From Minisyncoccota bacterium (GTDB lineage Bacteria > Patescibacteriota > Minisyncoccia > Phycocordibacterales > Phycocordibacteraceae): 64,000 nt of DNA. A program made the position numbers and the translations under genes. Shown one piece after another: positions 1 to 64,000 of the stretch. The stretch spans positions 93,830-157,829 of the forward strand of contig JALHOO010000001.1 in assembly GCA_022842945.1 (NCBI GenBank), given 5' to 3'. The notes under the pieces were generated by a model. That model made no database searches and was not told where the DNA came from. It saw only the letters and a list, made by a program, of their open reading frames with translations. How positions within the stretch are numbered: the first letter of the stretch is position 1; each line of letters starts with the position of its first letter.

Positions 1-1363
1 TGGATGGAAGACTCAGAACGCGAACTCTATCTCTATCGACAACGGTCTTGGTATCGTTACACCAACCGCAGAGGGATCGATAATTGTTAACCCAACACAA
101 ACCACGACCTACATTGCAACCGTTACAGGTGCAACAGGTTCCGTGAACTGTCAGACAACCGTTACGGTCACCACTATCGTGCAGGGTCCTATGTGCGTGA
201 GCCTTTCGGCAAACCGCACAAGCATCAACGAAGGGGAGTCAGTTATTCTTTCGTGGGTAACCTCAAACGCTTCGTCCGTATCTATCGATAACGGTGTCGG
301 TGTGGTAACGCCAACGTCAAGTGGTTCGGTAACCGTAACTCCTGGTGACGACACTACGTACACCGCAACCGTTCCTAACGCTCCGTTCAACGAGAACTGC
401 CGCGTCTCAATCTCGGTTGATGAAGGTGGTGGTGGAGGCGGAGGTGGTGGTGGGGGCGGTCGCCGCAGTGCACGTGTTGGACTTGAGTCCTTCGTGCCTG
501 AGCTTGAAGAGCCTCTCTCGTTCGTGTACCTCTCTGAGGTCCCGTACACCGGTCTTGAGCTCGGTACCTTCGGAACCGTTCTCTACTGGCTCATGCTTAT
601 CGGATGGAGTGCTGCACTCGCATACCTCGTCCTCTTCAATGCTGTTCCGTTCGCTCTCGCTCGCGCAAAGCGCTTCGGCGGCTCTGTGAAGGAGGCACTA
701 CAGACGGAGGTATCAGCACCTGACAACCATAGTGCTCCCGTAGTACATGCGTCAGCACACGCTGCAGACCATGGACACGATGCACATGCACCAGCTCCCG
801 TACCTACAAAGCCCGAGGGCTACAACGCACACGACGGATTCCGTTCGTTCGCGGCAGGTGCAGGTCTAACCATCGACGACATCGTGAAGGGTCTCTCTCG
901 CGAGATTGAGCAGAAGCACCAGGCTCCGGCACACGCTGAGATACTTGAAGCGGTTCGTGCAGAGGCACCGACTCCAGCTCCAGTAGCTCCTCGCTACGTT
1001 CCAACGCCTGCTGCAGCTCCTGTAGCCGCACCTATGAACGAGGACGTCCGCGACTTTATTGCCGCACTCCTTAACGGAGACCGCGATACCGTCTTCGGCA
1101 TGATCCGCTCTATGGCGCGCCAGGGACAGGACACCGAGGCATTCGTCTCGCATGCCGCTTGCGCACTGGACGACGCATACCGCGCCTGCATCGATGGCAC
1201 CACCTGCCACCCAGACATTGCAGAGCTCACCAACGGATGCCACCCATCCTACCTCGAGCGCCTCGTTGCTTCGCTTACAACAGCGGTAGACGGAAGCTAC
1301 TCAGCAGGTATGACGGGTGTGAAGATGGCCCTTACGCGCGCACTTGGCGTTGTGGCTGGGTAA
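1..1363 (+). CDS. 5'-truncated surface/membrane protein: two ~60-aa Ig-like tandem repeats, poly-Gly linker, one TM helix, His/Pro/Ala-rich cytoplasmic tail
   Basis: The ORF is open to the window edge in the frame beginning at nt 2. Repeats WxTxNAxSxSIDNGxGxVTPT...TTYxATV occur twice. A GGN x12 codon run lies at about 425-460, followed by a hydrophobic helix (LYWLMLIGWSAALAYLVLF). Confidence 0.6.
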   Translation, partial: GWKTQNANSISIDNGLGIVTPTAEGSIIVNPTQTTTYIATVTGATGSVNCQTTVTVTTIVQGPMCVSLSANRTSINEGESVILSWVTSNASSVSIDNGVGVVTPTSSGSVTVTPGDDTTYTATVPNAPFNENCRVSISVDEGGGGGGGGGGGGRRSARVGLESFVPELEEPLSFVYLSEVPYTGLELGTFGTVLYWLMLIGWSAALAYLVLFNAVPFALARAKRFGGSVKEALQTEVSAPDNHSAPVVHASAHAADHGHDAHAPAPVPTKPEGYNAHDGFRSFAAGAGLTIDDIVKGLSREIEQKHQAPAHAEILEAVRAEAPTPAPVAPRYVPTPAAAPVAAPMNEDVRDFIAALLNGDRDTVFGMIRSMARQGQDTEAFVSHAACALDDAYRACIDGTTCHPDIAELTNGCHPSYLERLVASLTTAVDGSYSAGMTGVKMALTRALGVVAG

Positions 1364-1681
1364 TCAGCACTCACGTATACGCAGAAACACCCCGGTCAAA
1401 CTGGGGTGTTTCGCTATACACCATCCAAACACCATCTTCATGGAGGGAGCGTAGAATAGAGGATAGGTAAGGGGCTGTTCCTTGCTGAACTCGATTACGG
1501 AAGGGATTAGCGATGCTGCGTCATTTCCAGGTATTCGTTCCGCGGTATGTGCTCGTCAGTGCTGTCCTCGGCGTGACGGTCATTCTGACTGGCCCGCGCT
1601 GGATCCAATTGATTGATTTCCTGTAGGTCAGCGTAATCAAAAAGGCGCCGGAACTCCGGCGCCTTTCGACGTTTCAAACTC

Positions 1682-3427
1682 TTACGCGCGGTCCTTAATC
1701 TCGGTAGTGATGCGAGAGACGAACTCCTCAACAGATACTGCACCTTCTTGTCCGCGGTCGCGGCTTTCAACAGACACCGCCTTCGCTTCAATCTCCTTGT
1801 CGCCAATAACAAGCATGTAAGGAAGCTTCTCTTGCTTTGCGGCTCTGATGCGCTTGCCGAGCGACTCCTTCGAATCATCAAGCTCAACGCGCACCCCGGC
1901 AGACTTGAGGGTCTTGAAGACCTCTGTCGCGTAGTCTGCTTGCGCGTCTGAGACCGGAAGAACACGGGCCTGTACGGGAGCGAGCCAGGTTGGGAAGGCA
2001 CCTGCGAAGTGTTCGATAAGGAAGCCAATGAAGCGCTCGTGGGTGCCGAGCGGCGCGCGATGGATAACGGCCGGAACCTTCTTCTGCCCATCCTTATCGG
2101 TGTACTCAAGACCGAACCGCTTGCCCATGAAGAGATCGAGCTGGTTTGTTGAGGCCGTGAATGCGCGTCCAATAGTAGAGAAAATCTGGAAGTCCATCTT
2201 TGGTCCATAGAACGCAGCGCCCTCATGAACAACCTTGTACGGCACGCCGGACTTCTCCATGGCCTCAATAGTCATGCGTTCTGCATCCTTCCAGTCCTCT
2301 TCGTCGCCGTGGTACTTCTCCATATTGTTAGGATCTCGAAGCGCGAGCTCCATAACGTAATCCTTGATGCCAAGCGTCTTGTAGTAGTACTCGTGAAGCT
2401 GGATAACGCGCACGAACTCCTCAACGGCCTCTTCCTTCTGAATGTAGATGTGCGCGTCGTTCATCTGCATGCCGCGTACGCGCATGAGTCCAAAGAGACT
2501 GCCGGAGTCTTCGTACCGGTGGCACCAGCCGTACTCTGCGTAGCGGACAGGGAGGTCACGGTAGCTTTTCGGACGAGCCGCGAACGCCTTGTGATGGAAC
2601 GGGCAGTTCATTGGCTTGATGTAGAAGTTTGCGTCCTCAATTTGGATAGGCGCGTACATGCTGTCCTTGTAGAGAGGTAGGTGGCCGGACGTGTAGAACA
2701 GATCCTCCTTGGTGATTATCGGTGTGGTGATGCGCTCATAGCCCCACTCACGCTCTGTCTCCTTTGCCCAGTTCTCAAGTTCCTCTTTGATGATGTTTCC
2801 CTTCGGGAGCCATATAGGGAGTCCTTTGCCGATAGCCTCGTCAAAATGGAACAGATCGAGTGCTTCGCCGATAACACGATGGTCGCGCTTCTTCGCCTCT
2901 TCTTGCTTCGCCTGGTACGCCTCCAGCTCCTTCTTGGTATCAAAGGCAAGGCCGTAGATGCGGGTGAGCATCGCGTTCTTCTCGTCGCCGCGCCAGTATG
3001 CGCCTGCGATGCGCTCAAGGATGAATGAGCCCTTCTTTATGTCGTGCGCAGGCTGTTCTGAGTGTCCGCCACGGCAGAGGTCCGTGAAGTCGCCTGCGGT
3101 GTAGAGCGTGATAGATTCTCCAGCCTCAACAATGCCGTCGATGAGTTCGAGTTTGTAGGGGTTTCCGCTGAAACGGTCGCGTGCGTCCTCCTTAGAAACC
3201 TCAGCACCCGTCATGCTGGTCCATGAGGGAAGTATCTCCTCCATGGAAGCCTGGAGCTTCTCAAGATCAGCCTCCTTGGGAGCCTCGCCTCCTGAGAAAT
3301 CGAAGTCGTAATAAAAGCCATTCTCAACTGCGGGGCCAATAGTTGGCTTTGCGTGCGGATACCGTTCTAGGACCGCGCTTGCGAGTACATGGGCGAGGGT
3401 GTGTCGTTTTTCTTCGAGGGATGCCAT
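1682..3427 (-). CDS. thrS: threonyl-tRNA synthetase, lacking the N-terminal TGS domain
   Basis: Class II aaRS core and anticodon-binding domain; the editing-domain start HTLAHVLA is present; length is 581 aa. Confidence 0.93.
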   Translation of the reverse strand: MASLEEKRHTLAHVLASAVLERYPHAKPTIGPAVENGFYYDFDFSGGEAPKEADLEKLQASMEEILPSWTSMTGAEVSKEDARDRFSGNPYKLELIDGIVEAGESITLYTAGDFTDLCRGGHSEQPAHDIKKGSFILERIAGAYWRGDEKNAMLTRIYGLAFDTKKELEAYQAKQEEAKKRDHRVIGEALDLFHFDEAIGKGLPIWLPKGNIIKEELENWAKETEREWGYERITTPIITKEDLFYTSGHLPLYKDSMYAPIQIEDANFYIKPMNCPFHHKAFAARPKSYRDLPVRYAEYGWCHRYEDSGSLFGLMRVRGMQMNDAHIYIQKEEAVEEFVRVIQLHEYYYKTLGIKDYVMELALRDPNNMEKYHGDEEDWKDAERMTIEAMEKSGVPYKVVHEGAAFYGPKMDFQIFSTIGRAFTASTNQLDLFMGKRFGLEYTDKDGQKKVPAVIHRAPLGTHERFIGFLIEHFAGAFPTWLAPVQARVLPVSDAQADYATEVFKTLKSAGVRVELDDSKESLGKRIRAAKQEKLPYMLVIGDKEIEAKAVSVESRDRGQEGAVSVEEFVSRITTEIKDRA

Positions 3428-3491
3428 ATGCGTACGAGAATAGCATATATAAGGAAAATGGCGGCTCCCGGGGGAGCCGCCACGTTCGTCT

Positions 3492-3785
3492 TCAGGCTGT
3501 ACGAAGTCGTCCGCGCCAGTTGGCGCGCACGAAAGGAGCGGTCATTTCTCGGCTTCGCTGGGCCATGTACGCATTGTGGATGCGCAAACAGAAGTCACGG
3601 ATCCCTTGTTCGGTCTTGGGTCTCTCGAACGCGCTGACGCCGAGAACCGCTCGTTCCTCCGTGCTGAGTTTCTGCCAAATAGGGTGCAGTGCATCCAGAT
3701 GCTCCTTGTTGGGCACGACGATTCCTTTCATCGCGGCCTTGGAGAAACGCTCTGGCGGGAAGCCGATAGCTCCGAAGTCTCTCAT
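3492..3785 (-). CDS. hypothetical protein (97 aa)
   Basis: A start is chosen at the internal Met (MRDFG), which is preceded by AAGGAG at 6-nt spacing. The longer GTG-start version in the track would overlap the upstream terminator hairpin. Confidence 0.4.
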   Translation of the reverse strand: MRDFGAIGFPPERFSKAAMKGIVVPNKEHLDALHPIWQKLSTEERAVLGVSAFERPKTEQGIRDFCLRIHNAYMAQRSREMTAPFVRANWRGRLRTA

Positions 3786-3829
3786 CACACTCTCCTTATG
3801 CTGGTCTGTGTGTACACTATCGCACTTCA

Positions 3830-3873
3830 GTGGTAAGGAAAAGGAAAGTGGCGACTCCTTTAGAGTCGCCACT
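3830..3873 (-). terminator. intrinsic terminator of the small ORF downstream of dnaE
   Basis: Perfect 10-bp stem GTGGCGACTC/GAGTCGCCAC with a 5-nt loop, followed on the minus strand by TTTCCTTTTCC. Confidence 0.45.
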
Positions 3874-3875
3874 CG

Positions 3876-4022
3876 CTACAAAATCGTTGTCGGGTCCTTG
3901 GGTGCTGTGTGAGCGTCTGCTTCAGGATTCACCGGTGCCTTCGGAACATCGATACGGCTACGATCACGACGCATCTCGTTTACGAGCCTCTTAAGCTCTC
4001 GGTCTACATTTCCTTTTTCCAT
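3876..4022 (-). CDS. small hypothetical protein (48 aa, MEKGNVDRELKRLVNEMRRDR...)
   Basis: ATG preceded by GGAGG at 5-nt spacing; the terminator follows immediately. Not in the ORF track because it is shorter than 60 aa. Confidence 0.35.
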   Translation of the reverse strand: MEKGNVDRELKRLVNEMRRDRSRIDVPKAPVNPEADAHTAPKDPTTIL

Positions 4023-4044
4023 GTAATCCTCCGACAGCACCCTA

Positions 4045-7000
4045 TCACAGCAGTTTCAAATTCTCCACGGACAGCGACGTCTCGCCGTTGCGCCCAGACA
4101 CAGCCGCTTTCAAAAGAAGACAATTCCCAGGCACCATAAGCTCCGCTTTCTCCGTGAAGGTCTTCGGGAAGAGTACCCCCTCGATGCTGTCGGTCTTGTC
4201 AGAGACTTTGATGAAGGCCATCTTCTCGCCCTTCTTTGTAAGAAGAGTACGTACTTCGTCTACAAGAACCGGGACGATAACAATCTGGCCAACCTTCGGA
4301 TCGCTCTTAATCTCAGCGATGGTAACACCGGCTTTTGCAGTCTTGTCGGTGTGCGCATCAAGCGGATGGCCTGATACGTAAATACCAAGGAGCTCCTTTT
4401 CCCAGAGGAGCTTGTCCGTTAGGGACGTGTCGCCAATAGCGGAGGGAAGATTGAGAGTGGGTGCGGCAAAACTAAAGAGGGAGTCTTGAGCGGGAGCTGC
4501 GGTTGCTTCTCGGTGGAAGGTAAGGAGCGTCTCAATGTGTGCAAGAAGATGTGCACGGCTTCCGTCTGGTCCCGCAAGTGCGTCCATAGCTCCAGACTTA
4601 ATAAGACTCTCCAGAGACTTCTTGTTCAGGTTCTTTGAGCCTACGCGCGAAAGGAACTCTGAGAGAGATGCGAATGGACCGTGCTCGTTGCGCTCTTTGA
4701 TGATGGCCTGGGAGATACCTTCTCCGAAGTTCTTAATGGACGTGAGACCAAAGCGCACGGTGTCTTTGTTTTCTCCCGCAACCGTAAAGTCCGCACCCGA
4801 CTCGTTAATGTCTGGAGGAAGGACGGGGATATTCAAGCGCTCTGCTTCAGCAACAAGGATAGCTATCTGGTCTGTGTCGCCGGCGTCAGCGGTGAGGAGG
4901 GCGGCCATGTACTCAACCGGATAGTTGGCTTTCATGTACGCGGTCTGGTACGCCACCTTTCCGTAGCAGGCAGCGTGTGCCTTGTTGAATCCGTAGGCCG
5001 CGAACGGCTCAATAAGGGTCCAAATCTTTGCGGCTTTAGCTGGGGAGAGTTTTCCGTATTCTTGGAATCCCTTCATGAGCTTCTCCTTCTGGGCCTCCAT
5101 CTCTGCCGGAATCTTCTTTCCCATCGCCTTGCGGAGCGTGTCCGCCTCAAGCCAGGAGTACCCGCCAAGGGTAATGGCGGTGAGGAGCACGTCGTCCTGG
5201 TACACGAGGAGGCCGTAGGACATGTCGAGGTAGTCCTTCATGCGTTCATCGATGAACGTAATGAGACGAGCGTTCTGCTTTCGCTCAATGTACTGCGGGA
5301 TGGTTTCCATCGGGCCCGGACGATACAACGCAACCATGGCGTTGATGTCGTGGATGGTGGTGGGGCGCAACTCTTTCAGGTACCGCGTCATACCGGAGCC
5401 GTTTAACTGGAAGGTTCCTTCCGTCTCTCCGCGAGCGAGCATGGCAAACGTCTTTGCATCGTCTATGGGAACGTTCTCGATATCAATCCAGATGTCCCTC
5501 GTCTCTTTCACACGCTCAACCGCGTCAGAGAGAATGGCGAGGTTCTTGATGCCGAGGAAGTCGAACTTAAGGAGACCTGCGTCCTCAACCGCATGCATAT
5601 CAAACTGCGTGATGCGCTTCTCTGGGTTCTTCGGATCGAACTGTACCGGTGTCCATTCCCAAAGCGGGGTGGGGGCTATAACCACGCCGGCCGCGTGTAC
5701 GCCCGTGTGGCGTACGCATCCTTCGATGCGCTGCGCGAGGTCGATTATTTCCTTCACGTCGTCATCCTCGTCATAGAGCTGCTTGAGTTCAGGTTCAAGC
5801 TCAAGTGCGTGCTTTATGGTCATAGGGAATCCTTGGCTTCCCATAGGAATGAGTTTGGCGATGCGGTCTCCGGTGCGGTATGCGTGGCCCAAGGCGCGCG
5901 ATACGTCACGCACGGCTGCGCGTGCCATAAGGGTTCCGAAGGTACCAATTTGCGCTACCTTGTCCTCGCCGTACTTCCTGCGTGCATACGCAATCATCTC
6001 GTCTCTTCGGTTGTCGGCGAAGTCCATATCGATATCCGGCGCCTTAGGACGCTCAGGGTTCAAGAAGCGCTCGAACGGGAGCTTGTAGAAAAGGGGATCG
6101 ACGTTGGTTATGCCGTTTAGGTACGAGACAAGCGAGCCTGCTGCAGAACCGCGGGTTGTGGACATAATGCCGGCGGACTTTGCGAACTCAAGGAGATCAG
6201 ACACCGCGAGGAAGTACGGCGCAAATCCCTTGGAGATAATCACGTCGAGTTCGTACTCGATACGCGTCACAACCTCTTCGGTCTTCTCCATGCCGCGCAT
6301 AGAGAGTCCGTCATAGGTCTTCCGGCGCAGTTCGTCTGCATGCGATACGCCTTCCGGGAGGATAACCTCAGGGAAGTTCCAGCTGCCGAGTGTCATCGAT
6401 ACTGTACAGCGGTCTGCAATCTCTCCGGACGCGTCTACCGCTTCCGGTGCATGTGCAAACCATTCGCGCATGTCCTTTTCCGTAACGAAAGAGAAGTTCT
6501 CTTCTTGGTTGGCGTCTCCGCGGTTTCCGTGTCCGATCCGGCGCATAACTTCCGTTGCTTCGCGATCGTCAGGCTTTAGATAGTACACGTCGTGCTGGGC
6601 AACGAGCGGGACGCCTGCTTCTTTGGAAAGTTTCTCAATAGCCCTCATACGCTCTGGGTGTCCCTCAACTTTCGGGTGGTGCGAGATCTCCAGATACACA
6701 TTCTCTTTGCCAAAGATGCTCACGTACTCTGCAAGGGAAGCGGCAGCCCCGTTCGGGTCTCCGGCCTTCAGTGCTTGTGCTACATCTCCGGCAAAGGACG
6801 GGAGTATGGCGATGAGTCCGTCCTTGTGTTCGCGAAGGATTCCTTTGTCCATACGTGGCTTCTCGCAGAAGCCCTCGAGGAAGGAACGCGTAACGAGCTT
6901 CATGAGGTTTTGGTATCCCGTATTGTTCTCTGCCAGAAGCACGAGGCGAGAACGCTTCGTATCGTTCATGTCGGTACGGTCTCTTGAGGCTATGTACGCA

Positions 7001-7203
7001 TCAACACCGAAGACGGGCTTCAATCCAGCTTTCTCTGCTTTCTGGTAGAACTCAACCGCGCCATGCATGTTGCCGGCGTCGGTGAGGCCCAGTGCGTCCA
7101 TGCCCTGCGCCTTCGCTTCTTTAACGAGCTCTGGAACCTTGGGGAGCGCCTCAAGGAAGGAGTAGTGGCTGTGGGTGTGGAGGTGAATGAAGCGGCCGGC
7201 CAT
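4045..7203 (-). CDS. dnaE: DNA polymerase III alpha subunit
   Basis: 1052 aa with an N-terminal PHP domain (HLHTHSHYSFLE), polymerase core and C-terminal OB fold. Confidence 0.95.
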   Translation of the reverse strand: MAGRFIHLHTHSHYSFLEALPKVPELVKEAKAQGMDALGLTDAGNMHGAVEFYQKAEKAGLKPVFGVDAYIASRDRTDMNDTKRSRLVLLAENNTGYQNLMKLVTRSFLEGFCEKPRMDKGILREHKDGLIAILPSFAGDVAQALKAGDPNGAAASLAEYVSIFGKENVYLEISHHPKVEGHPERMRAIEKLSKEAGVPLVAQHDVYYLKPDDREATEVMRRIGHGNRGDANQEENFSFVTEKDMREWFAHAPEAVDASGEIADRCTVSMTLGSWNFPEVILPEGVSHADELRRKTYDGLSMRGMEKTEEVVTRIEYELDVIISKGFAPYFLAVSDLLEFAKSAGIMSTTRGSAAGSLVSYLNGITNVDPLFYKLPFERFLNPERPKAPDIDMDFADNRRDEMIAYARRKYGEDKVAQIGTFGTLMARAAVRDVSRALGHAYRTGDRIAKLIPMGSQGFPMTIKHALELEPELKQLYDEDDDVKEIIDLAQRIEGCVRHTGVHAAGVVIAPTPLWEWTPVQFDPKNPEKRITQFDMHAVEDAGLLKFDFLGIKNLAILSDAVERVKETRDIWIDIENVPIDDAKTFAMLARGETEGTFQLNGSGMTRYLKELRPTTIHDINAMVALYRPGPMETIPQYIERKQNARLITFIDERMKDYLDMSYGLLVYQDDVLLTAITLGGYSWLEADTLRKAMGKKIPAEMEAQKEKLMKGFQEYGKLSPAKAAKIWTLIEPFAAYGFNKAHAACYGKVAYQTAYMKANYPVEYMAALLTADAGDTDQIAILVAEAERLNIPVLPPDINESGADFTVAGENKDTVRFGLTSIKNFGEGISQAIIKERNEHGPFASLSEFLSRVGSKNLNKKSLESLIKSGAMDALAGPDGSRAHLLAHIETLLTFHREATAAPAQDSLFSFAAPTLNLPSAIGDTSLTDKLLWEKELLGIYVSGHPLDAHTDKTAKAGVTIAEIKSDPKVGQIVIVPVLVDEVRTLLTKKGEKMAFIKVSDKTDSIEGVLFPKTFTEKAELMVPGNCLLLKAAVSGRNGETSLSVENLKLL

Positions 7204-7253
7204 TACCCATAGAATACACCCGCGACTTATTCCATGCGAAAAAGGATTCCTGT

Positions 7254-7871
7254 GTGGAATTTGCTATGGTGCATAGCATGCAGTATGTCGTTGGTGTAGA
7301 CGAAGCAGGACGTGGTCCCCTAGCGGGCCCGGTTGCTGTGGGTGTAATCGCCGTTACGGAGGGGTACGACATTCTTTCCATGTTTCTGGGACTCAATGAC
7401 TCAAAGAAACTTTCAGAGAAGAAGCGCGATGCGCTATTTAAGATTCTTCAAGAAGAGATTAAGAACGGAAACGTGTTCGCAACCGTTACGCTCGTTAGTG
7501 CGGCTCGCATCGATGCGAAGGGTATTGCACCTGCCGTTCGGCACGGGGTTGATACGGGCGTACGAAAACTTCTCCCAAATCCTAAAGAAGGGAAGGTGTG
7601 GCTCGACGGATCCTTGAAGGCTCCTGAAGAGTACGAGCAAGAAACCGTTATAGGAGGAGACGGTCTTGTCCCTGCCATTATGCTTGCGTCTATTGCCGCG
7701 AAAGTAACGAGAGACCGAATGATGCTGAAGCTTGATACTGAGTATCCGCTGTACGGATTTGCGGGACACAAAGGATACGGGACCAAAGCGCACACGGAAG
7801 CCATAAAGCTGCATGGTCCATGTGTAGAGCACCGAAGGAGCTTCCTAAGAAATATTCTCAGCCACCTATAG
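7254..7871 (+). CDS. rnhB: ribonuclease HII
   Basis: VGVDEAGRGPLAGPV motif. GTG start with AAGGA 7 nt upstream; an alternative ATG lies at 7278. Confidence 0.9.
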   Translation: MEFAMVHSMQYVVGVDEAGRGPLAGPVAVGVIAVTEGYDILSMFLGLNDSKKLSEKKRDALFKILQEEIKNGNVFATVTLVSAARIDAKGIAPAVRHGVDTGVRKLLPNPKEGKVWLDGSLKAPEEYEQETVIGGDGLVPAIMLASIAAKVTRDRMMLKLDTEYPLYGFAGHKGYGTKAHTEAIKLHGPCVEHRRSFLRNILSHL

Positions 7872-8277
7872 ATAGAGAACGGGCCCGGCGATAGACTGCC
7901 GGACCCGCGAAGCCGCTTAAAGCGACTGAGGGCTTATAGCGAGGTCTGGATTGCTCCTATCCTCGATATGAGCTGAACGCTACATCCCGCGTTCAAAGGG
8001 TTGAGAGATCCTCGATTTCTATCCCCAGGGAAGAGAGACCCTGTTCCGTCTTCGAGGATCCGTCTGGTGCCGCTTTATCATGTCGGTGCCTTTCCTGACA
8101 GCCGAGGTCGAAATTGGGGTCACCCGGCAGGCACGAGCTCTTGCAAGCGCCTAACCGCTACCTCTCGCCGGAAATGGCGGGCGAGGGTAGTACCTCCTCT
8201 ATAGCATTCAGTCTCAGGAAAACCAAGGAGTACGGGCCCTTCCGGAAATAAAGGAGGTGTGGTAGGGTATTCCCACT

Positions 8278-8646
8278 ATGACCGTACGAATGCGCCACAC
8301 CAGTTCGCACACCAAAAACCGCCGCAGTCACCATGCGCTCGTTGAGGGTGCGATCGTAACCGACAAGGAATCCGGAAACCTCCGCCTTCCACACAAGATT
8401 GATGAAGTAACCGGTATGTACCGTGGCAAGCAGATTGCAGCACCACGCCCACTCGTGAAGAAGAGCAAGAAGGAAGGTCGCGGCGAGCGCTCTCAGGTTG
8501 AGATTGCCGACACCAACCCTGTAGCAGTGAAGAATGATGTTGTGGCGATGGAGGCAAAGAAGGAGGTGAAGAAGGGATCTATCCTCGACAAGAGCACCAA
8601 GGGTCGCTCGACAACCCGTTCTGGATTCGGAGGCGGTAGCGCATAA
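8278..8646 (+). CDS. rpmF: 50S ribosomal protein L32 with a ~65-aa basic C-terminal extension
   Basis: N-terminal 56 aa match L32 (RHTSSHTKNRRSHHAL...YRGKQI); the tail is K/E-rich. Confidence 0.8.
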   Translation: MTVRMRHTSSHTKNRRSHHALVEGAIVTDKESGNLRLPHKIDEVTGMYRGKQIAAPRPLVKKSKKEGRGERSQVEIADTNPVAVKNDVVAMEAKKEVKKGSILDKSTKGRSTTRSGFGGGSA

Positions 8647-8663
8647 TCTCTCCACGCGTTTGC

Positions 8664-8699
8664 AAAAGAGCCGGGCACTCCCGGCTCTTTTGCTTTCTT
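8664..8699 (+). terminator. rpmF intrinsic terminator
   Basis: AAAAGAGCCGGG-CACT-CCCGGCTCTTTT followed by GCTTTCTTA. Confidence 0.6.
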
Positions 8700-8767
8700 A
8701 TACACAGCACAGTGCTATAGCGAGATACACTCCTTTACTGCTATGCTGTCCCTACGTTCTTTCCTAT

Positions 8768-9661
8768 ATGGCTAACCGACATCTTGCACGCTCCGTCGTC
8801 CTTCAGACGCTATTCGAGTGGGACACCTCGAATCTCTCTGATGCAGACGCAACCGTTGCGCTCCAGCGTAACGTTGAGGAGTTCGGTGGAGATGATACGG
8901 ATCGGCCCTTTATGGAAACCCTCCTTGCAGGCGTACTCGCTAAGCGCCCTGATCTTGATCTCGTTATAACGAAGGCCGCGCCAGACTGGCCTCTTGAGCG
9001 TATTGCTCCAGTTGATCGCAACATTCTACGTATTGGTCTCTACGAGCTTTTGTTCGCAGACCGCACGCAGGTACCGGCAAAGGTTGCTATTAACGAAGCT
9101 ATTGAGCTCGCGAAGGTATTCGGCGGAGACTCATCCGGCAGGTTTGTGAACGGCGTACTTGGTGCCGTATACAAGGAGCTTGGGGAACCCGGAAAGGAAG
9201 AGACGGGCAAGAAGGAGCGCGTGAAGCGCGAAGACCTTCCAGTTGAAGAGCTCGGAGGTGCCATCGTATACGCGTATCACGAAGGCCAGTACTATCTCGC
9301 ACTCGTACACGACGTATTCGGACACTGGACCCTTTCTAAAGGAAAGATTCCTCAAGGCACAAGCATTGAGGAGGGAACGATAGAGGGTCTTCGAGACGAG
9401 CTTGGTCTTCCGTCCGTCATTAAAGACAAGATTGGCGAGAACGAGTACATCGCAAGCCATCCGGAGAAGGGAAAGATACGCAAGCACGTGTCGTACTTCC
9501 TCGCTGAGGCGCCGTACATGGAGCTCACGCTTGAGAAGAAGGGAGGACTGGACGACGCACGTTGGTTCCGTCTCACGGATATCCTCGAACTCAACTTCTA
9601 CGACGACATGCTTCCTATTGTGACCGAGGCAGTGCAGAAACTCCTCGACAAAGCGCGCTAG
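8768..9661 (+). CDS. nusB: NusB-like antitermination domain fused to a Nudix hydrolase domain
   Basis: N-terminal half LARSVVLQTLFEWD...VDRNILRIGLYELLF is NusB-like. The C-terminal half contains a Nudix-like segment (GKIPQGTSIEEGTIEGLRDELGL). The start is moved to the ATG at 8768 because 8660 overlaps the rpmF terminator. Confidence 0.75.
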   Translation: MANRHLARSVVLQTLFEWDTSNLSDADATVALQRNVEEFGGDDTDRPFMETLLAGVLAKRPDLDLVITKAAPDWPLERIAPVDRNILRIGLYELLFADRTQVPAKVAINEAIELAKVFGGDSSGRFVNGVLGAVYKELGEPGKEETGKKERVKREDLPVEELGGAIVYAYHEGQYYLALVHDVFGHWTLSKGKIPQGTSIEEGTIEGLRDELGLPSVIKDKIGENEYIASHPEKGKIRKHVSYFLAEAPYMELTLEKKGGLDDARWFRLTDILELNFYDDMLPIVTEAVQKLLDKAR

Positions 9662-9695
9662 TTCACATTACGCAATTATCTGGTATAATGCGGTT

Positions 9696-10382
9696 ATGTC
9701 AGACTTCGCCGCACATGCGCAAGCTCTCGGGCTATCATTCAACAACCTCGGTCTCCTAACCGAGGCGTTGACGCATCGCTCGTATCTAAACGAGAACCGC
9801 ACCACCTCCGGCAAGCATAACGAGCGCCTTGAGTTCCTTGGAGATGCGGTGCTTGAGCTTGCGGTTACGCACTTCCTGTTCGAGCGCTTTCCACACAAGC
9901 CTGAGGGAGACCTCACGGCGTTTCGTGCGGCACTCGTAAACACGTACTCGCTAGCAGAGACTGCAGAAGGCCTTGGCGTGAACGACATGCTGCTTCTTTC
10001 TAAGGGAGAGAAGAAGGATGTGGGACGTGCACGCCAGATTATCCTCGCCAACGCATTTGAGGCGATACTCGGTGCCATCTATCTTGATCAAGGGTATGAC
10101 GCGGCTGAAGCCTTTGTTGCAAAGAACCTCTATCCAAAGATTGAGACCGTTATCCAGAACCGCACCTGGCAGGACGCGAAGAGCCAGTTCCAGGAAGTAG
10201 CGCAGGAGAAGAAGAACGTTACCCCAACCTACAAGACCCTCAAGGAATCAGGCCCTGATCACGACAAGCAGTTTACGGTTGGTGTGTTTCTTGCGGACAA
10301 GGAGATTGCGCGCGGAGACGGGAAGAGCAAGCAAGAGGCGGAGCAGGCAGCGGCACAAGGAGCGCTCGAGAAGATTCAATAA
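9696..10382 (+). CDS. rnc: ribonuclease III
   Basis: ERLEFLGDAVLEL signature and a C-terminal dsRBD. Confidence 0.92.
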   Translation: MSDFAAHAQALGLSFNNLGLLTEALTHRSYLNENRTTSGKHNERLEFLGDAVLELAVTHFLFERFPHKPEGDLTAFRAALVNTYSLAETAEGLGVNDMLLLSKGEKKDVGRARQIILANAFEAILGAIYLDQGYDAAEAFVAKNLYPKIETVIQNRTWQDAKSQFQEVAQEKKNVTPTYKTLKESGPDHDKQFTVGVFLADKEIARGDGKSKQEAEQAAAQGALEKIQ

Positions 10383-10398
10383 GAAAGACACGCATATA

Positions 10399-10427
10399 CC
10401 CGCCTCCCTATAGAAGGCGGGCTTTTG
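10399..10427 (+). terminator. rnc intrinsic terminator
   Basis: CCCGCC...GGCGGG stem followed by CTTTT. Confidence 0.55.
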
Positions 10428-10448
10428 CATGCGCTATACTAGACGCAA

Positions 10449-12665
10449 ATGCTGAAGCGGCTTGAGATCGCTGGGTTCAAATCATTCGCGCGGAAGACCG
10501 TGCTTGATTTCTCGTCGTCGGTTACGTCGGTTGTGGGACCAAACGGGTCGGGTAAGTCGAACGTGGCGGAAGCCTTCCGCTTCGCGCTTGGCGAGCAGTC
10601 CATGAAGAGCATGCGCGGCAAGCGTAGCGAAGACCTTATTTGGTCCGGATCTAATATCGCACCCCGTGCTAACCGTGCTGCCGTTACGATTGTGTTCGAC
10701 AACACGAAGCGCATCTTCCCGCAGCTTGAGTTCGATGAGGTGGCAATTGAACGTGCGGTGTTCCGTGACGGCGCAAGCGAGTACGCTATCAATGGTTCGA
10801 AGACGAGACTGCGTGACGTACAGGAGCTTCTCGCAAGCGCGAACATTGGCGAGACCGGACACCACATCATCTCGCAAGGAGAGGCAGACCGTATTCTCTC
10901 GTCCGCGCCCAAAGAGCGCCGTAGCATGCTTGAGGACGCACTTGGTCTTAAGGTATTTGAATTCAAGAAGCAGGAAGCCGAACGAAAGCTCGAGCGCACG
11001 GAGGAGAACGTCCAGCAGGTGGAGGCACTTCGCCGGGAGATTGCACCGCACATCAGATTCCTCGCAAAGCAGGTAGAACGACTGGATCGTGCTGAGGAGC
11101 TTGCGAAAGAACTTCGTGCGCTCTGCCAGACGTACTTTGCTATTGAAGAGGCGTATCTGCGTATTGAGCGCACTGCAACGGAGGAGAAACTCCGTATTGT
11201 TTCTGAGAGTCTCGCAGTACTTGAAGCAGAACTCCGTACCTTCGAAGAGCGTGTAACAGTTGATGTTGAAGGCATCAAGCGGTCTGAAGCCGTGCGCTCT
11301 TGCGAGAAGGAACTCGACCGTCTAACCGGAGAACGTTCTGAGCTTGCGAGAGAGATTGGACGCGTTGAGGGAGCGTTAAACGAAGCAAAGCGCCGCAGTG
11401 TAGCGGTTGCGCACGATCCGTACGTAAAGGTATCTCGCGACGATATGACGGCGCTACGGGATGAGGTGGAGAGTCAGGTGCGCGCGGTTGAGCATGCAGA
11501 CCACGGTGCACTCCATGCAGCTCTTCAGACACTCCGGACCGCTATAACGGCGTTCTTTGAGCGCTACGTATCTGGTTCTGATGACTTCATGCCTGAAGAA
11601 GAGCAGGTAGCGCACGAGCTTGCTGCAAAGCACCTGGAGCTCATGCGCAAAGACACGGAGTTTTCTGAGTCGGTTGCGAAAGCGAGAGAGCTTCTGCGAA
11701 ACGCACGTGAAGCAACTATGGCGTACGAGGAAACCGGACGTGAACAGAATCGTCGCCTTCTTGATTTGGCAGAGGAGAAGGCTACGGCTGAGAGCGAGCG
11801 CTCACGCTTAGCTTCCCGCATGGGCGAGCTCGATTATCTATACGAAGACCTGGAGCAAGGGAAGCGGGAGGCGGTTGCGCTCGTTGGAGTGAACGCACTC
11901 TCGTACGACGCGGTACAGGCGCTTCCGAACGAAGACCGTAGGGCGCAGGAGGACAGGAAGCGCACCATGGAGCGTCTGAAGATTCGCGTTGAAGAGGCGG
12001 GAGGTTCAGGCGAGGATGTCCGCAGCGAATACAAGGAGGCAACAGACCGCGAGGCATTCCTGGCAAGCGAGCTTGAAGACCTGGCGAAGTCCGCAGCAGG
12101 TCTCAAAGAACTTATCGCTGAACTCGATACCGAGCTCCAGAAGAGTTTTGCAGAGGGTCTGCAAAAGGTTAACGCATCGTTCGGCGAGTTCTTCAGTCTT
12201 ATGTTTGGCGGGGGAGGCGCAAGGCTTGTGCTTGAAGAGTTTGCGGCCCCAGACGAAGAGGACGAGGAGTTTGAAGAAGACGCACAGCCAAAGCGTGCGA
12301 AGAATGCAAAGCCAGGTATTGAGATATCGGTTAACCTGCCTAAGAAGCGCGTGCAGGCACTCATGCAGCTCTCTGGAGGAGAGCGTGCACTCACTTCCAT
12401 TGCGCTTATCTTCGCGATGAGTCAGGTGAACCCACCACCGTTCCTTATTCTCGACGAGACGGACGCTGCTCTCGACGAGGCAAACAGCCGCCGCTATGGA
12501 GACATGATTGAGAACCTCTCAAGCAAGTCTCAGCTCATTGTTATCACGCACAACCGCGAGACTATGAGTCGCGCGGGTATTCTGTACGGCGTAACTATGG
12601 GAGCGGACGGTATTTCTAAACTCCTCTCCGTTAAGTTTGAGGAAGCGGTGTCGGTCGCGAAGTAG
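10449..12665 (+). CDS. smc: short SMC-family chromosome segregation ATPase (738 aa)
   Basis: N-terminal Walker A VVGPNGSGKSNV, C-terminal LSGGERALTSIAL signature and LILDETDAALD Walker B. The coiled-coil region is much shorter than in canonical ~1180-aa SMC. Confidence 0.85.
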   Translation: MLKRLEIAGFKSFARKTVLDFSSSVTSVVGPNGSGKSNVAEAFRFALGEQSMKSMRGKRSEDLIWSGSNIAPRANRAAVTIVFDNTKRIFPQLEFDEVAIERAVFRDGASEYAINGSKTRLRDVQELLASANIGETGHHIISQGEADRILSSAPKERRSMLEDALGLKVFEFKKQEAERKLERTEENVQQVEALRREIAPHIRFLAKQVERLDRAEELAKELRALCQTYFAIEEAYLRIERTATEEKLRIVSESLAVLEAELRTFEERVTVDVEGIKRSEAVRSCEKELDRLTGERSELAREIGRVEGALNEAKRRSVAVAHDPYVKVSRDDMTALRDEVESQVRAVEHADHGALHAALQTLRTAITAFFERYVSGSDDFMPEEEQVAHELAAKHLELMRKDTEFSESVAKARELLRNAREATMAYEETGREQNRRLLDLAEEKATAESERSRLASRMGELDYLYEDLEQGKREAVALVGVNALSYDAVQALPNEDRRAQEDRKRTMERLKIRVEEAGGSGEDVRSEYKEATDREAFLASELEDLAKSAAGLKELIAELDTELQKSFAEGLQKVNASFGEFFSLMFGGGGARLVLEEFAAPDEEDEEFEEDAQPKRAKNAKPGIEISVNLPKKRVQALMQLSGGERALTSIALIFAMSQVNPPPFLILDETDAALDEANSRRYGDMIENLSSKSQLIVITHNRETMSRAGILYGVTMGADGISKLLSVKFEEAVSVAK

Positions 12666-13006
12666 GTTGCATTTTTATAGGTGTGTGTTATATTGAAAAC
12701 AGCACTGAACACAAGAAGTACACCTGCATGAGAGACACTGGAAGTATGTGGAATCCGGACAAAGCCTACCTGTCAGGAAATCGAAGCACGGTGGGGTCAG
12801 GCGATGCTATCCCTGGGAGAGCTGGTTTGTACGCAGAGATAGTTTCCTGCTCGCCAAACCGGCCTATCGTACCGCCCACACCCCCGCTTCAGAAATAAGG
12901 AAAGGAGAAAAGAGCTCCACGGCACTTGTGTCCGTGGGGTTTTCTTTATCCCCATAGACGCTTTTTGTAAGAAGCGTATGCTTTCCACACCTAACCAACA
13001 CTATCC

Positions 13007-14233
13007 ATGGCCGCATTCGAATACTTCAAGCACAACGTAGGGAAAGCCGCTGACTTGCTCAAGCTCTCAGAAGAGGAGCGCGCTCTCTTCATGACGCCAG
13101 ACCGTGTCCTTAAGGCTGAGCTCGAGGTCTCCATGGACGACGGGCGCATCGAAACGTTCCCGGCGTACCGTGTGCAGTTCAACAACGCGCGCGGTCCGTA
13201 CAAGGGCGGCATACGCTTCCATAAGGACGCAGATGAGGACGAGGTTATGGCTCTTGCTGCCATGATGGCTATTAAGTGCGCGGTTGTTGATATTCCGTTT
13301 GGAGGCGCTAAGGGCGGGGTAACGGTTGATCCGAAGAAACTGTCCGAAGGAGAGCTGGAGCGTCTCTCACGTGCGTATGTGAGAGCGTTCGCAGACAACC
13401 TCGGACCTGATACAGACGTGCCAGCTCCAGACGTCTACACCAACCCTGAGATCATGAGAATCATGCTCGACGAGTACGAGACTCTAACGGGTACCAAAGC
13501 GCCTGCGATGATAACAGGAAAGCCTCTTGAGAACGGGGGAAGCCTTGGGCGCGATACGGCAACGGCAGACGGTGCTATCTATGTGCTCGAAGCACTCCTT
13601 GAGGACCAGCACCGCAGTCTTGAGGGCGTGGAGGTGGCGGTGCAGGGAGCGGGGAATGCAGGCGCACAGGCGGCACGTCTCGTTGAAGCGCATGGCGGGA
13701 AGGTAGTGGCTCTCGCAGATAGTCATGGCTCGCTCCTTAACCCAGAGGGTATCGATACGAGTGCAGTGCTCGCGCTCAAAGCTAACGGCGCTTCAGTGCA
13801 TGACGCGGTAGATTTTGGAACAGCTGGAAATGCCGAGGCCGTTATTAGTGCTGTCTGCGACGTACTTATTCCCGCGGCTCTTGAAGAGGTTATAACCGCA
13901 AAGAATGCAGGAACGGTTATGGCAACGGTAGTGCTTGAAGTTGCCAACGGTCCGGTTACTCCTGAAGCAGATGAGCTCCTCACCGCACGTGCTATTGGTG
14001 TGGTGCCGGACGTGCTTGCGAACGCAGGCGGTGTAACGGTGTCGTACTTCGAATGGCTTCAGAACCGTGCGGGTGAGGTGTGGACACACGAGCGCGTTAC
14101 GGAGCGCTTGAAGGACACGATGCGTGATGCATACCGTGACGTAGCTGACTTTGCCTACGAGCGCGGTATTACGCTTCGCGAGGCTGCCTACGCACTTGCC
14201 CTTACGCGCATCCTTGCGGCGAGGAAGCTGTAG
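13007..14233 (+). CDS. gdhA: glutamate dehydrogenase (Glu/Leu/Phe/Val dehydrogenase family)
   Basis: KGGIRFH motif, GGAKGG catalytic glycine-rich region and a Rossmann GAGNAG motif. Confidence 0.92.
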   Translation: MAAFEYFKHNVGKAADLLKLSEEERALFMTPDRVLKAELEVSMDDGRIETFPAYRVQFNNARGPYKGGIRFHKDADEDEVMALAAMMAIKCAVVDIPFGGAKGGVTVDPKKLSEGELERLSRAYVRAFADNLGPDTDVPAPDVYTNPEIMRIMLDEYETLTGTKAPAMITGKPLENGGSLGRDTATADGAIYVLEALLEDQHRSLEGVEVAVQGAGNAGAQAARLVEAHGGKVVALADSHGSLLNPEGIDTSAVLALKANGASVHDAVDFGTAGNAEAVISAVCDVLIPAALEEVITAKNAGTVMATVVLEVANGPVTPEADELLTARAIGVVPDVLANAGGVTVSYFEWLQNRAGEVWTHERVTERLKDTMRDAYRDVADFAYERGITLREAAYALALTRILAARKL

Positions 14234-14244
14234 AATAGGAGCAT

Positions 14245-14598
14245 ATGGAAACACTTCAAGGCGCGTGCCACTGCAGGAATATTAGATACGAGGTAGAGCT
14301 CGACCTCATGCAGCCGGTTATTGAGTGCAACTGCTCGCACTGCCAGATGAAGGGATTCCTTCTTCAGTTCACCACCCCTGAGAAGTTTTCGATTCTCCAA
14401 GGAGAGGAGGAATTGAAGACGTATCGCTTCAACAAGCATGTTATCGAGCATATGTTCTGTTCAGACTGCGGTGTAGAACCGTTTGGAAAGGGGAACAATC
14501 CGGACGGAAGTCCTGCGATTGCGATTAACGTGCGTACGATTGATGGGGTCGATGTGCCAGCCTTGAATCGAATGCCGTACGACGGGAAGAATATGTAA
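14245..14598 (+). CDS. GFA-family (glutathione-dependent formaldehyde-activating/CENP-V-like) zinc protein
   Basis: Cys pattern CHC...CNCSHC...CSDCG typical of the GFA fold. Confidence 0.75.
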   Translation: METLQGACHCRNIRYEVELDLMQPVIECNCSHCQMKGFLLQFTTPEKFSILQGEEELKTYRFNKHVIEHMFCSDCGVEPFGKGNNPDGSPAIAINVRTIDGVDVPALNRMPYDGKNM

Positions 14599-14634
14599 AA
14601 GCAAAAGCGCCGCATCTGCGGCGCTTTTGCTTCT
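14597..14634. terminator. bidirectional terminator between the GFA gene (+) and rnr (-)
   Basis: AAAAGCAAAAGCGCCGCA-TCT-GCGGCGCTTTTGCTTTT, with A/T tracts on both sides. Confidence 0.6.
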
Positions 14635-14638
14635 GTCT

Positions 14639-16603
14639 TTACGCTTTCTTTACGATCTCGAAGTCGAGCTCGCGCTCTGCAAGACGCGCATCAACGAGCT
14701 TCACGCGGATTGGGTCTCCAAGCGCATACTCAACCTTTGTCTTCTCGCCAACGAGGCGGTATCGCTTCTCGTCATAGATGAAGTAGTCGTCACCGATGTT
14801 GCGGATACGAATCATGCCCTCAGCACGAGACTCTTGAAGTTCAACAAAGAGTCCACGGTCTGAGACGCCTGAGATAACGGCATCGAACTCTTCTCCCACA
14901 TGCTCCATCATGTACTCAACCTGTTTCATTTTGATAGAGTCGCGCTCCGCTTCAACGGCGGAAACCTCGCGCTCGGAAGAATGCATGGCAAGTTGGTCGA
15001 GCTCTCCCTTCTCTTCGTTTGAGAATGGGGTGCCAACGGTGTAGTGCTTGGTTAGGCGGTGGATGAGGAGGTCTGGATAGCGACGGATAGGGGAGGTGAA
15101 GTGTGTGTAGAACTCAAAGGCAAGCCCGAAGTGTCCGCCGTTCTTTGTGGCGTACACCGCTTTGGACATGGAGCGGAGCGCGGCAACCTTGATGAGATAC
15201 TCCTCAGGCTTTCCAATAACCTGCGAGAGAAGCGCATTAATGTCTGCACCTTTCACTTTGCCAGCAACAACCGGAAGCTCATATCCCATAACTTTTAGGA
15301 ACTGCGAGAGGTTCTCGATGCGATCCTGGTCCGGGGACTCGTGCACGCGGTAGATACTCTGTGACTTTGTCTTCTTCACTTCAGTTGAGAGGAACTCTGC
15401 AACGGCTTCGTTCGCGAGCAACATGAAGTCCTCGATAACAAGCATGGTGTCGATGCGATTCTTGAGAAGAATCTCAACCGGCTTTCCTGTCTCGTCGAGC
15501 AAGATCTTTACCTCAGGGGTATCAAACGCAATAGCGCCCTTGGCAACGCGACGTGCACGAATCTTGTCGGCGAGCATCTTTAGGGTGTTGAGCTCTTCAA
15601 GCATGATGCCGTCTTGCTTGTTGAGTACTTCCTGCGCTTCTTCGTACGTGAAGCGCTTGTCTGAGTGGATAACGGTTGGACCAAACCAGCGAGAGACGAT
15701 ACCCGCTTCCTTGTTGAGCTCGAACACCGCCGACATCGAGAGGCGGTCTTCGTTTGGGTTTAGGGAACAGAGATCCGTTGAGAGGATGTGCGGAAGCATC
15801 GGGATGGTGCGGTCTACGAGGTATACCGACGTAGCGCGCTTCCTTGCCTCGTTATCTATCTGCGTTCCAGGACGCACGAAGTGAGAGACGTCAGCAATGT
15901 GCACACCAATCTCGTAGTTGCCGTTTGGAAGCACCTTTACCGAAAGGGCATCGTCGAAGTCCTTCGCATCGAACGGGTCAATGGTGAAGGTGGTGGTGCC
16001 GCGGAAGTCCTTGCGGGTGCCGGCAGCAACTTCCTGGTCTGCACCGTCTTTCAACATCTGACGTCCGTGAGTCTCCAGGTATTGCGCTTCAGTTTGTACG
16101 CCAGGCGGGAAGTCAGAACGGAATCCTTGCGAGAGTGCGAGTGCACGCATTTCGGTCTCATGTTCTCCAGCAGGACCAATGATCTCCTCGAGTTCTCCCC
16201 ACGGGTATGGCTGGTGCTGGTTCCATCCTTTGAAGCGGATGATTACCTTGTGTCCCAAAGGAAGCGACTCTCCCTTAACCACAAACGGCACGTACATTTT
16301 CTTCCAGTCTGGAATAAGCATGGTGAGGTTCTCCTCTTTGTTCTCAACGAGCTTTCCAACAAAGGTCTCACGAGCGCGGCCGGTTACTTCAACTACTTTT
16401 CCTGCAGCACGCTTCTTGCCGGTGCGCTGGTCGGTGTCGTATCCCGTGAAAGAGACCTTCACCGTGTCGCCAGGGAAGGCACCTCCCAGGTTCTCGCCAG
16501 CGATGAACATGTCCTCCTCGTTGGGGTCGTAGGAGAAGAATCCCTTACCAGTTTTTATGATCGTAATGGGTCCTTCGTAGATAGTGTCTTTCTGTAGGGG
16601 CAT
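14639..16603 (-). CDS. rnr: ribonuclease R (RNB family 3'-5' exoribonuclease with S1 domain)
   Basis: 654 aa with an RNB catalytic core and C-terminal S1 domain. Confidence 0.9.
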   Translation of the reverse strand: MPLQKDTIYEGPITIIKTGKGFFSYDPNEEDMFIAGENLGGAFPGDTVKVSFTGYDTDQRTGKKRAAGKVVEVTGRARETFVGKLVENKEENLTMLIPDWKKMYVPFVVKGESLPLGHKVIIRFKGWNQHQPYPWGELEEIIGPAGEHETEMRALALSQGFRSDFPPGVQTEAQYLETHGRQMLKDGADQEVAAGTRKDFRGTTTFTIDPFDAKDFDDALSVKVLPNGNYEIGVHIADVSHFVRPGTQIDNEARKRATSVYLVDRTIPMLPHILSTDLCSLNPNEDRLSMSAVFELNKEAGIVSRWFGPTVIHSDKRFTYEEAQEVLNKQDGIMLEELNTLKMLADKIRARRVAKGAIAFDTPEVKILLDETGKPVEILLKNRIDTMLVIEDFMLLANEAVAEFLSTEVKKTKSQSIYRVHESPDQDRIENLSQFLKVMGYELPVVAGKVKGADINALLSQVIGKPEEYLIKVAALRSMSKAVYATKNGGHFGLAFEFYTHFTSPIRRYPDLLIHRLTKHYTVGTPFSNEEKGELDQLAMHSSEREVSAVEAERDSIKMKQVEYMMEHVGEEFDAVISGVSDRGLFVELQESRAEGMIRIRNIGDDYFIYDEKRYRLVGEKTKVEYALGDPIRVKLVDARLAERELDFEIVKKA

Positions 16604-16942
16604 AGTGTTTACAACTCTATCAGACGTATCTGTATTTGCTATGATTTATAGGTCGGCTCCGTCGACGATCCTGAGAACCTGGGGCGGCTGTCTTTTCTAG
16701 ACGCCGCCCCTTCTTTACTCTCCTGCGCTCAGGTTTGTTGATTGCATTCTCTACGGATAAGGGTATCGTTAGGATACTGCTCGGTACTGGTGTGTGAGCA
16801 GGGACGCGTCGCGTCCGAGGGTGGCGGGCCTTAGGCCCCTGGGGCCCGCCACCTCTTTTGCGCCCGGTTTCATTCCGGGCGCTCTCTATGTAAAGGCCTT
16901 GTTTGACCCATAACCGTATATCTGGTACGCTTCCCGCTACAT

Positions 16943-17446
16943 ATGTTGATGATCCGATTCCAGAGAATAGGCCGTAGGAACGATGCGTCGTTCCGCATGG
17001 CGGTGCTTGAGAAAACTGCCGGCCCAAAGGCGGGTAAGTACGTCGACCTCGTAGGTAGCTACAACCCAAAGACTAAGCAGATTACGTACAAGGCAGACCG
17101 TATCAAGGACTGGATTGGAAAGGGTGCACAGGTATCTCCAAGCCTTAAGAACCTCCTTATCAAGAACGGCGTTCTCGAAGGATCTATGACCCCGGTTATC
17201 TCAAAGAAGAATCTTGAGAAGAACATTGCGAAGAAGAAGGCTGAGGACGAGGCTGCTGCCCTAAAGGCTGCTGAGGAGAAGGCAAAGGCAGACGCTGCTG
17301 CAGCCGCTGCCGCTGAGGAAGCTGCAAACGCTCCTCAAGAAGAGGCTGCTCCCGAAGAAGCTCCTGTAGCTGAGGAAGCACCTGCTGAGGCTCCTGTAGA
17401 GGAAGCTGCTCCTGAAGAGACAAAGGAAGAAGAGCCAGCTGCGTAA
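16943..17446 (+). CDS. rpsP: 30S ribosomal protein S16 with an ~80-aa Ala/Glu/Pro-rich C-terminal tail
   Basis: MIRFQRIGRRNDASFRMAVLEK...GSYNP matches the S16 core; the tail is AAAAAEEAANAPQEEAAPEEAP... Confidence 0.88.
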   Translation: MLMIRFQRIGRRNDASFRMAVLEKTAGPKAGKYVDLVGSYNPKTKQITYKADRIKDWIGKGAQVSPSLKNLLIKNGVLEGSMTPVISKKNLEKNIAKKKAEDEAAALKAAEEKAKADAAAAAAAEEAANAPQEEAAPEEAPVAEEAPAEAPVEEAAPEETKEEEPAA

Positions 17447-17515
17447 GCAGACCTTCTTTGTGAGCGCTCGCTCGCATTACTCATACTGAATATCCCGTAC
17501 CGCTGACACGATTCT

Positions 17516-17821
17516 ATGGAACAAGACCACGCATACCTCGATTTCACTATCAAAGCCCTCGTCGACAACCCTGACGCGGTTGTTATCAATCGTTCCGTAG
17601 ATGAGATGGGTGTCCTCCTTACCCTCACGGTTTCTCCGGACGACATGGGCAAGATAATCGGCAAGGACGGCAACATTGCGAAAGCCATCCGCACACTCCT
17701 GCGCGTTGTGGGTATGAAGCACAATGCGCGTGTGAACCTAAAGATTAACGAACCTCTAGGAGGAAAGCACTTCGAAGGAGAGAACCGCTCTCTTGATCAG
17801 GTGCTTGGCGACATCGCGTAA
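17516..17821 (+). CDS. KH-domain RNA-binding protein (YlqC/UPF0109 family)
   Basis: Conserved position between rpsP and trmD; GKIIGKDGNIAKAIRTL KH motif. Confidence 0.8.
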   Translation: MEQDHAYLDFTIKALVDNPDAVVINRSVDEMGVLLTLTVSPDDMGKIIGKDGNIAKAIRTLLRVVGMKHNARVNLKINEPLGGKHFEGENRSLDQVLGDIA

Positions 17822-17853
17822 CAGAAAGCGGCTCTGCCGCTTCTTTTCGATCT

Positions 17854-18540
17854 ATGATTCGATTCCATCTCGTAACCTTATTTCCTGAAGCCTGCGAGGC
17901 GTATCTCTCCGCTTCTATCCTTGGACGTGCCCGCGCTGCAAAGAAGATGTCAGTTAGCTATCAGTCTCCTCGCCCGTATGTAACCAACCGCTGGGGAAAG
18001 GTTGATGAGCGTCCGTATGGAGGCGGGCCCGGTATGGTTATGACGGCACTTCCCGTGGTGAAGGCGGTTAAGAAGTCTCTTGGGCGCCGCAAGGGTAAGA
18101 AGGCCATCATCTGGTTCAGTCCAACCGCAAAGCAGTTTACGAACAAAGACGCAGACCTCCTTTCAAAGTACGACGAAGTGCTCTTTGTCTGCGGACGCTA
18201 CGAAGGTATCGACGAGCGCGCCAAGAAGATTGTTGCCACCATGGGAACGCTCAAGACCTATGCGGTTGGGGAGGCAGTGTACACGGGAGGCGAGGTTCCT
18301 GCGCTCGCTATGGTGGACGCTATAACGCGTCGTATACCGGGTGTCCTTGGCAAAGACGAGTCTGTAGAGGAACGACGCACCGCACCACCTGACGTATACA
18401 CCCGCCCTGAAGCTATCGAGTGGGAAGGGAAGACCTACAAGGTGCCGCCAGTCCTCAAGACCGGAGACCACAAGAAGATTGACGCGTTTCGTGCAAAGCA
18501 GCTTTCAGCAACAGCCAAAGCAAAGAAAGCTTCCAAGTAG
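17854..18540 (+). CDS. trmD: tRNA (guanine37-N1)-methyltransferase
   Basis: SPOUT fold with the GRYEGIDER motif. Confidence 0.92.
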   Translation: MIRFHLVTLFPEACEAYLSASILGRARAAKKMSVSYQSPRPYVTNRWGKVDERPYGGGPGMVMTALPVVKAVKKSLGRRKGKKAIIWFSPTAKQFTNKDADLLSKYDEVLFVCGRYEGIDERAKKIVATMGTLKTYAVGEAVYTGGEVPALAMVDAITRRIPGVLGKDESVEERRTAPPDVYTRPEAIEWEGKTYKVPPVLKTGDHKKIDAFRAKQLSATAKAKKASK

Positions 18541-18632
18541 GCAACAGTTTCATACATTGACAATACCGCTGTATGGTGGTATGTTGCTAGACGAGCCTGA
18601 TTTCAGGAAGTCACTATTGGAGGAGACTCTCA

Positions 18633-18983
18633 ATGCCCGTTCTTCTGTTTGGTATCCTCACTGGCGCGGTCTTCATGGTGCAGATCGCAGTTTCGTACCG
18701 GTGGCTTCAGCCCACTGCGAACAGCATCACGTCGTTCGTGGCCGAGCACTTCATCGTGCTCGTCCTGCTTGCACTCTTCATCGACTTCGACCGCGCCGTG
18801 ATCATCGTCGGCTTCATGGCGATCGCCACCGTTGCCGGCTACGCTGCCTACCTGGCGAATTGCCCGAACATCCGGCGCCGGACCAATGTCGAGGCTCTGG
18901 CACGCGACAAGACAGCGTCTGAGCCGGTGATCACACATGTCCGGCCGTACCAGACCGGCCAGATATACGACGGGCACCACTGA
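18633..18983 (+). CDS. hypothetical membrane protein (3 predicted TM helices)
   Basis: Hydrophobic segments; high-GC ORF followed by a strong terminator. Confidence 0.45.
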   Translation: MPVLLFGILTGAVFMVQIAVSYRWLQPTANSITSFVAEHFIVLVLLALFIDFDRAVIIVGFMAIATVAGYAAYLANCPNIRRRTNVEALARDKTASEPVITHVRPYQTGQIYDGHH

Positions 18984-19007
18984 CCAAGTGTCAGGGTGCC
19001 CACATGA

Positions 19008-19037
19008 GGGCGGCTTCTCCGGAAGCCGCCCTTTTCC
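19008..19037 (+). terminator. intrinsic terminator
   Basis: GGGCGGCTTC-TCCG-GAAGCCGCCC followed by TTTT. Confidence 0.55.
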
Positions 19038-19260
19038 ATTGGTTTCTCCCTTCAAACCTCCTATCCACAGCCTATTGACCCTCATACGTCCTTCACGGTA
19101 TAGTATCCCTACGACTGAGTAACGGCCGATACGCGAGAAACGGGCAGGGAAATAGGGCGAACACTTTTTAAAAACAGCGTCTCCATGAACGAGGGGCGCG
19201 GCACGTATGTATACGTGCCCATTCGGCGTTTAGGGAGAGTGCGTAACTATACGAACTGAC

Positions 19261-22437
<3,177 letters not shown>

Positions 22438-22448
22438 CGAAATCATCT

Positions 22449-25400
22449 ATGGCACTACCTAACATGAATTCCGGAAAGCGTCCGATGATGTCTAAGAGTC
22501 GCGATTGGGACGCACTCCGTCTCTCTCTCGCCTCGCCTGAGCGTATCCTCTCTTGGAGCCGTGGCGAGATTACGAAGCCTGAGACCATCAACTACCGTAC
22601 CCAGCGCTCTGAGAAGCACGGGCTCTTCGACGAGAAGATCTTCGGTCCTGAGCGTGACTACGAGTGTTACTGCGGCAAGTACAAGGGTATTCGCTACAAG
22701 GGCATCGTCTGTGACAAGTGTGGTGTGGAAATCACCCGCTCTATCGTGCGCCGTGAGCGCATGGGACACATCGAGCTCGTAACCCCGGTTGCGCACATCT
22801 GGTTCCTTCGCTCGATGCCAAGCCGTATGGCACTTATTCTCGGTATCCCATCTGCGGACCTCGAGAAGGTGGTCTACTTCGCGGGCTACATCGTTACGAA
22901 AGTAAACGAGGACGTGAAGAAGCGCATGCTTGCGGAGCTTGAGAACGAGTACAAGACCAAGCACAAGGCATCAAACACTGACACTGAGCGCGATGCGCTT
23001 AAGGAGAAGATGACTGTTGCGAAGAATGAGATTGAGTCTGTGGTTGTCGGCAAGGTGTTCGACGAGATCATGTACCACCGCTTCTCGGTGCGCTACGGAA
23101 CACTCTTTGAGGCAAAGATTGGTGCAGAGGCTATTTACGACCTCTTCCGCAACTTGAAGCTCGACGACCTCAAGGTAAAGCTCGAAGAGCGCTACCCGAA
23201 GGCTGCCGCTGCTGAGCGCGAGAAGCTCGCAAAGCGCATCTCACTTGTTACCGCTATGATCGCGGCGAATATCCGCCCTGAGTGGATGTTCCTCACGAAG
23301 ATCCCGGTTATCCCGCCAGCGCTCCGCCCTATGGTGGCGCTTGAGGGAGGACGTCATGCGACCTCGGATGTTAACGACCTCTATCGTCGCGTTATCAACC
23401 GCAACAACCGCTTGAAGAAGCTCCTCGATATTCACGCACCGGAGGTTATCCTCCGCAACGAGAAGCGCATTCTTCAGGAGGCTGTGGACGCTCTCATGGA
23501 CAACTCTATCCGCAAGGGTGGAGCAGCCGGAGGCGCGATGACCCCTGCACAGCGTCGTCCACTCAAGTCACTCGCTGACTACCTTAAGGGTAAGCAGGGA
23601 TACTTCCGCCAGAACCTTCTTGGAAAGCGCGTGGACTACTCAGGACGTTCCGTTATTGTGGTCGGTCCTGACCTCGAGCTCGACGAGTGTGGTCTTCCAA
23701 AGCACATGGCGCTTGAGCTTTTCCGCCCATTCGTTATCGCAGGACTCCTTGATCGCGAACTCGCGTTCAACATCCGCGGAGCAGGCCGCCTCATTGAGGA
23801 CGGTGTTGCTGAAGTCTGGGAGATTCTTGAAGAAGCTATCCAGGGCAAGCACGTACTCCTTAACCGCGCCCCTACGCTTCACCGCCAGGGTATCCAGGCA
23901 TTCCGCCCGCGTCTTATTGAGGGCGACGCTATCCAGCTTCACCCACTCGTGTGTCCTGCGTTCAACGCAGACTTCGACGGAGACCAGATGGCTATCCACG
24001 TACCGCTTTCAGAAGAGGCACAGTGGGAGGCAGCGAACGTTATGTCCGCGAACAAGAACATTCTGAAGCCAGGTTCTGGAGAAATGATTGTCATGACCCA
24101 GAAGCCGCTCGACATCGTTCTTGGAACCTACTGGCTTACAAAGATGATGGCAGGTTCAAAGGGAGAGGGAAGCTACTTCCAGTCTCCAAACGCTGCTATC
24201 CTCGCACACGAGTATGGTGCGGTTGATCTTCGCGCATCTATCCACGTGCTTCCGGTTGCCGGAAAGCCGAAGTACGCAGTTATGGGTGACGGTATCTTCG
24301 AGACAACCGTGGGACGCCTTCTCTTTAACACCGTTCTTCCTGCGGACTATCCGTATGTGAACGAGGCTATCTCGAAGAAGGTTATTACGGGCATCATGAG
24401 CGCGTGTATCGACAAGTACGGTATCGACTCTATCCCAGGCATCGTGAACAAGGTGAAGCGTTTCGGATTCGAGTACGCAACCAAGTCTGGTGTTACCTGG
24501 TCTCTGGACGACGTGTCGGTGCCTGAGGGCAAGGACCCAATTGTGGCAGGAGCTCGCACCAAGGTTGCTAAGATTGAAGGCGACTTCAAGGATGGTCTTC
24601 TCTCTGCGGAAGAGAAGCGCCGCATGATCATCGAGGTCTGGCACGCAGCTAAGACTGAGGTTGAAACGCTCGTTGAGGCTGCGCTTGATCCAACCGGATC
24701 GGTGCATGACATGGTGCGCTCTGGCGCTCGTGGTTCCATCGGAAACCTCACGCAGATGGCAGGTATGAAGGGTCTCATCCAGAACACTGCCGGCGAGACT
24801 ATCGAGGTGCCTATCGTGTCCTCGATGACGGAGGGACTCAACCCGGTTGAGTACTTCATGTCCACCCACGGTGCGCGTAAGGGTCTCACCGACACCGCGC
24901 TTGGTACCGCACGTGCCGGATACCTCACACGTCGCTTGTTCGACGTTGCGCAGGACTCCATCATCACGGAGCAGGATTGTGCAACGAAGCGTGGCATCAC
25001 CATCAACCGTGTGTCCGCTTCCGGCATTAAGATCGACTTCGGAGAAGCAGTTCGTGGACGCACACTCGCTGCAGACGTTGCGGGCCTCAAGAAGGGCAAG
25101 TACATCTCAGCAGAAGAGTCACAGCTTATTGCTAGCGACGAGACTATCGCATCTGTATCGGTTCGTTCACCTATGTCCTGCGAGACCCGCTACGGCATCT
25201 GTGCAACCTGTTACGGTATGGATCTCTCAAGCCAGCTCCCGGTTGATCTTGGAGAGGCGGTAGGAACCGTTGCTGCACAGGCTATCGGCGAGCCGGGAAC
25301 TCAGCTCACGATGCGTACCTTCCACGCGGGAGGAACGGCCTCTGTTGGAGGAGACATTACCTCGGGTCTTCCTCGTATTGAGGAGGTGTTCGAGAAGCGT

Positions 25401-26171
25401 TCTCCGAAGAACTCAGCAGCCGTATCGAAGTTCGATGGCGTTATTGTTGAGATGCGTGACCAGGGACGCGACAAGGTACTGGTCGTTACTCCCGAGAAGG
25501 GACAGGGCAAGAAGGACGGCTCGAACACCGAGTACCTCCTCTCCTACCCTCGCCAGGCACTTGTTAAGGAAGGGGACTCTGTTAAGAAGGGCCAGCTCCT
25601 TTCTGACGGATCCGCTGACCTTGATGAGCTCTTCGAGCACGCAGGTCGCGCGATGGTACAGGAGTACATCATTGCGGAGACTTCGAAGATCTACGAGCTT
25701 CAGGGAGCGAGCGTATCCCGCAAGCACCTTGAGGTTATCGTGAAGCGAATGTTTGCTAACGCGAAGATCACGGAGACCGGAGACTCAGACTACTCAGTGG
25801 GCGACGTGGTTGAACACTGGGAGTTCGAGGAAGAGGTGAAGGCTATGGAGGAGGAAGGAAAGATCGCGCCGAAGGCGAAGGAAATGGTACTCGGTATCAA
25901 GACCTCCGCACTCTCACGTCGTTCGTTCCTCTCCGCAGCGTCCTTCGAGCAGACCACAAAGATTCTTATCGACGCATCGCTCCGCGGTTCCGTTGATACG
26001 CTTCGCGGTCTTAAGGAGAACGTTATCCTCGGCCGCCTTATCCCCGCGGGAACAGGCTTCGCAGGATCGAAGAAGTTCGAGGCAATTGCTGCCATGCAGG
26101 CACGTCGCGCTGTTGAACAGCAGCGTGCTGAAGCAGAGCGTCTTGCGCTTGAGGAGCAGGCAACTGCGTAA
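22449..26171 (+). CDS. rpoC: DNA-directed RNA polymerase beta' subunit
   Basis: Zn finger CGKYKGIRYKGIVCDKCG and catalytic NADFDGDQMAIH motif; 1240 aa. Confidence 0.97.
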   Translation: MALPNMNSGKRPMMSKSRDWDALRLSLASPERILSWSRGEITKPETINYRTQRSEKHGLFDEKIFGPERDYECYCGKYKGIRYKGIVCDKCGVEITRSIVRRERMGHIELVTPVAHIWFLRSMPSRMALILGIPSADLEKVVYFAGYIVTKVNEDVKKRMLAELENEYKTKHKASNTDTERDALKEKMTVAKNEIESVVVGKVFDEIMYHRFSVRYGTLFEAKIGAEAIYDLFRNLKLDDLKVKLEERYPKAAAAEREKLAKRISLVTAMIAANIRPEWMFLTKIPVIPPALRPMVALEGGRHATSDVNDLYRRVINRNNRLKKLLDIHAPEVILRNEKRILQEAVDALMDNSIRKGGAAGGAMTPAQRRPLKSLADYLKGKQGYFRQNLLGKRVDYSGRSVIVVGPDLELDECGLPKHMALELFRPFVIAGLLDRELAFNIRGAGRLIEDGVAEVWEILEEAIQGKHVLLNRAPTLHRQGIQAFRPRLIEGDAIQLHPLVCPAFNADFDGDQMAIHVPLSEEAQWEAANVMSANKNILKPGSGEMIVMTQKPLDIVLGTYWLTKMMAGSKGEGSYFQSPNAAILAHEYGAVDLRASIHVLPVAGKPKYAVMGDGIFETTVGRLLFNTVLPADYPYVNEAISKKVITGIMSACIDKYGIDSIPGIVNKVKRFGFEYATKSGVTWSLDDVSVPEGKDPIVAGARTKVAKIEGDFKDGLLSAEEKRRMIIEVWHAAKTEVETLVEAALDPTGSVHDMVRSGARGSIGNLTQMAGMKGLIQNTAGETIEVPIVSSMTEGLNPVEYFMSTHGARKGLTDTALGTARAGYLTRRLFDVAQDSIITEQDCATKRGITINRVSASGIKIDFGEAVRGRTLAADVAGLKKGKYISAEESQLIASDETIASVSVRSPMSCETRYGICATCYGMDLSSQLPVDLGEAVGTVAAQAIGEPGTQLTMRTFHAGGTASVGGDITSGLPRIEEVFEKRSPKNSAAVSKFDGVIVEMRDQGRDKVLVVTPEKGQGKKDGSNTEYLLSYPRQALVKEGDSVKKGQLLSDGSADLDELFEHAGRAMVQEYIIAETSKIYELQGASVSRKHLEVIVKRMFANAKITETGDSDYSVGDVVEHWEFEEEVKAMEEEGKIAPKAKEMVLGIKTSALSRRSFLSAASFEQTTKILIDASLRGSVDTLRGLKENVILGRLIPAGTGFAGSKKFEAIAAMQARRAVEQQRAEAERLALEEQATA

Positions 26172-26187
26172 CCAAAGCGTTTTAGAG

Positions 26188-26226
26188 AAAACACAGCCCG
26201 CTCGAAAGAGCGGGCTGTGTTTGTAT
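26188..26226 (+). terminator. rpoC intrinsic terminator
   Basis: Perfect 13-bp stem ACACAGCCCGCTC / GAGCGGGCTGTGT with a GAAA tetraloop, followed by TTTGTAT. Confidence 0.65.
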
Positions 26227-26235
26227 ATGAAGAAA

Positions 26236-26264
26236 CCCCGCAAGAAGACGGGGCTTCCTGCGGG
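26236..26264 (-). terminator. terminator / conserved inverted repeat after paralog A
   Basis: CCCCGCAAGAAG...CTTCCTGCGGGG hairpin with a minus-strand T-rich tail TTTCTTCATA. Confidence 0.5.
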
Positions 26265-26281
26265 GCCTAGTGTCTGGGGTA

Positions 26282-26677
26282 TTACCCGGGCGGTTTCGGA
26301 AAGTTCCTGGCGATAGCCTCCATTCGTTTTTGTTTCTCGATGTCGCGCCTGAAGTAGTCGACCCAGTTGAGGTACGCGATGCGTGTGCATCGGTCCTCAA
26401 CTGTTTCGGCCCAGGCTTCCAGGGAAGCGACCTTCTGAACGTACTCAGGACTCAGTCGGTTCTCGCTGCCGAAGAAGCTCAGAGGCAGAGAGCGGGCCGC
26501 CGCCGAACTGAGTGCATCTGAATCCGGACAGGTGAACGAGGTCAGTGCATTGAAGGTCGTGCGCGGTGCGTATCCCAGTGACAAGCCACTTCCGGCAATT
26601 ACAAGCATAATCAGAGAACCGACCCCAACCATAAGGCAAGAGGTGTTGATGATAAAGGAACGTAAACCGTTCTTCAT
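26282..26677 (-). CDS. secreted/membrane-anchored hypothetical protein, paralog A (131 aa)
   Basis: N-terminal TM/signal anchor. Conserved LTSFTCPDxDAxSS and ASLEAW..EDRCxR motifs, each with a conserved Cys. AAGGAGG ribosome-binding site. Confidence 0.6.
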   Translation of the reverse strand: MKNGLRSFIINTSCLMVGVGSLIMLVIAGSGLSLGYAPRTTFNALTSFTCPDSDALSSAAARSLPLSFFGSENRLSPEYVQKVASLEAWAETVEDRCTRIAYLNWVDYFRRDIEKQKRMEAIARNFPKPPG

Positions 26678-26805
26678 TGTCGAGGCCCCTCCTTAGGGCG
26701 ATTGAATGATTCCTTTAAAATAATGCACCGAATGCCTGTATTTGTCAATACCTATCGGTCGCGACTACGCTTCTGAGGCAGGTGGCGTGTTCGTACGTGA
26801 CGAAG

Positions 26806-26834
26806 CCCCGCAGGAAGCGAGGCTTCCTGCGGGG
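26806..26834 (-). repeat. near-identical inverted repeat after paralog B (no T-tract)
   Basis: CCCCGCAGGAAGC-GAG-GCTTCCTGCGGGG, a perfect 13-bp stem. Confidence 0.4.
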
Positions 26835-26850
26835 CGAGAGTCCTGTATGG

Positions 26851-27222
26851 CTAGTACGGCGCTCGGGGAGCTGTTTCGGTAAGAACGTTCACACGTTCCT
26901 GTCGGTCGGCTCCTCTGCTGTAGCGGTAGATCTCGGCAAGGTGAGCGGTACGCGCACACCGATCCTCGATAGATGAGGTCCATGCCTCTAAAGAGGCGAG
27001 CCTCTGTCTTCGTTCCTCAGCCGGTAGATACTTGATTGCGTAGAACGGTCGTTGCGCTATCGAGCTATGTGCGTCGTAGTTCGGACAGGTAAACGAGGTC
27101 AGGTGATTCAGAGATTCGCGGGGTGTGTGTCCCATGAGTGCGTGGGCTCCGAAGAACCCGCTCAGCATCAGCAGGAACGCCGCGAAGACATAATCCGAGA
27201 TCAAGAAAACAACTTTCTTCAC
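26851..27222 (-). CDS. secreted/membrane-anchored hypothetical protein, paralog B (123 aa, GTG start)
   Basis: About 40% identical to paralog A across the mature region, with the same two Cys. GAAGGAGG ribosome-binding site; upstream TTGACG + GTGCATTGTCTTTAAGG matches the paralog A promoter architecture. Confidence 0.6.
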   Translation of the reverse strand: MKKVVFLISDYVFAAFLLMLSGFFGAHALMGHTPRESLNHLTSFTCPNYDAHSSIAQRPFYAIKYLPAEERRQRLASLEAWTSSIEDRCARTAHLAEIYRYSRGADRQERVNVLTETAPRAPY

Positions 27223-27300
27223 GGCAGCAGCCCCTCCTTCGGGCGGTTTGGTGGTTCCTTAAAGACAATGCACCCAACTCTTTTTGTCGTCAATAAATGG

Positions 27301-27329
27301 GTAAACAAAAGACCGCGTTCTGCGGTCTT
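27301..27329 (-). terminator. terminator of the small membrane protein gene
   Basis: AAGACCGC-GTTC-TGCGGTCTT followed on the minus strand by TTGTTT. Confidence 0.45.
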
Positions 27330-27337
27330 AAGTTGGA

Positions 27338-27526
27338 TTAGCGATGTGCTGTTTCTTTCTTACGTGCTGTCACGAAGATAGAGAGCAGCACAAGCGCCGC
27401 GAGGATCGAGAGAAAGATATACCCTCGAGCCTCTTTCCACGAGATGTTGTTGTGGAGGAAGTCGAGAGTGTTTCCAAGAAACACAGCGACCGTAACCGCA
27501 ACAGCAATAATAAAGAGCGCACGCAT
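27338..27526 (-). CDS. small membrane protein (62 aa, 2 TM)
   Basis: MRALFIIAVAVTVAVFLG...ILAALVLLSIFV; has its own terminator. Confidence 0.4.
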   Translation of the reverse strand: MRALFIIAVAVTVAVFLGNTLDFLHNNISWKEARGYIFLSILAALVLLSIFVTARKKETAHR

Positions 27527-27607
27527 AGGAAATCCCTTTCTAATGGAGGTGACGTTTCTCTTTCCATATAACCGCGGGCAGGGGAGGAGCGTCAAAGAGT
27601 GCGTGTG

Positions 27608-27657
27608 CATAAGAAAACACCACCCAGAGGACCTAGGTGGGTCTTCTTGGGTGGTGT
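27608..27657 (-). terminator. terminator of the 58-aa membrane protein gene
   Basis: 10-bp stem ACACCACCCA/TGGGTGGTGT followed by TTTCTTATG on the minus strand. Confidence 0.45.
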
Positions 27658-27662
27658 TGTGG

Positions 27663-27839
27663 TCAGCGCTTTCTCCACGGCTGAATCAGGGTGAGGACGC
27701 AGATCACGCCTGCACCTGCGCCCAAAACGCTGGACTGGAATGCGGTGTCCCAGTTCTGGTCTGTCAGGGCGATGATGCCGTAGCAGAGCAAGAAGGGAAT
27801 TCCTATGCCGCCAGCGATGTACAGCAGAGTCTTTAACAT
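27663..27839 (-). CDS. small membrane protein (58 aa, MLKTLLYIAGGIGIPFLLCYGIIALT...)
   Basis: ATG with GGAG 9 nt upstream, a sigma70-like promoter upstream and a terminator downstream. The overlapping 100-aa ORF in another frame looks non-coding. Confidence 0.4.
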   Translation of the reverse strand: MLKTLLYIAGGIGIPFLLCYGIIALTDQNWDTAFQSSVLGAGAGVICVLTLIQPWRKR

Positions 27840-27865
27840 GAAGTAGCTCCAGTTGATCTGTGTAT

Positions 27866-27894
27866 ATCATAGTATATATAATGAGTATTGTCAA
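27866..27894 (-). promoter_or_regulatory. sigma70-like promoter TTGACA-N17-TATGAT for the 58-aa gene, divergent from dnaG
   Basis: Read on the minus strand; a near-consensus -35/-10 pair with 17-nt spacing, about 20 nt upstream of the ATG. Confidence 0.4.
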
Positions 27895-27940
27895 TTAACC
27901 ATACATGATTCTAGATACGCGCTAAAATAGAGAGAAGCAC

Positions 27941-29644
27941 ATGGATACCGTTGAACAGATAAAGGCGAAGCTCTCTATCCTTGAGGTAGTAGCACCCTAC
28001 GTGAAGCTCACGAAGTCAGGTCGCAACTATAAGGGGCTCTCTCCCTTCAATAAGGAGAAGACCCCATCGTTCTACGTGAACGTTGAGCGCGGTACCTACT
28101 ACTGCTTCTCCTCAAGCCAAGGCGGAGACCAGTTCCAGTTCATACAGCAGATGGAGGGCGTGGATTTCAAGGGAGCGCTCAAGATCCTCGCTGAGAAAGC
28201 AGGGGTTGAGATTGTGTATCAAGGGAGTGGCGAGTCAAAAGCAGACAAGGACAAGCGAGATCGTTTGTACGAAGCTATGGCGCGTGCAGAGGCGCTCTAC
28301 GCAGAAGCGCTTCTGCAAGGAAAGGGTATAGAGGGAAGTGCGTACTCCTACGCACTCTCCCGCGGGCTCACAGAGGAAACCATAAAGACCTGGAACCTCG
28401 GCTACGCACCTGATGCATGGCGCACGGTACTTGAGTCTCTCATGTCTGCCGGCTTTACGAATGCAGAACTGGTCCAGGCTGGACTCGTTAAGGAAGCGGA
28501 CGAGAAGAAGGGCACCTGGTACGACCGGTTCCGGAACCGCCTCATGTTCCCGATACGCGATTCGGCCGGACGCACCGTTGCCTTTACGGGTCGCGCTCTA
28601 GACTCTGCGGATCTCGCGAAGTATCTCAACTCTCCAGAGACTGACCTGTACAAGAAGTCAGAGATTCTCTTTGGCATGGACAAGGCGAAGGATGCGATAC
28701 GTCAGAGAGGATTCGCACTTCTTGTTGAGGGACAGATGGATCTTTTGCATTTGCATCAGATAGGGTTCCAGAATACCGTTGCGCTCTCCGGTACTGCGCT
28801 TACGCCCCAGCACCTTTCCTTAATGAAGCGGTACGCAGACAACGTGATGCTTGCGCTCGACTCAGACCGTGCGGGCCTTAACGCATCTATGAAGAGCGCC
28901 ATAGCGGCTCTTCGGGCTGGCATGCGTGTGAAGGCAGTACACCTTCCGCCAGGGAAGGATCCGGCAGACCTCGCTCTTGAGGACCCCAAGGGTTTAACTA
29001 CTCGCATCAAGGACGCTACGCCTATCGTTGAGTTCTTCCTGTCGGTGCTCGCAGAGAACGAGAAGGACTCGCACCGTCTCGTTATCCTCGTTGAGAAGAC
29101 CGTCCTTCCGCTCATAAGTGCCATACAGAGCCCAATGGAGCAGGAGCATTTCGTAGGAGTTGCTGCACGTTCTCTTGGATCAACCCCCGAAGCTATCCGG
29201 GCTGGACTTAACCGCCTTCCAAAGGAAGGGCAGGCGGAGAGGGCTCCTGAGACACCCTTTAAGCCTCAAGTGCGGGTTGAGGTACCCCTTAAAGCCAGCG
29301 AGCGGCACGAGCTTAATTTGAGGGCTGTAGCGGCCTGTTATGCGGGCTCTTCCCTTGCGGCACGGCTTGAAAGTGAGTATAATCGCATTATCGGCGTACC
29401 GTTCCCGGATGTGCCCCCTCCCGAAGACATGATCTTCGAGGCAGGAATAGCTTTTGGCGAGGCCCCCGGAGAAACAGACGCGGACGATCTCATCGTCGCA
29501 TTCGAGAAGGCACTTTTAGCGGAGCAGCTCCAGGCTGCTACCGCTCGCTTGCGCGTTGCAGAGGCGTCCCGCGACGAGACCTCAATCAAAGAGATAGGAC
29601 AGGAGTGCGAAGAACTCCGCAAGAAACTCGCTACCTTTTCATAG
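27941..29644 (+). CDS. dnaG: DNA primase
   Basis: Zinc-ribbon region (CFSSSQGGD), TOPRIM domain (EGQMDLL...DSDRAG) and dnaG-rpoD synteny. Confidence 0.93.
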   Translation: MDTVEQIKAKLSILEVVAPYVKLTKSGRNYKGLSPFNKEKTPSFYVNVERGTYYCFSSSQGGDQFQFIQQMEGVDFKGALKILAEKAGVEIVYQGSGESKADKDKRDRLYEAMARAEALYAEALLQGKGIEGSAYSYALSRGLTEETIKTWNLGYAPDAWRTVLESLMSAGFTNAELVQAGLVKEADEKKGTWYDRFRNRLMFPIRDSAGRTVAFTGRALDSADLAKYLNSPETDLYKKSEILFGMDKAKDAIRQRGFALLVEGQMDLLHLHQIGFQNTVALSGTALTPQHLSLMKRYADNVMLALDSDRAGLNASMKSAIAALRAGMRVKAVHLPPGKDPADLALEDPKGLTTRIKDATPIVEFFLSVLAENEKDSHRLVILVEKTVLPLISAIQSPMEQEHFVGVAARSLGSTPEAIRAGLNRLPKEGQAERAPETPFKPQVRVEVPLKASERHELNLRAVAACYAGSSLAARLESEYNRIIGVPFPDVPPPEDMIFEAGIAFGEAPGETDADDLIVAFEKALLAEQLQAATARLRVAEASRDETSIKEIGQECEELRKKLATFS

Positions 29645-29659
29645 CATTCGATTACTCGT

Positions 29660-30961
29660 TTGAACTCTACTCACATGGCAACCTCAAAGAAGCCAGCCAA
29701 GAAGGCTGTTGTTAAAAAAGCAGTGAAGAAGGCCGCCCCAAAGAAGGTGGTTAAAAAGGCTGTGAAGAAAGTCGCAAAGAAAGCCGCACCTAAGAAGGTG
29801 GTGAAGAAAGTGGCTGCCGCTAAGAAGCCTGCAAAGAAGGTGCTTCTTAAGAACATTGTGCGTGTTGCGGCAACGGGTGCTAAGGCGAAAGCTGCTGCAC
29901 AGAAGATGGACAAGGGCGACATGCTCATCCAGAAGGGAAAGGAGCGCGGATACATCACCTACTCTGAGATCCTTAAGGAGTTCCCGCATGTTGAGGACGA
30001 CATCATGTTCCTCGACGAGCTCTACGAGAAGTTCACCACCGCAGGCATCGACATTCTTGAGGGGGGTATGCTCGCAGACGATACGGACCAGTACCTGGCC
30101 ACCCGCAACATAAAGAGTCGTGACTCTGGTGCATACGACTCCATCCAGATCTACCTTCGCGAGATTGGACAGTACCCGCTTCTAACAGCGTCTGAAGAGC
30201 GCGAGCTCGCCCAGCGCATTGAGCGCGGGGACGACGAAGCGCGCAACATTCTTGCTCGCTCGAACCTTCGTCTCGTTGTGTCTATTGCAAAGAAGTACGT
30301 AGGACGCTCTCCGGACCTAACCCTCCTCGACCTTATCCAGGAAGGAAACCTTGGTCTCTTCAAGGCCGTAGACAAGTTCGACTGGAACAAGGGATTTAAG
30401 TTCTCAACCTACGCTACGTGGTGGATTCGCCAGGCTATAACCCGCGCGCTCGCAGACCAGTCTCGTACCATCCGCATCCCGGTGCACATGGTTGAAACTA
30501 TCGCGAAGTACAAGCAGGTATCCCGCCGCCTCGCTCAGGTGCTCGGACGCGATCCGCAGCCTGAGGAGATAGCTATTGAGATGGGTGTGGAGGTAGACAA
30601 GATCTACCAGATTGAGAAGATCAATCAGGACACGCTCTCTCTTGAGAATCCTATTGGTTCCGATGACGACCAGAACTCAACGCTCGGCGACTTCATCGCG
30701 GACGACAAGATTCCTTCTCCAATCCAGGAGTCTTCGGAGCGTATTCTTGGAGAGCAGGTGCGCGACATTCTTGAAGACCTCTCTCCAAAGGAGCGCAAGA
30801 TTCTTGAGATGCGCCATGGACTCCTAGACGGTGTGTACCACACGCTTGAAGAGGTTGGGAAGGAGTTTGGGGTTACGCGTGAGCGTATCCGCCAGATTGA
30901 GGCGAAGGCGCTTGAGAAGATCAGGACGCATGAGAAGAGTAGGAGGTTGAAGTCCTATTAA
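29660..30961 (+). CDS. rpoD: RNA polymerase sigma-70 factor with a Lys/Ala-rich (histone H1-like) N-terminal repeat region
   Basis: Regions 1.2-4.2 are present (rpoD box [13 protein letters not shown]). The first ~75 aa are [11 protein letters not shown] repeats. Confidence 0.93.
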
Positions 30962-30962
30962 A

Positions 30963-31436
30963 ATGACAGAGAAGGCAAAGAGTACAAAAGAGCTGGAGAA
31001 GACCGTTGATGACGGTGCTTCGATAACCAGTGATTTGCCTGCCGATAAGACAGTTAATAGGTCTAGCTTTTCAAGTTGGAGTCGTGCGATACCGCCTGCA
31101 GAGCTAAAAAAGCCGGACGTAGCTCGTGCGATAGCGAAGATGCTTCTCATGCTCAATGATGACCTTCAACGTGATCTTGAGAAGGCCCATCCATTTGAGG
31201 CTAAATTCTATGAGGCCGATAAGCGTACAGAAGTGCTCAAGGAGAGAATACGTGGCCTGCAAAAATCGGTCGGTGTAAAGGTACTATTCTCCTCTGCGGG
31301 CTTTGGCCTCGTGGGCTTTTCACCGTTCCTTTGGGACAAATATGTTCCACTATTTATACTGGCCATAGCTTTAGGAATCGTACTCATTGTCGTCGGTTAC
31401 TTCATAAAGGATATAAGTGACAAATTCGAAAAGTAA
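30963..31436 (+). CDS. hypothetical protein with C-terminal double TM helix (157 aa)
   Basis: Soluble charged N-terminal region, then VLFSSAGFGLVGFSPFLW...LFILAIALGIVLIVVGYFI. Confidence 0.5.
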   Translation: MTEKAKSTKELEKTVDDGASITSDLPADKTVNRSSFSSWSRAIPPAELKKPDVARAIAKMLLMLNDDLQRDLEKAHPFEAKFYEADKRTEVLKERIRGLQKSVGVKVLFSSAGFGLVGFSPFLWDKYVPLFILAIALGIVLIVVGYFIKDISDKFEK

Positions 31437-31440
31437 ATCT

Positions 31441-31824
31441 ATGCAGATTGAAATTAAGAAAATTGTAGATAGAGATCTCCTGGAGCAAGAAAGAGCAGTT
31501 CTTGGTGTAGTTTCTGATACTTTCTTAGGAAATTTTGCGATATTCCAAACTCACTCAAACTCATCCGGAACTGTATCAACACAGATAAAAAGAACATATT
31601 GGTTTCCAGATCGGGATGTGAAGGCTGGCGATATAATTGTTATTTATACTAAGTCTGGGAAGAATAAAGTGCGTGACAATGACGATGGTACTCAGTCACA
31701 TTTCTTCTATCTTGGAAAGGATGCGCCAATTTGGAAAGACGATTCCTCAGCACTGGCAATAATTAATATCCTTGAGTGGGACTATAAAACGGCTGATGGA
31801 AAAGGAGGGAGAGAAAAGATTTAG
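31441..31824 (+). CDS. hypothetical protein (127 aa)
   Basis: ATG 4 nt after the upstream stop; low-GC codon usage shared with the island. An alternative GTG start lies at 31417. Confidence 0.45.
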   Translation: MQIEIKKIVDRDLLEQERAVLGVVSDTFLGNFAIFQTHSNSSGTVSTQIKRTYWFPDRDVKAGDIIVIYTKSGKNKVRDNDDGTQSHFFYLGKDAPIWKDDSSALAIINILEWDYKTADGKGGREKI

Positions 31825-31964
31825 ACCACATGGGCTATTTTTAGATTGGTATAAGAAACTTGTTAGTCACCCTTAAATAAGGTGGTCGATCACGCCTGCA
31901 TGGACCTTGCGATCTAACTGAGCAAAATCTAAGCCTTAAATACTGTATATATTCTTACAGTCGG

Positions 31965-31985
31965 GAAGTGGGGTAGAATACTGTG
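31965..31985 (+). promoter_or_regulatory. extended -10-like element (TGgggTAGAAT) upstream of the MmeI-family gene
   Basis: AT-rich 200-nt gap; TGnTAGAAT about 45 nt upstream of the ATG at 32031. Confidence 0.3.
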
Positions 31986-32030
31986 ACAAAGACTTAGTAG
32001 GAATGCTGCCAAAAAGACCCCAAGAAATTT

Positions 32031-34709
32031 ATGATCAATCTAGTAAGCCTACAGGAGGATCTTGAGAATCTCAGTCAGAAATTTTCAAAGCAAACGTTTG
32101 TCTTTGATTTGCTGTCCGTGTATGGACTGCCGAAAAGCACCATCTCTTTACTTTTCAAAAACCCCTCAAAGCTATCGGGAAAGGAAGATCAGATCATTTT
32201 AAAAAACAAGGTGCTTTTTCACATAACCAACTTAGAAGAAGACGAGCACGTCGCTATCGATACTCTACAAAAGGATAAGAACTCATATAAATTCAATCCT
32301 CGATTCATTATCGTTACGGACTTTGCAACATTCTTGGCTGTAGATACAAAAACAAAGGAGACTCTTGATATCCAGATTGGGGATCTCGGCAGACATTACG
32401 CATTTTTCTTGCCGTGGTGTGGCATGGAAAAATCACAGCATGTTAATGAGAACCCTGCTGATATTCGTGCTGCCTACAAAATGGACAAGTTGTATCAGGC
32501 AATTGTTAATGACGATCCAGAATACTATAAGAACAATAGTCACGATTTAAACATATTTCTATCACGGCTTCTTTTCTGTTTCTTCGCCGAAGATACCGGA
32601 ATCTTCCCGAAAGCAGGATTATTCACAAACTCAGTAATTTCTCATACTCATGAAAATGGTGAAGAGTTAGATGCACATTTCTCAACGCTGTTTGATCTGT
32701 TGAACACAAAAGATAGCGACCGGTCAAAGTTTGCATCTCACTTTTTGGAATTCCCATATGTAAATGGGGGTCTTTTTGAAGACAAGATTAAGTTACCTGC
32801 ATTTACTGCTAGTTCACGAAAACTGATTATTGAGTGTGGAAAATTGAATTGGGATTCAATCAATCCTGACATCTTCGGGTCTATGATCCAGGCTGTCGTT
32901 CATCCTGGACAGCGAGAGAATCTCGGAATGCACTACACCTCTGTGCCTAACATAATGAAGGTGATTGAACCGCTCTTTCTTAATGATTTGTACGAAGAAT
33001 TAGAAAGGTCGAAAAATGATCCAAAGAAATTAGAAAATCTTCGTGACAGAGTTTCCAAGATCAAGATATTTGATCCAGCCTGTGGATCAGGTAATTTCCT
33101 CATTATCTCGTACAAGGAGTTATCAAAACTAGAATCAAAAATAGTTGCTTACGCCAAAGCCATTGGGCATGACATGGTGCAGTACTCTGGTGTATCTCTA
33201 AACTCTTTCTACGGAATAGAGATAGATGACTTTGCTCATGAAATTGCCAGACTTTCACTTTGGCTAGCTCAACACCAAATGAACCAGTATTTCGATGGAA
33301 TGTTTGGAATTATGAAAGCAACACTCCCGCTTAAAGAAAGCGGAAAGATTGTTTGTGGTAATGCCACGAGAGTCGATTGGGAGGAGGTCTGTCCTCGTAA
33401 AGATAAGGTTGTAGGAGAACATGAAATATATGTAATTGGTAATCCTCCTTACTACGGGGCAAGAAAGCAAGATGACGAACAGAAAGAAGATATCAATAGA
33501 ATTTTTAAGGGGGTCAAGAATGCGAGCAATCTGGATTATATTTCCTGCTGGTTTCTTCTTGGCAAGAACTATATTCAAGGCACAAAGATCAAGCTGGCTT
33601 TTGTTTCAACAAATTCAATTTGCCAGGGCGAGCAGGTCTCTATTCTATGGCCACTAATTTTAAAAGACCAAATCGAAATAGGTTTCGCGTACCAGTCATT
33701 TAAATGGAAGAACAGTGCCAAGGGTAATGCCGGAGTCACTTGCGTTATTGTTGGATTAAGAGCTGAAGCAAAAAATCATAAATATATTTTTAGTGGTCAA
33801 ATTAAGATTTCAGCCAAAAATATATCACCGTATCTTGTAGATACTGATAATCTTTTTGTGCAAAAAAGAAGTAAACCGCTATCACAGATTCCAGAGATGT
33901 GCTTTGGAAGTATGCCTAATGATGGTGGATATCTTTTGATTGACCAGAATGAGTATGTAGAACTTAAAAGTAATAATCCTACTGTTCTTAGTTTTATAAA
34001 ACGATGCTACGGTGGCCAGGAATTTATCAAGGGAATTGTCAGGTATTGTATTTGGATCAGTGATAAAGAAGTTGACAGTGCTATGAAGATTGAATTTATT
34101 AAAAATAGAGTCGAGCTAGTTCAATCATATCGAAGTAAGAGTGACAGGGAAGCAACTAGAAAATTGTCTGCAAAGCCTTACAAATTTGGTGAGATTAGAC
34201 ACCTTGATACCAATTCAATCATTGTTCCTCGAGTTTCGTCCGAATTGCGTGATTACATTCCTGTAGGTTTTCTGACCAAGAACGATATCATCACTGATTC
34301 TGCCCAGGTTATATATAACGCCGAGCCTTATATTTTTGCTGTACTAAATTCACACATGCACATGACCTGGGTGCGTGCTGTTGGAGGAAAATTGAAGACT
34401 GACTTGAGGTACTCGTCCGCACTTTGTTACAACACCTTCCCATTTCCAGAGATTACCCCAAAGCAAAAGGACTCGCTTGCTACTCATGTCTATAATATTC
34501 TCGAAGAGCGCGAGAAATATCCCAATAAAACGATGGCAGACCTGTATGATCCAGTAAAGATGCCGGATAGCTTGAGGGAAGCTCATAAATATTTAGACCT
34601 CGCCATAGACCAAATATATCGAAACAAACCCTTTGAAAGTGATGAAGATCGGTTGGCTCATTTGTTCAAATTCTACGAAGAGATGATTACTAGAGAAACC
34701 AACGGATAA
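32031..34709 (+). CDS. MmeI-family (Type IIL / ISP-like) N6-adenine DNA methyltransferase with C-terminal target-recognition domain and an N-terminal nuclease-like domain of uncertain activity
   Basis: Motif I FDPACGSGNFLI and motif IV NPPY (VIGNPPYYG). MmeI-family signatures RLLFCFFAEDTGIF, FPYVNGGLF, HYTSVPNIMKVIEPLF, FVSTNSICQGEQVSILWPLIL, RYSSALCYNTFPF and the ADLYDP..MP..L..AH..LD C-terminal helix. Confidence 0.85.
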   Translation: MINLVSLQEDLENLSQKFSKQTFVFDLLSVYGLPKSTISLLFKNPSKLSGKEDQIILKNKVLFHITNLEEDEHVAIDTLQKDKNSYKFNPRFIIVTDFATFLAVDTKTKETLDIQIGDLGRHYAFFLPWCGMEKSQHVNENPADIRAAYKMDKLYQAIVNDDPEYYKNNSHDLNIFLSRLLFCFFAEDTGIFPKAGLFTNSVISHTHENGEELDAHFSTLFDLLNTKDSDRSKFASHFLEFPYVNGGLFEDKIKLPAFTASSRKLIIECGKLNWDSINPDIFGSMIQAVVHPGQRENLGMHYTSVPNIMKVIEPLFLNDLYEELERSKNDPKKLENLRDRVSKIKIFDPACGSGNFLIISYKELSKLESKIVAYAKAIGHDMVQYSGVSLNSFYGIEIDDFAHEIARLSLWLAQHQMNQYFDGMFGIMKATLPLKESGKIVCGNATRVDWEEVCPRKDKVVGEHEIYVIGNPPYYGARKQDDEQKEDINRIFKGVKNASNLDYISCWFLLGKNYIQGTKIKLAFVSTNSICQGEQVSILWPLILKDQIEIGFAYQSFKWKNSAKGNAGVTCVIVGLRAEAKNHKYIFSGQIKISAKNISPYLVDTDNLFVQKRSKPLSQIPEMCFGSMPNDGGYLLIDQNEYVELKSNNPTVLSFIKRCYGGQEFIKGIVRYCIWISDKEVDSAMKIEFIKNRVELVQSYRSKSDREATRKLSAKPYKFGEIRHLDTNSIIVPRVSSELRDYIPVGFLTKNDIITDSAQVIYNAEPYIFAVLNSHMHMTWVRAVGGKLKTDLRYSSALCYNTFPFPEITPKQKDSLATHVYNILEEREKYPNKTMADLYDPVKMPDSLREAHKYLDLAIDQIYRNKPFESDEDRLAHLFKFYEEMITRETNG

Positions 34710-34713
34710 TTTT

Positions 34714-36651
34714 ATGAAAACCATTCAAGTCGCCGAAGCAACATACGAACAGACGGGGCAAAGTACCAAGCTTAACGAGCTTGGTATGCGTGAAATGCAA
34801 GCCAAAGCATTCGAAAAAAAGGGTGCTCAGTACCTACTTTTGAAAGCCCCTCCAGCATCTGGAAAGTCCAGAGCATTGATGTTCCTTGCTTTAGATAAAC
34901 TTGCCAATCAAGGCATCAAAAAAGTCATTGTTGCCGTTCCCGAGAGATCTATCGGTGGATCTTTTAGTGAGACCAATCTAACTGAGAGTGGTTTCTTTGC
35001 AGATTGGAAACCAAATGATGACTACAACCTTTGTACTCCTGGTCTAGATAATGCAAAAGGCAAGGTCGAAGCGTTTAAGAATTTTGTGAATAACGATGAG
35101 AAGATCCTCATCTGCACTCATTCAACGCTTCGCTTCGCATGTGAACAAATTGAAGACTCAAAATTCAATGATATGCTCATTGCGATTGACGAATTCCATC
35201 ATGTGTCTGCTGACAAAGAGAGCAGCATTTTAGGGCGCGTTTTGCACGGAATAATGACTAATTCAAACGCGCATATTATTGCGATGACAGGGTCATACTT
35301 CAGGGGAGATGGTGTTGCTGTTCTGTTGCCACAGGATGAGGCAAAGTTTCAGAAAGTGACATACAACTACTACCAGCAGTTGAATGGCTACACCTATTTA
35401 AAGACCCTAGGTATCGGGTACCATTTTTACCAAGGCAGATACACATCAGCGATTACTGAGGTGTTGGATACAAACAAGAAGACGATTCTACATATTCCGA
35501 ACGTGAACTCCGGGGAGTCCACAAAGGATAAGCTCAATGAAGTCGATCTGATCTTGGATATCATCGGAGAAGTAGATCATCAGGATCATGAGACTGGTGT
35601 TATCTATGTAAGACGTGACGGAGACGGAAAGATGCTTAAGGTCGCAAACCTTGTCGACGATTCAGTCGATCGAGACAAGATATCAAACTACCTCCGTACC
35701 ATGAAAAACGAGGATGATATGGATATCATCATTGCTTTGGGTATGGCAAAAGAAGGTTTTGACTGGCCGTACTGCGAACATGCACTGACTGTCGGCTATC
35801 GAAGCTCTCTCACAGAGATCATCCAGATCATCGGCCGCTGCACCCGTGATAGTGCTAACAAGACTCATGCTCAGTTTACAAACCTCATCGCCCAGCCTGA
35901 CGCAAAGGACGGTGAGGTTAAGGTGTCCGTAAACAACATGCTGAAGGCGATTACCTGCTCTCTACTTATGGAGCAAGTCATGGCCCCGCACTACAACTTC
36001 AAGCCTCGATTCCCCAATGACGACAATTCTTTTACTCCGGGCGAGATTAAAGTAAATGGATTTAAGGCACCAAGCACCGAACGGGTGAGAGAAATCATTG
36101 AATCAGATATCAACGATCTCAAGGCATCTATTCTTCAGGACGACCAAATGATTAAGGCGTTGCCTGGAAATGTTGATCCTGAGGTAATAAACAAGGTGAT
36201 GATCCCAAAGATTATCCAAATGAAGTATCCAGATCTTAGCGATCTTGAGGTTGAGGAAGTCCGCCAGCATGTCGTTGTTGACTCTGTAATTAAGAACGGA
36301 GAAATTAAGATTGTAGGAGACAAGAAGTTTGTCAGAATGGCGGGGCAGTTTGTGAATATCGACGATCTTAATATTGATCTCATTGATAGCATCAACCCCT
36401 TCCAGGAAGCCTTTGAAATACTTTCAAAATCCGTGACAACGGGCATCCTCAAGGTCATTCAGGACACAATCGACTCTTCCCGAATCGAGATGACACCAGA
36501 GGAAGTTAAGATTCTATGGCCTAAGGCAAAAGAGTTTACAATCCAGACAGGTCGGAAGCCTGAAGTTACTTCGTCCGATCCGCTTGAGAAAAGGCTAGCC
36601 GAAGCGGTGCTCTATCTGAAGAAACTCAAGGCCGAGCAAATCCAAAATTAA
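34714..36651 (+). CDS. SF2 DExH-box helicase (restriction Res/HsdR-like ATPase core, no nuclease domain)
   Basis: Motif I APPASGKS, motif II DEFH, motif III TGS, motif VI QIIGRCTR. Located 4 nt after the methyltransferase stop. Confidence 0.8.
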   Translation: MKTIQVAEATYEQTGQSTKLNELGMREMQAKAFEKKGAQYLLLKAPPASGKSRALMFLALDKLANQGIKKVIVAVPERSIGGSFSETNLTESGFFADWKPNDDYNLCTPGLDNAKGKVEAFKNFVNNDEKILICTHSTLRFACEQIEDSKFNDMLIAIDEFHHVSADKESSILGRVLHGIMTNSNAHIIAMTGSYFRGDGVAVLLPQDEAKFQKVTYNYYQQLNGYTYLKTLGIGYHFYQGRYTSAITEVLDTNKKTILHIPNVNSGESTKDKLNEVDLILDIIGEVDHQDHETGVIYVRRDGDGKMLKVANLVDDSVDRDKISNYLRTMKNEDDMDIIIALGMAKEGFDWPYCEHALTVGYRSSLTEIIQIIGRCTRDSANKTHAQFTNLIAQPDAKDGEVKVSVNNMLKAITCSLLMEQVMAPHYNFKPRFPNDDNSFTPGEIKVNGFKAPSTERVREIIESDINDLKASILQDDQMIKALPGNVDPEVINKVMIPKIIQMKYPDLSDLEVEEVRQHVVVDSVIKNGEIKIVGDKKFVRMAGQFVNIDDLNIDLIDSINPFQEAFEILSKSVTTGILKVIQDTIDSSRIEMTPEEVKILWPKAKEFTIQTGRKPEVTSSDPLEKRLAEAVLYLKKLKAEQIQN

Positions 36652-36652
36652 T

Positions 36653-37801
36653 ATGGATAGAAACGATTTACTAGATTTGCTAAATGATGACGACCTAGGA
36701 CTTCTCGATATAGAGAAGAAGTCTGTTTCCGTTACGCCAGATGATCGGCTATCAGAATCATTTATGGAAATAAATGAGTTTTTCTTGGCGCATAATAACG
36801 AACCAAAGAGTGGCGGAGATATCCATGAACACAAGCTTGCATCAAGACTTAAGCACATCAGAGAGAATAAAGAGCAAAGAGACTTCCTCAGTAAATACGA
36901 TACTCATAGTCTATTGAAGACTGATGCAAAGGATCTCGATACCGTAAGTGATATTTTTGCAGACGACGATTTGGATCTCCTTTCGCTTGAGGATAGTTCT
37001 GTTTTTAACATAAAGAACGTTCCAGAAATCAGACAAGATCGCTCCAACCCCGACTTCGTTGCACAGAGAGAGATTTGTACTGATTTCGATAAGTATGAGT
37101 ATCTGTTTGCACAGGTTCAAAGGGACCTAAAGAGCGGAACAAAGAAGCTGGCTAGCTTTGTTGAAAGTGAGATGAAAGAAGGCGACTTTTTTGTACTTAG
37201 TGGAGTGCTCATATATCTCGAAAAAATTGATGATCCATACCGAGGTAACAGTCAAAAAATAAACAGGCGAACTCGTTGTATTTATGAGAACGGGACTGAA
37301 TCAAGCGTGCTTCTTCGATCGCTTGGGAAAAGACTTTCTGATGCAGGGTATGCCATAAAGGGTAATTCAGAGATGGTGGCTATTGAAGATGGAGATTCTG
37401 AGACAGGCTATATCTATGTACTTAAGTCCCTAAGTGAGAATCCAAGGATCGCAACTACTAAAAACCTTTTCAAGATTGGTTTCTCAACTACTCGTGTCGA
37501 AGAGCGTATAAGGAACGCAGAACAGGACCCTACGTATCTAATGGCTCCAGTTTCTATTGTCGCTACTTACCGATGTTTCAACATGAATCCTCAGCGGTTC
37601 GAAAGGCTGATACACCGTTTCTTCAGTGAGTCATGTCTGGATCTTGAAATCACCGACAAGGATGGGAGAAGTTATGTTCCAAAGGAGTGGTTCGTAGCAC
37701 CAATAACGGTAATCGGAAATACCATCGAACTAATCATCAAGGGAGAGATCGTCAATTATTCTTATGACAAAGATACTGAGTCAATTGAAAAGATTAGATA
37801 A
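36653..37801 (+). CDS. protein with an acidic N-terminal tandem motif and a C-terminal T5orf172/GIY-YIG-superfamily nuclease-like domain
   Basis: GYIYVLKS...KIGFSTTRVEERIRN...ERLIHRFF...EWFVAP matches the T5orf172 (MUG113) pattern. DDDLGLLDIEKKSVSV and DDDLDLLSLEDSSVFN repeats. Begins 1 nt after the helicase stop. Confidence 0.7.
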   Translation: MDRNDLLDLLNDDDLGLLDIEKKSVSVTPDDRLSESFMEINEFFLAHNNEPKSGGDIHEHKLASRLKHIRENKEQRDFLSKYDTHSLLKTDAKDLDTVSDIFADDDLDLLSLEDSSVFNIKNVPEIRQDRSNPDFVAQREICTDFDKYEYLFAQVQRDLKSGTKKLASFVESEMKEGDFFVLSGVLIYLEKIDDPYRGNSQKINRRTRCIYENGTESSVLLRSLGKRLSDAGYAIKGNSEMVAIEDGDSETGYIYVLKSLSENPRIATTKNLFKIGFSTTRVEERIRNAEQDPTYLMAPVSIVATYRCFNMNPQRFERLIHRFFSESCLDLEITDKDGRSYVPKEWFVAPITVIGNTIELIIKGEIVNYSYDKDTESIEKIR

Positions 37802-37809
37802 TACTTCTC

Positions 37810-38259
37810 TCAAATAGGATTCACAATTTTATTGAAATGCCTAGACGGCACTGGTGTAACCGAAAGCCTCGACCCTTTTTGTAAAATCATCATCCCTAAA
37901 GAAGCATCGGCACGTATATCCGATAGGGTAACGGGCACATCAAACTTCTTTACGAACGCAATATCAACCAAGTCCCATATTGGCCTTGCTTCAGTTGCAC
38001 GCTTGTCGTAGTAGTCGCTCTTCGGATCAAACTGCGTTGGGTCTGGATACGCTTCCGTAACAACCTTTGCAATCCCATACACTCCAGGAACCTTGCAGTT
38101 GGAATGATAGAAGAGAACCTCGTCGCCAACCCGCATCTCACGCATATAGTTCCTCGCTTGAAAGTTCCGCACGCCATTCCATGACGTCTTTCTATCCTTC
38201 TTTAAATGGTCTATCCCGTAGCTCTCGGGCTCTGACTTCATAAGCCAATACTGCTTCAT
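37810..38259 (-). CDS. EVE (PUA-like/YTH-like) domain protein
   Basis: MKQYWLMKSEPESY...WNGVRNFQARNYMREMRVGDEVLFYHS is the canonical EVE N-terminus. Confidence 0.8.
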   Translation of the reverse strand: MKQYWLMKSEPESYGIDHLKKDRKTSWNGVRNFQARNYMREMRVGDEVLFYHSNCKVPGVYGIAKVVTEAYPDPTQFDPKSDYYDKRATEARPIWDLVDIAFVKKFDVPVTLSDIRADASLGMMILQKGSRLSVTPVPSRHFNKIVNPI

Positions 38260-38292
38260 TAGAAACAGTATATAGGATGCTAATCTTAAGGA

Positions 38293-39168
38293 ATGGAACC
38301 AACCCCCGCACCAAGCAAAGCCCCAAAACTCCTCACCCTATTCATCATAGTATTCAGTGCATCTCTCCTGGCTACGAGCACCATCGCTCTGGGCGCCTTC
38401 TCTCTTATGGGAGACACATTTGAAGGCGGTACTGCTGCAGAGTCCTGGGCACCCGCTGCAGGGTGCAATGTTGTGGGTATTGCGGTACATGGCGACATCT
38501 CCATAACACCCTATAGCTACTCCCCGGAAGAATGCGTTGAAGGATGCCCGTCAGGTACGTATTCCGATGATGTGATTCAGTATCTACAGGCAGCCCGGGA
38601 AGATGACTCAATCCTCGGTATACTCCTCGACGTTAGTTCCTACGGAGGAGAGCCAGTTGCCGCAGAAGAGATTGCTGAAGCCGTAAAGAATACTGAGAAG
38701 CCCTCTGTAGCATGGATACGTACGTCAGGGACGTCAGCTGCGTACTGGATAGCGAGCGCTGCCGATACCATTATTGCGTCAGCAAACTCGGATGTGGGTG
38801 GTATTGGTATAACCATGTCCTATCTTGATAACGTCACGGCAAATGAGGACCAGGGACTAACCTACAACAGTCTTTCTTCAGGAAAATACAAAGACGCGGG
38901 GAGCCCGGACAGAATACTCACCGAAGAGGAGGCTGAGATCTTTAAGCGAGATCTTGCAATCATGCATGCAAACTTCATCAAGGCAGTGTCCATACACCGT
39001 TCTCTACCGATCGAGCAGGTAACGGTTATTGCAGACGGTTCAAGCATGCTTGGAGAAATGGCCAAGGAAAATGGACTCGTAGATAGTATTGGAGGCCAGA
39101 AAGAAGCATACGAGACACTCGCAGCAAAGATAGGCGAGGAGCCGGTGATTTGCTGGGGAGGTCTATAG
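38293..39168 (+). CDS. sppA: signal peptide peptidase SppA (36K type), with N-terminal signal/TM
   Basis: ClpP/crotonase-fold S49 peptidase motifs (GGEPVAAEE...SGTSAAYWIASA...SIGGQ). Confidence 0.8.
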   Translation: MEPTPAPSKAPKLLTLFIIVFSASLLATSTIALGAFSLMGDTFEGGTAAESWAPAAGCNVVGIAVHGDISITPYSYSPEECVEGCPSGTYSDDVIQYLQAAREDDSILGILLDVSSYGGEPVAAEEIAEAVKNTEKPSVAWIRTSGTSAAYWIASAADTIIASANSDVGGIGITMSYLDNVTANEDQGLTYNSLSSGKYKDAGSPDRILTEEEAEIFKRDLAIMHANFIKAVSIHRSLPIEQVTVIADGSSMLGEMAKENGLVDSIGGQKEAYETLAAKIGEEPVICWGGL

Positions 39169-39180
39169 TAGCCGACAGGC

Positions 39181-39218
39181 ATATAAGAAAATCGGCCGCC
39201 CTTGAAGAGGCGGCCGAT
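39181..39218 (-). terminator. terminator (minus-strand T-tract) shared by the convergent sppA and hypothetical genes
   Basis: ATCGGCCGCC-CTTGAAGA-GGCGGCCGAT, followed on the minus strand by TTTCTTAT. Confidence 0.5.
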
Positions 39219-39238
39219 GAAGTGTCTGTACGATTGTG

Positions 39239-39574
39239 CTACCGACCCATGAGCATGTTGTAGCCAACCGTTGCCTTCTCTCTGACGTAGGTTCCGTGGT
39301 CACCTTCGGCCTGAATGCCGTGTGCCACCGCCCTCATCAGACAATCGAATGCGCGTGCCTGGGGAATTGACGCCTGAGTGTCAGGCAGACTCAGGGTCAT
39401 CTGCATGGCGTGAGCCATGGCCGCGAGCCTGATGCGCCTCTTCTCAGGATCGGTATCCTGTTCCAGGTCGCGCACGTACTCATCACGAAGCCGTAACATT
39501 TCACGGCGATCAAGCGTTGTAGCCACTGTATATTCTCCAGCGAATGGTTCCACCTGTTTCCAGTATAGCACCAA
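39239..39574 (-). CDS. hypothetical protein (111 aa)
   Basis: ORF with its own terminator. Confidence 0.45.
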   Translation of the reverse strand: MVLYWKQVEPFAGEYTVATTLDRREMLRLRDEYVRDLEQDTDPEKRRIRLAAMAHAMQMTLSLPDTQASIPQARAFDCLMRAVAHGIQAEGDHGTYVREKATVGYNMLMGR

Positions 39575-39737
39575 TTTAGAAGAATGTCAAGTCTACACTA
39601 GAAAACCCGCCTTGTGGCGGGTGCTCTAGTGATGTTTGGGTACAGCTTACCTATAGCCGTGAGAGGGCGAACCCTCCAAACATCTCTGATAGCCTAAGAC
39701 GGAAGAGATTCTTTTGCAATGATGGGCAGAGAGTATA

Positions 39738-39768
39738 CAAAGAAAACCGGCCGCCCATTGGACGACCG
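39738..39768 (-). terminator. intrinsic terminator using G-U wobble pairs only on the minus transcript
   Basis: RNA CGGUCGUCC-AAU-GGGCGGCCG followed by GUUUUCUUUG. The 5' flank closely resembles the 39181 terminator (AAAAyCGGCCGCCC). Confidence 0.5.
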
Positions 39769-39779
39769 ATTGCTTCTTC

Positions 39780-40043
39780 TTAGCGCTTCCGCTCGCGGAC
39801 TTTCCGCTTGCCACACTTCTTCAGCTTCTTCCTGAGTCTGTTGCGCGCCCGGTCCTTCTTCCAGAACCGGTCGCCCTTCTGGTTGTGCAGGCGCTGCGTT
39901 GCCGCATGGATCTCATTCTCCCCAACGTAGTGAGTCACGTAGTTCTCCCTGTTGTGCTCTGCGCACACAGTGCCTTCTAAGCAGGTTTTAGTCAAATGAG
40001 TATAGTAGGGGAATGAACGGGGAGTATGAAGTACGAGAATCAA
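39780..40043 (-). CDS. small hypothetical protein with a Lys/Arg-rich C-terminal tail (87 aa)
   Basis: Strand-specific terminator directly downstream; the basic tail is RLRKKLKKCGKRKVRERKR. Confidence 0.4.
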   Translation of the reverse strand: MILVLHTPRSFPYYTHLTKTCLEGTVCAEHNRENYVTHYVGENEIHAATQRLHNQKGDRFWKKDRARNRLRKKLKKCGKRKVRERKR

Positions 40044-40582
40044 CCCGCGCCAAACGGCTCGGCCTAACCGTACACCCAGACGGAAGGGTAGTTATAACAA
40101 AGCCGGCGCGTACTTCTTTGAAGGCTATGGAGACGTTCGTAGAGAAGCACACACAGTGGATAGCAGACACACAAGAGAAGTTCAGAAAACGCCTTGAGCG
40201 CCAGAAGAAGAGCGGTATAGAGCTTGTTGCACTCCCACGTCCCCGCAAGGGATCAGCGATGTACAAGGAAGCACGTAAAGCTGCCCGCATACTGGTTACG
40301 GAACGACTCGAACACTTCAACCAAGCGTACGGCTTCCGGTACGGCACGCTATCCATACGAGACCAAAAGACCCGGTGGGGAAGCTGTTCAGCTGCGGGAA
40401 ACCTCTCCTTCAACTACCGCATCGTATTCCTTCCCACAGAGCTCCAGGACTACGTAGTTGTCCATGAGCTCTGTCACACCAAGGAGCATAACCACTCGGA
40501 GAAGTTCTGGGCACAGGTTGGGAGAACCCTCCCGAACCACACACAGCTTCGAAAGGAACTCCGTACGCGCTACAGCACTTAG
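40013..40582 (+). CDS. YgjP/DUF45-family (M48-like, SprT-like) zinc metallohydrolase
   Basis: HELCHTKEHNHS HExxH-type motif near the C-terminus, with the typical ~190-aa length. Confidence 0.8.
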   Translation: MNGEYEVRESTRAKRLGLTVHPDGRVVITKPARTSLKAMETFVEKHTQWIADTQEKFRKRLERQKKSGIELVALPRPRKGSAMYKEARKAARILVTERLEHFNQAYGFRYGTLSIRDQKTRWGSCSAAGNLSFNYRIVFLPTELQDYVVVHELCHTKEHNHSEKFWAQVGRTLPNHTQLRKELRTRYST

Positions 40583-40657
40583 TTGCTTTGTTCCTGTTTT
40601 GTACTATAATCCACCCACGTTCTTTCATGCAACAATAATCATCCTTGGGAGGGATAG

Positions 40658-41167
40658 ATGCACCAAACGTTCGCAGACCCCATACTGAACCCCCTTCAGG
40701 AGGGTGGCGGCATCATCCGTCTTTCGCACCTACCGACGCACTTCGATGATTGGAACCGCGCCATTGAGGCCGGGGCACCAGACACGAAGCCCGATTCTTC
40801 CGCGCGCGATATGTGGAAACTCTATCCACCCATCCCGCCCGTGCACGAGCCGCAGCGCTACATTCTTATGTGGGCAGGAGCGAAAAGCGTCACGTCGACG
40901 CACGCAGCACAGTGCTGGGGAAGACAGTATCAATTGATCGAGACCGATCCGTACGAAATCTTCGCTCTGTCTGCCTCGTTTCCGTGTCTGTATGAACGAT
41001 TCGGGATGCGGGGCGGGGGACTGGTTCCTACGCGCTCTGTGCCCTTCAAGACAGAGGCGTTCATCTGCGGACTCTGGCAGTCCCAGTCCGGCGAGCGCCG
41101 AGCAACGATGGTTAACCGGCTGATGAAGTTCCATGATCGGACTATCTTCATCTTCCGTGAAGCGTAA
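40658..41167 (+). CDS. hypothetical protein (169 aa)
   Basis: ORF followed by the terminator at 41178. Confidence 0.45.
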   Translation: MHQTFADPILNPLQEGGGIIRLSHLPTHFDDWNRAIEAGAPDTKPDSSARDMWKLYPPIPPVHEPQRYILMWAGAKSVTSTHAAQCWGRQYQLIETDPYEIFALSASFPCLYERFGMRGGGLVPTRSVPFKTEAFICGLWQSQSGERRATMVNRLMKFHDRTIFIFREA

Positions 41168-41177
41168 GTGATAGAAA

Positions 41178-41209
41178 GGGCCGTATGCACGAGCATACGG
41201 CCTTTATCC
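41178..41209 (+). terminator. intrinsic terminator
   Basis: GGCCGTATGC-ACGAG-CATACGGCC followed by TTTATCC. Confidence 0.5.
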
Positions 41210-41460
41210 TTATATAAAGTTCGTCCGCAACCTTGGGTCGCGGACGAGGTATGGTGGTTACGTTTGCGGTGGGTTATTCGATGGGCCCCCGGTCCAAAGG
41301 GGCAAAAGTGCCCGACCTCATCGTCTCGCGATCACGAAAGCAGTATGCGCGCATCTGATCCTCTGCTTCTCCTGCGAGACCATCCTTTCCGTTTCACCTT
41401 CCAACCCGGTATCCGGCTTCTCCTGTTACGGGACCTTCCTGCGGGACAGGAGTAGTATAC

Positions 41461-41494
41461 CAATCAAAAGGGCCGGCGATACATTCGCCGGCCC
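41461..41494 (-). terminator. terminator of the cold-shock gene
   Basis: GGGCCGGCGA-TACAT-TCGCCGGCCC followed by a minus-strand TTTTGATTG. Confidence 0.5.
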
Positions 41495-41503
41495 CTGTCG
41501 ATG

Positions 41504-41818
41504 TCAGACCGGAATGCCGAGTTTCTGGCACTCAATCCGCACCCAAATCTTGTCCCACGAGTCAGCAAAGCCCCAGGGTTTCGCGCGCGGCTGACCCTTG
41601 TCCATCCTGAGGTTGAAGAAGATTCTCTCGTTCAACTCCGGATGACGATGATACGCAGGACTTCTTCCTTCCGGCTCCGTGCCGTTGTCGAAGAATTCCA
41701 CCTGTTCATTCAGGTGAATGAACACATTGTCGAGGCCGAGCTCAGTGCAGGTGAGGAATCCGTATCCCTTTGCGGGGAAGTAGAGTCTCACGGTACCAAC
41801 GTACGTTTTATCCGCCAT
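41504..41818 (-). CDS. cold-shock domain protein with a C-terminal extension (104 aa)
   Basis: GTVRLYFPAKGYGFLT...NVFIHLN matches the CSD RNP motifs. The start is set at the Met of MADKTYVG, which leaves a divergent promoter region shared with the helicase gene. Confidence 0.75.
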   Translation of the reverse strand: MADKTYVGTVRLYFPAKGYGFLTCTELGLDNVFIHLNEQVEFFDNGTEPEGRSPAYHRHPELNERIFFNLRMDKGQPRAKPWGFADSWDKIWVRIECQKLGIPV

Positions 41819-41900
41819 CACACACTCCTGTTCAGGACGAAACTGTCCAAATATATTGTACAATATTCGCAATATAATGCAAATACCGTAGAATAGATAC

Positions 41901-44735
41901 ATGAAGAACGACACGGCATTCAATACGAGCTACGCGATGCTCGACAGCGCTCAGAAGCTTGCCGTAGACACGGTAGAAGGACCAGTGCTGGTTATCGCGG
42001 GACCGGGCACCGGAAAGACCCACATCCTCACGCTCCGCATCGCAAACATCCTCAAGGAGACTCAGGCAAATGCCTCACAAATCCTCGTCCTCACGTTCAC
42101 CGAGTCAGCGGCGAGAACCGTCCGCCAGCGCCTCGGTACACTCATTGGCGAGAAGACCGCCCGCGAGGTATTCATATCAACCTTCCATGGCTTCGCAAAC
42201 CACATCCTTGAAGAGTACGCAGACTTCTTCCCAGAGTGGGCCGGGAAGCGCCAAGCAGGAGACGTGGAGGCAACGCTTCTCTGGAGAGAGGTGCTTGAGA
42301 ACGAGGAGCTCGTACACCTGCGTACCCCGAAGTCTCCATTCTTCTACCTACGCGATCTTGCACGCCTGCGGGACGAGCTCGCTCGCGAGCGCATAACTCT
42401 CGACGACTACCGCGCCTGGGCAAAGGAAGAAGAGGACCGCCAGCGCAACGACGAGTCTAACTACTACACCCGCGACTCAAAGTACGGAAAGAAGGGAGAC
42501 CTGAAGCCAGACGGCGCAAAGAAGATTGCGCGTCTCGAGAAGGTATACGAAGCCGCACGACTCATAGAAGCGTATGACCGCCTTAAAGACGAGCATGATC
42601 TCTACGACTTCACCGATGTGCTTCGAATCGTAACGGACAGACTCGCTACAGACGAGGCACTGCGCACTACGCTCCAAGAGCAGTACCAGTACGTGCTTGC
42701 AGACGAGCACCAGGACGCAAACGCTCTCCAGCATGCATTCCTCGACAGCCTCGCCTATGACGAGCACCCGAACCTGTTTGTTGTGGGGGATGAGAAGCAG
42801 GCTATATTCCGCTTCCAGGGAGCTGACTCCTCGCACTTCGGCGAGTTCCTTGAGAACTACCCACGCACCACCGTTGTTGAACTCAAGACAAGCTACCGTT
42901 CCCTAGGACCCATCCTTGAGGCCGCACACAGCTTAACCAGTGGCATTCCTACAAGTCGTGGGGAACATCAGACCCTTTCGGCACACCGTGCTGAAGGAAC
43001 CGCACTCCTCAGTCTTCTGCCGGCAGAGGATCCACTCGCTGAGCGGGACCAGGTTAGCGGACTCGTTGAGACTGCTATTAAAGAAGGTGTACGTCCTGAA
43101 GAGATTGCTGTTATAGCTCGTACGAACGCAAACGCTGACGTGTTTGCGGATCATCTCGCCGCACGCAGTATCCCAACCCTTCGTGCAGGAGACGTGTCCC
43201 TCTCCTCGCGCCCTATAATCCGCTCGCTCCAGGCACTCATGCGTGCGGTTGCAGATCCTCTAGACGCGCCGTCTCTTCGAGAAAGCCTCCTTGCTCCGTG
43301 GTGGAGTGCGTCGCTTAAGGAACGGGCACAGTTCCTGCGTGAGACCAGGGACCGCGATCTTCAGACGCTTCTCAAGGAACGATTCCCAGAGATAGAGGAG
43401 GTGGTAGGTACTCTTCAAGAGTCTGTACAGAGACTCGCTCCTCTCGAACTCATATCAAAACTCCTCGAACTCTCAGGAGCGCGTAGCTTCCTTCTTTCGC
43501 ACAAGGAGCACCTCGACGACGTGCTTCTCATCCGTCGCCTCATCATGCACATCGAGGAGTTGGTGCGCCGCGACCCGAACGCCTCGTTCGCAACCGTTAT
43601 TCATGAGCTTAGGAAAGCGCAAGAGCATGGCCTTGAAAGCGTAAAGGCAAGCGTCCTCCAGAAGGAAGGTTTCGTTACGGTTATAACCGCACACAAAGCA
43701 AAGGGTATGGAGTTCGAGCGGGTGTTCCTCGTATCCGCTACAAGCCGCGAGTGGGAGAGCGGAGGACGCTCAGCAACCATACCGTCTCCGCTTGCGCAGA
43801 AGGCACAGGCAGAGGACGCCGTGAAGCTGTTCTATGTAGCGCTCACACGTGCAAAGAACGCCCTCACTATTTCATACGCGACACAGACCGGAGAAGGAAA
43901 GGACCTCTCTCCTTCATCTCTCATTCCAGACGGACTGAACGTTATCACACCAGACGTTGATCTGCTCCCACTCATGCACTCAACGGTAGACGCGTCAGAG
44001 CTGGTCCGCGACCTTACCCGCCACTACCTCACCCATGACGGTCTCTCTCCGTCTGCACTTAACGAGTATCTAGAATCGCCTGCAACCTTCTTCGCCAAGC
44101 GCGTGCTAAAGCTCAGAGAACCAGAAGTCCCGGCCCTAACTATAGGAACCGCCGTACATGCTGGTATCGCATCCTTCCTTGAAGAGAAGAACGAAGAGAA
44201 AGCGTTCCAGGTGCTCGATACAACCATGCGCCGTTCGCTTCTTCCAAGGAACTCAGCCTTTGATCGCATCACGGAACACGCCAGAGAGAGTCTTGCAGCA
44301 TACATTGCATATCGCACCGAGCCCGGAACACTTCTTGCTCCTTCCGCTATTGAGGAGGAATACGAGACCAAACGTGTTGTGAGTGGATGCACGGTACGCT
44401 TGAAGGGACAGATAGACGCCCTGTTTGAAACCTCTCTAGGTATCTGCATCGCCGACTTCAAGACCACGAGTGAGGTGAAGGCGGTAGACGAGAAGTATGT
44501 GCGCCAGCTCGCGTTCTACGACCTTCTGGTCCGCGAGAACGGCGGCAACCCCACAAACGCCGCTATCGTGCAGGTTGGTCCAGACGGTGTAAAAGACCAT
44601 GCCGTACCCCTAACGGAAGAGTCCCGTGCTGAACTCGTAGCGGTGCTCGACGAAGTATTAAACGAGCTTCTAAGCGGGAAGTGGAGAGAGGGAACCGCGG
44701 GAGAATACGACGATCTCCTCAAGCTCTTCGCATAA
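41901..44735 (+). CDS. UvrD/PcrA-family helicase fused to a C-terminal RecB-family PD-(D/E)xK nuclease domain (AddA-like, 944 aa)
   Basis: Walker A AGPGTGKTH and DEHQD motif II. C-terminal IDALFE...IADFKT...YVRQLAFY nuclease motifs. Confidence 0.85.
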   Translation: MKNDTAFNTSYAMLDSAQKLAVDTVEGPVLVIAGPGTGKTHILTLRIANILKETQANASQILVLTFTESAARTVRQRLGTLIGEKTAREVFISTFHGFANHILEEYADFFPEWAGKRQAGDVEATLLWREVLENEELVHLRTPKSPFFYLRDLARLRDELARERITLDDYRAWAKEEEDRQRNDESNYYTRDSKYGKKGDLKPDGAKKIARLEKVYEAARLIEAYDRLKDEHDLYDFTDVLRIVTDRLATDEALRTTLQEQYQYVLADEHQDANALQHAFLDSLAYDEHPNLFVVGDEKQAIFRFQGADSSHFGEFLENYPRTTVVELKTSYRSLGPILEAAHSLTSGIPTSRGEHQTLSAHRAEGTALLSLLPAEDPLAERDQVSGLVETAIKEGVRPEEIAVIARTNANADVFADHLAARSIPTLRAGDVSLSSRPIIRSLQALMRAVADPLDAPSLRESLLAPWWSASLKERAQFLRETRDRDLQTLLKERFPEIEEVVGTLQESVQRLAPLELISKLLELSGARSFLLSHKEHLDDVLLIRRLIMHIEELVRRDPNASFATVIHELRKAQEHGLESVKASVLQKEGFVTVITAHKAKGMEFERVFLVSATSREWESGGRSATIPSPLAQKAQAEDAVKLFYVALTRAKNALTISYATQTGEGKDLSPSSLIPDGLNVITPDVDLLPLMHSTVDASELVRDLTRHYLTHDGLSPSALNEYLESPATFFAKRVLKLREPEVPALTIGTAVHAGIASFLEEKNEEKAFQVLDTTMRRSLLPRNSAFDRITEHARESLAAYIAYRTEPGTLLAPSAIEEEYETKRVVSGCTVRLKGQIDALFETSLGICIADFKTTSEVKAVDEKYVRQLAFYDLLVRENGGNPTNAAIVQVGPDGVKDHAVPLTEESRAELVAVLDEVLNELLSGKWREGTAGEYDDLLKLFA

Positions 44736-44789
44736 GTTGACAATATACACGTAGAGTGCTATATTAATAGCCGGTCTTTGTAAAAGGGT

Positions 44790-45053
44790 TTGGTGATGCG
44801 TGAAGCGCTGGAAGCGAAACAACGGTCCGTAAGGACCATACTCGTATCCCGCGAACGCCTTCCGGGATACGTCACACTCAAGTTGAAAAGGGTCATGCCG
44901 CAATTACAACGGGCAATTCAAAAATTGACTGAAGCCAGCTACGGCTTCTGCGACGATTGTGACGACACTATTCCTGATAAACGGCTTAAAGCCGTTCCTG
45001 GTGCCACGCGCTGCGTGACGTGCCAAACCCTATCTGAAAGGAGAAAACATTAA
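44790..45053 (+). CDS. DksA/TraR-family C4 zinc-finger protein
   Basis: CDDCDD...CVTC four-Cys finger at the C-terminus; 87 aa. Confidence 0.7.
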   Translation: MVMREALEAKQRSVRTILVSRERLPGYVTLKLKRVMPQLQRAIQKLTEASYGFCDDCDDTIPDKRLKAVPGATRCVTCQTLSERRKH

Positions 45054-45709
45054 GCCGCCATCGCAAGATCGGCGGCTTTTTCCTTTGATAAGAATCCTCT
45101 ATATATAAATGCCGGGGACTTCTTTCCCTCCTGCTCCCATTCCCACAGAAGGTCCTTCTCTGTCTCTGTCATATGCGCCTCAGGAAAGTTTCGAATAGGT
45201 ATACGAACGGTAACGAAGCGTATGGCTTCCTTTGGAACAAACCCTGCGCCGCTTCTCACGCGACTTCGCTCTATACCTCCGAATATATGAGTGGATTCAG
45301 GATACTGCTCAAGATAAAAATCATCTGGCTTTTCGAAGCCATAAACGGTAACGATACCGTCCTTATGGCCGTATCCCTCTAGGAATGCATTATCAATACC
45401 TCTGGTGCCGTCCGCTCTTGGGTTCCATACTACCGAGTTTGCGTACGGAAGATTACCCACAAACTGGATTTGTAGTGGCTCGCCCGTGGAGAGTACGCGC
45501 ATAAGCTGCTCAGGGTTCTCGCGACGCACTACGAGGGTTTCCGAAGGTAGTTCACGGTACATGCTCGTAATATCGGTGTACTCATCAAACTCACCACAGT
45601 GTCGTATCTCATTGAGCACCTGCTCTGCAGCTTCAAGTCCCGGTTTCAAAGACTCAGGACTGAACGAATCATCCTTCCTATTCGGAGTTGGGTACTGCTC
45701 TAGACCCAT
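45050..45709 (-). CDS. hypothetical protein (219 aa)
   Basis: ORF beginning 4 nt from the DsbA-like gene end; apparent operon. Confidence 0.5.
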   Translation of the reverse strand: MGLEQYPTPNRKDDSFSPESLKPGLEAAEQVLNEIRHCGEFDEYTDITSMYRELPSETLVVRRENPEQLMRVLSTGEPLQIQFVGNLPYANSVVWNPRADGTRGIDNAFLEGYGHKDGIVTVYGFEKPDDFYLEQYPESTHIFGGIERSRVRSGAGFVPKEAIRFVTVRIPIRNFPEAHMTETEKDLLWEWEQEGKKSPAFIYRGFLSKEKAADLAMAA

Positions 45710-45712
45710 ACG

Positions 45713-46426
45713 TTAGCGTGTCTTCGCAAGCGCCTCGTTAATAACCCGCTTCATATCCTCGTACGGAAGCGCACCCTGTATACCAACAGGTTCCTGTCCC
45801 TCAACCAGTACAACGGTATAGGGCGCACCCTCAGCACCCGCCTCCATAGCGTTGGTGCTGTCGTCATAGACCTTCTTGGTAAAGCGGCCGTTCTGTAGAC
45901 AGGTCTCAAACTCAGCCTGCGGAAGTCCAAGCTGTGCGGCTACGCTTGCATAGCCTTCAATAGGGAACTGGCTCTCTCCAGGAGCGGCAGACTGAAGTGC
46001 ATCAATAAAGCGCCAGAACGCATCATCGTCTCCAAGGAATCCAGCGCACTCAGCTGCTTCAGCATGAGAGGCAGCGGCCGCATGCTGGTCTAGAAGCGGG
46101 AAGTGGCGGTATACCCACGCAACCTCGCCTCCTGCAGCGTACTCGCTCATAAGCTGCTGCATGGTTGCCTGGAACTGCTTGCTGTATTCAGAGTCTATGT
46201 CCGCGTACTCAACCAGCTTTACCTTAGCTTCTGGGTTTCCAATGATACGGTCTACGGGACTAACCGGACGGGTCATTTCAGGGGTACCAGCGCCAAGCTT
46301 TGGTGTAGCCTCAGTACGAATCATAAAGATCGCAAACGAGAGGATAAGTCCGGCAAGAATAATAGCGCCCGGGAGGAAGTAATCGTGACGTAGTTTCTGG
46401 GTGTCCATGGAAAAATGATAGCACAA
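45713..46426 (-). CDS. DsbA-like thioredoxin-fold protein with an N-terminal TM helix; the CxxC motif appears replaced (SEYS)
   Basis: GNPEAKVKLVEYADIDSEYSKQF aligns with the DsbA/BdbD active-site region (..CPxC..), but both Cys are absent. Confidence 0.65.
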   Translation of the reverse strand: MCYHFSMDTQKLRHDYFLPGAIILAGLILSFAIFMIRTEATPKLGAGTPEMTRPVSPVDRIIGNPEAKVKLVEYADIDSEYSKQFQATMQQLMSEYAAGGEVAWVYRHFPLLDQHAAAASHAEAAECAGFLGDDDAFWRFIDALQSAAPGESQFPIEGYASVAAQLGLPQAEFETCLQNGRFTKKVYDDSTNAMEAGAEGAPYTVVLVEGQEPVGIQGALPYEDMKRVINEALAKTR

Positions 46427-46470
46427 GGAGTAATGAGGAACCCCGCGCCATTGCGGACGCGGGGTTTTCT

Positions 46471-46863
46471 TCAGGAAACAAGGGCGACTGGCGGTAAATC
46501 CGCGTGGACGGCGTCCTTCTTGCTGTCTTTCACGATAGCCTTTTTCACCATTGTGGTGTCAGTGATCATGTCACTGACTTCGCGCAGGAGTTTCGCAATT
46601 GCCTCATCGTTGTAGCGGATTCGGACCGGCACCCGATAGAGAGTACACAACATTTGCGAATCGTCCTCCACAAGGGCAACTTCTGCGTTCTTGGAAAACT
46701 GGTGTGTACTGATGTCGAACTGGTTGAGCAGTCGTTTCTTCATCGTCTCAATATCTGAAGGCAACGCAAACCCGTACAGAGTAATCACTGCGAACATGAT
46801 AGCCCCCTCAAAGGTCCAATTGGATACCTGCCATGAAAATAGCACGAAAACCCCAAAAAGCAA
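46471..46863 (-). CDS. hypothetical membrane-anchored protein (130 aa)
   Basis: N-terminal hydrophobic segment; abuts the exonuclease gene. Confidence 0.4.
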   Translation of the reverse strand: MLFGVFVLFSWQVSNWTFEGAIMFAVITLYGFALPSDIETMKKRLLNQFDISTHQFSKNAEVALVEDDSQMLCTLYRVPVRIRYNDEAIAKLLREVSDMITDTTMVKKAIVKDSKKDAVHADLPPVALVS

Positions 46864-47442
46864 CTACAGCCCCAACGTATGCGTAAACGCAGAAGGCTCG
46901 GGCTCAATCTGCCACTTCGACGTATCAATCTTGATGTCTCGGATATCCTTCAGGTCTTTGTACTTCAGGCTGCCCTTGGTTAAAGCTCTGTCGTACAGGT
47001 CACGCGTTATCTTCACGTCCTGAATACAGTACTCTCGCACCTTCTCGTACAGTCCCTCATTCCACCACTTAACCGACTCCAGTCCGTTCCCGCTCTTTCC
47101 AATCTTGAGCGTTGCCTCAGCTAAAGACTGAAGGCGTATACGGCGTCCGAGTACCTTCTGCACCTCAACCATAAGGTCTATGGAGCGGATCTTTGTTAAA
47201 TCTCCCGGATAGTACTTATTCAAAAGAGGAACATCGAACGAGTCTGAGTTGTATCCAATGAGGGTGTCGGCCTTCTCAAGAATAGGCCAGAGCTTTGGGA
47301 GCTCGCTCTGATCATAGGAGGAATACTCTCCAGTCTCGGAGTCATGTATCGCTACAACCGCAAGATCAAGACGCGTAACGTCTTGCCGGGCAAGAGAGGG
47401 AAGAATGTTTGAGGTCTCGATGTCGAACGTTATCTCACGCAT
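46864..47442 (-). CDS. DEDD-family 3'-5' exonuclease
   Basis: Exo I FDIET, Exo II YNSDSFDVPLL, Exo III YCIQDVKITRDLY. Confidence 0.65.
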   Translation of the reverse strand: MREITFDIETSNILPSLARQDVTRLDLAVVAIHDSETGEYSSYDQSELPKLWPILEKADTLIGYNSDSFDVPLLNKYYPGDLTKIRSIDLMVEVQKVLGRRIRLQSLAEATLKIGKSGNGLESVKWWNEGLYEKVREYCIQDVKITRDLYDRALTKGSLKYKDLKDIRDIKIDTSKWQIEPEPSAFTHTLGL

Positions 47443-47444
47443 GT

Positions 47445-48713
47445 CTAGCGAACTATAATGCTTACGAGCTCGTCCTTAGAGACGGCATCCTCCTGTCCGC
47501 TTTCAAGCGTCTTAAGCTTCAGACTGCCGGACGTCGCTTCGTTCTCTCCATAGGCTGCAAAGTACGGAATGCCACGCTTAACCGCCTCCTTAATCTGGTC
47601 TCCGAGGCTCTTTCCCGACACGTTAACCAATACACTCACACCTTGCTTCCTTAGCGAATCTGCAAGCACCTGTGCAGAGGCAATATCGTTCTCGGTTGGG
47701 GTGCCTATAAACAGGCGTGCTCCAGACACTGCCTGTGGAAGGAGATTGTGCGTGGTGAGGAAGTCGATAAGCGTCTCAACACCAATAGCAAACCCAACTG
47801 CCGGTACCTGCTCGCCGCCATAGAGCGCAACCAGTCCGTCATAGCGTCCGCCACCAAGGAGCGCGCGTGGGTTCTCAGGGTTGGTATCAAACACTTCGAA
47901 CACGAGGCCAGTGTAGTAGAGGAAGCCGCGAGCGATGGTGGGATCGAACTCAACGTTATCCATGCCACGCTCCTTAAGGGCCTCGATAAGTTCCATGAAT
48001 TCTTGATACACCGCGTCCACGGATTCGTTGGTGCGAGCTTCAATAAGCTCAAGCGGATCAGTGCCGTTCTTGCGATACACAGCGCGTGCAGTCTCAAAGT
48101 CTTCAGCACTCATCTTGTCCTTGCGATCAATGACAGAGAGGTACTCCGTAACCTCGAGAGGAGAGAGTCCGAGTGCTTCGCCCGCGGCATTAATAAGAGA
48201 ACGGGAGTTCATGCGGATACGGAAGTCCTTGTTCTCTGCACCAAACGCACGCAGTATCTCGTACGCCATAACAACGGCTTCGCCTTCAGCTTTCGCGCCT
48301 TCTATGCCGATAATGTCGACGTCTGCCTGGTAGAACTCGCGGGAACGTCCCTTCTGCGGGCGCTCGTAGCGGAAGCGGTTTCCAATAGAGAACCAGCGAA
48401 GAGGATATACAAGCTCGCGACGGCGTCCAGCAACCATACGTGCCAAGGTTGGGGTCATCTCAGGGCGCAGCGTAACGCGACGGTCCCCACGGTCCGTAAA
48501 GGTATAGGTCTGCTGGCTTACGATCTCTTCTGAGGTCTTGCTCTCGTAGAGCTCTGCGCGCTCAAGGGGAGACGCCTGGTATTCCTCAAACCCGTAGAGA
48601 CGGAGGGTTCTACGGATAGTCTCAAAGACTGAGGACACGCGTGCCCAGTCTAGGGGGTAATAGTCATGTACGCCCTTGTAGGGTTCGGTGGAAAGGGGCT
48701 GCTTGTCGGTCAT
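47445..48713 (-). CDS. hisS: histidyl-tRNA synthetase
   Basis: Class II motifs and a C-terminal anticodon-binding domain; 422 aa. Confidence 0.93.
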   Translation of the reverse strand: MTDKQPLSTEPYKGVHDYYPLDWARVSSVFETIRRTLRLYGFEEYQASPLERAELYESKTSEEIVSQQTYTFTDRGDRRVTLRPEMTPTLARMVAGRRRELVYPLRWFSIGNRFRYERPQKGRSREFYQADVDIIGIEGAKAEGEAVVMAYEILRAFGAENKDFRIRMNSRSLINAAGEALGLSPLEVTEYLSVIDRKDKMSAEDFETARAVYRKNGTDPLELIEARTNESVDAVYQEFMELIEALKERGMDNVEFDPTIARGFLYYTGLVFEVFDTNPENPRALLGGGRYDGLVALYGGEQVPAVGFAIGVETLIDFLTTHNLLPQAVSGARLFIGTPTENDIASAQVLADSLRKQGVSVLVNVSGKSLGDQIKEAVKRGIPYFAAYGENEATSGSLKLKTLESGQEDAVSKDELVSIIVR

Positions 48714-48756
48714 GTCCTGATTCTAGCAAATAAAGAGAAAAGCCCTATCCCAGTAT

Positions 48757-49326
48757 CTAGGGGTTCTTTCGATGCTGAAGCTCCGCTATTTCGCTCATGA
48801 TGAGGTCCCGCATACCGGTTGGGTTGTCCACGCCGTCTATAACGAAGTCCTTCGATTCGGTGCCCGCGGTCTGGACACGTACGGAGCCATACCCAAGCAA
48901 GTCTGCAAAGATGCCGTTCACGTCTGTGGTTACGTCCTGAACGCGGGAGAGGAGGAAGCTCGAGACCTCGCGGTTAAAGAAACCATGCTGACGCACGCGT
49001 ACGATACGGTTCGTTGTAATAACCCAGTGGTTCAAGTAGTACTGGGTGAAGATATTGAAACTTCCAATCCACAAGAACACCCACCACAATCCAAGGAACA
49101 TACGGAACCATGGGTTCTCAGCTGTGAACGCTCCAAAGAGCGAAACCGCGTCAGGACTTGCTGCTGCAAACTTCATAAGGAGAGCTGGTACGAATGTCGG
49201 TAACCACGCAAGCAGAAGGAACGGAATCAAAGAGGTAACAAGCACGAACCAGTGCTTCCTGACGGTCCGAGTTACGCGCTCACCTTGATCTAGCTGGAAT
49301 TCTTCCATATCAGCCGGTGAAGCCAC
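48757..49326 (-). CDS. hypothetical membrane protein (2-3 TM, PH-like C-terminal region)
   Basis: Hydrophobic N-terminal half. Confidence 0.5.
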   Translation of the reverse strand: MASPADMEEFQLDQGERVTRTVRKHWFVLVTSLIPFLLLAWLPTFVPALLMKFAAASPDAVSLFGAFTAENPWFRMFLGLWWVFLWIGSFNIFTQYYLNHWVITTNRIVRVRQHGFFNREVSSFLLSRVQDVTTDVNGIFADLLGYGSVRVQTAGTESKDFVIDGVDNPTGMRDLIMSEIAELQHRKNP

Positions 49327-49552
49327 TAACGGCGTAGAGTGCCAGGTACCCTGACACCACTACGTGGGTAATGAGTGCAGGAATTGCTATGGAGGAACGG
49401 TGTCCGTAGCGGAGCCAGTGGTAGGTGGTAATAAGGGTATAGAGCGCCCAGAGGATGAACAACACCGCAAAGACCACGGCCACCACCTGGTCTGCACTCA
49501 CATTCTGGAGAAATGCGGGGAGGGTAAGCGCTTCAAGCGGCTCGGTCTGCAT
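49310..49552 (-). CDS. small membrane protein (80 aa)
   Basis: Two hydrophobic helices; overlaps neighbouring genes by a few nt. Confidence 0.35.
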   Translation of the reverse strand: MQTEPLEALTLPAFLQNVSADQVVAVVFAVLFILWALYTLITTYHWLRYGHRSSIAIPALITHVVVSGYLALYAVSGFTG

Positions 49553-50304
49553 TAGTCGTAGTATCCCACGACCACCCGTGGCCTGCCATACAGATCAGTG
49601 CGTATCGCGGCCTCTCTCGCACCTCCTTCCAGAAGGAGATTCTTCGCCTCCTCAATGTTGTCTATATCGCACTCCATCCATAGTTCGCCCCTAGGAAGAA
49701 GATGAGAGGGGGTGTCCCGAGCAATGAAGCGCACGAGGTCTAACCCGTCAGTACCTGCAAAGAGTGCCTCGGAAGGTTCGAAGTCTGTAACGCTCTTCTC
49801 AAGTTCTCGCTCAGAGGGAACGTAGGGCGGATTCGTTGCAATAACGTTGAAGCAGACGTCAGGAAGTGCAGAGAATAGATCTCCTTGGTGCAGTTGTGCA
49901 CGCGACACATCAATATCGTTTATTAAAAGGTTCGCTTGAATCTGCGCCACATGCTCGGGGACGAGCTCTGCAAAATGCACTCGCGCATTGGGAAGTGCAC
50001 AGAGCACACTGATGCCTATAGCTCCAGAACCTGCACACAGATCGAGAAGCGTGAACGGGGAATCTCCAAACTTCTCCTTGAGATGTTCTATAAGATCGAG
50101 TGTCCACCATTCCGTCTCAGGACGGGGAATCAAGGGACGCGTGGCAAGCTCAATGCGTACTCCGCAGAAGGGAATCCAGCCTATGACATAAGCAAGGGGC
50201 TCTCCAGAAGAGAGACGCTGAAGATCCTCCGTCAAATCCGCTGTACGATCTCCATTGTATTTGTCTCGTATGAGGAGCTCTCGCTCCTTGGTGTCGGCTT
50301 CCAT
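49552..50304 (-). CDS. prmC: release-factor glutamine N5-methyltransferase (HemK/PrmC)
   Basis: NPPY motif (VIATNPPYVPSE) and SAM motif I LDLCAGSGAIG. Confidence 0.85.
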   Translation of the reverse strand: MEADTKERELLIRDKYNGDRTADLTEDLQRLSSGEPLAYVIGWIPFCGVRIELATRPLIPRPETEWWTLDLIEHLKEKFGDSPFTLLDLCAGSGAIGISVLCALPNARVHFAELVPEHVAQIQANLLINDIDVSRAQLHQGDLFSALPDVCFNVIATNPPYVPSERELEKSVTDFEPSEALFAGTDGLDLVRFIARDTPSHLLPRGELWMECDIDNIEEAKNLLLEGGAREAAIRTDLYGRPRVVVGYYD

Positions 50305-50340
50305 ATATCCACTGTACAGGAAATAGCGCGGTTGCGAGAG

Positions 50341-50799
50341 ATGCTAAGCTTTACCCACATGAAAGCCTTCTACAGCATCCTGTTCTCTGTGTTCTTCCTT
50401 GCACTTGTAGCGTTGAGCTACGTATATCTCTATGACGCAGGACGCCTCGTTACCACTATCCCTTGGACTGACCTCATACTGCTCTCGCTCGCAACCTTCC
50501 GCCTCGTGCGCCTCTTCACGTACGACCACATAACCGCATTTCTGCGGGAGTGGGTGCGTACCTCAAAAGAGGGAACGTTCCTCGGTACAGTCCGCGATCT
50601 TCTCAACTGCCCATGGTGCACGGGTGTATGGTTCGCATTTCTCGCGTATGTAGGATACGCGGTTAGTCGGGACGCGGTTATGCCAGTTATTTTGATCCTC
50701 GCCATTGCAGGACTCGCTTCGTTCTTCCAGGTATTTACGAACCTCGTAGGTTGGAACGCAGAGGACAAGAAGATAGATGTTAAACACAAGGCAGACTAA
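50341..50799 (+). CDS. DUF1360-like integral membrane protein
   Basis: Start set at an internal ATG; four hydrophobic helices; CPWCTGVW motif. Confidence 0.5.
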   Translation: MLSFTHMKAFYSILFSVFFLALVALSYVYLYDAGRLVTTIPWTDLILLSLATFRLVRLFTYDHITAFLREWVRTSKEGTFLGTVRDLLNCPWCTGVWFAFLAYVGYAVSRDAVMPVILILAIAGLASFFQVFTNLVGWNAEDKKIDVKHKAD

Positions 50800-50847
50800 A
50801 TAAGAAAAAGACCCCTCAGTGAGGGGTCTTTTTCTTTCAGGGGCTAA

Positions 50848-51228
50848 TTAGTAGCCGCCCTGGTATCCACCGCTGTTGCCGCCGCCGAAGCCGCCGCCAC
50901 GATTTCCACCACGATCGCCGCCGCCGAAGCCGCCGCGGTTACCGCCACCGAATCCACCCTCGCGAGGAGGACGGTCACCCTGGGGACGAGCCATAGATAC
51001 GGAGAGCATGCGCCCGTCCATCTCCTTGCCATCCCAACGGTCGATAGCAGCCTGGCCTTCAGCCTCAGATGCCATCTCGACGAAGCCGAATCCGCGAGAG
51101 CGGCCGGTCATACGATCGCTGATAATGCTTGCGGATGCTACCTCACCAGCTTCCTGAAAAGCGGTGCGGAGCTCATCCTCGGTCGTGCGGTACGGGATAC
51201 CGCCGACGTATAGTTTGCATGTTGCCAT
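50848..51228 (-). CDS. RRM-type RNA-binding protein with a Gly/Arg-rich C-terminal tail
   Basis: RNP-2 KLYVGGIPY and RNP-1 RGFGFVEM; tail is GGFGGGNRGGFGGGDRGG... Confidence 0.75.
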   Translation of the reverse strand: MATCKLYVGGIPYRTTEDELRTAFQEAGEVASASIISDRMTGRSRGFGFVEMASEAEGQAAIDRWDGKEMDGRMLSVSMARPQGDRPPREGGFGGGNRGGFGGGDRGGNRGGGFGGGNSGGYQGGY

Positions 51229-51422
51229 GTGGCTTGTAGATTCCTGGATAACCTCGCTGATGCCGAACGCTAGGAGCAATTTGGAGTTTCGGCGAGTTAT
51301 TCGCAGTATGCGATAAATTAGGTTTTCACGCAATGAATGCCTAGGTATAACGGGGATAGCGACACCGCTGCATTTGAATAATGCGATAAATGTGTTAGAA
51401 TGTTTCCAGAAAGCCGCAAGGC

Positions 51423-52112
51423 TTGATCATTCATACAGACAAAGGAATTTTCATGACACGAACCGCTTCGCGTCCCAAACTACACCTGAGGCCTATCGAG
51501 GAGCAGCTCAACTCGGTGCTGAAGCTCAGTACCGTGTTCCATCCAGAGCATGCGCTCAACTGGGCAGAGACAAGCGCAACAATCGTCCCTCCCGGTTATG
51601 CCGGATTCCTGGCTGTGCCGCTCTTTAGTAGCTTCGGATTCCTGCGGATTCCGGTGGCGAATGAGGCGTGGGGCAAGAAGACTGGGTGGAAGCTTCACAC
51701 TAGTGTTCCTGGTCTCAAGGGAGAGCACAACAAGCATCGTGCTGACGATTTCGTCGTGAGCCAACGCACCCTCGACGCGTACAAGAGACTCGATGCGCAA
51801 CAGGCAGTCCTTAATGGGCAGTTCGATGCCAATCGACTTCGTGTCTTCCCGGTTCGCTTTAGTGAGGAGGCGGAACCCGAGCTTCTCGAGAACGAGTTCC
51901 ATCTCGATCTCGGTTCGCTCATCTGGTTTCTGGCTACGCACTCGGAATGGAAAGCTCTGCAAGGAGGTCTCCTTCTGCGGTGTCTCGGCGAGACGCATGT
52001 GTCGCATGCCAGTATCCTCGTTGGGTACCAGCACATGGAACGAGTACTGTCGGTGCCCACTTCCTCCATGAAGACCCACGGGCTTGTCGTCATCGGAAGG
52101 GCCCCGGCCTGA
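51423..52112 (+). CDS. hypothetical protein (229 aa)
   Basis: High-GC ORF with no motif recognised. Confidence 0.4.
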   Translation: MIIHTDKGIFMTRTASRPKLHLRPIEEQLNSVLKLSTVFHPEHALNWAETSATIVPPGYAGFLAVPLFSSFGFLRIPVANEAWGKKTGWKLHTSVPGLKGEHNKHRADDFVVSQRTLDAYKRLDAQQAVLNGQFDANRLRVFPVRFSEEAEPELLENEFHLDLGSLIWFLATHSEWKALQGGLLLRCLGETHVSHASILVGYQHMERVLSVPTSSMKTHGLVVIGRAPA

Positions 52113-52148
52113 AAAGAAGCCGTCCACGCGAACGTGGACGGCTTTTCT

Positions 52149-52847
52149 CTATCCCTTCTTCGTCTGAAGCTCCCTAATAGAGCGGTTCCGGTGGATGAGT
52201 TCGTCGTTTCGGATGGACTCAAAGAGTTCGTACTCGCACCGCGCCGTACGGCCGTAGAAGACGAGAAACTCCGAGTACACGGGTGTGTCGCGAAGACGTT
52301 CGCCGTTCTCAACAAGGAACTGCTGGTACTGGTTGTACGCGTGGTTCTCGAAGAGGTAGTTAAGCTCAAGCGCTGAGCGACGCGAGAACATGTAGAGAAG
52401 GTAAATGGTCCAGAAATAGAAGAGCGCAAACACAAGCGGAATGAATACATGGCGGAAGAAGCCTTCGCACTTAAGCCGCTTAACTATTTGAGAGATAACA
52501 ACCACATGCATCGTCTCGTTGTCCTGAGCCTCGCGGGAGAAGGTGCTGGTCTTTGTGAGTTCAATGGCGCGCTCTTCGTTTGAGTAGAGTCCGGTGAGGA
52601 GGGTGTAGGAGGCAACTTCCCAAGACTGGTAGGGAATGCGAGCAATAACCTCTATAGCTTTGAACTTCTCGTAGCTTGGCTTCTTTCCGTACACTAGGGT
52701 GCCGGACCCAACCAATAGGCACCCGAGGACGCGTGCAAGAAATCCTGGACGATAGTTGTCATAGGCGCGCGCATACTCAGCGCGAAGCACAGGATCGTTC
52801 AATTCTTTAACGAGTGCCTCGTGAGCGTTAAACTGTTCTTCGTTCAT
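52149..52847 (-). CDS. alternative oxidase / PTOX-like di-iron carboxylate quinol oxidase (putative)
   Basis: Four Glu/His motifs in the AOX order: IEVIARIP, NETMH, FENHAYNQY, RNDELIH. Membrane-associated hydrophobic segment between motifs 2 and 3. Confidence 0.6.
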   Translation of the reverse strand: MNEEQFNAHEALVKELNDPVLRAEYARAYDNYRPGFLARVLGCLLVGSGTLVYGKKPSYEKFKAIEVIARIPYQSWEVASYTLLTGLYSNEERAIELTKTSTFSREAQDNETMHVVVISQIVKRLKCEGFFRHVFIPLVFALFYFWTIYLLYMFSRRSALELNYLFENHAYNQYQQFLVENGERLRDTPVYSEFLVFYGRTARCEYELFESIRNDELIHRNRSIRELQTKKG

Positions 52848-52866
52848 ACGAATAATCTAGCATGCG

Positions 52867-54522
52867 CTATACGCTCTTGAGCATATCGCGCTCAATGTCT
52901 GCGAACGTACCGTGTACTTTCTTGCCTGGATTAAAGATGTCGGTTGGGTCGAATATGTCTTTGGTCTTCTCAAACAGAGACACCATCTCGTTCCCGAAGA
53001 GCTGAGGCAGATACGGCGTACGGATGATGCCGTCGTTATGCTCGCCGGTGGTGGTACCGCCGTATTTAATAACGAGATCGTACACGCGAGGAGAAAGCTC
53101 AAGGATAACGTCGCGTACCGTGGGATCGGAAAGATCCATAAGAGGAATGATATGGAAGTTCCCGTTCCCGATGTGTCCGGCAATGGTGTAGAGGAGATCA
53201 TACTCCGCAAGAAGACTATTAAGTTCCGGCATGAACTCAGGATATGAGTCAGGGGAGACAACGAAGTCGTCGATAAACGGGGCGGCATAGAGACCCTTTG
53301 CGTTTTTGCGGAGAAGCGCAAAACTCTCGCGACGCACCTTCCAGTATTTCGCTGAAGCTTTCTCGTCTCGCTTTATGCTCATAGGAAGACCAAGGGGCAT
53401 GAGTGCCGCCTTGGCAGCCGTTGCCTTAAACAGTGCCTCCTCATGGGTGTCTTCTGAGAACTCAGCCATAAGAACAAGCTTTGGTACGCCGCCGCGCAGC
53501 ACCATGCCAACCTCAGGAAGGAAGGAGAATCCAAGCTTCGCCGCTTCAACCACACCCATTTGTGAGAGCATCTGTGGGAGGAACTTAATAGCGAGTTCAA
53601 AGGTATGGTCGTCATAAGACTCAAAGCTCTCTGGATTGAAGGGAAGTACCTTCCGCACAATCTCAGGAAGAACCGCAATGTCGTCGAGGAAGATAACGAG
53701 CATGGAGCGGAATCCCTGCTCGCGTACCAGGCTGAGCTTCATCTTCGTGGTAAGGGCAAGCGTACCCTGTGCGCCACAGATAAGCTTCGCAAGGTTCATA
53801 CTGCCGTGTTCCTCCATAACGTCCCAGAGTGCGTACCCGGCTGAGTTCTTGGATACCTTCGGACGTGCCTTCTCGATGAGGGTCTTGTTCTCTGTTATGA
53901 GTGCGCGGAGGTCTCTATATATCCGGCCCTCCAAAGTATCAAGGGCAACCTTTGCGTCCACCTCTTCTTTTGTGAGGGATTTGAATACCGCCTGAGTCCC
54001 GTCTGCAAGCACTACATCTACTTCCTCTACATACTTGCGTGTCTTTCCGTACTCGAGCGTTCGTTCGCCTCCCGAGTCGTTGTTAAGAAGCCCGCCCATG
54101 GCAGCTATTTCGCGGGAAGCCGGGAAGGAGGGAAGTATCTGGCCGCCTTCAGCAAGCGTGGCCTTCTCGAAGTCGCGATAGTAGACGCCAGGCTCGGCTA
54201 CGGCATAGCCCTCGCGCACCTCAATAACGTGGTTCATGTACTTCGTGAACACCGCAACCACCGAGTCCGTAAGCGATCCTCCTGACATACAGGTGCCGGC
54301 AGAGCGTCCGGTAACAGACGCTCTGATACCGTCCTTCTTTGCGCCTGCGATAGTCCGCACCAACGCAGACACATCATCTGCATTCTTGGGATACACCACG
54401 ATCTCCGGGGTACGCGAGAAGATACTGGTATCGCGCGAGAAAAGTGCTCGCGTCTTCGTGTCGTTGAGTACGTCTCCTTTAATGCTTGCACGTATGCGTG
54501 TACTAAGTTCAGTGTCAGCCAT
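52867..54522 (-). CDS. FAD-linked oxidase (GlcD/D-lactate dehydrogenase / PCMH-type FAD-binding family)
   Basis: N-terminal FAD-binding PCMH domain plus C-terminal substrate domain; 551 aa. Confidence 0.85.
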   Translation of the reverse strand: MADTELSTRIRASIKGDVLNDTKTRALFSRDTSIFSRTPEIVVYPKNADDVSALVRTIAGAKKDGIRASVTGRSAGTCMSGGSLTDSVVAVFTKYMNHVIEVREGYAVAEPGVYYRDFEKATLAEGGQILPSFPASREIAAMGGLLNNDSGGERTLEYGKTRKYVEEVDVVLADGTQAVFKSLTKEEVDAKVALDTLEGRIYRDLRALITENKTLIEKARPKVSKNSAGYALWDVMEEHGSMNLAKLICGAQGTLALTTKMKLSLVREQGFRSMLVIFLDDIAVLPEIVRKVLPFNPESFESYDDHTFELAIKFLPQMLSQMGVVEAAKLGFSFLPEVGMVLRGGVPKLVLMAEFSEDTHEEALFKATAAKAALMPLGLPMSIKRDEKASAKYWKVRRESFALLRKNAKGLYAAPFIDDFVVSPDSYPEFMPELNSLLAEYDLLYTIAGHIGNGNFHIIPLMDLSDPTVRDVILELSPRVYDLVIKYGGTTTGEHNDGIIRTPYLPQLFGNEMVSLFEKTKDIFDPTDIFNPGKKVHGTFADIERDMLKSV

Positions 54523-54549
54523 TACGCTCTAGTATACCGTGTGATAGCT

Positions 54550-54990
54550 CTAGGGATGGTGTCCCGCGACACGGAAGTTCACATGGAGATTGAAGAGATA
54601 GTTCGCAAACCCAACTACACACGCAACCAGCACGCGCGCAACTAAGTAGTGAAGCGCAAAGAAGGCAACGAGGAAGGTAACGGCGCCTGTAATAAGGAGC
54701 GCGCCTCCTCCTGCAAACAGGATGAAGTACACATACCCGTGATGTATGCGGCGCTCGGTACCTTTGAATACAAACGTGCGTGAAAGCAGATAGTTAATCG
54801 AGACTGCTATAAGGAAGCCCAGGGCGGTGGAGATTTGGTAGGGCACCCCAAACAGCTCCGTCATGATCCAGATAAGCACAAGATCGAACGCAAATGTTGA
54901 TCCGCCAACAAGGGCATACTTCAGAAACCTTTTATAGGTGGGATTCTGCAGATGCTTCATGGTTCGTATGATAGCCCAGAAAAGGGTCAA
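54550..54990 (-). CDS. GtrA-family membrane protein
   Basis: RFLKYALVGGSTFAFDLVLIWIMTELFG is the GtrA signature; four TM helices. Confidence 0.7.
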   Translation of the reverse strand: MTLFWAIIRTMKHLQNPTYKRFLKYALVGGSTFAFDLVLIWIMTELFGVPYQISTALGFLIAVSINYLLSRTFVFKGTERRIHHGYVYFILFAGGGALLITGAVTFLVAFFALHYLVARVLVACVVGFANYLFNLHVNFRVAGHHP

Positions 54991-55008
54991 TGGTATACTG
55001 CCTCTATT

Positions 55009-55956
55009 ATGGAAGATTCAGTACCCGCACTCCGCATTGAAGACCTTAAGAAACTGTACGCAAAGGATAAGAAGGTAGCGGGGACTGAAGCACTCAAGGG
55101 GGTATCCCTCACTATTCAAAAGGGAGAGTTCTTTGGACTTCTTGGACCCAATGGTGCCGGAAAGACGAGCCTCATTGGTATAGCTTCGGGGCTTGTGGTG
55201 AAGACTTCAGGAACGGTTGAAGTTATGGGTTCTCCTATAGACACGGATCCCGTAACGGCAAAGACCCACATAGGTCTTGTGCCGCAGGAACTCAACTTCG
55301 ATATCTTCGAGACTCCACTCAACATCATCGTTAATCAGGCCGGATACTACGGCATCCCGCGCGCAACCGCTCTTCCGCGTGCAGAGCAGATTCTTAAGGA
55401 CCTTGGCCTCTGGGACAAGAGGGACGTGGCCTCGCAGAAACTCTCAGGAGGCATGAAGCGCCGCCTTCTCATTGCGCGCGCTCTTATTCACGAGCCACGT
55501 ATCCTTCTCCTCGACGAGCCAACAGCGGGAGTGGATGTCGAACTCCGTCGCGGCATGTGGGAGTACTTGAGGAAGATCAACGCGGCAGGCACCACTATTG
55601 TTCTCACGACCCACTATCTTGAAGAAGCAGAACAGCTCTGCAAGCGCGTCGCCATCATCAACAAGGGCGAGATTATCGAACAGGGAAGCGTGAAAGAACT
55701 TATAGGAAAGCTCAGCTTCGCGACCCTGCTTCTGGACACTGTAGAGCCCGTAACACCTGCACAGATTGCACTCATGCGAGATTTGCCTGTTACCGTCATT
55801 GACGACAACACGCTTGAACTTACGCTTAAGCCAAACGAGATCGTAAACGACTCTATCCGTCTCATGACGAAGATTGGTATCAGCATCAAGAACATCCGGA
55901 ACTCCGGAAGCCGTCTTGAGGAAGTGTTCGTTAATCTTATTGAAAAAGGCTCCTAG
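55009..55956 (+). CDS. ABC transporter ATP-binding protein (ABC-2 type)
   Basis: Walker A GPNGAGKTS, signature LSGGMKRRL, Walker B LLLDEPT. Confidence 0.9.
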   Translation: MEDSVPALRIEDLKKLYAKDKKVAGTEALKGVSLTIQKGEFFGLLGPNGAGKTSLIGIASGLVVKTSGTVEVMGSPIDTDPVTAKTHIGLVPQELNFDIFETPLNIIVNQAGYYGIPRATALPRAEQILKDLGLWDKRDVASQKLSGGMKRRLLIARALIHEPRILLLDEPTAGVDVELRRGMWEYLRKINAAGTTIVLTTHYLEEAEQLCKRVAIINKGEIIEQGSVKELIGKLSFATLLLDTVEPVTPAQIALMRDLPVTVIDDNTLELTLKPNEIVNDSIRLMTKIGISIKNIRNSGSRLEEVFVNLIEKGS

Positions 55957-55957
55957 T

Positions 55958-56731
55958 ATGACTACCGCTCCTATCTTCATCGGGTACTACACGATGCTCC
56001 GCAAGGACATCAGGCGCATTCTGCGTATCTGGTCTCAGACCCTGCTTCCTCCAGTTGTTACTACAACCCTGTACTACCTCATCTTCGGTGCCTTTATCGG
56101 AAGCCAGGTACAGCCTATCGACGGGTTTTCGTACATGCAGTTTATTGTGCCGGGCCTCGTTATGATGACGGTTATTACGAGCGCCTACATGAATACGGTC
56201 TCCACCTTCTATTTCGCAAAGTGGGTGCACACGCTCGACGAGCTCTTGGTGTCACCGATGCCGTCGTGGGTAGTTATTGCAGGCTTTGTGTCTGGAGGCG
56301 TTGCGCGTGCGGTTATGGTGGCGGTACTCGTGCTCATCGTCTCCTTGTTCTTCACGCACATGACCATCGTGTCCATTGGCATCGTTATTGCTGCCATCCT
56401 CCTTACGGCTATACTCTTTGCGCTCGCAGGACTCCTGAACGGTATGTTTGCGAAGTCCTTTGATGCCATTAGCATCATTCCAACCTTCGTCCTCACGCCA
56501 CTTACATACCTTGGCGGTGTCTTCTACTCTATAGATCAGCTTCCAGAGTTCTTCCGTATCATCTCGCTCGCAAACCCGGTCCTCTATATGGTTAACGCGT
56601 TCCGCTACGGATTCCTTGGTATTTCAGACGTACCGATTGGTCTCGCGTTCGGTGTGATGATTGGGTTCATCGTTGTCCTTCTCGCAATTGTGCTGTGGCT
56701 CTTCCATAAGGGAGCAGGGCTGAAGAACTAG
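55958..56731 (+). CDS. ABC-2 family transporter permease
   Basis: Six TM helices; starts 2 nt after the ATPase stop. Confidence 0.8.
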   Translation: MTTAPIFIGYYTMLRKDIRRILRIWSQTLLPPVVTTTLYYLIFGAFIGSQVQPIDGFSYMQFIVPGLVMMTVITSAYMNTVSTFYFAKWVHTLDELLVSPMPSWVVIAGFVSGGVARAVMVAVLVLIVSLFFTHMTIVSIGIVIAAILLTAILFALAGLLNGMFAKSFDAISIIPTFVLTPLTYLGGVFYSIDQLPEFFRIISLANPVLYMVNAFRYGFLGISDVPIGLAFGVMIGFIVVLLAIVLWLFHKGAGLKN

Positions 56732-56756
56732 AGGTTCGATCCCTAGTCTGCCACCA

Positions 56757-56789
56757 TAAAAAATACCCTTGCGATTTTGGTCGCAAGGG
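56757..56789 (-). terminator. terminator of the 56808..57233 gene
   Basis: CCCTTGCGA-TTTTGG-TCGCAAGGG followed by a minus-strand TATTTTTTA. Confidence 0.55.
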
Positions 56790-56807
56790 CAAGTGTGAGA
56801 ACAAGTC

Positions 56808-57233
56808 TCAGGGTTTAGGGGCGTACTTCTGACAAATCAGTTCGTCATGGACCTCGGCCGCAACCGCGCTCATGGCGAGCTCGGCGAGCATGGCTCTTGG
56901 CGAAAGCTCGAAGAAGCGTCCCGCGGGTCCTGCCCTGAAGTTGCGTTCGTCCTCTACCCAGTAGACTTCGCATCCCAACACCGTAGCGATGGATGCGCGG
57001 GAGTAATACTGACCGTCTTCGAAGCTCCTTCCCGCAGTTACGATCTTTGCGAGCGTTGCAGTCGTAAACCTCTTCTTCTTGAACCAGGCCTGGAGTTTCT
57101 CCTTCACTGATTTGTAGAACCAGTGCGGATTCATATCAGTGGAGGAGGGCGGATTCTGGAACTCGATCGCATCGGGCCCCAAATTATTTTCCCGAATGAA
57201 CCTCAGGGCAAGGTCTGCAATGTACTTTCCCAT
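56808..57233 (-). CDS. hypothetical protein (141 aa)
   Basis: ORF with a downstream terminator. Confidence 0.5.
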   Translation of the reverse strand: MGKYIADLALRFIRENNLGPDAIEFQNPPSSTDMNPHWFYKSVKEKLQAWFKKKRFTTATLAKIVTAGRSFEDGQYYSRASIATVLGCEVYWVEDERNFRAGPAGRFFELSPRAMLAELAMSAVAAEVHDELICQKYAPKP

Positions 57234-57375
57234 TTCTAGTCTCCTTTAAAGAGATAACCCACCTGGTCTTAATGACGCGTGCCCTGGGAAAGGCAGTATT
57301 GGTGAGTCCAGCTACGAAGTAGTGGCAGTCACAAGATGCTACTTTTGTGCGTAAAAGTCAAGTATAGGCCGGGCT

Positions 57376-57412
57376 ACAAAAGTTCCAACAACGTCCCAGA
57401 CAGCCAGCAATG
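57376..57412 (+). repeat. direct repeat copy 1 (37 nt)
   Basis: ACAAAAGTTCCAACAACGTCCCAGACAGCCAGCAATG; 33/37 identical to copy 2. Confidence 0.7.
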
Positions 57413-57735
57413 TTTTAAAACCTAGTCTGCGCAGATAGACAGAGTGATACTTTGGAACAGGTACCCATATTGACGTTCATATGCTCGGGTATATACTTCT
57501 TTCAGAAGATGTTCCTGGTAGCAGGTAGAGGAGCTTAGCCCACGGGCTGAAATAGCAACTCTAGAAGCTCTGTCCTCCCGCTGGGGGACGGTGTGCTCCG
57601 ACGGAAATCGTTGGATAGGCCGATTAAATTCGGAAAGATTCACAGGGACTTGCGCTGCTGCGCATGCACCACGAATCGGCATCAACATCTTCGCCGCTTT
57701 CTCATTGGGTCCGGACTTGTTCCGGGCCTTTTCTT
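57413..57735 (+). ncRNA. candidate ~300-nt non-coding RNA or regulatory leader bounded by direct repeat 1 and an intrinsic terminator
   Basis: No convincing ORF. GC-rich self-complementary segments, then the GGGTCCGGAC-TTG-TTCCGGGCC hairpin followed by TTTTCTT. Confidence 0.35.
57708..57735 (+). terminator. intrinsic terminator inside the 554-nt intergenic region
   Basis: Stem GTCCGGA/TCCGGGC followed by a T-tract on the plus strand only. Confidence 0.5.
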
Positions 57736-57737
57736 AT

Positions 57738-57774
57738 ACAAAGGTTCCAACATCGTCCCAGACTGCCAGCAACG
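57738..57774 (+). repeat. direct repeat copy 2 (37 nt), overlapping the promoter/-10 (TATACT) of the methyltransferase gene
   Basis: ACAAAGGTTCCAACATCGTCCCAGACTGCCAGCAACG, followed by GTATACT 6 nt before the ATG. Confidence 0.7.
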
Positions 57775-57787
57775 GTATACTTGCAAC

Positions 57788-58375
57788 ATGGAAAAACAAC
57801 CTAAGGGCTGGGGTGCATTCGCGGAACATGTGAAGGAACGAGCACCTGACGAGACACTTCAGGAAGCTATTACCTACGTACAGGATAGGGAGGCGGCTCT
57901 TGATATGGGGGCAGGCGCACTAAACGAAACGAAGCATCTCCTCGCCTCTGGTTTTCAAAGAGTTGTAGCGCTGGACGCAGAGCCAAGCATTGTTGAGAGA
58001 GCAAAGGGTCAAGCGGGCGGCGAACGTCTCGAGGTTATAGTGTCTCGGTTCGAAGACTACGAGTTCCCACCGAATGCCTTCGACCTCGTTAACGCACGAT
58101 ACTCTCTGCCCTTCATGTCACCGGCTTCCTTTGAGGAAGTATTCGCTAAGATAAAGGCATCTCTCAAGTTTGGGGGTATATTCACAGGCCAGATGTTTGG
58201 TCCCAATGATTTCAGAAACAACCAAGAGGGCATGACTATGCATTCTCGTGAGGGGGTAGAAAGTTTGCTTTCCGATATGGAAATTATTGAGCTAGAGGAA
58301 GAGGAGTATGACGGTCCAACGTATAGCCAGGGCACGCAGCACTGGCATGTGTATACCGTTGTAGCGCGCAAGTAA
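57788..58375 (+). CDS. class I SAM-dependent methyltransferase
   Basis: Motif I LDMGAGALNETKHL and motif II VVALD. Confidence 0.75.
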   Translation: MEKQPKGWGAFAEHVKERAPDETLQEAITYVQDREAALDMGAGALNETKHLLASGFQRVVALDAEPSIVERAKGQAGGERLEVIVSRFEDYEFPPNAFDLVNARYSLPFMSPASFEEVFAKIKASLKFGGIFTGQMFGPNDFRNNQEGMTMHSREGVESLLSDMEIIELEEEEYDGPTYSQGTQHWHVYTVVARK

Positions 58376-58656
58376 TTACATATATATACGAGCCGGGCCC
58401 GCCCTACGATTAACGCAGTGCGGGCCCGGCAATCAATCCTTTAGTTTCCGTATCATACAGGCGCTGTGTGATTAGCGTCTCGTAAGGATCTTTCCGTATG
58501 CCGCGCATCTATTCCGTAGCGATACACGGCCTAAAAGTGAGGAAAGAACTATGAGGACTGGTACAGGGGAGCACGTATGCATTCCGTGTGTTCCTCAACA
58601 GTACTCATAGTAGCGAGAAGGCTATGAACCCAGTATGAACGAATTCATGAAGACTT

Positions 58657-59787
58657 CTACGAGAAGTCTACGGATACTTCGTTCGTTCCTTTGCCGTCTT
58701 CACCAAAAGGATCTTCCAGATTCTTATCCGTTGCAGAGGGAAGGCTTATGCGGATTTCTGTACCCACCCCAGGCGTGCTCCGGATGTTAATAGCGCCCTT
58801 ATGCAAACGCACAATCTCGTTCACGATAGCGAGTCCAAGGCCTGACGTACCCGTGCCAATGCCGCGCGCTCTGGAGGTGTCGCCGCGATAGAACGGTTCG
58901 AATATATGGAAGAGGTCTTTCTGGTCTATGCCAATGCCCGTGTCCTTAACCGATAGTATAATCTTGTGCGCAGACTCTTTCTCCACGCGCACGGTTACTG
59001 AACCGTTCTTTCCTTTAGGGGTGTAATTAACGGCATTCTTCACGAGGTTCGTAACAACCTGCTCAAGTGCCACACTGTTGCCGCACACGAAGCAATCCTC
59101 TGCTATCTCATCTATAAGATGTACCTCGCGAGACTTTGCGAGTGCCTCATGGCGAACAAGCGCTGTGCGAGCAATGTCGCCCAGGTCCGTTGCCTCAAAC
59201 TGCATACGACGAGGGCGGGTAAGGGTGTCGAAGGAAAGGAGATTGTTTATGGTCTCTGAGATACGGTCGAGCTCAAGGATGGTGTCGTCAAAGGTCTCGC
59301 GGACACTCTCTGGAAGCTTTGGATCAAACAGTGCAACCTCGGTATTGGTCTTTATGATAGCGAGCGGGGTGCGAATCTCGTGCGCAATATTCCCGATGAA
59401 GCGCTTCTGGAACTGCAGGCTGTTGCGGGTAGGCCAGAGGGCGTAGCGCGCAATAAGGATGCCGAACAGAATGTTCAAGAAGAGTACGATGATAGACGAG
59501 TAGAGATAGGTCTCGTCGCTCACGCGCGCAACTGCCTCAGAAAGACTTTGCGTACTTGCCGGAGAGTCAGCGAAGATGCCTGCAACGATTCCTTCACCTA
59601 CGGTTTCAATGGTGCGTTCCTGCGCATACTGAATGCTCCATGCCACCACAATGATGGACATAAGGGCGAGCGCCACCTGAAGCGCTACGACGTGAGTCGC
59701 AGTCTTGTAGAAGAGGTTGAACCGATACTTATCGGTTAAGTCGGTAACCAACGCCGCGTACGGTTTCAAATAGGGGGGCATCGTCAT
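58657..59787 (-). CDS. sensor histidine kinase (2 TM, HisKA + HATPase_c)
   Basis: H-box IAHEIRTPL; N, G1 and G2 boxes (GIGTGTSGLGLAIV). Overlaps the response-regulator stop by 59 nt. Confidence 0.88.
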   Translation of the reverse strand: MTMPPYLKPYAALVTDLTDKYRFNLFYKTATHVVALQVALALMSIIVVAWSIQYAQERTIETVGEGIVAGIFADSPASTQSLSEAVARVSDETYLYSSIIVLFLNILFGILIARYALWPTRNSLQFQKRFIGNIAHEIRTPLAIIKTNTEVALFDPKLPESVRETFDDTILELDRISETINNLLSFDTLTRPRRMQFEATDLGDIARTALVRHEALAKSREVHLIDEIAEDCFVCGNSVALEQVVTNLVKNAVNYTPKGKNGSVTVRVEKESAHKIILSVKDTGIGIDQKDLFHIFEPFYRGDTSRARGIGTGTSGLGLAIVNEIVRLHKGAINIRSTPGVGTEIRISLPSATDKNLEDPFGEDGKGTNEVSVDFS

Positions 59788-60403
59788 AGGTATCGAGTTT
59801 CTTGCGAAGGTTCTTCATGTGTACATCAAGAACGTTCGAGAAGCCAGGGAAGTCAAAACTCCACACATGGTCGAGAATGCTCTCGCGGGTAAGAGCCTCG
59901 TCTGGGTGTCGCATGAAGTACTCAAGCAAGGAATACTCCTTAAGCGTGAGTTGCATAGGTTTGCCGCCCTTGGTAACGGTGCGGGCTCCTGCATCGAGCA
60001 CGATGTCGCGGACCTCCATCTTTGAAAGCACCGTTTGTTCCGGACGGCGTAGCACGGCATTGATGCGTGCAACGAGTTCCTCGAAGGAGAAGGGCTTAGC
60101 CAGGTAGTCGTCAGCGCCTGAGTTGAGGAGTTCAACCTTGTACTCAGTTTCGTCACGTGCCGTAAGGATGATGATAGGTGTCGTTACACCTTCCTTGCGT
60201 GCCTCACGCGTGATGGTGGCACCGTCTATGCCGGGGAGCATGAGATCAAGCAGAATGAGATCGTACTCATCCCTATAGAGGAGGATGCGTGTCTTCGCCT
60301 TTTCGCTCTCCGCAATCCAGTCAACGGCAAAGCCCTTGGACTCCAGTCCACGCTTCAAGCCCTCGGCAAGTTTCGCTTCGTCTTCAACGATGAGTATGCG
60401 CAT
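59729..60403 (-). CDS. OmpR-family response regulator
   Basis: Receiver Asp in LILLDLMLPGIDG; C-terminal winged helix (RLNR end). Confidence 0.9.
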   Translation of the reverse strand: MRILIVEDEAKLAEGLKRGLESKGFAVDWIAESEKAKTRILLYRDEYDLILLDLMLPGIDGATITREARKEGVTTPIIILTARDETEYKVELLNSGADDYLAKPFSFEELVARINAVLRRPEQTVLSKMEVRDIVLDAGARTVTKGGKPMQLTLKEYSLLEYFMRHPDEALTRESILDHVWSFDFPGFSNVLDVHMKNLRKKLDTYDDAPLFETVRGVGYRLNR

Positions 60404-60933
60404 ACGTACAGCAGTTAATGGCTAAAATCAGTACTGTAACTGTAGCTATTAGACCATGAAGCCTTCATGAACGAAGAAAACCCGCACTATGCGGGTCTTC
60501 GAGAAAGAGCGAAACTGGCGCAGGAGTGGGGTTTATGCGGGTCCGCTCCCATCCTGTGCCAGCCGATTCGTCACCTGGATGGTGCGAGCCTCTTCCATTG
60601 GACTTGCTCCGGCATTGGTCGCCGGAGCTCCTCCGTTAGCTCCAGAAGTGTAGCGCAAAACGCGAAAAAGGGCACCCATTTCACGGCCCATTCTCTAGCT
60701 TTTAGAAGTTGTGTCTTGAATGCTTTCAGGAATGTTTCGTACTGGTTTATCCACGCTGAGATTTCGATGAAGGCGGGTATCATACAGAGACAAACCAGCC
60801 GAATGCAGTTGGAAAGAGCGGAAGATAGCGCCACGGCGTCCTCACCGCAGTCCAAAGTGGAGAGAAATCCCTGCCAGCGTTTAGAGCCAAGGCTGTCTTA
60901 TAAACGTTCTGAGTAACCTACGGGATTATCTCT

Positions 60934-63813
60934 ATGATGCAGGTCAAAAAGCGCGACGGGAGCATTGTCGACTTCGAGGAGGGAAAGATTACTAATGCCA
61001 TGCGCAAAGCGTTTGCGCATGCAGAAGTTGAAGCAGGCGAGGAACTCCTCGAAACACTCACCAAGAGCGTTATCGACGATATCGCGGCGAAGTTCGGCGA
61101 AGAGCTCACACCTTCTGTGGAGCATGTGCAGGACTTAGTAGAGCTCGCGCTCATGGAGGCGGGACAGCTTAGAGTTGCTAAGTTCTACATCGTCTATCGC
61201 TACGAGCATGCGAAGGTTCGCGAAGAGAAGAAGCAGGAGACTCTCGAGAAGATTGAGGAGGAAGGTCTCCTCATTACGACCGCATCAGGAAAACAGGAAC
61301 GTTTTAACGAAGTGAAGCTACGCCAGACGCTTGAGCGTCTCGCAAAGGAAGATCAGGTAGGTTCGTTTGATATCGAACACATCCTCTCTCAGCTCAAGTA
61401 CGAGCTCTATGAGGGCATGACCACCGCTGAAGTTGGAAAGGCACTCATTATGGTAGTGCGTTCGATGATCGAGCGTGATCCCGCATACTCCCGTCTTGCG
61501 GCGCGTCTCCTCTTGAATCGTCTGTACGCCGAAGTATTCGGTGCAGAGTTCGATAGCAAGAATCCGCTTGAGGCGCATGAGCGTGTGTTCACCGAGAACA
61601 TGCAACGACTTGTTGCTGAAGGGAACCTCGACGAGCGCATGGCAGAGTTCGATCTCTCAAAGATGGCGCGCGCCATGAAGGTGGAGAACGACATGCTGTT
61701 CGAGTACATGGGTCTTGAGATCATGATCAGCCGGTACTGCATGGAGGACCCGAAGGCGAAGAAGACACTTGAGACTCCGCAGATGTTCTGGATGCGTGTG
61801 GCTATGGGTCTCGCCATCGCTGAGAAGCCAGAAGACCGCGAGAAGACTGCGCTTGAGTTCTACGACGCACTCTCAAACTTCTACTACACGCCGGGAGGAC
61901 GCACGCTCTTCCAGGCTGGCTTCAAGAAGGCACAGATGAGTAACTGTTTCTTGAACACCGTTCCAGACTCCCTCGACGGTATCTTCAAGGCTATCTCAGA
62001 CAATGCGCAGTACCTTAAGTGGTCTGGAGGCACCGGAACAGACTGGACTCCGGTTCGCGCTATGGGCTCCTTCATTAAGGGAACCGGCGTACCGAGCCAA
62101 GGTATCGTGCCGTTCCTTAAGATTGCGAACGACGTGAACCTCGCTATTAACCGCTCAGGCAAGCGCCGTGGTGCAGGCTGTGTGTACCTCGAGAGCTGGC
62201 ACCTTGATCTTGAGGACTTCCTCGAGCTCCGTAAGAACACGGGAGATGAGCGAAGGCGCACCCACGACATCAACACCGCGAACTGGATTCCCGACCTATT
62301 CATGAAGCGTGTGCGTGATGGTGGACAGTGGACACTGTTCTCTCCAAGTGACGTACCGGATCTCCATGAGATCTATGGTGCAAAGTTTGAGGCTGCATAC
62401 ATCGAGTACGAGGCAATGGCAGACCGTGGAGAGATTGAAGTCTTCAAGCGATACCCAGCCGCTGACCTCTGGAAGAAGATGATTGGTATGTTGTTCGAGA
62501 CAGGACACCCATGGATTACTTGGAAGGACCCATCAAACGTTCGCTCTCCACAGGATCATGCAGGTGTGGTGCACAACTCAAACCTCTGCACCGAGATTAC
62601 ACTCAACACCAGCAAGGACGAGACGGCGGTGTGTACGCTTGGATCACTCAACTTCGCGAAGTTCGTAACCCCAGACGAGAATGGAGTACTTCGCTTTGAC
62701 CATGAGATGGTTGCGCGCGTAACGCGCTCAGCAATGCGCATGCTCGACAACGTTATCGATCTCAACTTCTATCCAACGATAGACGCTGAGAACGGAAACA
62801 CCCGTCACCGTCCGGTTGGTCTTGGTGTCCGCGGATACCATGATGCGCTCTACATGCTCGGCATTCAGTTCGACTCTCCAGAGGCACTTAACTTCGCAGA
62901 CGAGAGTATGGAAGTTGTTGCGTACTACACCGTGCTTGCTTCAAGCGAGCTCGCAAAGGAACGTGGCACGTACTCTACCTACAAGGGCTCGAAGTGGGAT
63001 CGCGATATCTTCCCGCAAGATACGCTCGACCTTCTTGAGAGTGAGCGTGGGGAGAAGATCAACGTGAAGCGTGGCGGCAAGCTCGACTGGACTCCAGTCC
63101 GCGAACACGTGAAGGCGCACGGTATGCGTAACTCGAACACCATGGCTATCGCGCCAACGGCGAGTACTGCAAACCTCGTAGGCTGCATCCCATGCGTAGA
63201 GCCGATCTATAAGAACATCTACGTAAAGAGCAACAAGGAAGGAGAGTTCGTTGTGGTGAACAAGTACCTCGTTGAGGACTTGAAGAAGGCGGGACTGTGG
63301 AGTGCTGGCATGTTGAACCGCATTAAGTATGCGGACGGAAGCATTCAGAACATCGATGAGATCCCACGCGTGCTCAAGGAGAAGTACAAGGAGGTGTTCG
63401 AGATCGACGGCAAGTGGCTCGTTGAGGCGGCAGCACGTCGCGGAAAGTGGATCGACCAGTCCCAGTCTCTTAACATCTTCTACAACGGTACTTCTGGAAA
63501 AGATCTCTCGGATATCTACTTCCTTGCCTGGTCCATGGGTCTTAAGACCACCTACTACCTCCGCACCCTTGGAGCCAGCCAGGTAGAGAAGGCAACGGTT
63601 TCAACCGCAGAGTATGGGGCAACCCATAACCGTGTTGCTGGAGGAAACTTCGCCGCTCCTACGGTTGTAGAGACAGTAGAGGTGGTAGCAACCGTCGAAG
63701 AAGTGCCAGCTGTAAGTGTCCCGAGCGGATTCTCGCCAGACGAGTGGAAGGCGAAGATGGCACGAGTTGCCGCAGGTGAAGAGGCAGGTGTGTGCGAGAG
63801 CTGTGAGTCATAG
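60934..63813 (+). CDS. nrdA: class I ribonucleotide reductase large (alpha) subunit with N-terminal ATP cone
   Basis: ATP-cone VKKRDGSIVDFEEGKI; active site NLCTEI...CTLGSLN; C-terminal CESCES redox pair; followed by nrdB. Confidence 0.93.
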   Translation: MMQVKKRDGSIVDFEEGKITNAMRKAFAHAEVEAGEELLETLTKSVIDDIAAKFGEELTPSVEHVQDLVELALMEAGQLRVAKFYIVYRYEHAKVREEKKQETLEKIEEEGLLITTASGKQERFNEVKLRQTLERLAKEDQVGSFDIEHILSQLKYELYEGMTTAEVGKALIMVVRSMIERDPAYSRLAARLLLNRLYAEVFGAEFDSKNPLEAHERVFTENMQRLVAEGNLDERMAEFDLSKMARAMKVENDMLFEYMGLEIMISRYCMEDPKAKKTLETPQMFWMRVAMGLAIAEKPEDREKTALEFYDALSNFYYTPGGRTLFQAGFKKAQMSNCFLNTVPDSLDGIFKAISDNAQYLKWSGGTGTDWTPVRAMGSFIKGTGVPSQGIVPFLKIANDVNLAINRSGKRRGAGCVYLESWHLDLEDFLELRKNTGDERRRTHDINTANWIPDLFMKRVRDGGQWTLFSPSDVPDLHEIYGAKFEAAYIEYEAMADRGEIEVFKRYPAADLWKKMIGMLFETGHPWITWKDPSNVRSPQDHAGVVHNSNLCTEITLNTSKDETAVCTLGSLNFAKFVTPDENGVLRFDHEMVARVTRSAMRMLDNVIDLNFYPTIDAENGNTRHRPVGLGVRGYHDALYMLGIQFDSPEALNFADESMEVVAYYTVLASSELAKERGTYSTYKGSKWDRDIFPQDTLDLLESERGEKINVKRGGKLDWTPVREHVKAHGMRNSNTMAIAPTASTANLVGCIPCVEPIYKNIYVKSNKEGEFVVVNKYLVEDLKKAGLWSAGMLNRIKYADGSIQNIDEIPRVLKEKYKEVFEIDGKWLVEAAARRGKWIDQSQSLNIFYNGTSGKDLSDIYFLAWSMGLKTTYYLRTLGASQVEKATVSTAEYGATHNRVAGGNFAAPTVVETVEVVATVEEVPAVSVPSGFSPDEWKAKMARVAAGEEAGVCESCES

Positions 63814-63851
63814 TCTTGGCTTCAGAAAGTCGAATTATAGGAATCCCTAAC

Positions 63852-64000
63852 GAAGAACTAGTATGCCCATCAACAAAGGTGCCGCTCCCGTGAACATCAA
63901 CAACCGTAAGATTATTAACGGCGGAGACGCTGACGTGATGCAGCTGTATCCGATGAAGCATACCTTCGCGTGGGATGCGTACATGGCTGGAAACAGTAAC
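63852..64000 (+). CDS. nrdB: class I ribonucleotide reductase small (beta) subunit, 3'-truncated by the window edge
   Basis: N-terminus MPINKGAAPVNINNRKIINGGDADVMQLYPMKHTFAWDAYMAGN resembles the beta-subunit start (..PMKY..AW..Y..). Confidence 0.6.

Follow-up and report, generated by a model that had tools for sequence, protein, structure and literature searches.

An alternative oxidase-like di-iron protein encoded beside a D-2-hydroxyacid dehydrogenase in Paceibacteria: a candidate haem-free route to oxygen

Within the 64-kb window (the whole stretch of DNA analysed here), which comes from a Patescibacterium of Paceibacteria type, a gene for a stand-alone FAD enzyme of the D-2-hydroxyacid dehydrogenase type is followed by a gene for a 232-aa protein that, as judged from sequence comparison and a structural model, is a divergent member of the AOX/PTOX superfamily. 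We propose that the two proteins may form a haem-free, non-pumping chain that runs from a D-2-hydroxyacid through scavenged quinone to O2 and serves oxygen scavenging and redox balance, and we give this proposal slightly less than an even chance of being correct.

The original prediction placed three co-directional genes at this locus, encoding a GtrA protein, the FAD enzyme and the AOX-like protein, and their open reading frames were confirmed on the minus strand at the positions it gave (Table 1). Its figure of 20-27 nt for the gaps stood for the larger one, and the smaller measured 19 nt. Neither internal gap was found to contain a terminator when both were checked. Specifically, the start of the GtrA gene is probably the ATG at 54960, because the resulting length of 136 aa fits that of its homologues (132-139 aa). 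A GC-rich hairpin with T-runs on each flank lies 3′ of the AOX-like stop codon and is a probable bidirectional intrinsic terminator, as its sequence suggests, for the AOX-like gene and the convergent ORF opposite. The presence of this element and the terminator-free 19-nt gap support the view that the FAD and AOX-like genes form a redox pair.

Table 1. Features of the locus, with positions numbered from the first nucleotide of the window.
Feature	Position	Strand	Description
Convergent 229-aa ORF	51423-52112	convergent with AOX-like gene	other side of hairpin
Hairpin	about 52111-52146		GCCGTCCACG-ttcg-CGTGGACGGC; GC-rich, A/T runs on both sides
AOX-like gene	52149-52847	minus	232 aa, AOX/PTOX-superfamily di-iron carboxylate protein (predicted)
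Spacer, FAD gene stop to AOX-like start	52848-52866	minus	19 nt, no terminator
FAD enzyme gene	52867-54522	minus	551 aa, stand-alone D-2-hydroxyacid dehydrogenase type (predicted)
Spacer, GtrA stop to FAD gene start	54523-54549	minus	27 nt, no terminator
GtrA gene	54550-54990	minus	PF04138 family small membrane protein; probable true start ATG at 54960

That the 232-aa protein is AOX/PTOX-like, as originally predicted, was borne out by profile comparison. Its sole Pfam match is PF01786 (AOX), at 33.8 bits (E 3.6e-8) against a gathering cut-off of 22.7 bits, with residues 58-222 aligned to profile positions 52-210 of 216. Comparison with PTOX-type proteins by hhalign gave a probability of 99.7% (E 2e-25; 30% identity over 176 columns). 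Furthermore, the trypanosome AOX (TAO) is found by a broadened family profile at E 1e-12 with an alignment that runs motif to motif; it was found neither by a single-sequence search nor by a narrow family profile. An AF2 model of the protein (pLDDT 84.7, pTM 0.85) has a four-helix-bundle fold like that of the solved AOX structure, and its best 12 PDB matches in Foldseek are all TAO (PDB 3VV9 and related; probability 0.95-1.0, TM about 0.55 on the query). These are the only significant structural matches: bacterioferritin and ferritin-like proteins reach a probability of only 0.1-0.2, and what lies beyond the top 12 is noise.

The four di-iron motifs that had been read in AOX/PTOX order are present as E66, N110-E111-T-M-H114, E167 and D215-E216-L-I-H219, and they align motif for motif with TAO, whose iron ligands E123, E162/H165, E213 and E266/H269 follow the order E, ExxH, E, ExxH (PMC9246349). 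The six putative ligands E66, E111, H114, E167, E216 and H219 pair with TAO E123, E162, H165, E213, E266 and H269, respectively, and are invariant in 39 aligned sequences; because this alignment extends down to 20% identity, the motif match is far above chance. Three further residues invariant in the 39 sequences are candidates for the second sphere, namely the Asn and Asp just before the two ExxH motifs (N110 and D215) and the Tyr seven residues past the third Glu (Y174). They occupy positions that match conserved TAO residues, which we take to be N161, D265 and Y220, and which we assume from TAO to be typical of AOX. Kyte-Doolittle peaks occur at about residues 34-54 and 130-155, where in-plane and membrane-spanning helices would look alike from sequence. 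We predict that this di-iron protein is a quinol:O2 oxidoreductase, which probably binds the membrane monotopically.

Among named oxidases, PTOX/IMMUTANS and its algal relatives have the same di-iron ligand set and spacing as the 232-aa protein. The motifs correspond (xEVIARIPY against LETVARVPYF, and NExxH, ExHAxxxY and DExxH), a hydrophobic helix lies between motifs 2 and 3 in both, and the residue at E+4 of motif 1 is Arg in both, whereas it is Gly in AOX. Unlike PTOX, which is about 300-375 aa long, the shorter AOX-like protein carries no transit peptide and no long insertion before the fourth helix; it also falls in a separate clade of an NJ tree, and the cell that encodes it lacks a photosynthetic pool of plastoquinone. 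Identity to TAO is only 15-20%, and the N-terminal region differs. Outside Patescibacteria the nearest sequence neighbours are other bacterial AOX-like proteins of 220-290 aa, such as the Paludibacteraceae ‘alternative oxidase’ HQB69433.1, whose scores with the family profile are about 85-110 bits, at about 25-30% identity. These distant proteins appear to be uncharacterised themselves. Their genes adjoin an Na+-NQR quinone reductase operon or sit in Fur/rubrerythrin/rubredoxin/Msr oxidative-stress clusters, and no FAD dehydrogenase was seen beside them in the contexts inspected.

An AOX-like protein had been thought unusual for a reduced genome, a view that does not hold, given that the family is common in Paceibacteria and comprises 1,229 clusters at 90% identity. 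Some of its members are already named ‘alternative oxidase’ by NCBI. Although the Patescibacterial family is thus annotated in databases, no discussion of it was found in the Patescibacteria literature that we searched. The Paceibacterial clade has about 55 conserved N-terminal residues of its own.

The FAD enzyme had been called PCMH-type, and matches to PF01565 (FAD_binding_4, 84.6 bits) and PF02913 (FAD-oxidase_C, 133.9 bits) confirm that it belongs to the PCMH/VAO type. Its residues and predicted fold place it among the metal-dependent D-2-hydroxyacid dehydrogenases of the LDHD/GlcD/YdiJ-N type. In alignments with mouse LDHD and E. coli YdiJ, R397, H450, H457, E494 and H495 coincide with the GH-x5-FH and GEH motifs, and the alignment to mouse LDHD covers the metal triad. 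All five residues are invariant in 22 homologues; their mouse counterparts are presumably R347, H398, H405, E442 and H443. The enzyme thereby has the catalytic Arg, the His-His-Glu(-His) metal site and the fold of the GlcD/LDHD-type D-lactate dehydrogenases. Its best Foldseek matches are LctD, mouse LDHD, D-LDH and D2HGDH (E about 1e-24 to 1e-19), with a TM of about 0.8 on the target for D-lactate and D-2-HG dehydrogenases. We infer D-lactate as the most likely substrate, with D-2-hydroxyglutarate and glycolate as alternatives. In one source, a homologue is called an “oxygen-dependent FAD-containing oxidoreductase”.

Similarity to E. coli YdiJ spans the full length of the FAD enzyme and amounts to 28% identity over 539 aa (YdiJ residues 29-538, E 3e-51), and the NCBIfam YdiJ model gives 253 bits over profile positions 25-540 of 1018. 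Assignment as a YdiJ-type D-2-hydroxyglutarate dehydrogenase was rejected, since that score lies far below the 1350-bit cut-off of equivalog NF049975 and the C-terminal 4Fe-4S half is absent; scores against the NCBIfam equivalog models were far below every cut-off. YdiJ carries a GlpC-like Fe-S domain in its C-terminal half (PMC9504171), a half that the FAD enzyme lacks. No obvious membrane anchor was seen in its sequence, and the enzyme is predicted to be soluble or peripheral. GlpC-like Fe-S domains are thought to pass electrons to the membrane. The ydiJ gene of E. coli overlaps with the menaquinone biosynthesis gene menI.

Of 19 distinct loci, 13 have the FAD gene upstream of, and no more than one gene away from, the AOX-like gene, and the AOX-like proteins of GTDB loci that keep the pair are 88% down to about 66% identical. 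The pair is retained solely within one clade, in which a block of about 12 kb from an ABC transporter to HisRS is syntenic, so the two genes could be adjacent through inheritance of their order and not through a functional link. A conserved three-gene operon independent of synteny was rejected, because the pair is confined to the syntenic clade and GtrA is separated or absent elsewhere. At the other six loci the AOX-like gene sits beside UvrC/Ddl, GlmS or a cupin, and no FAD gene was found within about 2-8 kb on each side. Locus L020 keeps the FAD gene, but an unrelated gene of 258 aa stands where the AOX-like gene would be, and the pairs of L005 and L007 are split by an ORF on the opposite strand. 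A spacing of 19-22 nt, free of terminators, recurs in several loci, and it persists in L024, where other genes have taken the place of those upstream of the pair.

Sugar-catabolic genes have been inserted repeatedly just upstream of the pair (PGI, a ROK kinase, GH130 phosphorylases, PMM and an M6P-isomerase cupin), and some genomes carry a fusion of PMM with the dehydrogenase. These arrangements would fit a role for the pair at the end of sugar fermentation. Furthermore, the FAD and AOX-like genes are conserved to the same degree as the flanking housekeeping genes and the local GC content equals the genome background, which points to vertical inheritance under selection.

In the proposed pathway, the dehydrogenase would oxidize a 2-hydroxyacid to the 2-oxoacid and deliver two electrons to a membrane quinone, which the cell would probably scavenge together with host lipids. 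The AOX-like enzyme would then re-oxidize the quinol and reduce O2 to water without pumping protons. The net result would be a two-protein oxygen sink, free of haem and copper, that could regenerate oxidized cofactor, recover pyruvate or 2-oxoglutarate and shield an otherwise fermentative cell from O2. As a model, the path from dehydrogenase through quinone and the AOX-like protein to O2 is reasonable; we infer its quinone link, direction of electron flow and physiological role. Direct reduction of quinone by the FAD enzyme is an assumption, because that enzyme has neither a GlpC-like Fe-S domain nor an obvious membrane anchor.

No gene for quinone biosynthesis, quinone reduction or quinone uptake was found within the window. 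However, quinone biosynthesis is also missing from CPR genomes that encode a cytochrome bo3 quinol oxidase, whose hosts have been proposed to scavenge quinone (PMC8407418, PMC6031116); the absence of such genes is therefore not decisive against an oxidase. Such bo3 operons, reported from Saccharibacteria, Doudnabacteria and Parcubacteria, likewise supply a terminal oxidase to CPR genomes without a respiratory chain or quinone synthesis, and have been read, as we propose for the AOX-like protein, as a means of O2 scavenging on scavenged quinone. The enzymes themselves are unrelated: bo3 is a multi-subunit, proton-pumping haem-copper oxidase that was probably acquired by horizontal transfer, whereas the AOX-like protein is predicted to be a single-subunit, haem-free, non-pumping di-iron type and appears to be vertically inherited within Paceibacteria. 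The bo3 precedent in CPR, the Na+-NQR and oxidative-stress neighbourhoods of distant AOX-like genes and the ydiJ-menI overlap provide supportive context.

Two other readings concern the identity of the proteins. The E...ExxH...E...ExxH pattern is common to several di-iron families, and 4 of the 39 relatives have weak COQ7 matches (best E 3.8e-5), as would be expected if the 232-aa protein were a di-iron hydroxylase or other non-oxidase resembling COQ7, MiaE or rubrerythrin. We judge this very unlikely. Rubrerythrin, MiaE and COQ7 do not compete with AOX for the protein: neither COQ7 nor rubrerythrin matches it in Pfam at E<=0.1, 37 of the 39 relatives match PF01786, the AOX-typical Tyr, Asn and Asp are invariant and the fold search returns TAO only. 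The original prediction also drew an analogy with GtrA and DprE1, under which a GtrA-associated, DprE1-like enzyme would oxidize a polyprenyl-phosphate sugar and be re-oxidized via quinone and the AOX-like enzyme. The neighbour is indeed a GtrA protein (PF04138, 70.7 bits against a cut-off of 26.1; residues 24-137, profile positions 1-115 of 117), its gene is possibly co-transcribed with the FAD gene given the terminator-free gap between them, and the FAD enzyme and DprE1 have the FAD_binding_4 domain superfamily in common. However, DprE1 identity was rejected at 17.1 bits against a cut-off of 500, with a match limited to the FAD-binding domain (residues 41-180), and the top 50 Foldseek matches include no structure of DprE1, whereas the 2-hydroxyacid catalytic set and a D-lactate/D-2-hydroxyacid dehydrogenase fold are present. 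The linkage is also loose: 1-3 kb of unrelated genes separate GtrA from the FAD gene in L005, L006, L012, L013 and L018, and GtrA is absent from L024. The analogy thus fails, and we disfavour this reading to the point of giving it almost no credence. The functional partner of GtrA is probably the divergently transcribed ABC-2 exporter and not the redox pair, which would point to cell-envelope glycan export; L020-L023 have BacA, ABC-2 and ABC genes as neighbours.

The remaining alternatives accept the two enzymes and dispute the path between them. Inherited gene order without a shared pathway would leave the AOX-like protein as a general O2-scavenging quinol oxidase, with the FAD dehydrogenase passing electrons to O2 (yielding H2O2) or to another acceptor. 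The synteny of the whole block from ABC exporter to HisRS, the oxidase loci with no FAD gene nearby, L020, the split pairs of L005 and L007, the oxygen-dependent name given to one homologue and the distant AOX-like genes in oxidative-stress clusters without a FAD dehydrogenase are all consistent with this possibility. Against it stand the recurrent close, terminator-free spacing that survives upstream replacement in L024 and the fact that the pair stays intact while the region upstream is repeatedly remodelled; moreover, characterized enzymes of the GlcD/LDHD/D2HGDH types are, as far as is known, dehydrogenases and not efficient oxidases. On balance we regard it as possible, though unlikely. 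A system independent of quinone, in which the reduced flavoprotein or a small redox protein would donate electrons directly to the di-iron protein and so create a D-2-hydroxyacid:O2 oxidoreductase that makes water with no quinone pool, strikes us as improbable. It would suit a group reported to have neither electron transport chains nor quinone biosynthesis, a dehydrogenase without the Fe-S domain of YdiJ, an oxidase clade with its own N-terminal region and distant relatives that adjoin rubredoxin genes. However, all AOX/PTOX members characterized to date use, to our knowledge, a quinol, the AOX-like protein still has the hydrophobic helices that suggest embedding in the membrane, and no FAD-AOX fusion occurs among the listed homologues.

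Patescibacteria (CPR), which account for a large fraction of the diversity of bacteria, are described as fermenters in which respiration is ancestrally absent, and oxygen reductases were reported in only 0.6% of their single-cell genomes by a survey that covered haem-copper and bd enzymes only (PMC7507113). Their haem is also thought to be scavenged and not synthesized by the cells themselves (PMC6031116), and an AOX/PTOX-type oxidase, which needs no haem and no copper, would suit such organisms. More than 1,000 Paceibacterial sequence clusters encode an oxidase of this type, and the AOX-FAD pair may be an overlooked O2-consuming route in a group regarded as strict fermenters without oxygen reductases. 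If active, the AOX-like oxidase would offer a simple explanation of the ability of these cells to withstand or make use of oxic groundwater, soil and activated sludge, and would make the scavenging of host quinone directly testable. A large part of Paceibacteria may even carry a vertically inherited, haem-free two-protein O2-reducing chain that uses quinone stolen from a host or possibly none, an idea that we advance tentatively and with some doubt. If the two-protein chain is real, surveys of haem-copper and bd oxidases alone underestimate the use of O2 in the Candidate Phyla Radiation.

The 232-aa protein encoded at this locus is almost certainly a member of the alternative oxidase/plastid terminal oxidase (AOX/PTOX) superfamily. 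Its score against the Pfam AOX family is 33.8 bits (gathering score 22.7), and the same model is matched by 37 of the 39 sequences in a broadened alignment of its relatives. Besides the start Met, the columns that are invariant across these 39 sequences (at least 20% identity) are E66, N110, E111, H114, E167, Y174, D215, E216 and H219. The Glu and His residues among them (E66, E111, H114, E167, E216 and H219) occupy the six iron-ligand positions of the AOX family. The remaining invariant residues are an Asn and an Asp, each in front of one of the two ExxH motifs, and a Tyr located seven residues past the third Glu; the counterparts of N110, D215 and Y174 in the trypanosome alternative oxidase (TAO) are presumably N161, D265 and Y220. 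The iron ligands of TAO are E123, E162, H165, E213, E266 and H269 (PMC9246349).

Profile and structure comparisons lead to the same assignment. Profile-profile alignment with a PTOX-type set gave 99.7% probability (E = 2e-25, 176 columns), and the profile built from the broadened alignment recovered TAO from the PDB at an E-value of ~1e-12 with all four motifs in register. Neither a single-sequence phmmer search nor a narrow family profile found an AOX in the PDB, which indicates that this clade is strongly divergent. An AlphaFold model of the protein (pLDDT 84.7, pTM 0.85) had TAO as its sole match in a fold search of the PDB, where the top 12 hits gave probabilities of 0.95-1.0 and TM values of ~0.55; bacterioferritin and ferritin-like proteins reached probabilities of only 0.1-0.2 in the same search. 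Because Pfam returns AOX alone and the fold search TAO alone, identities as COQ7, rubrerythrin or ferritin were rejected. The AOX-like assignment made in the original prediction is thus upheld, and rubrerythrin and MiaE, which had been named as possible better matches, score no better. Two strongly hydrophobic helices (residues 34-54 and 130-155) would be compatible with membrane association.

The 551-aa FAD enzyme had been likened to DprE1, placing it beside GtrA and the AOX-like protein in a quinone-linked oxidation module. The DprE1 analogy fails, since the DprE1 match amounts to only 17 bits and is confined to the FAD domain. Very probably the protein is instead a D-2-hydroxyacid dehydrogenase. 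Its match to the YdiJ model covers the model's first 540 positions and scores 253 bits, with GlcD models scoring more weakly, and identity to Escherichia coli YdiJ is 28% over 539 residues (E = 3e-51). However, YdiJ has a GlpC-like Fe-S half (PMC9504171) that the window protein lacks. Residues R397, H450, H457, E494 and H495 line up with mouse LDHD at its substrate-binding Arg and its His-His-Glu(-His) metal site, and all five are invariant in 22 homologues. The best matches to the predicted fold (pLDDT 74.9) are LctD lactate dehydrogenase, mouse LDHD, an arthropod D-lactate dehydrogenase and human D2HGDH. Together, the sequence, catalytic-residue and fold matches to YdiJ and LDHD argue for a D-2-hydroxyacid dehydrogenase and against a polyprenyl-sugar oxidase. 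DprE1-like, alkyl-DHAP synthase-like and vanillyl-alcohol-oxidase-like identities were all rejected because their matches were weak and limited to the FAD-binding domain, or ranked lower in the fold comparison.

Features of the window and of related loci, with coordinates in the respective sequence
Sequence	Feature	Coordinates	Strand	Assignment or description
Window	GtrA	54550-54990	minus	PF04138, 70.7 bits
Window	FAD enzyme, 551 aa	52867-54522	minus	PF01565 and PF02913
Window	AOX-like protein, 232 aa	52149-52847	minus	PF01786, sole Pfam match
Window	Hairpin GCCGTCCACG-ttcg-CGTGGACGGC	between AOX-like stop codon and convergent 229-aa ORF		Strong, T-runs on both sides
Window	229-aa ORF, convergent on AOX-like gene	51423-52112	plus	No Pfam or NCBIfam match
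Window	Intergenic region, GtrA (probable start) to divergent ABC ATPase	54961-55008		~48 nt
Window	Low-GC island	31500-38000		GC 0.38-0.43 vs background 0.52-0.56
Window	Island ORFs	32031-34709, 34714-36651, 36653-37801		
Window	NusB-NUDIX ORF	8660-9661		NusB domain and C-terminal NUDIX hydrolase domain
L010	Oxidase-cupin overlap	7651-8708		117-aa PF01050 cupin
L025	Oxidase-cupin overlap	5651-6693		117-aa PF01050 cupin
L018	PMM-dehydrogenase fusion	5001-7427		~808 aa
L019	PMM-dehydrogenase fusion	4657-7083		~808 aa
L026	Paludibacteraceae AOX-like gene and context	3635-10660		
L030	Second distant AOX-like gene and context	504-5788		
L031	E. coli K-12 ydiJ and menI	3223-6686		

The three co-directional ORFs are real. 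The spacing predicted for them (20-27 nt) holds only approximately, with measured gaps of 27 nt between the GtrA and FAD genes and 19 nt between the FAD and AOX-like genes. An ATG at 54960 is the likely GtrA start codon, as the 136-aa product it would yield agrees with homologues of 132-139 aa. No terminator-like site is present in either internal gap; a sigma-70 promoter scan of the minus strand returned nothing useful, and its consensus may not suit CPR promoters. GC content at the locus is 0.52, equal to the window background, and therefore the locus is not a recent island.

The coordinates of the longest ORFs give an apparent overlap of GtrA with the divergent ABC ATPase gene, whose start we took as 55009 from a 315-aa gene call in a related locus (L001). 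Of the loci checked, the closest relatives, L001-L004 and L007, are the only ones with the 229-aa ORF; elsewhere its position is taken by other genes. Lying between the genes for sigma-70 and an S49 peptidase, the low-GC island codes for a type IIL restriction-modification enzyme of the MmeI family that is complete, with all five domains, together with a ResIII/DEAD helicase and a T5orf172/MUG113-domain protein. It is probably a defence island gained by horizontal transfer. The NusB-NUDIX ORF is an unusual fusion.

We compared 19 oxidase-bearing loci (the window, L005-L017, one of L018/L019, one of L021/L022, L023, L024 and L025), including two with an identical arrangement (L010 and L025). 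Thirteen of the 19 have the FAD gene upstream of the oxidase gene and no more than one gene away, and several of these 13 retain the 19-22 nt spacing; an opposite-strand ORF separates the two genes in L005 and L007. The remaining six have the oxidase gene next to SerRS/FtsQ/UvrC/Ddl genes or GlmS, or overlapping a small PF01050 cupin gene by 4 nt, and no FAD gene is found within flanks of ~2-8 kb per side. One further locus (L020) keeps the FAD gene with an unrelated 258-aa gene in the oxidase position; a diverged AOX was ruled out there (hhalign probability 0.3%). All 13 FAD-positive loci come from one clade, and there synteny extends over the entire block (HisKA, BacA, ABC-2/ABC, GtrA, FAD, AOX, RRM, DUF1360, MTS, bPH, HisRS). 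Given this block-wide synteny, the FAD-AOX adjacency is suggestive, yet it is not independent evidence.

GtrA is only loosely linked to the FAD gene. It is missing from L024, and in relatives the two genes are separated by insertions, among them TerC/DUF475, PGI, a ROK kinase, a cupin, two GH130 phosphorylases and a PMM. GtrA is always divergent from an ABC-2 exporter and often near BacA, an arrangement suggesting that it may take part in exporting envelope glycans. The overlapping cupin, of the mannose-6-phosphate isomerase C-terminal type, is found in one Paceibacterial lineage, and the same type also lies upstream in L018. Several assemblies of Paceibacteria carry a fusion (proteins P0388, P0390 and P0400) in which a HAD/phosphomannomutase domain (PF08282/PF03332) is N-terminal to the FAD dehydrogenase. 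GtrA, a PF01050 cupin, two GH130 genes, this fusion and the AOX-like gene cluster together, as though a beta-mannoside phosphorylase pathway had been inserted there. The recurrent sugar-catabolic insertions and the fusion are weak pointers to a place for the dehydrogenase at the end of sugar fermentation.

The oxidase has 1,229 relatives in a 90%-clustered database, and those with names are nearly all Patescibacteria, Paceibacterota or Parcubacteria. Of the 13 GTDB species representatives recovered, every one is a Patescibacterium or an unclassified MAG of an uncultured bacterium. When 1.8 billion representatives were searched with a profile, 406 hits were obtained, just 15 of them with E <= 1e-30, indicating that the Paceibacterial clade is tight and well conserved. 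Beyond it lie other bacterial AOX-like proteins, followed by PTOX-type proteins.

These distant bacterial AOX-like proteins appear to form an uncharacterised group; a look-up of names for their representatives yielded a single one, from Paludibacteraceae. The Paludibacteraceae gene is convergent with an Na+-NQR operon near Fur and rubredoxin genes, a second is embedded in a gene cluster encoding Fur, three rubrerythrins, rubredoxin and MsrAB, and the context of a third is uninformative. The contexts fit an O2-defence, quinone-linked role of AOX-like proteins in anaerobes; the literature searched held nothing specific on AOX-like genes in anaerobe oxidative-stress clusters.

The 64-kb window, otherwise housekeeping in content, contains no quinone biosynthesis or quinone reductase genes. 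However, CPR genomes with a cytochrome bo3 quinol oxidase and without quinone biosynthesis have been described, and scavenging was proposed (PMC8407418, PMC6031116), so missing biosynthesis would not refute a quinol oxidase. In E. coli K-12, ydiJ shares a 4-nt overlap with menI, whose product acts in menaquinone synthesis as 1,4-dihydroxy-2-naphthoyl-CoA hydrolase. This arrangement hints at a link between YdiJ-type dehydrogenases and the quinone pool; the electron acceptor that YdiJ uses physiologically has been stated to be unknown (PMC9504171).

Taking the protein identities as established, we infer a substrate, quinone use and a coupling as follows. A D-2-hydroxyacid, probably D-lactate, would give electrons to FAD, from which they would pass through a scavenged quinone to the di-iron centre, where O2 would be reduced to water. 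Such a chain would pump no protons and require neither haem nor copper, and might serve to remove oxygen, re-oxidise fermentation products and balance redox. We consider this coupled dehydrogenase-quinone-oxidase model possible rather than probable.

The proteins themselves are already known in that database annotation names them, with some relatives labelled 'alternative oxidase' or 'ubiquinol oxidase' by NCBI or JGI. The literature searched contains only incidental mentions of AOX, PTOX or K17893 in Patescibacteria and no discussion of the family, which also goes unmentioned in 2023, 2025 and 2026 papers on oxygen adaptation and the phylum. A Naegleria AOX phylogeny included a single CPR hit, read there as a transfer from Proteobacteria, and the survey that found oxygen reductases in 0.6% of Patescibacteria covered only haem-copper and bd oxidases (PMC7507113). 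What is new is that hosts lacking a respiratory chain carry an AOX/PTOX clade that is both divergent and short, and that its usual partner is a stand-alone dehydrogenase resembling the N-terminal part of YdiJ.

Follow-up and report, generated by a model that had tools for sequence, protein, structure and literature searches.

Between two divergently oriented genes of the 64-kb stretch of DNA analysed here (hereafter the window) lies a 554-nt gap, at positions 57234–57787, that holds two copies of one repeat and no obvious gene. What are these repeats, and what do they enclose? The initial annotation had described two 37-nt direct repeats, 362 nt apart, and had offered two explanations: a duplicated promoter that drives both a ~300-nt RNA and the methyltransferase gene downstream, or a small inserted element flanked by a duplication. 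The length of the gap and the repeats themselves were confirmed. By direct reading, the copies are identical at 33 of the 37 positions and differ at four, and a repeat search returned one direct-repeat family (57375–57417 and 57737–57779; 43 nt, 86% identical, 362 nt from start to start). A degenerate 29-mer derived from both copies matched the 64 kb at these two places only and found nothing in 100 shuffles. From the analysis set out below, we judge it probable that both repeats belong to a family of polar junction sites of ~34 bp, which delimit small interchangeable cassettes in Patescibacteria of the Paceibacterota/Parcubacteria group and would be served by a recombinase acting in trans.

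We call this sequence the A site. A gapped exact pattern that covers four instances, from the window and from the loci L008 and L009, was scanned against a metagenome collection and hit at least 120 contigs. With an nhmmer profile built from the pattern instances, at least 280 A sites were located on 129 fetched loci, nearly all of them metagenomic. The initial annotation had suggested looking for the same repeat elsewhere in the genome: the window has only the two copies, whereas the profile search placed 280 on other contigs. The site comprises ~34 nt and reads A-AAAG-GTTCCAACATCGTCCCAGAC-N-GCCAGCAA or, written according to its information profile, A-n-AAAR-GTTCCAACATCGTCCCAGAC-N-GCCAG-CAA. 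Among 139 distinct instances the information is confined to positions −5 to +29, with about 0 bits in the flanks on both sides. Positions 8–12 and 27, which the search pattern had left free, are still 86–95% conserved, and position 21 varies freely. The variation at positions 9, 21 and 27 had suggested codon wobble. Since the G+C content of the host contigs ranges from 33 to 63%, the site has been conserved against strong compositional drift.

Few of the site-bearing loci were checked individually, by exact look-ups; among these, L029, L030 and L036 could be tied to Patescibacteria/Paceibacterota. The HisRS of the window shares 65–80% identity with proteins that carry the names Patescibacteria group, Candidatus Paceibacterota or Parcubacteria, and one of these proteins is encoded on the 674-kb contig with L036. 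Compact rpoB, rpoC, dnaE and SMC are encoded in the window as well. The A-site pattern had no match in IMG/VR viral contigs. When 15 array loci were searched with Rfam, nothing was found for the A site, and only tRNAs and one LOOT RNA were matched. In the literature, which was also searched with the site sequence, we found no prior description of the A site or of such cassette arrays in these bacteria.

Several candidate identities of the A site were rejected. An attC-like hairpin is one of them: the duplex of core and flank reaches −18.8 kcal/mol versus −18.35 kcal/mol with shuffled flanks (147 sites), fold z-scores of the site plus flank are about −0.3 to −0.6, and neither dyad symmetry nor a hairpin partner is visible in the site. 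A coding sequence is another, given that 148 divergent sites show no 3-nt periodicity (103/114/125). A DNA uptake sequence was dismissed because the 64 kb, rpoBC and dnaE included, contain just two A sites and one B site (see below), which are clustered and strictly co-oriented. Of the inserted-element explanation, one half stood, in that the 326-nt spacer is a discrete insert between two copies of one site. The other half, a target-site duplication left by a transposon or MITE, did not, as other contigs have the fixed ~34-nt sequence at 280 places; in addition, the repeat search detected no inverted repeats at the ends of the spacer.

Across the collected loci the sites form ordered arrays. 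None of the 69 multi-site loci (225 sites) mixes orientations, and a locus holds up to nine A sites, spaced at a median of 558 nt (5–95% range 318–1,385 nt, 155 intervals). One called ORF of at least 60 aa is present in 117 of the 155 intervals. In 90 intervals the largest ORF has the same direction as the site and in 46 the opposite one, and the other 19 lack a called ORF of this size; when every ORF was counted, 6 of 156 intervals remained without any. That is, in about a third of the ORF-bearing cassettes (46 of 136) the gene after the site is reversed. Forward ORFs typically end in the A-rich leader of the next site; for about 65 of 119 upstream ORFs, the stop codon falls within the 8 nt that precede the core. 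Forward genes usually carry their own TATACT-N6-ATG leaderless start, and reversed genes bring a TTGACA-type promoter and a terminator of their own. Accessory genes of various kinds make up the cargo (NUDIX, GNAT, DUF218, HAD, small kinases and transporters). Near some arrays there were also reverse transcriptases and AbiEii-like ATPases, in an inconsistent arrangement.

This organisation bears directly on the duplicated promoter. From the site to the −10 box the distance varies from 6 to 33 nt (40 forward cassettes), and the A site was thus rejected as a promoter element of fixed spacing; as it ignores gene direction as well as promoter spacing, a role as promoter or operator is excluded. The two copies in the window lead to the same result. 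TATACT-N6-ATG does follow copy 2, and this geometry, which had been noted as an overlap of the second repeat with a −10 element, is correct. The family-wide conserved site ends at 57772–57773, however, and the −10 box hence lies outside the repeat proper. In copy 1, TGTTTTAAAA takes the place of the CGGTATACTT of copy 2, and there is no −10 box; copy 2, in turn, has no −35-like hexamer 17 nt upstream of TATACT. The predicted RNA has its own promoter, some 90 nt beyond copy 1, and the 280 copies elsewhere occur whatever the direction of the gene. We therefore dropped the idea that two promoter copies drive the RNA and the methyltransferase, which we regard as highly improbable.

If A sites are junctions between cassettes, how do close relatives differ? 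Near-identical contigs differ by whole cassettes, exactly at A sites. Loci L114 and L121 have one cassette in common at 95% identity, its ends being motif position 0 of one site and position 29 of the following one, and share the DNA beyond it at 92%; at the precise point of a lone site in L121, L114 has two sites with an extra cassette of ~850 nt between them. Between the window and L097, 96% identity extends over the gene of a 141-aa protein and into the first A site (A1) as far as motif position 27, beyond which the two are unrelated. In L130, the same 141-aa gene and site are followed by an adh_short (short-chain dehydrogenase) cassette and a partial site.

The window itself contains a three-cassette array, which consists of a B site, the reversed 141-aa gene, A1, a cassette with a predicted RNA, the second A site (A2) and the methyltransferase (Table 1). 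It lies away from any tRNA gene, and ARAGORN detected neither tRNA nor tmRNA in the window, so that the B site was rejected as a real tRNA gene. This B site directly follows the stop codon of an ABC-2 permease gene, marks the proximal end of the array, and is oriented as the A sites are, upstream of both. At the homologous position L130 has a similar B-type sequence and L097 a canonical A site, and because of the latter the 141-aa gene is itself to be counted as a reversed cassette. It has its own terminator hairpin (about 56766–56790), and its leader of ~125 nt is conserved and includes a Shine-Dalgarno sequence; no Pfam family was found for the protein. The unit is bracketed by sites also in L097 (96% nucleotide identity) and L130 (78% amino acid identity), with different outer neighbours.

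Table 1. Features of the cassette array, with positions counted along the window.
Feature	Position	Strand	Basis and remarks
B site, tRNA-Gln 3'-end-like fragment GGTTCGATCCCTAGTCTGCCACCA without tRNA body	56733–56757	+	B-site profile, 30 bits; aligns to real tRNA-Gln 3' ends
Cassette 1, 141-aa protein of unknown function	56808–57233	−	ORF call; reversed relative to the sites
A site copy 1 (A1)	57376–57411	+	first repeat of the initial annotation; nhmmer, 40 bits; core position 1 (G of GTTCC) at 57382
Sigma-70-type promoter of cassette 2	57470–57497	+	TTGACG, 16 nt, TATACT; 10/12 consensus matches
Predicted ~230-nt structured non-coding RNA	57504–57735	+	fold, no coding signal
Intrinsic terminator of cassette 2	57707–57735	+	GGGTCCGGA/TCCGGGCCT hairpin at 57707–57729, 9-bp G+C-rich stem, 5-nt loop, TTTTCTT
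A site copy 2 (A2)	57738–57773	+	second repeat of the initial annotation; nhmmer, 46 bits; core position 1 at 57744
Cassette 3, leaderless promoter and 195-aa class I SAM-dependent methyltransferase	57776–58375	+
Hairpin 3' of the methyltransferase	58392–58430		17-nt arms, 88% complementary

For the methyltransferase a leaderless-type start had been proposed, and the geometry behind it was confirmed: the TATACT at 57776–57781 is followed six bases later by the ATG at 57788 and would be the leaderless promoter of cassette 3 itself. Among representative genomes the relatives of this methyltransferase are only 35–40% identical and cyanobacterial. Its closest homologues reside in unrelated gene neighbourhoods; the protein of L008/L009 is 66% identical. 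There, the ~45 nt before the methyltransferase ATG recur at 91% identity, with a shorter variant of them in front of the next gene as well, and A2 is 91% identical to the site before the homologue. The homologous cassette has the same promoter and sites on both sides, in an array unrelated to that of the window. No A site trailing the methyltransferase cassette was found in the window.

The spacer between A1 and A2 is one 326-nt cassette (cassette 2). It seems to be self-contained, with its own promoter, a predicted structured RNA of ~230 nt and a terminator. The absence of a credible ORF between the repeats, already noted in the initial annotation, was borne out: all six frames are negative in the codon-usage score (window genes 0.52 ± 0.15, wrong frames −0.52 ± 0.38). 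The only long ORF, of 88 aa on the minus strand (57422–57688), was rejected as a gene on its non-coding-like codon-usage log-odds of −0.32. A search of 1.84 billion representative proteins returned two weak, multi-stretch matches and no real homologue for it, and it showed neither a Pfam match nor similarity to any cassette protein. The promoter and the terminator of the cassette occur on the plus strand only, as had been observed for the terminator before.

In the predicted RNA, six hairpins are held within a 9-bp closing stem (57505–57513/57684–57692), which begins at the predicted transcription start; downstream of the stem come a short linker and then the terminator. Folding and an Rfam scan had both been proposed for this region, and the former gave a clear signal. 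The minimum free energy of the predicted transcript is −95.3 kcal/mol, with z = −4.05 (−4.08 in a repeat computation), beyond all of 45 random 234-nt control windows of the same sequence (mean 0.00, sd 1.19, minimum −2.45); the opposite strand of the spacer folds with z = −1.09. The scan with Rfam 15 gave no gathering-level match in the whole window, and at E ≤ 10 the best hit within 57200–57850 (E = 1.2) covers the terminator only. Homologues of the spacer were not detected by blastn in the 129 loci or in phage and plasmid collections.

From promoter, terminator and fold we infer that the RNA is made and functional. The spacer could also be a decayed cassette that folds well by chance, and we hold it possible, if doubtful, that it is the remnant of a degraded protein-coding cassette or inert filler rather than an RNA gene. 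Such an origin would agree with the missing homologues and Rfam family, and with the other intervals that are likewise without a called ORF of at least 60 aa (19 of 155, or 6 of 156 when every ORF counts). It would leave to coincidence that one strand carries a promoter close to consensus and, in the right order, a strong terminator, that a closing helix begins at the predicted start and that the fold (z = −4.1) is outside the range of all 45 controls; nor is there any residual similarity to a cassette protein. Of the initial proposal, a non-coding RNA or a leader, we thus keep the first part as a prediction from promoter, terminator, fold and lack of coding signal. The second part was rejected, given that the methyltransferase occurs with site and leaderless promoter, and without the RNA, in L008/L009.

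Where do such arrays begin? With the B-site profile, 40 distinct loci were found to have a B site, which invariably has the orientation of the A sites and, in 39 of the 40, lies upstream of the first of them; the one exception scores only 15 bits. At 10 of the B-type loci ARAGORN identified a complete, co-oriented tRNA-Gln gene (anticodon TTG or CTG). At some tRNA-Gln loci the B site is the 3' end of the gene, and in L010, L015, L018 and L053 a separate B-type fragment follows; L093 is a tRNA-Gln locus without a listed B match. The remaining B loci, among them the window, have only a fragment from T-arm to acceptor. In an alignment with the A site, the tRNA-Gln end reads GGTTC / GA / TCCC / TAGTC / TCCCAGCA and the A site GGTTC / CAACATCG / TCCC / AGAC / TGCCAGCA. 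By this alignment the A site is a diverged copy of the tRNA-Gln 3' end. Its consensus is common to all arrays and distinct from the local tRNA-Gln sequence. Partial duplicated copies of tRNA-Gln follow the real gene in L010 and L079. On the site strand G exceeds C in 51 of 57 loci of at least 3 kb, and several arrays are located downstream of a conserved dnaX neighbourhood; both the bias and the placement are probably due to the anchoring at tRNA genes. As is typical of tRNA targeting, an att-type repeat shares the 3'-end sequence of the tRNA, and the array abuts it in the same orientation.

A history of tRNA-Gln integration could also be a finished one. A sites would then be fossil scars of decayed, integrase-bearing tRNA-Gln elements, with cassettes that are now immobile and sites that have no present function. 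The relation of the A site to the tRNA-Gln 3' end fits this history, as do the partial tRNA-Gln duplicates in L010 and L079, which are typical of classical integrative islands, and the lack of an integrase associated with the arrays. At L006/L007, moreover, an 11-gene island of similar cargo, devoid of A sites, follows tRNA-Gln and has a large serine recombinase at its end. Scars should decay, however, yet the A site is nearly invariant in hosts of 33–63% G+C and its flanks carry no information. The intervals are tightly cassette-sized with ORFs that end in the site leader, one A consensus, unlike the local tRNA-Gln, is found in all arrays, and near-identical contigs differ by exactly one cassette, which indicates recent, precise events. 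We consider the scars unlikely.

Even less likely, in our estimation, is a site that binds a conserved protein (a regulator, an insulator or a nucleoid protein), with cassettes turned over by homologous recombination between the 34-bp repeats, for example after transformation. The failure to find a dedicated recombinase would be explained, and both the strong conservation and the position of the A site, exactly between transcription units and often with a terminator right before it and a −10 box right behind, are as expected of a binding site. But the distance to that box varies by the 6–33 nt given above, and genes are reversed (46 of 136 ORF cassettes) while sites never are, so the A site does not follow the genes. 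Nor is it a general boundary element, as the 64 kb of the window are filled with ordinary operons but have only two to three sites. The anchoring at tRNA-Gln, the order of B first and then A, and the likeness to a tRNA 3' end would all remain unexplained. In sum, site conservation, cassette-sized regularity and the tRNA-Gln ordering argue against scars and against a boundary element alike.

We return to the junction site. The proximal tRNA-type site, the common tRNA-derived site, the co-orientation and the one-unit differences between contigs match repeated integration beside a tRNA 3' end, and we infer site-specific, enzyme-driven recombination at A sites from these sequence patterns. In the model that we propose, arrays would start at the tRNA-Gln 3' end or at a detached copy of it (the B site), and a putative recombinase supplied in trans would recombine B with A and A with A. 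Cassettes with one A site each would insert beside the tRNA end, accumulate in tandem and be excised again. B would play the part of attI and A that of attC, both being att sites of the tRNA-targeting kind, and portable copies of the tRNA-Gln 3' end may also serve as docking sites. A functional likeness to the integron is suggested by the single-gene units without integrases.

Which enzyme could act on these sites? In the 64-kb window tblastn detected no tyrosine recombinase. Only three distinct arrays have an Xer-like tyrosine recombinase past their distal end, at distances of 15 nt (L084), 0.9 kb and 2.7 kb. These proteins reach 80–136 bits on TIGR02249, for which the cut-off is 265, and are generic members of the Xer family, not IntI. 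A Pfam survey of 150 array-flanking proteins revealed no recurrent recombinase. Likewise, no element-encoded integrase accompanies the att-type site, and the cassettes hold one small accessory gene or none.

The arrays can be compared with several known systems. They resemble integrons, especially sedentary chromosomal ones, in their co-oriented sites, their mostly single-gene cassettes and the variable presence of these between contigs. Heterogeneous accessory cargo (GNAT, NUDIX), ORFs that abut the next site, gene-less cassettes, and a first array site (here B) that differs from the internal ones (here A) are further common traits. The attC site, an imperfect inverted repeat (R''-L''...L'-R'), forms a hairpin when single-stranded. 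Whereas attC is an imperfect hairpin of 55–140 nt conserved in structure only, the A site is linear, 34 nt long and nearly fixed in sequence. There is no IntI beside the A-site arrays, which are anchored at a tRNA-Gln 3' end, unlike the integron with its attI beside intI. A-site cassettes carry promoters and terminators of their own and about a third are reversed, so they would not depend on a Pc promoter. We found no report of integrons in Patescibacteria in the literature.

Integrative elements, including integrase-less CIMEs and the ssrA islands of Dehalococcoides, are known to accrete in tandem at tRNA or tmRNA genes. With these the arrays have in common att repeats that derive from the 3' end of a small-RNA gene, co-orientation, and stacked units without an integrase of their own. 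They differ in the size of the units, which measure 0.3–1.4 kb with a single gene or RNA as opposed to multi-gene islands, and in their number, with up to nine units per A-site array. The A consensus deviates from the local tRNA by a 5–6-nt insertion and is itself conserved across a wide clade, and the arrays are also found at detached tRNA-end fragments far from tRNA genes, as in the window.

In Acinetobacter plasmids, short sites of ~28 bp (pdif) bound small gene modules, and the Xer recombinase of the host acts on them in trans. Small gene modules bounded by short recombination-type sites are shared by the arrays described here, and so may be a host recombinase in trans. However, pdif sites are imperfect palindromes in alternating orientation, while A sites are non-palindromic and strictly direct; no similarity of the A site to the dif consensus was seen.

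Gene-less cassettes have counterparts as well. Integron cassettes of Xanthomonas encode sRNAs. Gene-less, promoter-bearing cassettes are described from the integron arrays of Vibrionaceae (PMC11014356). Cassette 2 is like these in having no protein gene, a promoter and possibly an RNA product. The RNA predicted here is longer (~230 nt) and multi-branched, has its own terminator and matches no described family, which sets it apart from them.

Taken by their sequence organisation, the arrays of A-site cassettes resemble two known kinds, integron-like arrays and tRNA-anchored tandem integration. We give an even chance to the wider proposal of a clade-wide, integron-independent capture system of Patescibacteria, in which the end of tRNA-Gln would provide the dock, a 34-bp pseudo-tRNA site the junction and a recombinase in trans the activity, with self-expressed and RNA-only cassettes as cargo.

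Almost no Patescibacteria have been cultured; their genomes are tiny, and they live on other cells. To our knowledge, the ways in which they acquire and exchange accessory genes are poorly understood. If the proposal is true, the 34-nt site would be a handle on their flexible gene pool, by which cassettes could be fished from any metagenome, and the short att site might be usable for genetic tools in Patescibacteria. The RNA-only cassette, if real, would add to this mobile cargo a structured RNA that is possibly new. The arrays would then represent a second, independently evolved example of the integron strategy.

The closest homologue of the methyltransferase of window cassette 3 (71%) occurs in L006 (1-9200, and in L007), one of the comparison loci, where it lies inside a run of 11 cassette-like genes, including NUDIX, kinases and GNAT. 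A tRNA-Gln(CTG) gene directly precedes the start of this run and a convergent large serine recombinase borders its end. The run contains neither A sites (the conserved junction sites between cassettes) nor a second copy of the tRNA end. In L010 and L079, a partial second tRNA-Gln copy, spanning the D/anticodon region through the 3' end, follows the intact gene, as partial tRNA copies likewise do at classical integration sites.

Among the strong A sites, 12 of 147 carry a recurrent 32-nt extension in their upstream flank (-35 to -1). It reads TCTGGACAGAAC-CTAGCAT-nnn-TTGCATAAAG, and its first part is partially complementary to GTTC...GTCCCAGA of the A site.

Between the window and L130, the leader of the 141-aa gene (cassette 1) shows roughly the same degree of conservation as the encoded protein, for which amino acid identity is 78%. 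The leader had no match in Rfam and could be a cis-regulatory RNA. Elsewhere in the window, a 149-aa ORF displayed non-coding-like codon usage (-0.39) and had no Pfam match. Whether it is a real gene is doubtful, and this sequence might serve as a regulatory leader of ribonucleotide reductase. The low-G+C island encodes an 892-aa protein that weakly resembles BREX PglX methyltransferases and also contains ORFs of 645 and 382 aa; it is probably of the defence type and was probably gained by horizontal transfer.

Coordinates of features in the window and in the compared loci
Feature	Location	Strand	Remarks
Leader of 141-aa gene	window 57234-57360	minus	~125 nt; Shine-Dalgarno AAAGGAG
Low-G+C island	window ~31000-38000		38-43% G+C vs ~54% elsewhere
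149-aa ORF	window 60467-60913	plus	immediately upstream of ribonucleotide reductase gene
32-nt extension (examples)	L049 3000-3032; L120 345-376 and 676-707		
Partial second tRNA-Gln copies	L010 7845-7950; L079 ~3100-3200		3' of intact gene
Reverse transcriptases and AbiEii/OLD-like AAA ATPases	L048 8779-10065; L107 2789-4210; L061 700-2172; L106 1276-2694		
LOOT RNA (Rfam RF03000)	L074 952-1065		68 bits; upstream of array

Four contig pairs (L015/L128, L018/L075, L031/L032 and L065/L122) have exact 123-nt ends in common. These ends look like assembly-graph branch points, as might be expected if strains differ by rearrangements around the arrays, the tandem runs of co-oriented A sites with their cassettes. 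Some arrays have reverse transcriptases and AbiEii/OLD-like AAA ATPases no more than a few kb away, in no consistent arrangement across L048, L107, L061 and L106, and the proximity of these genes suggests that the arrays are located in defence-rich variable regions.
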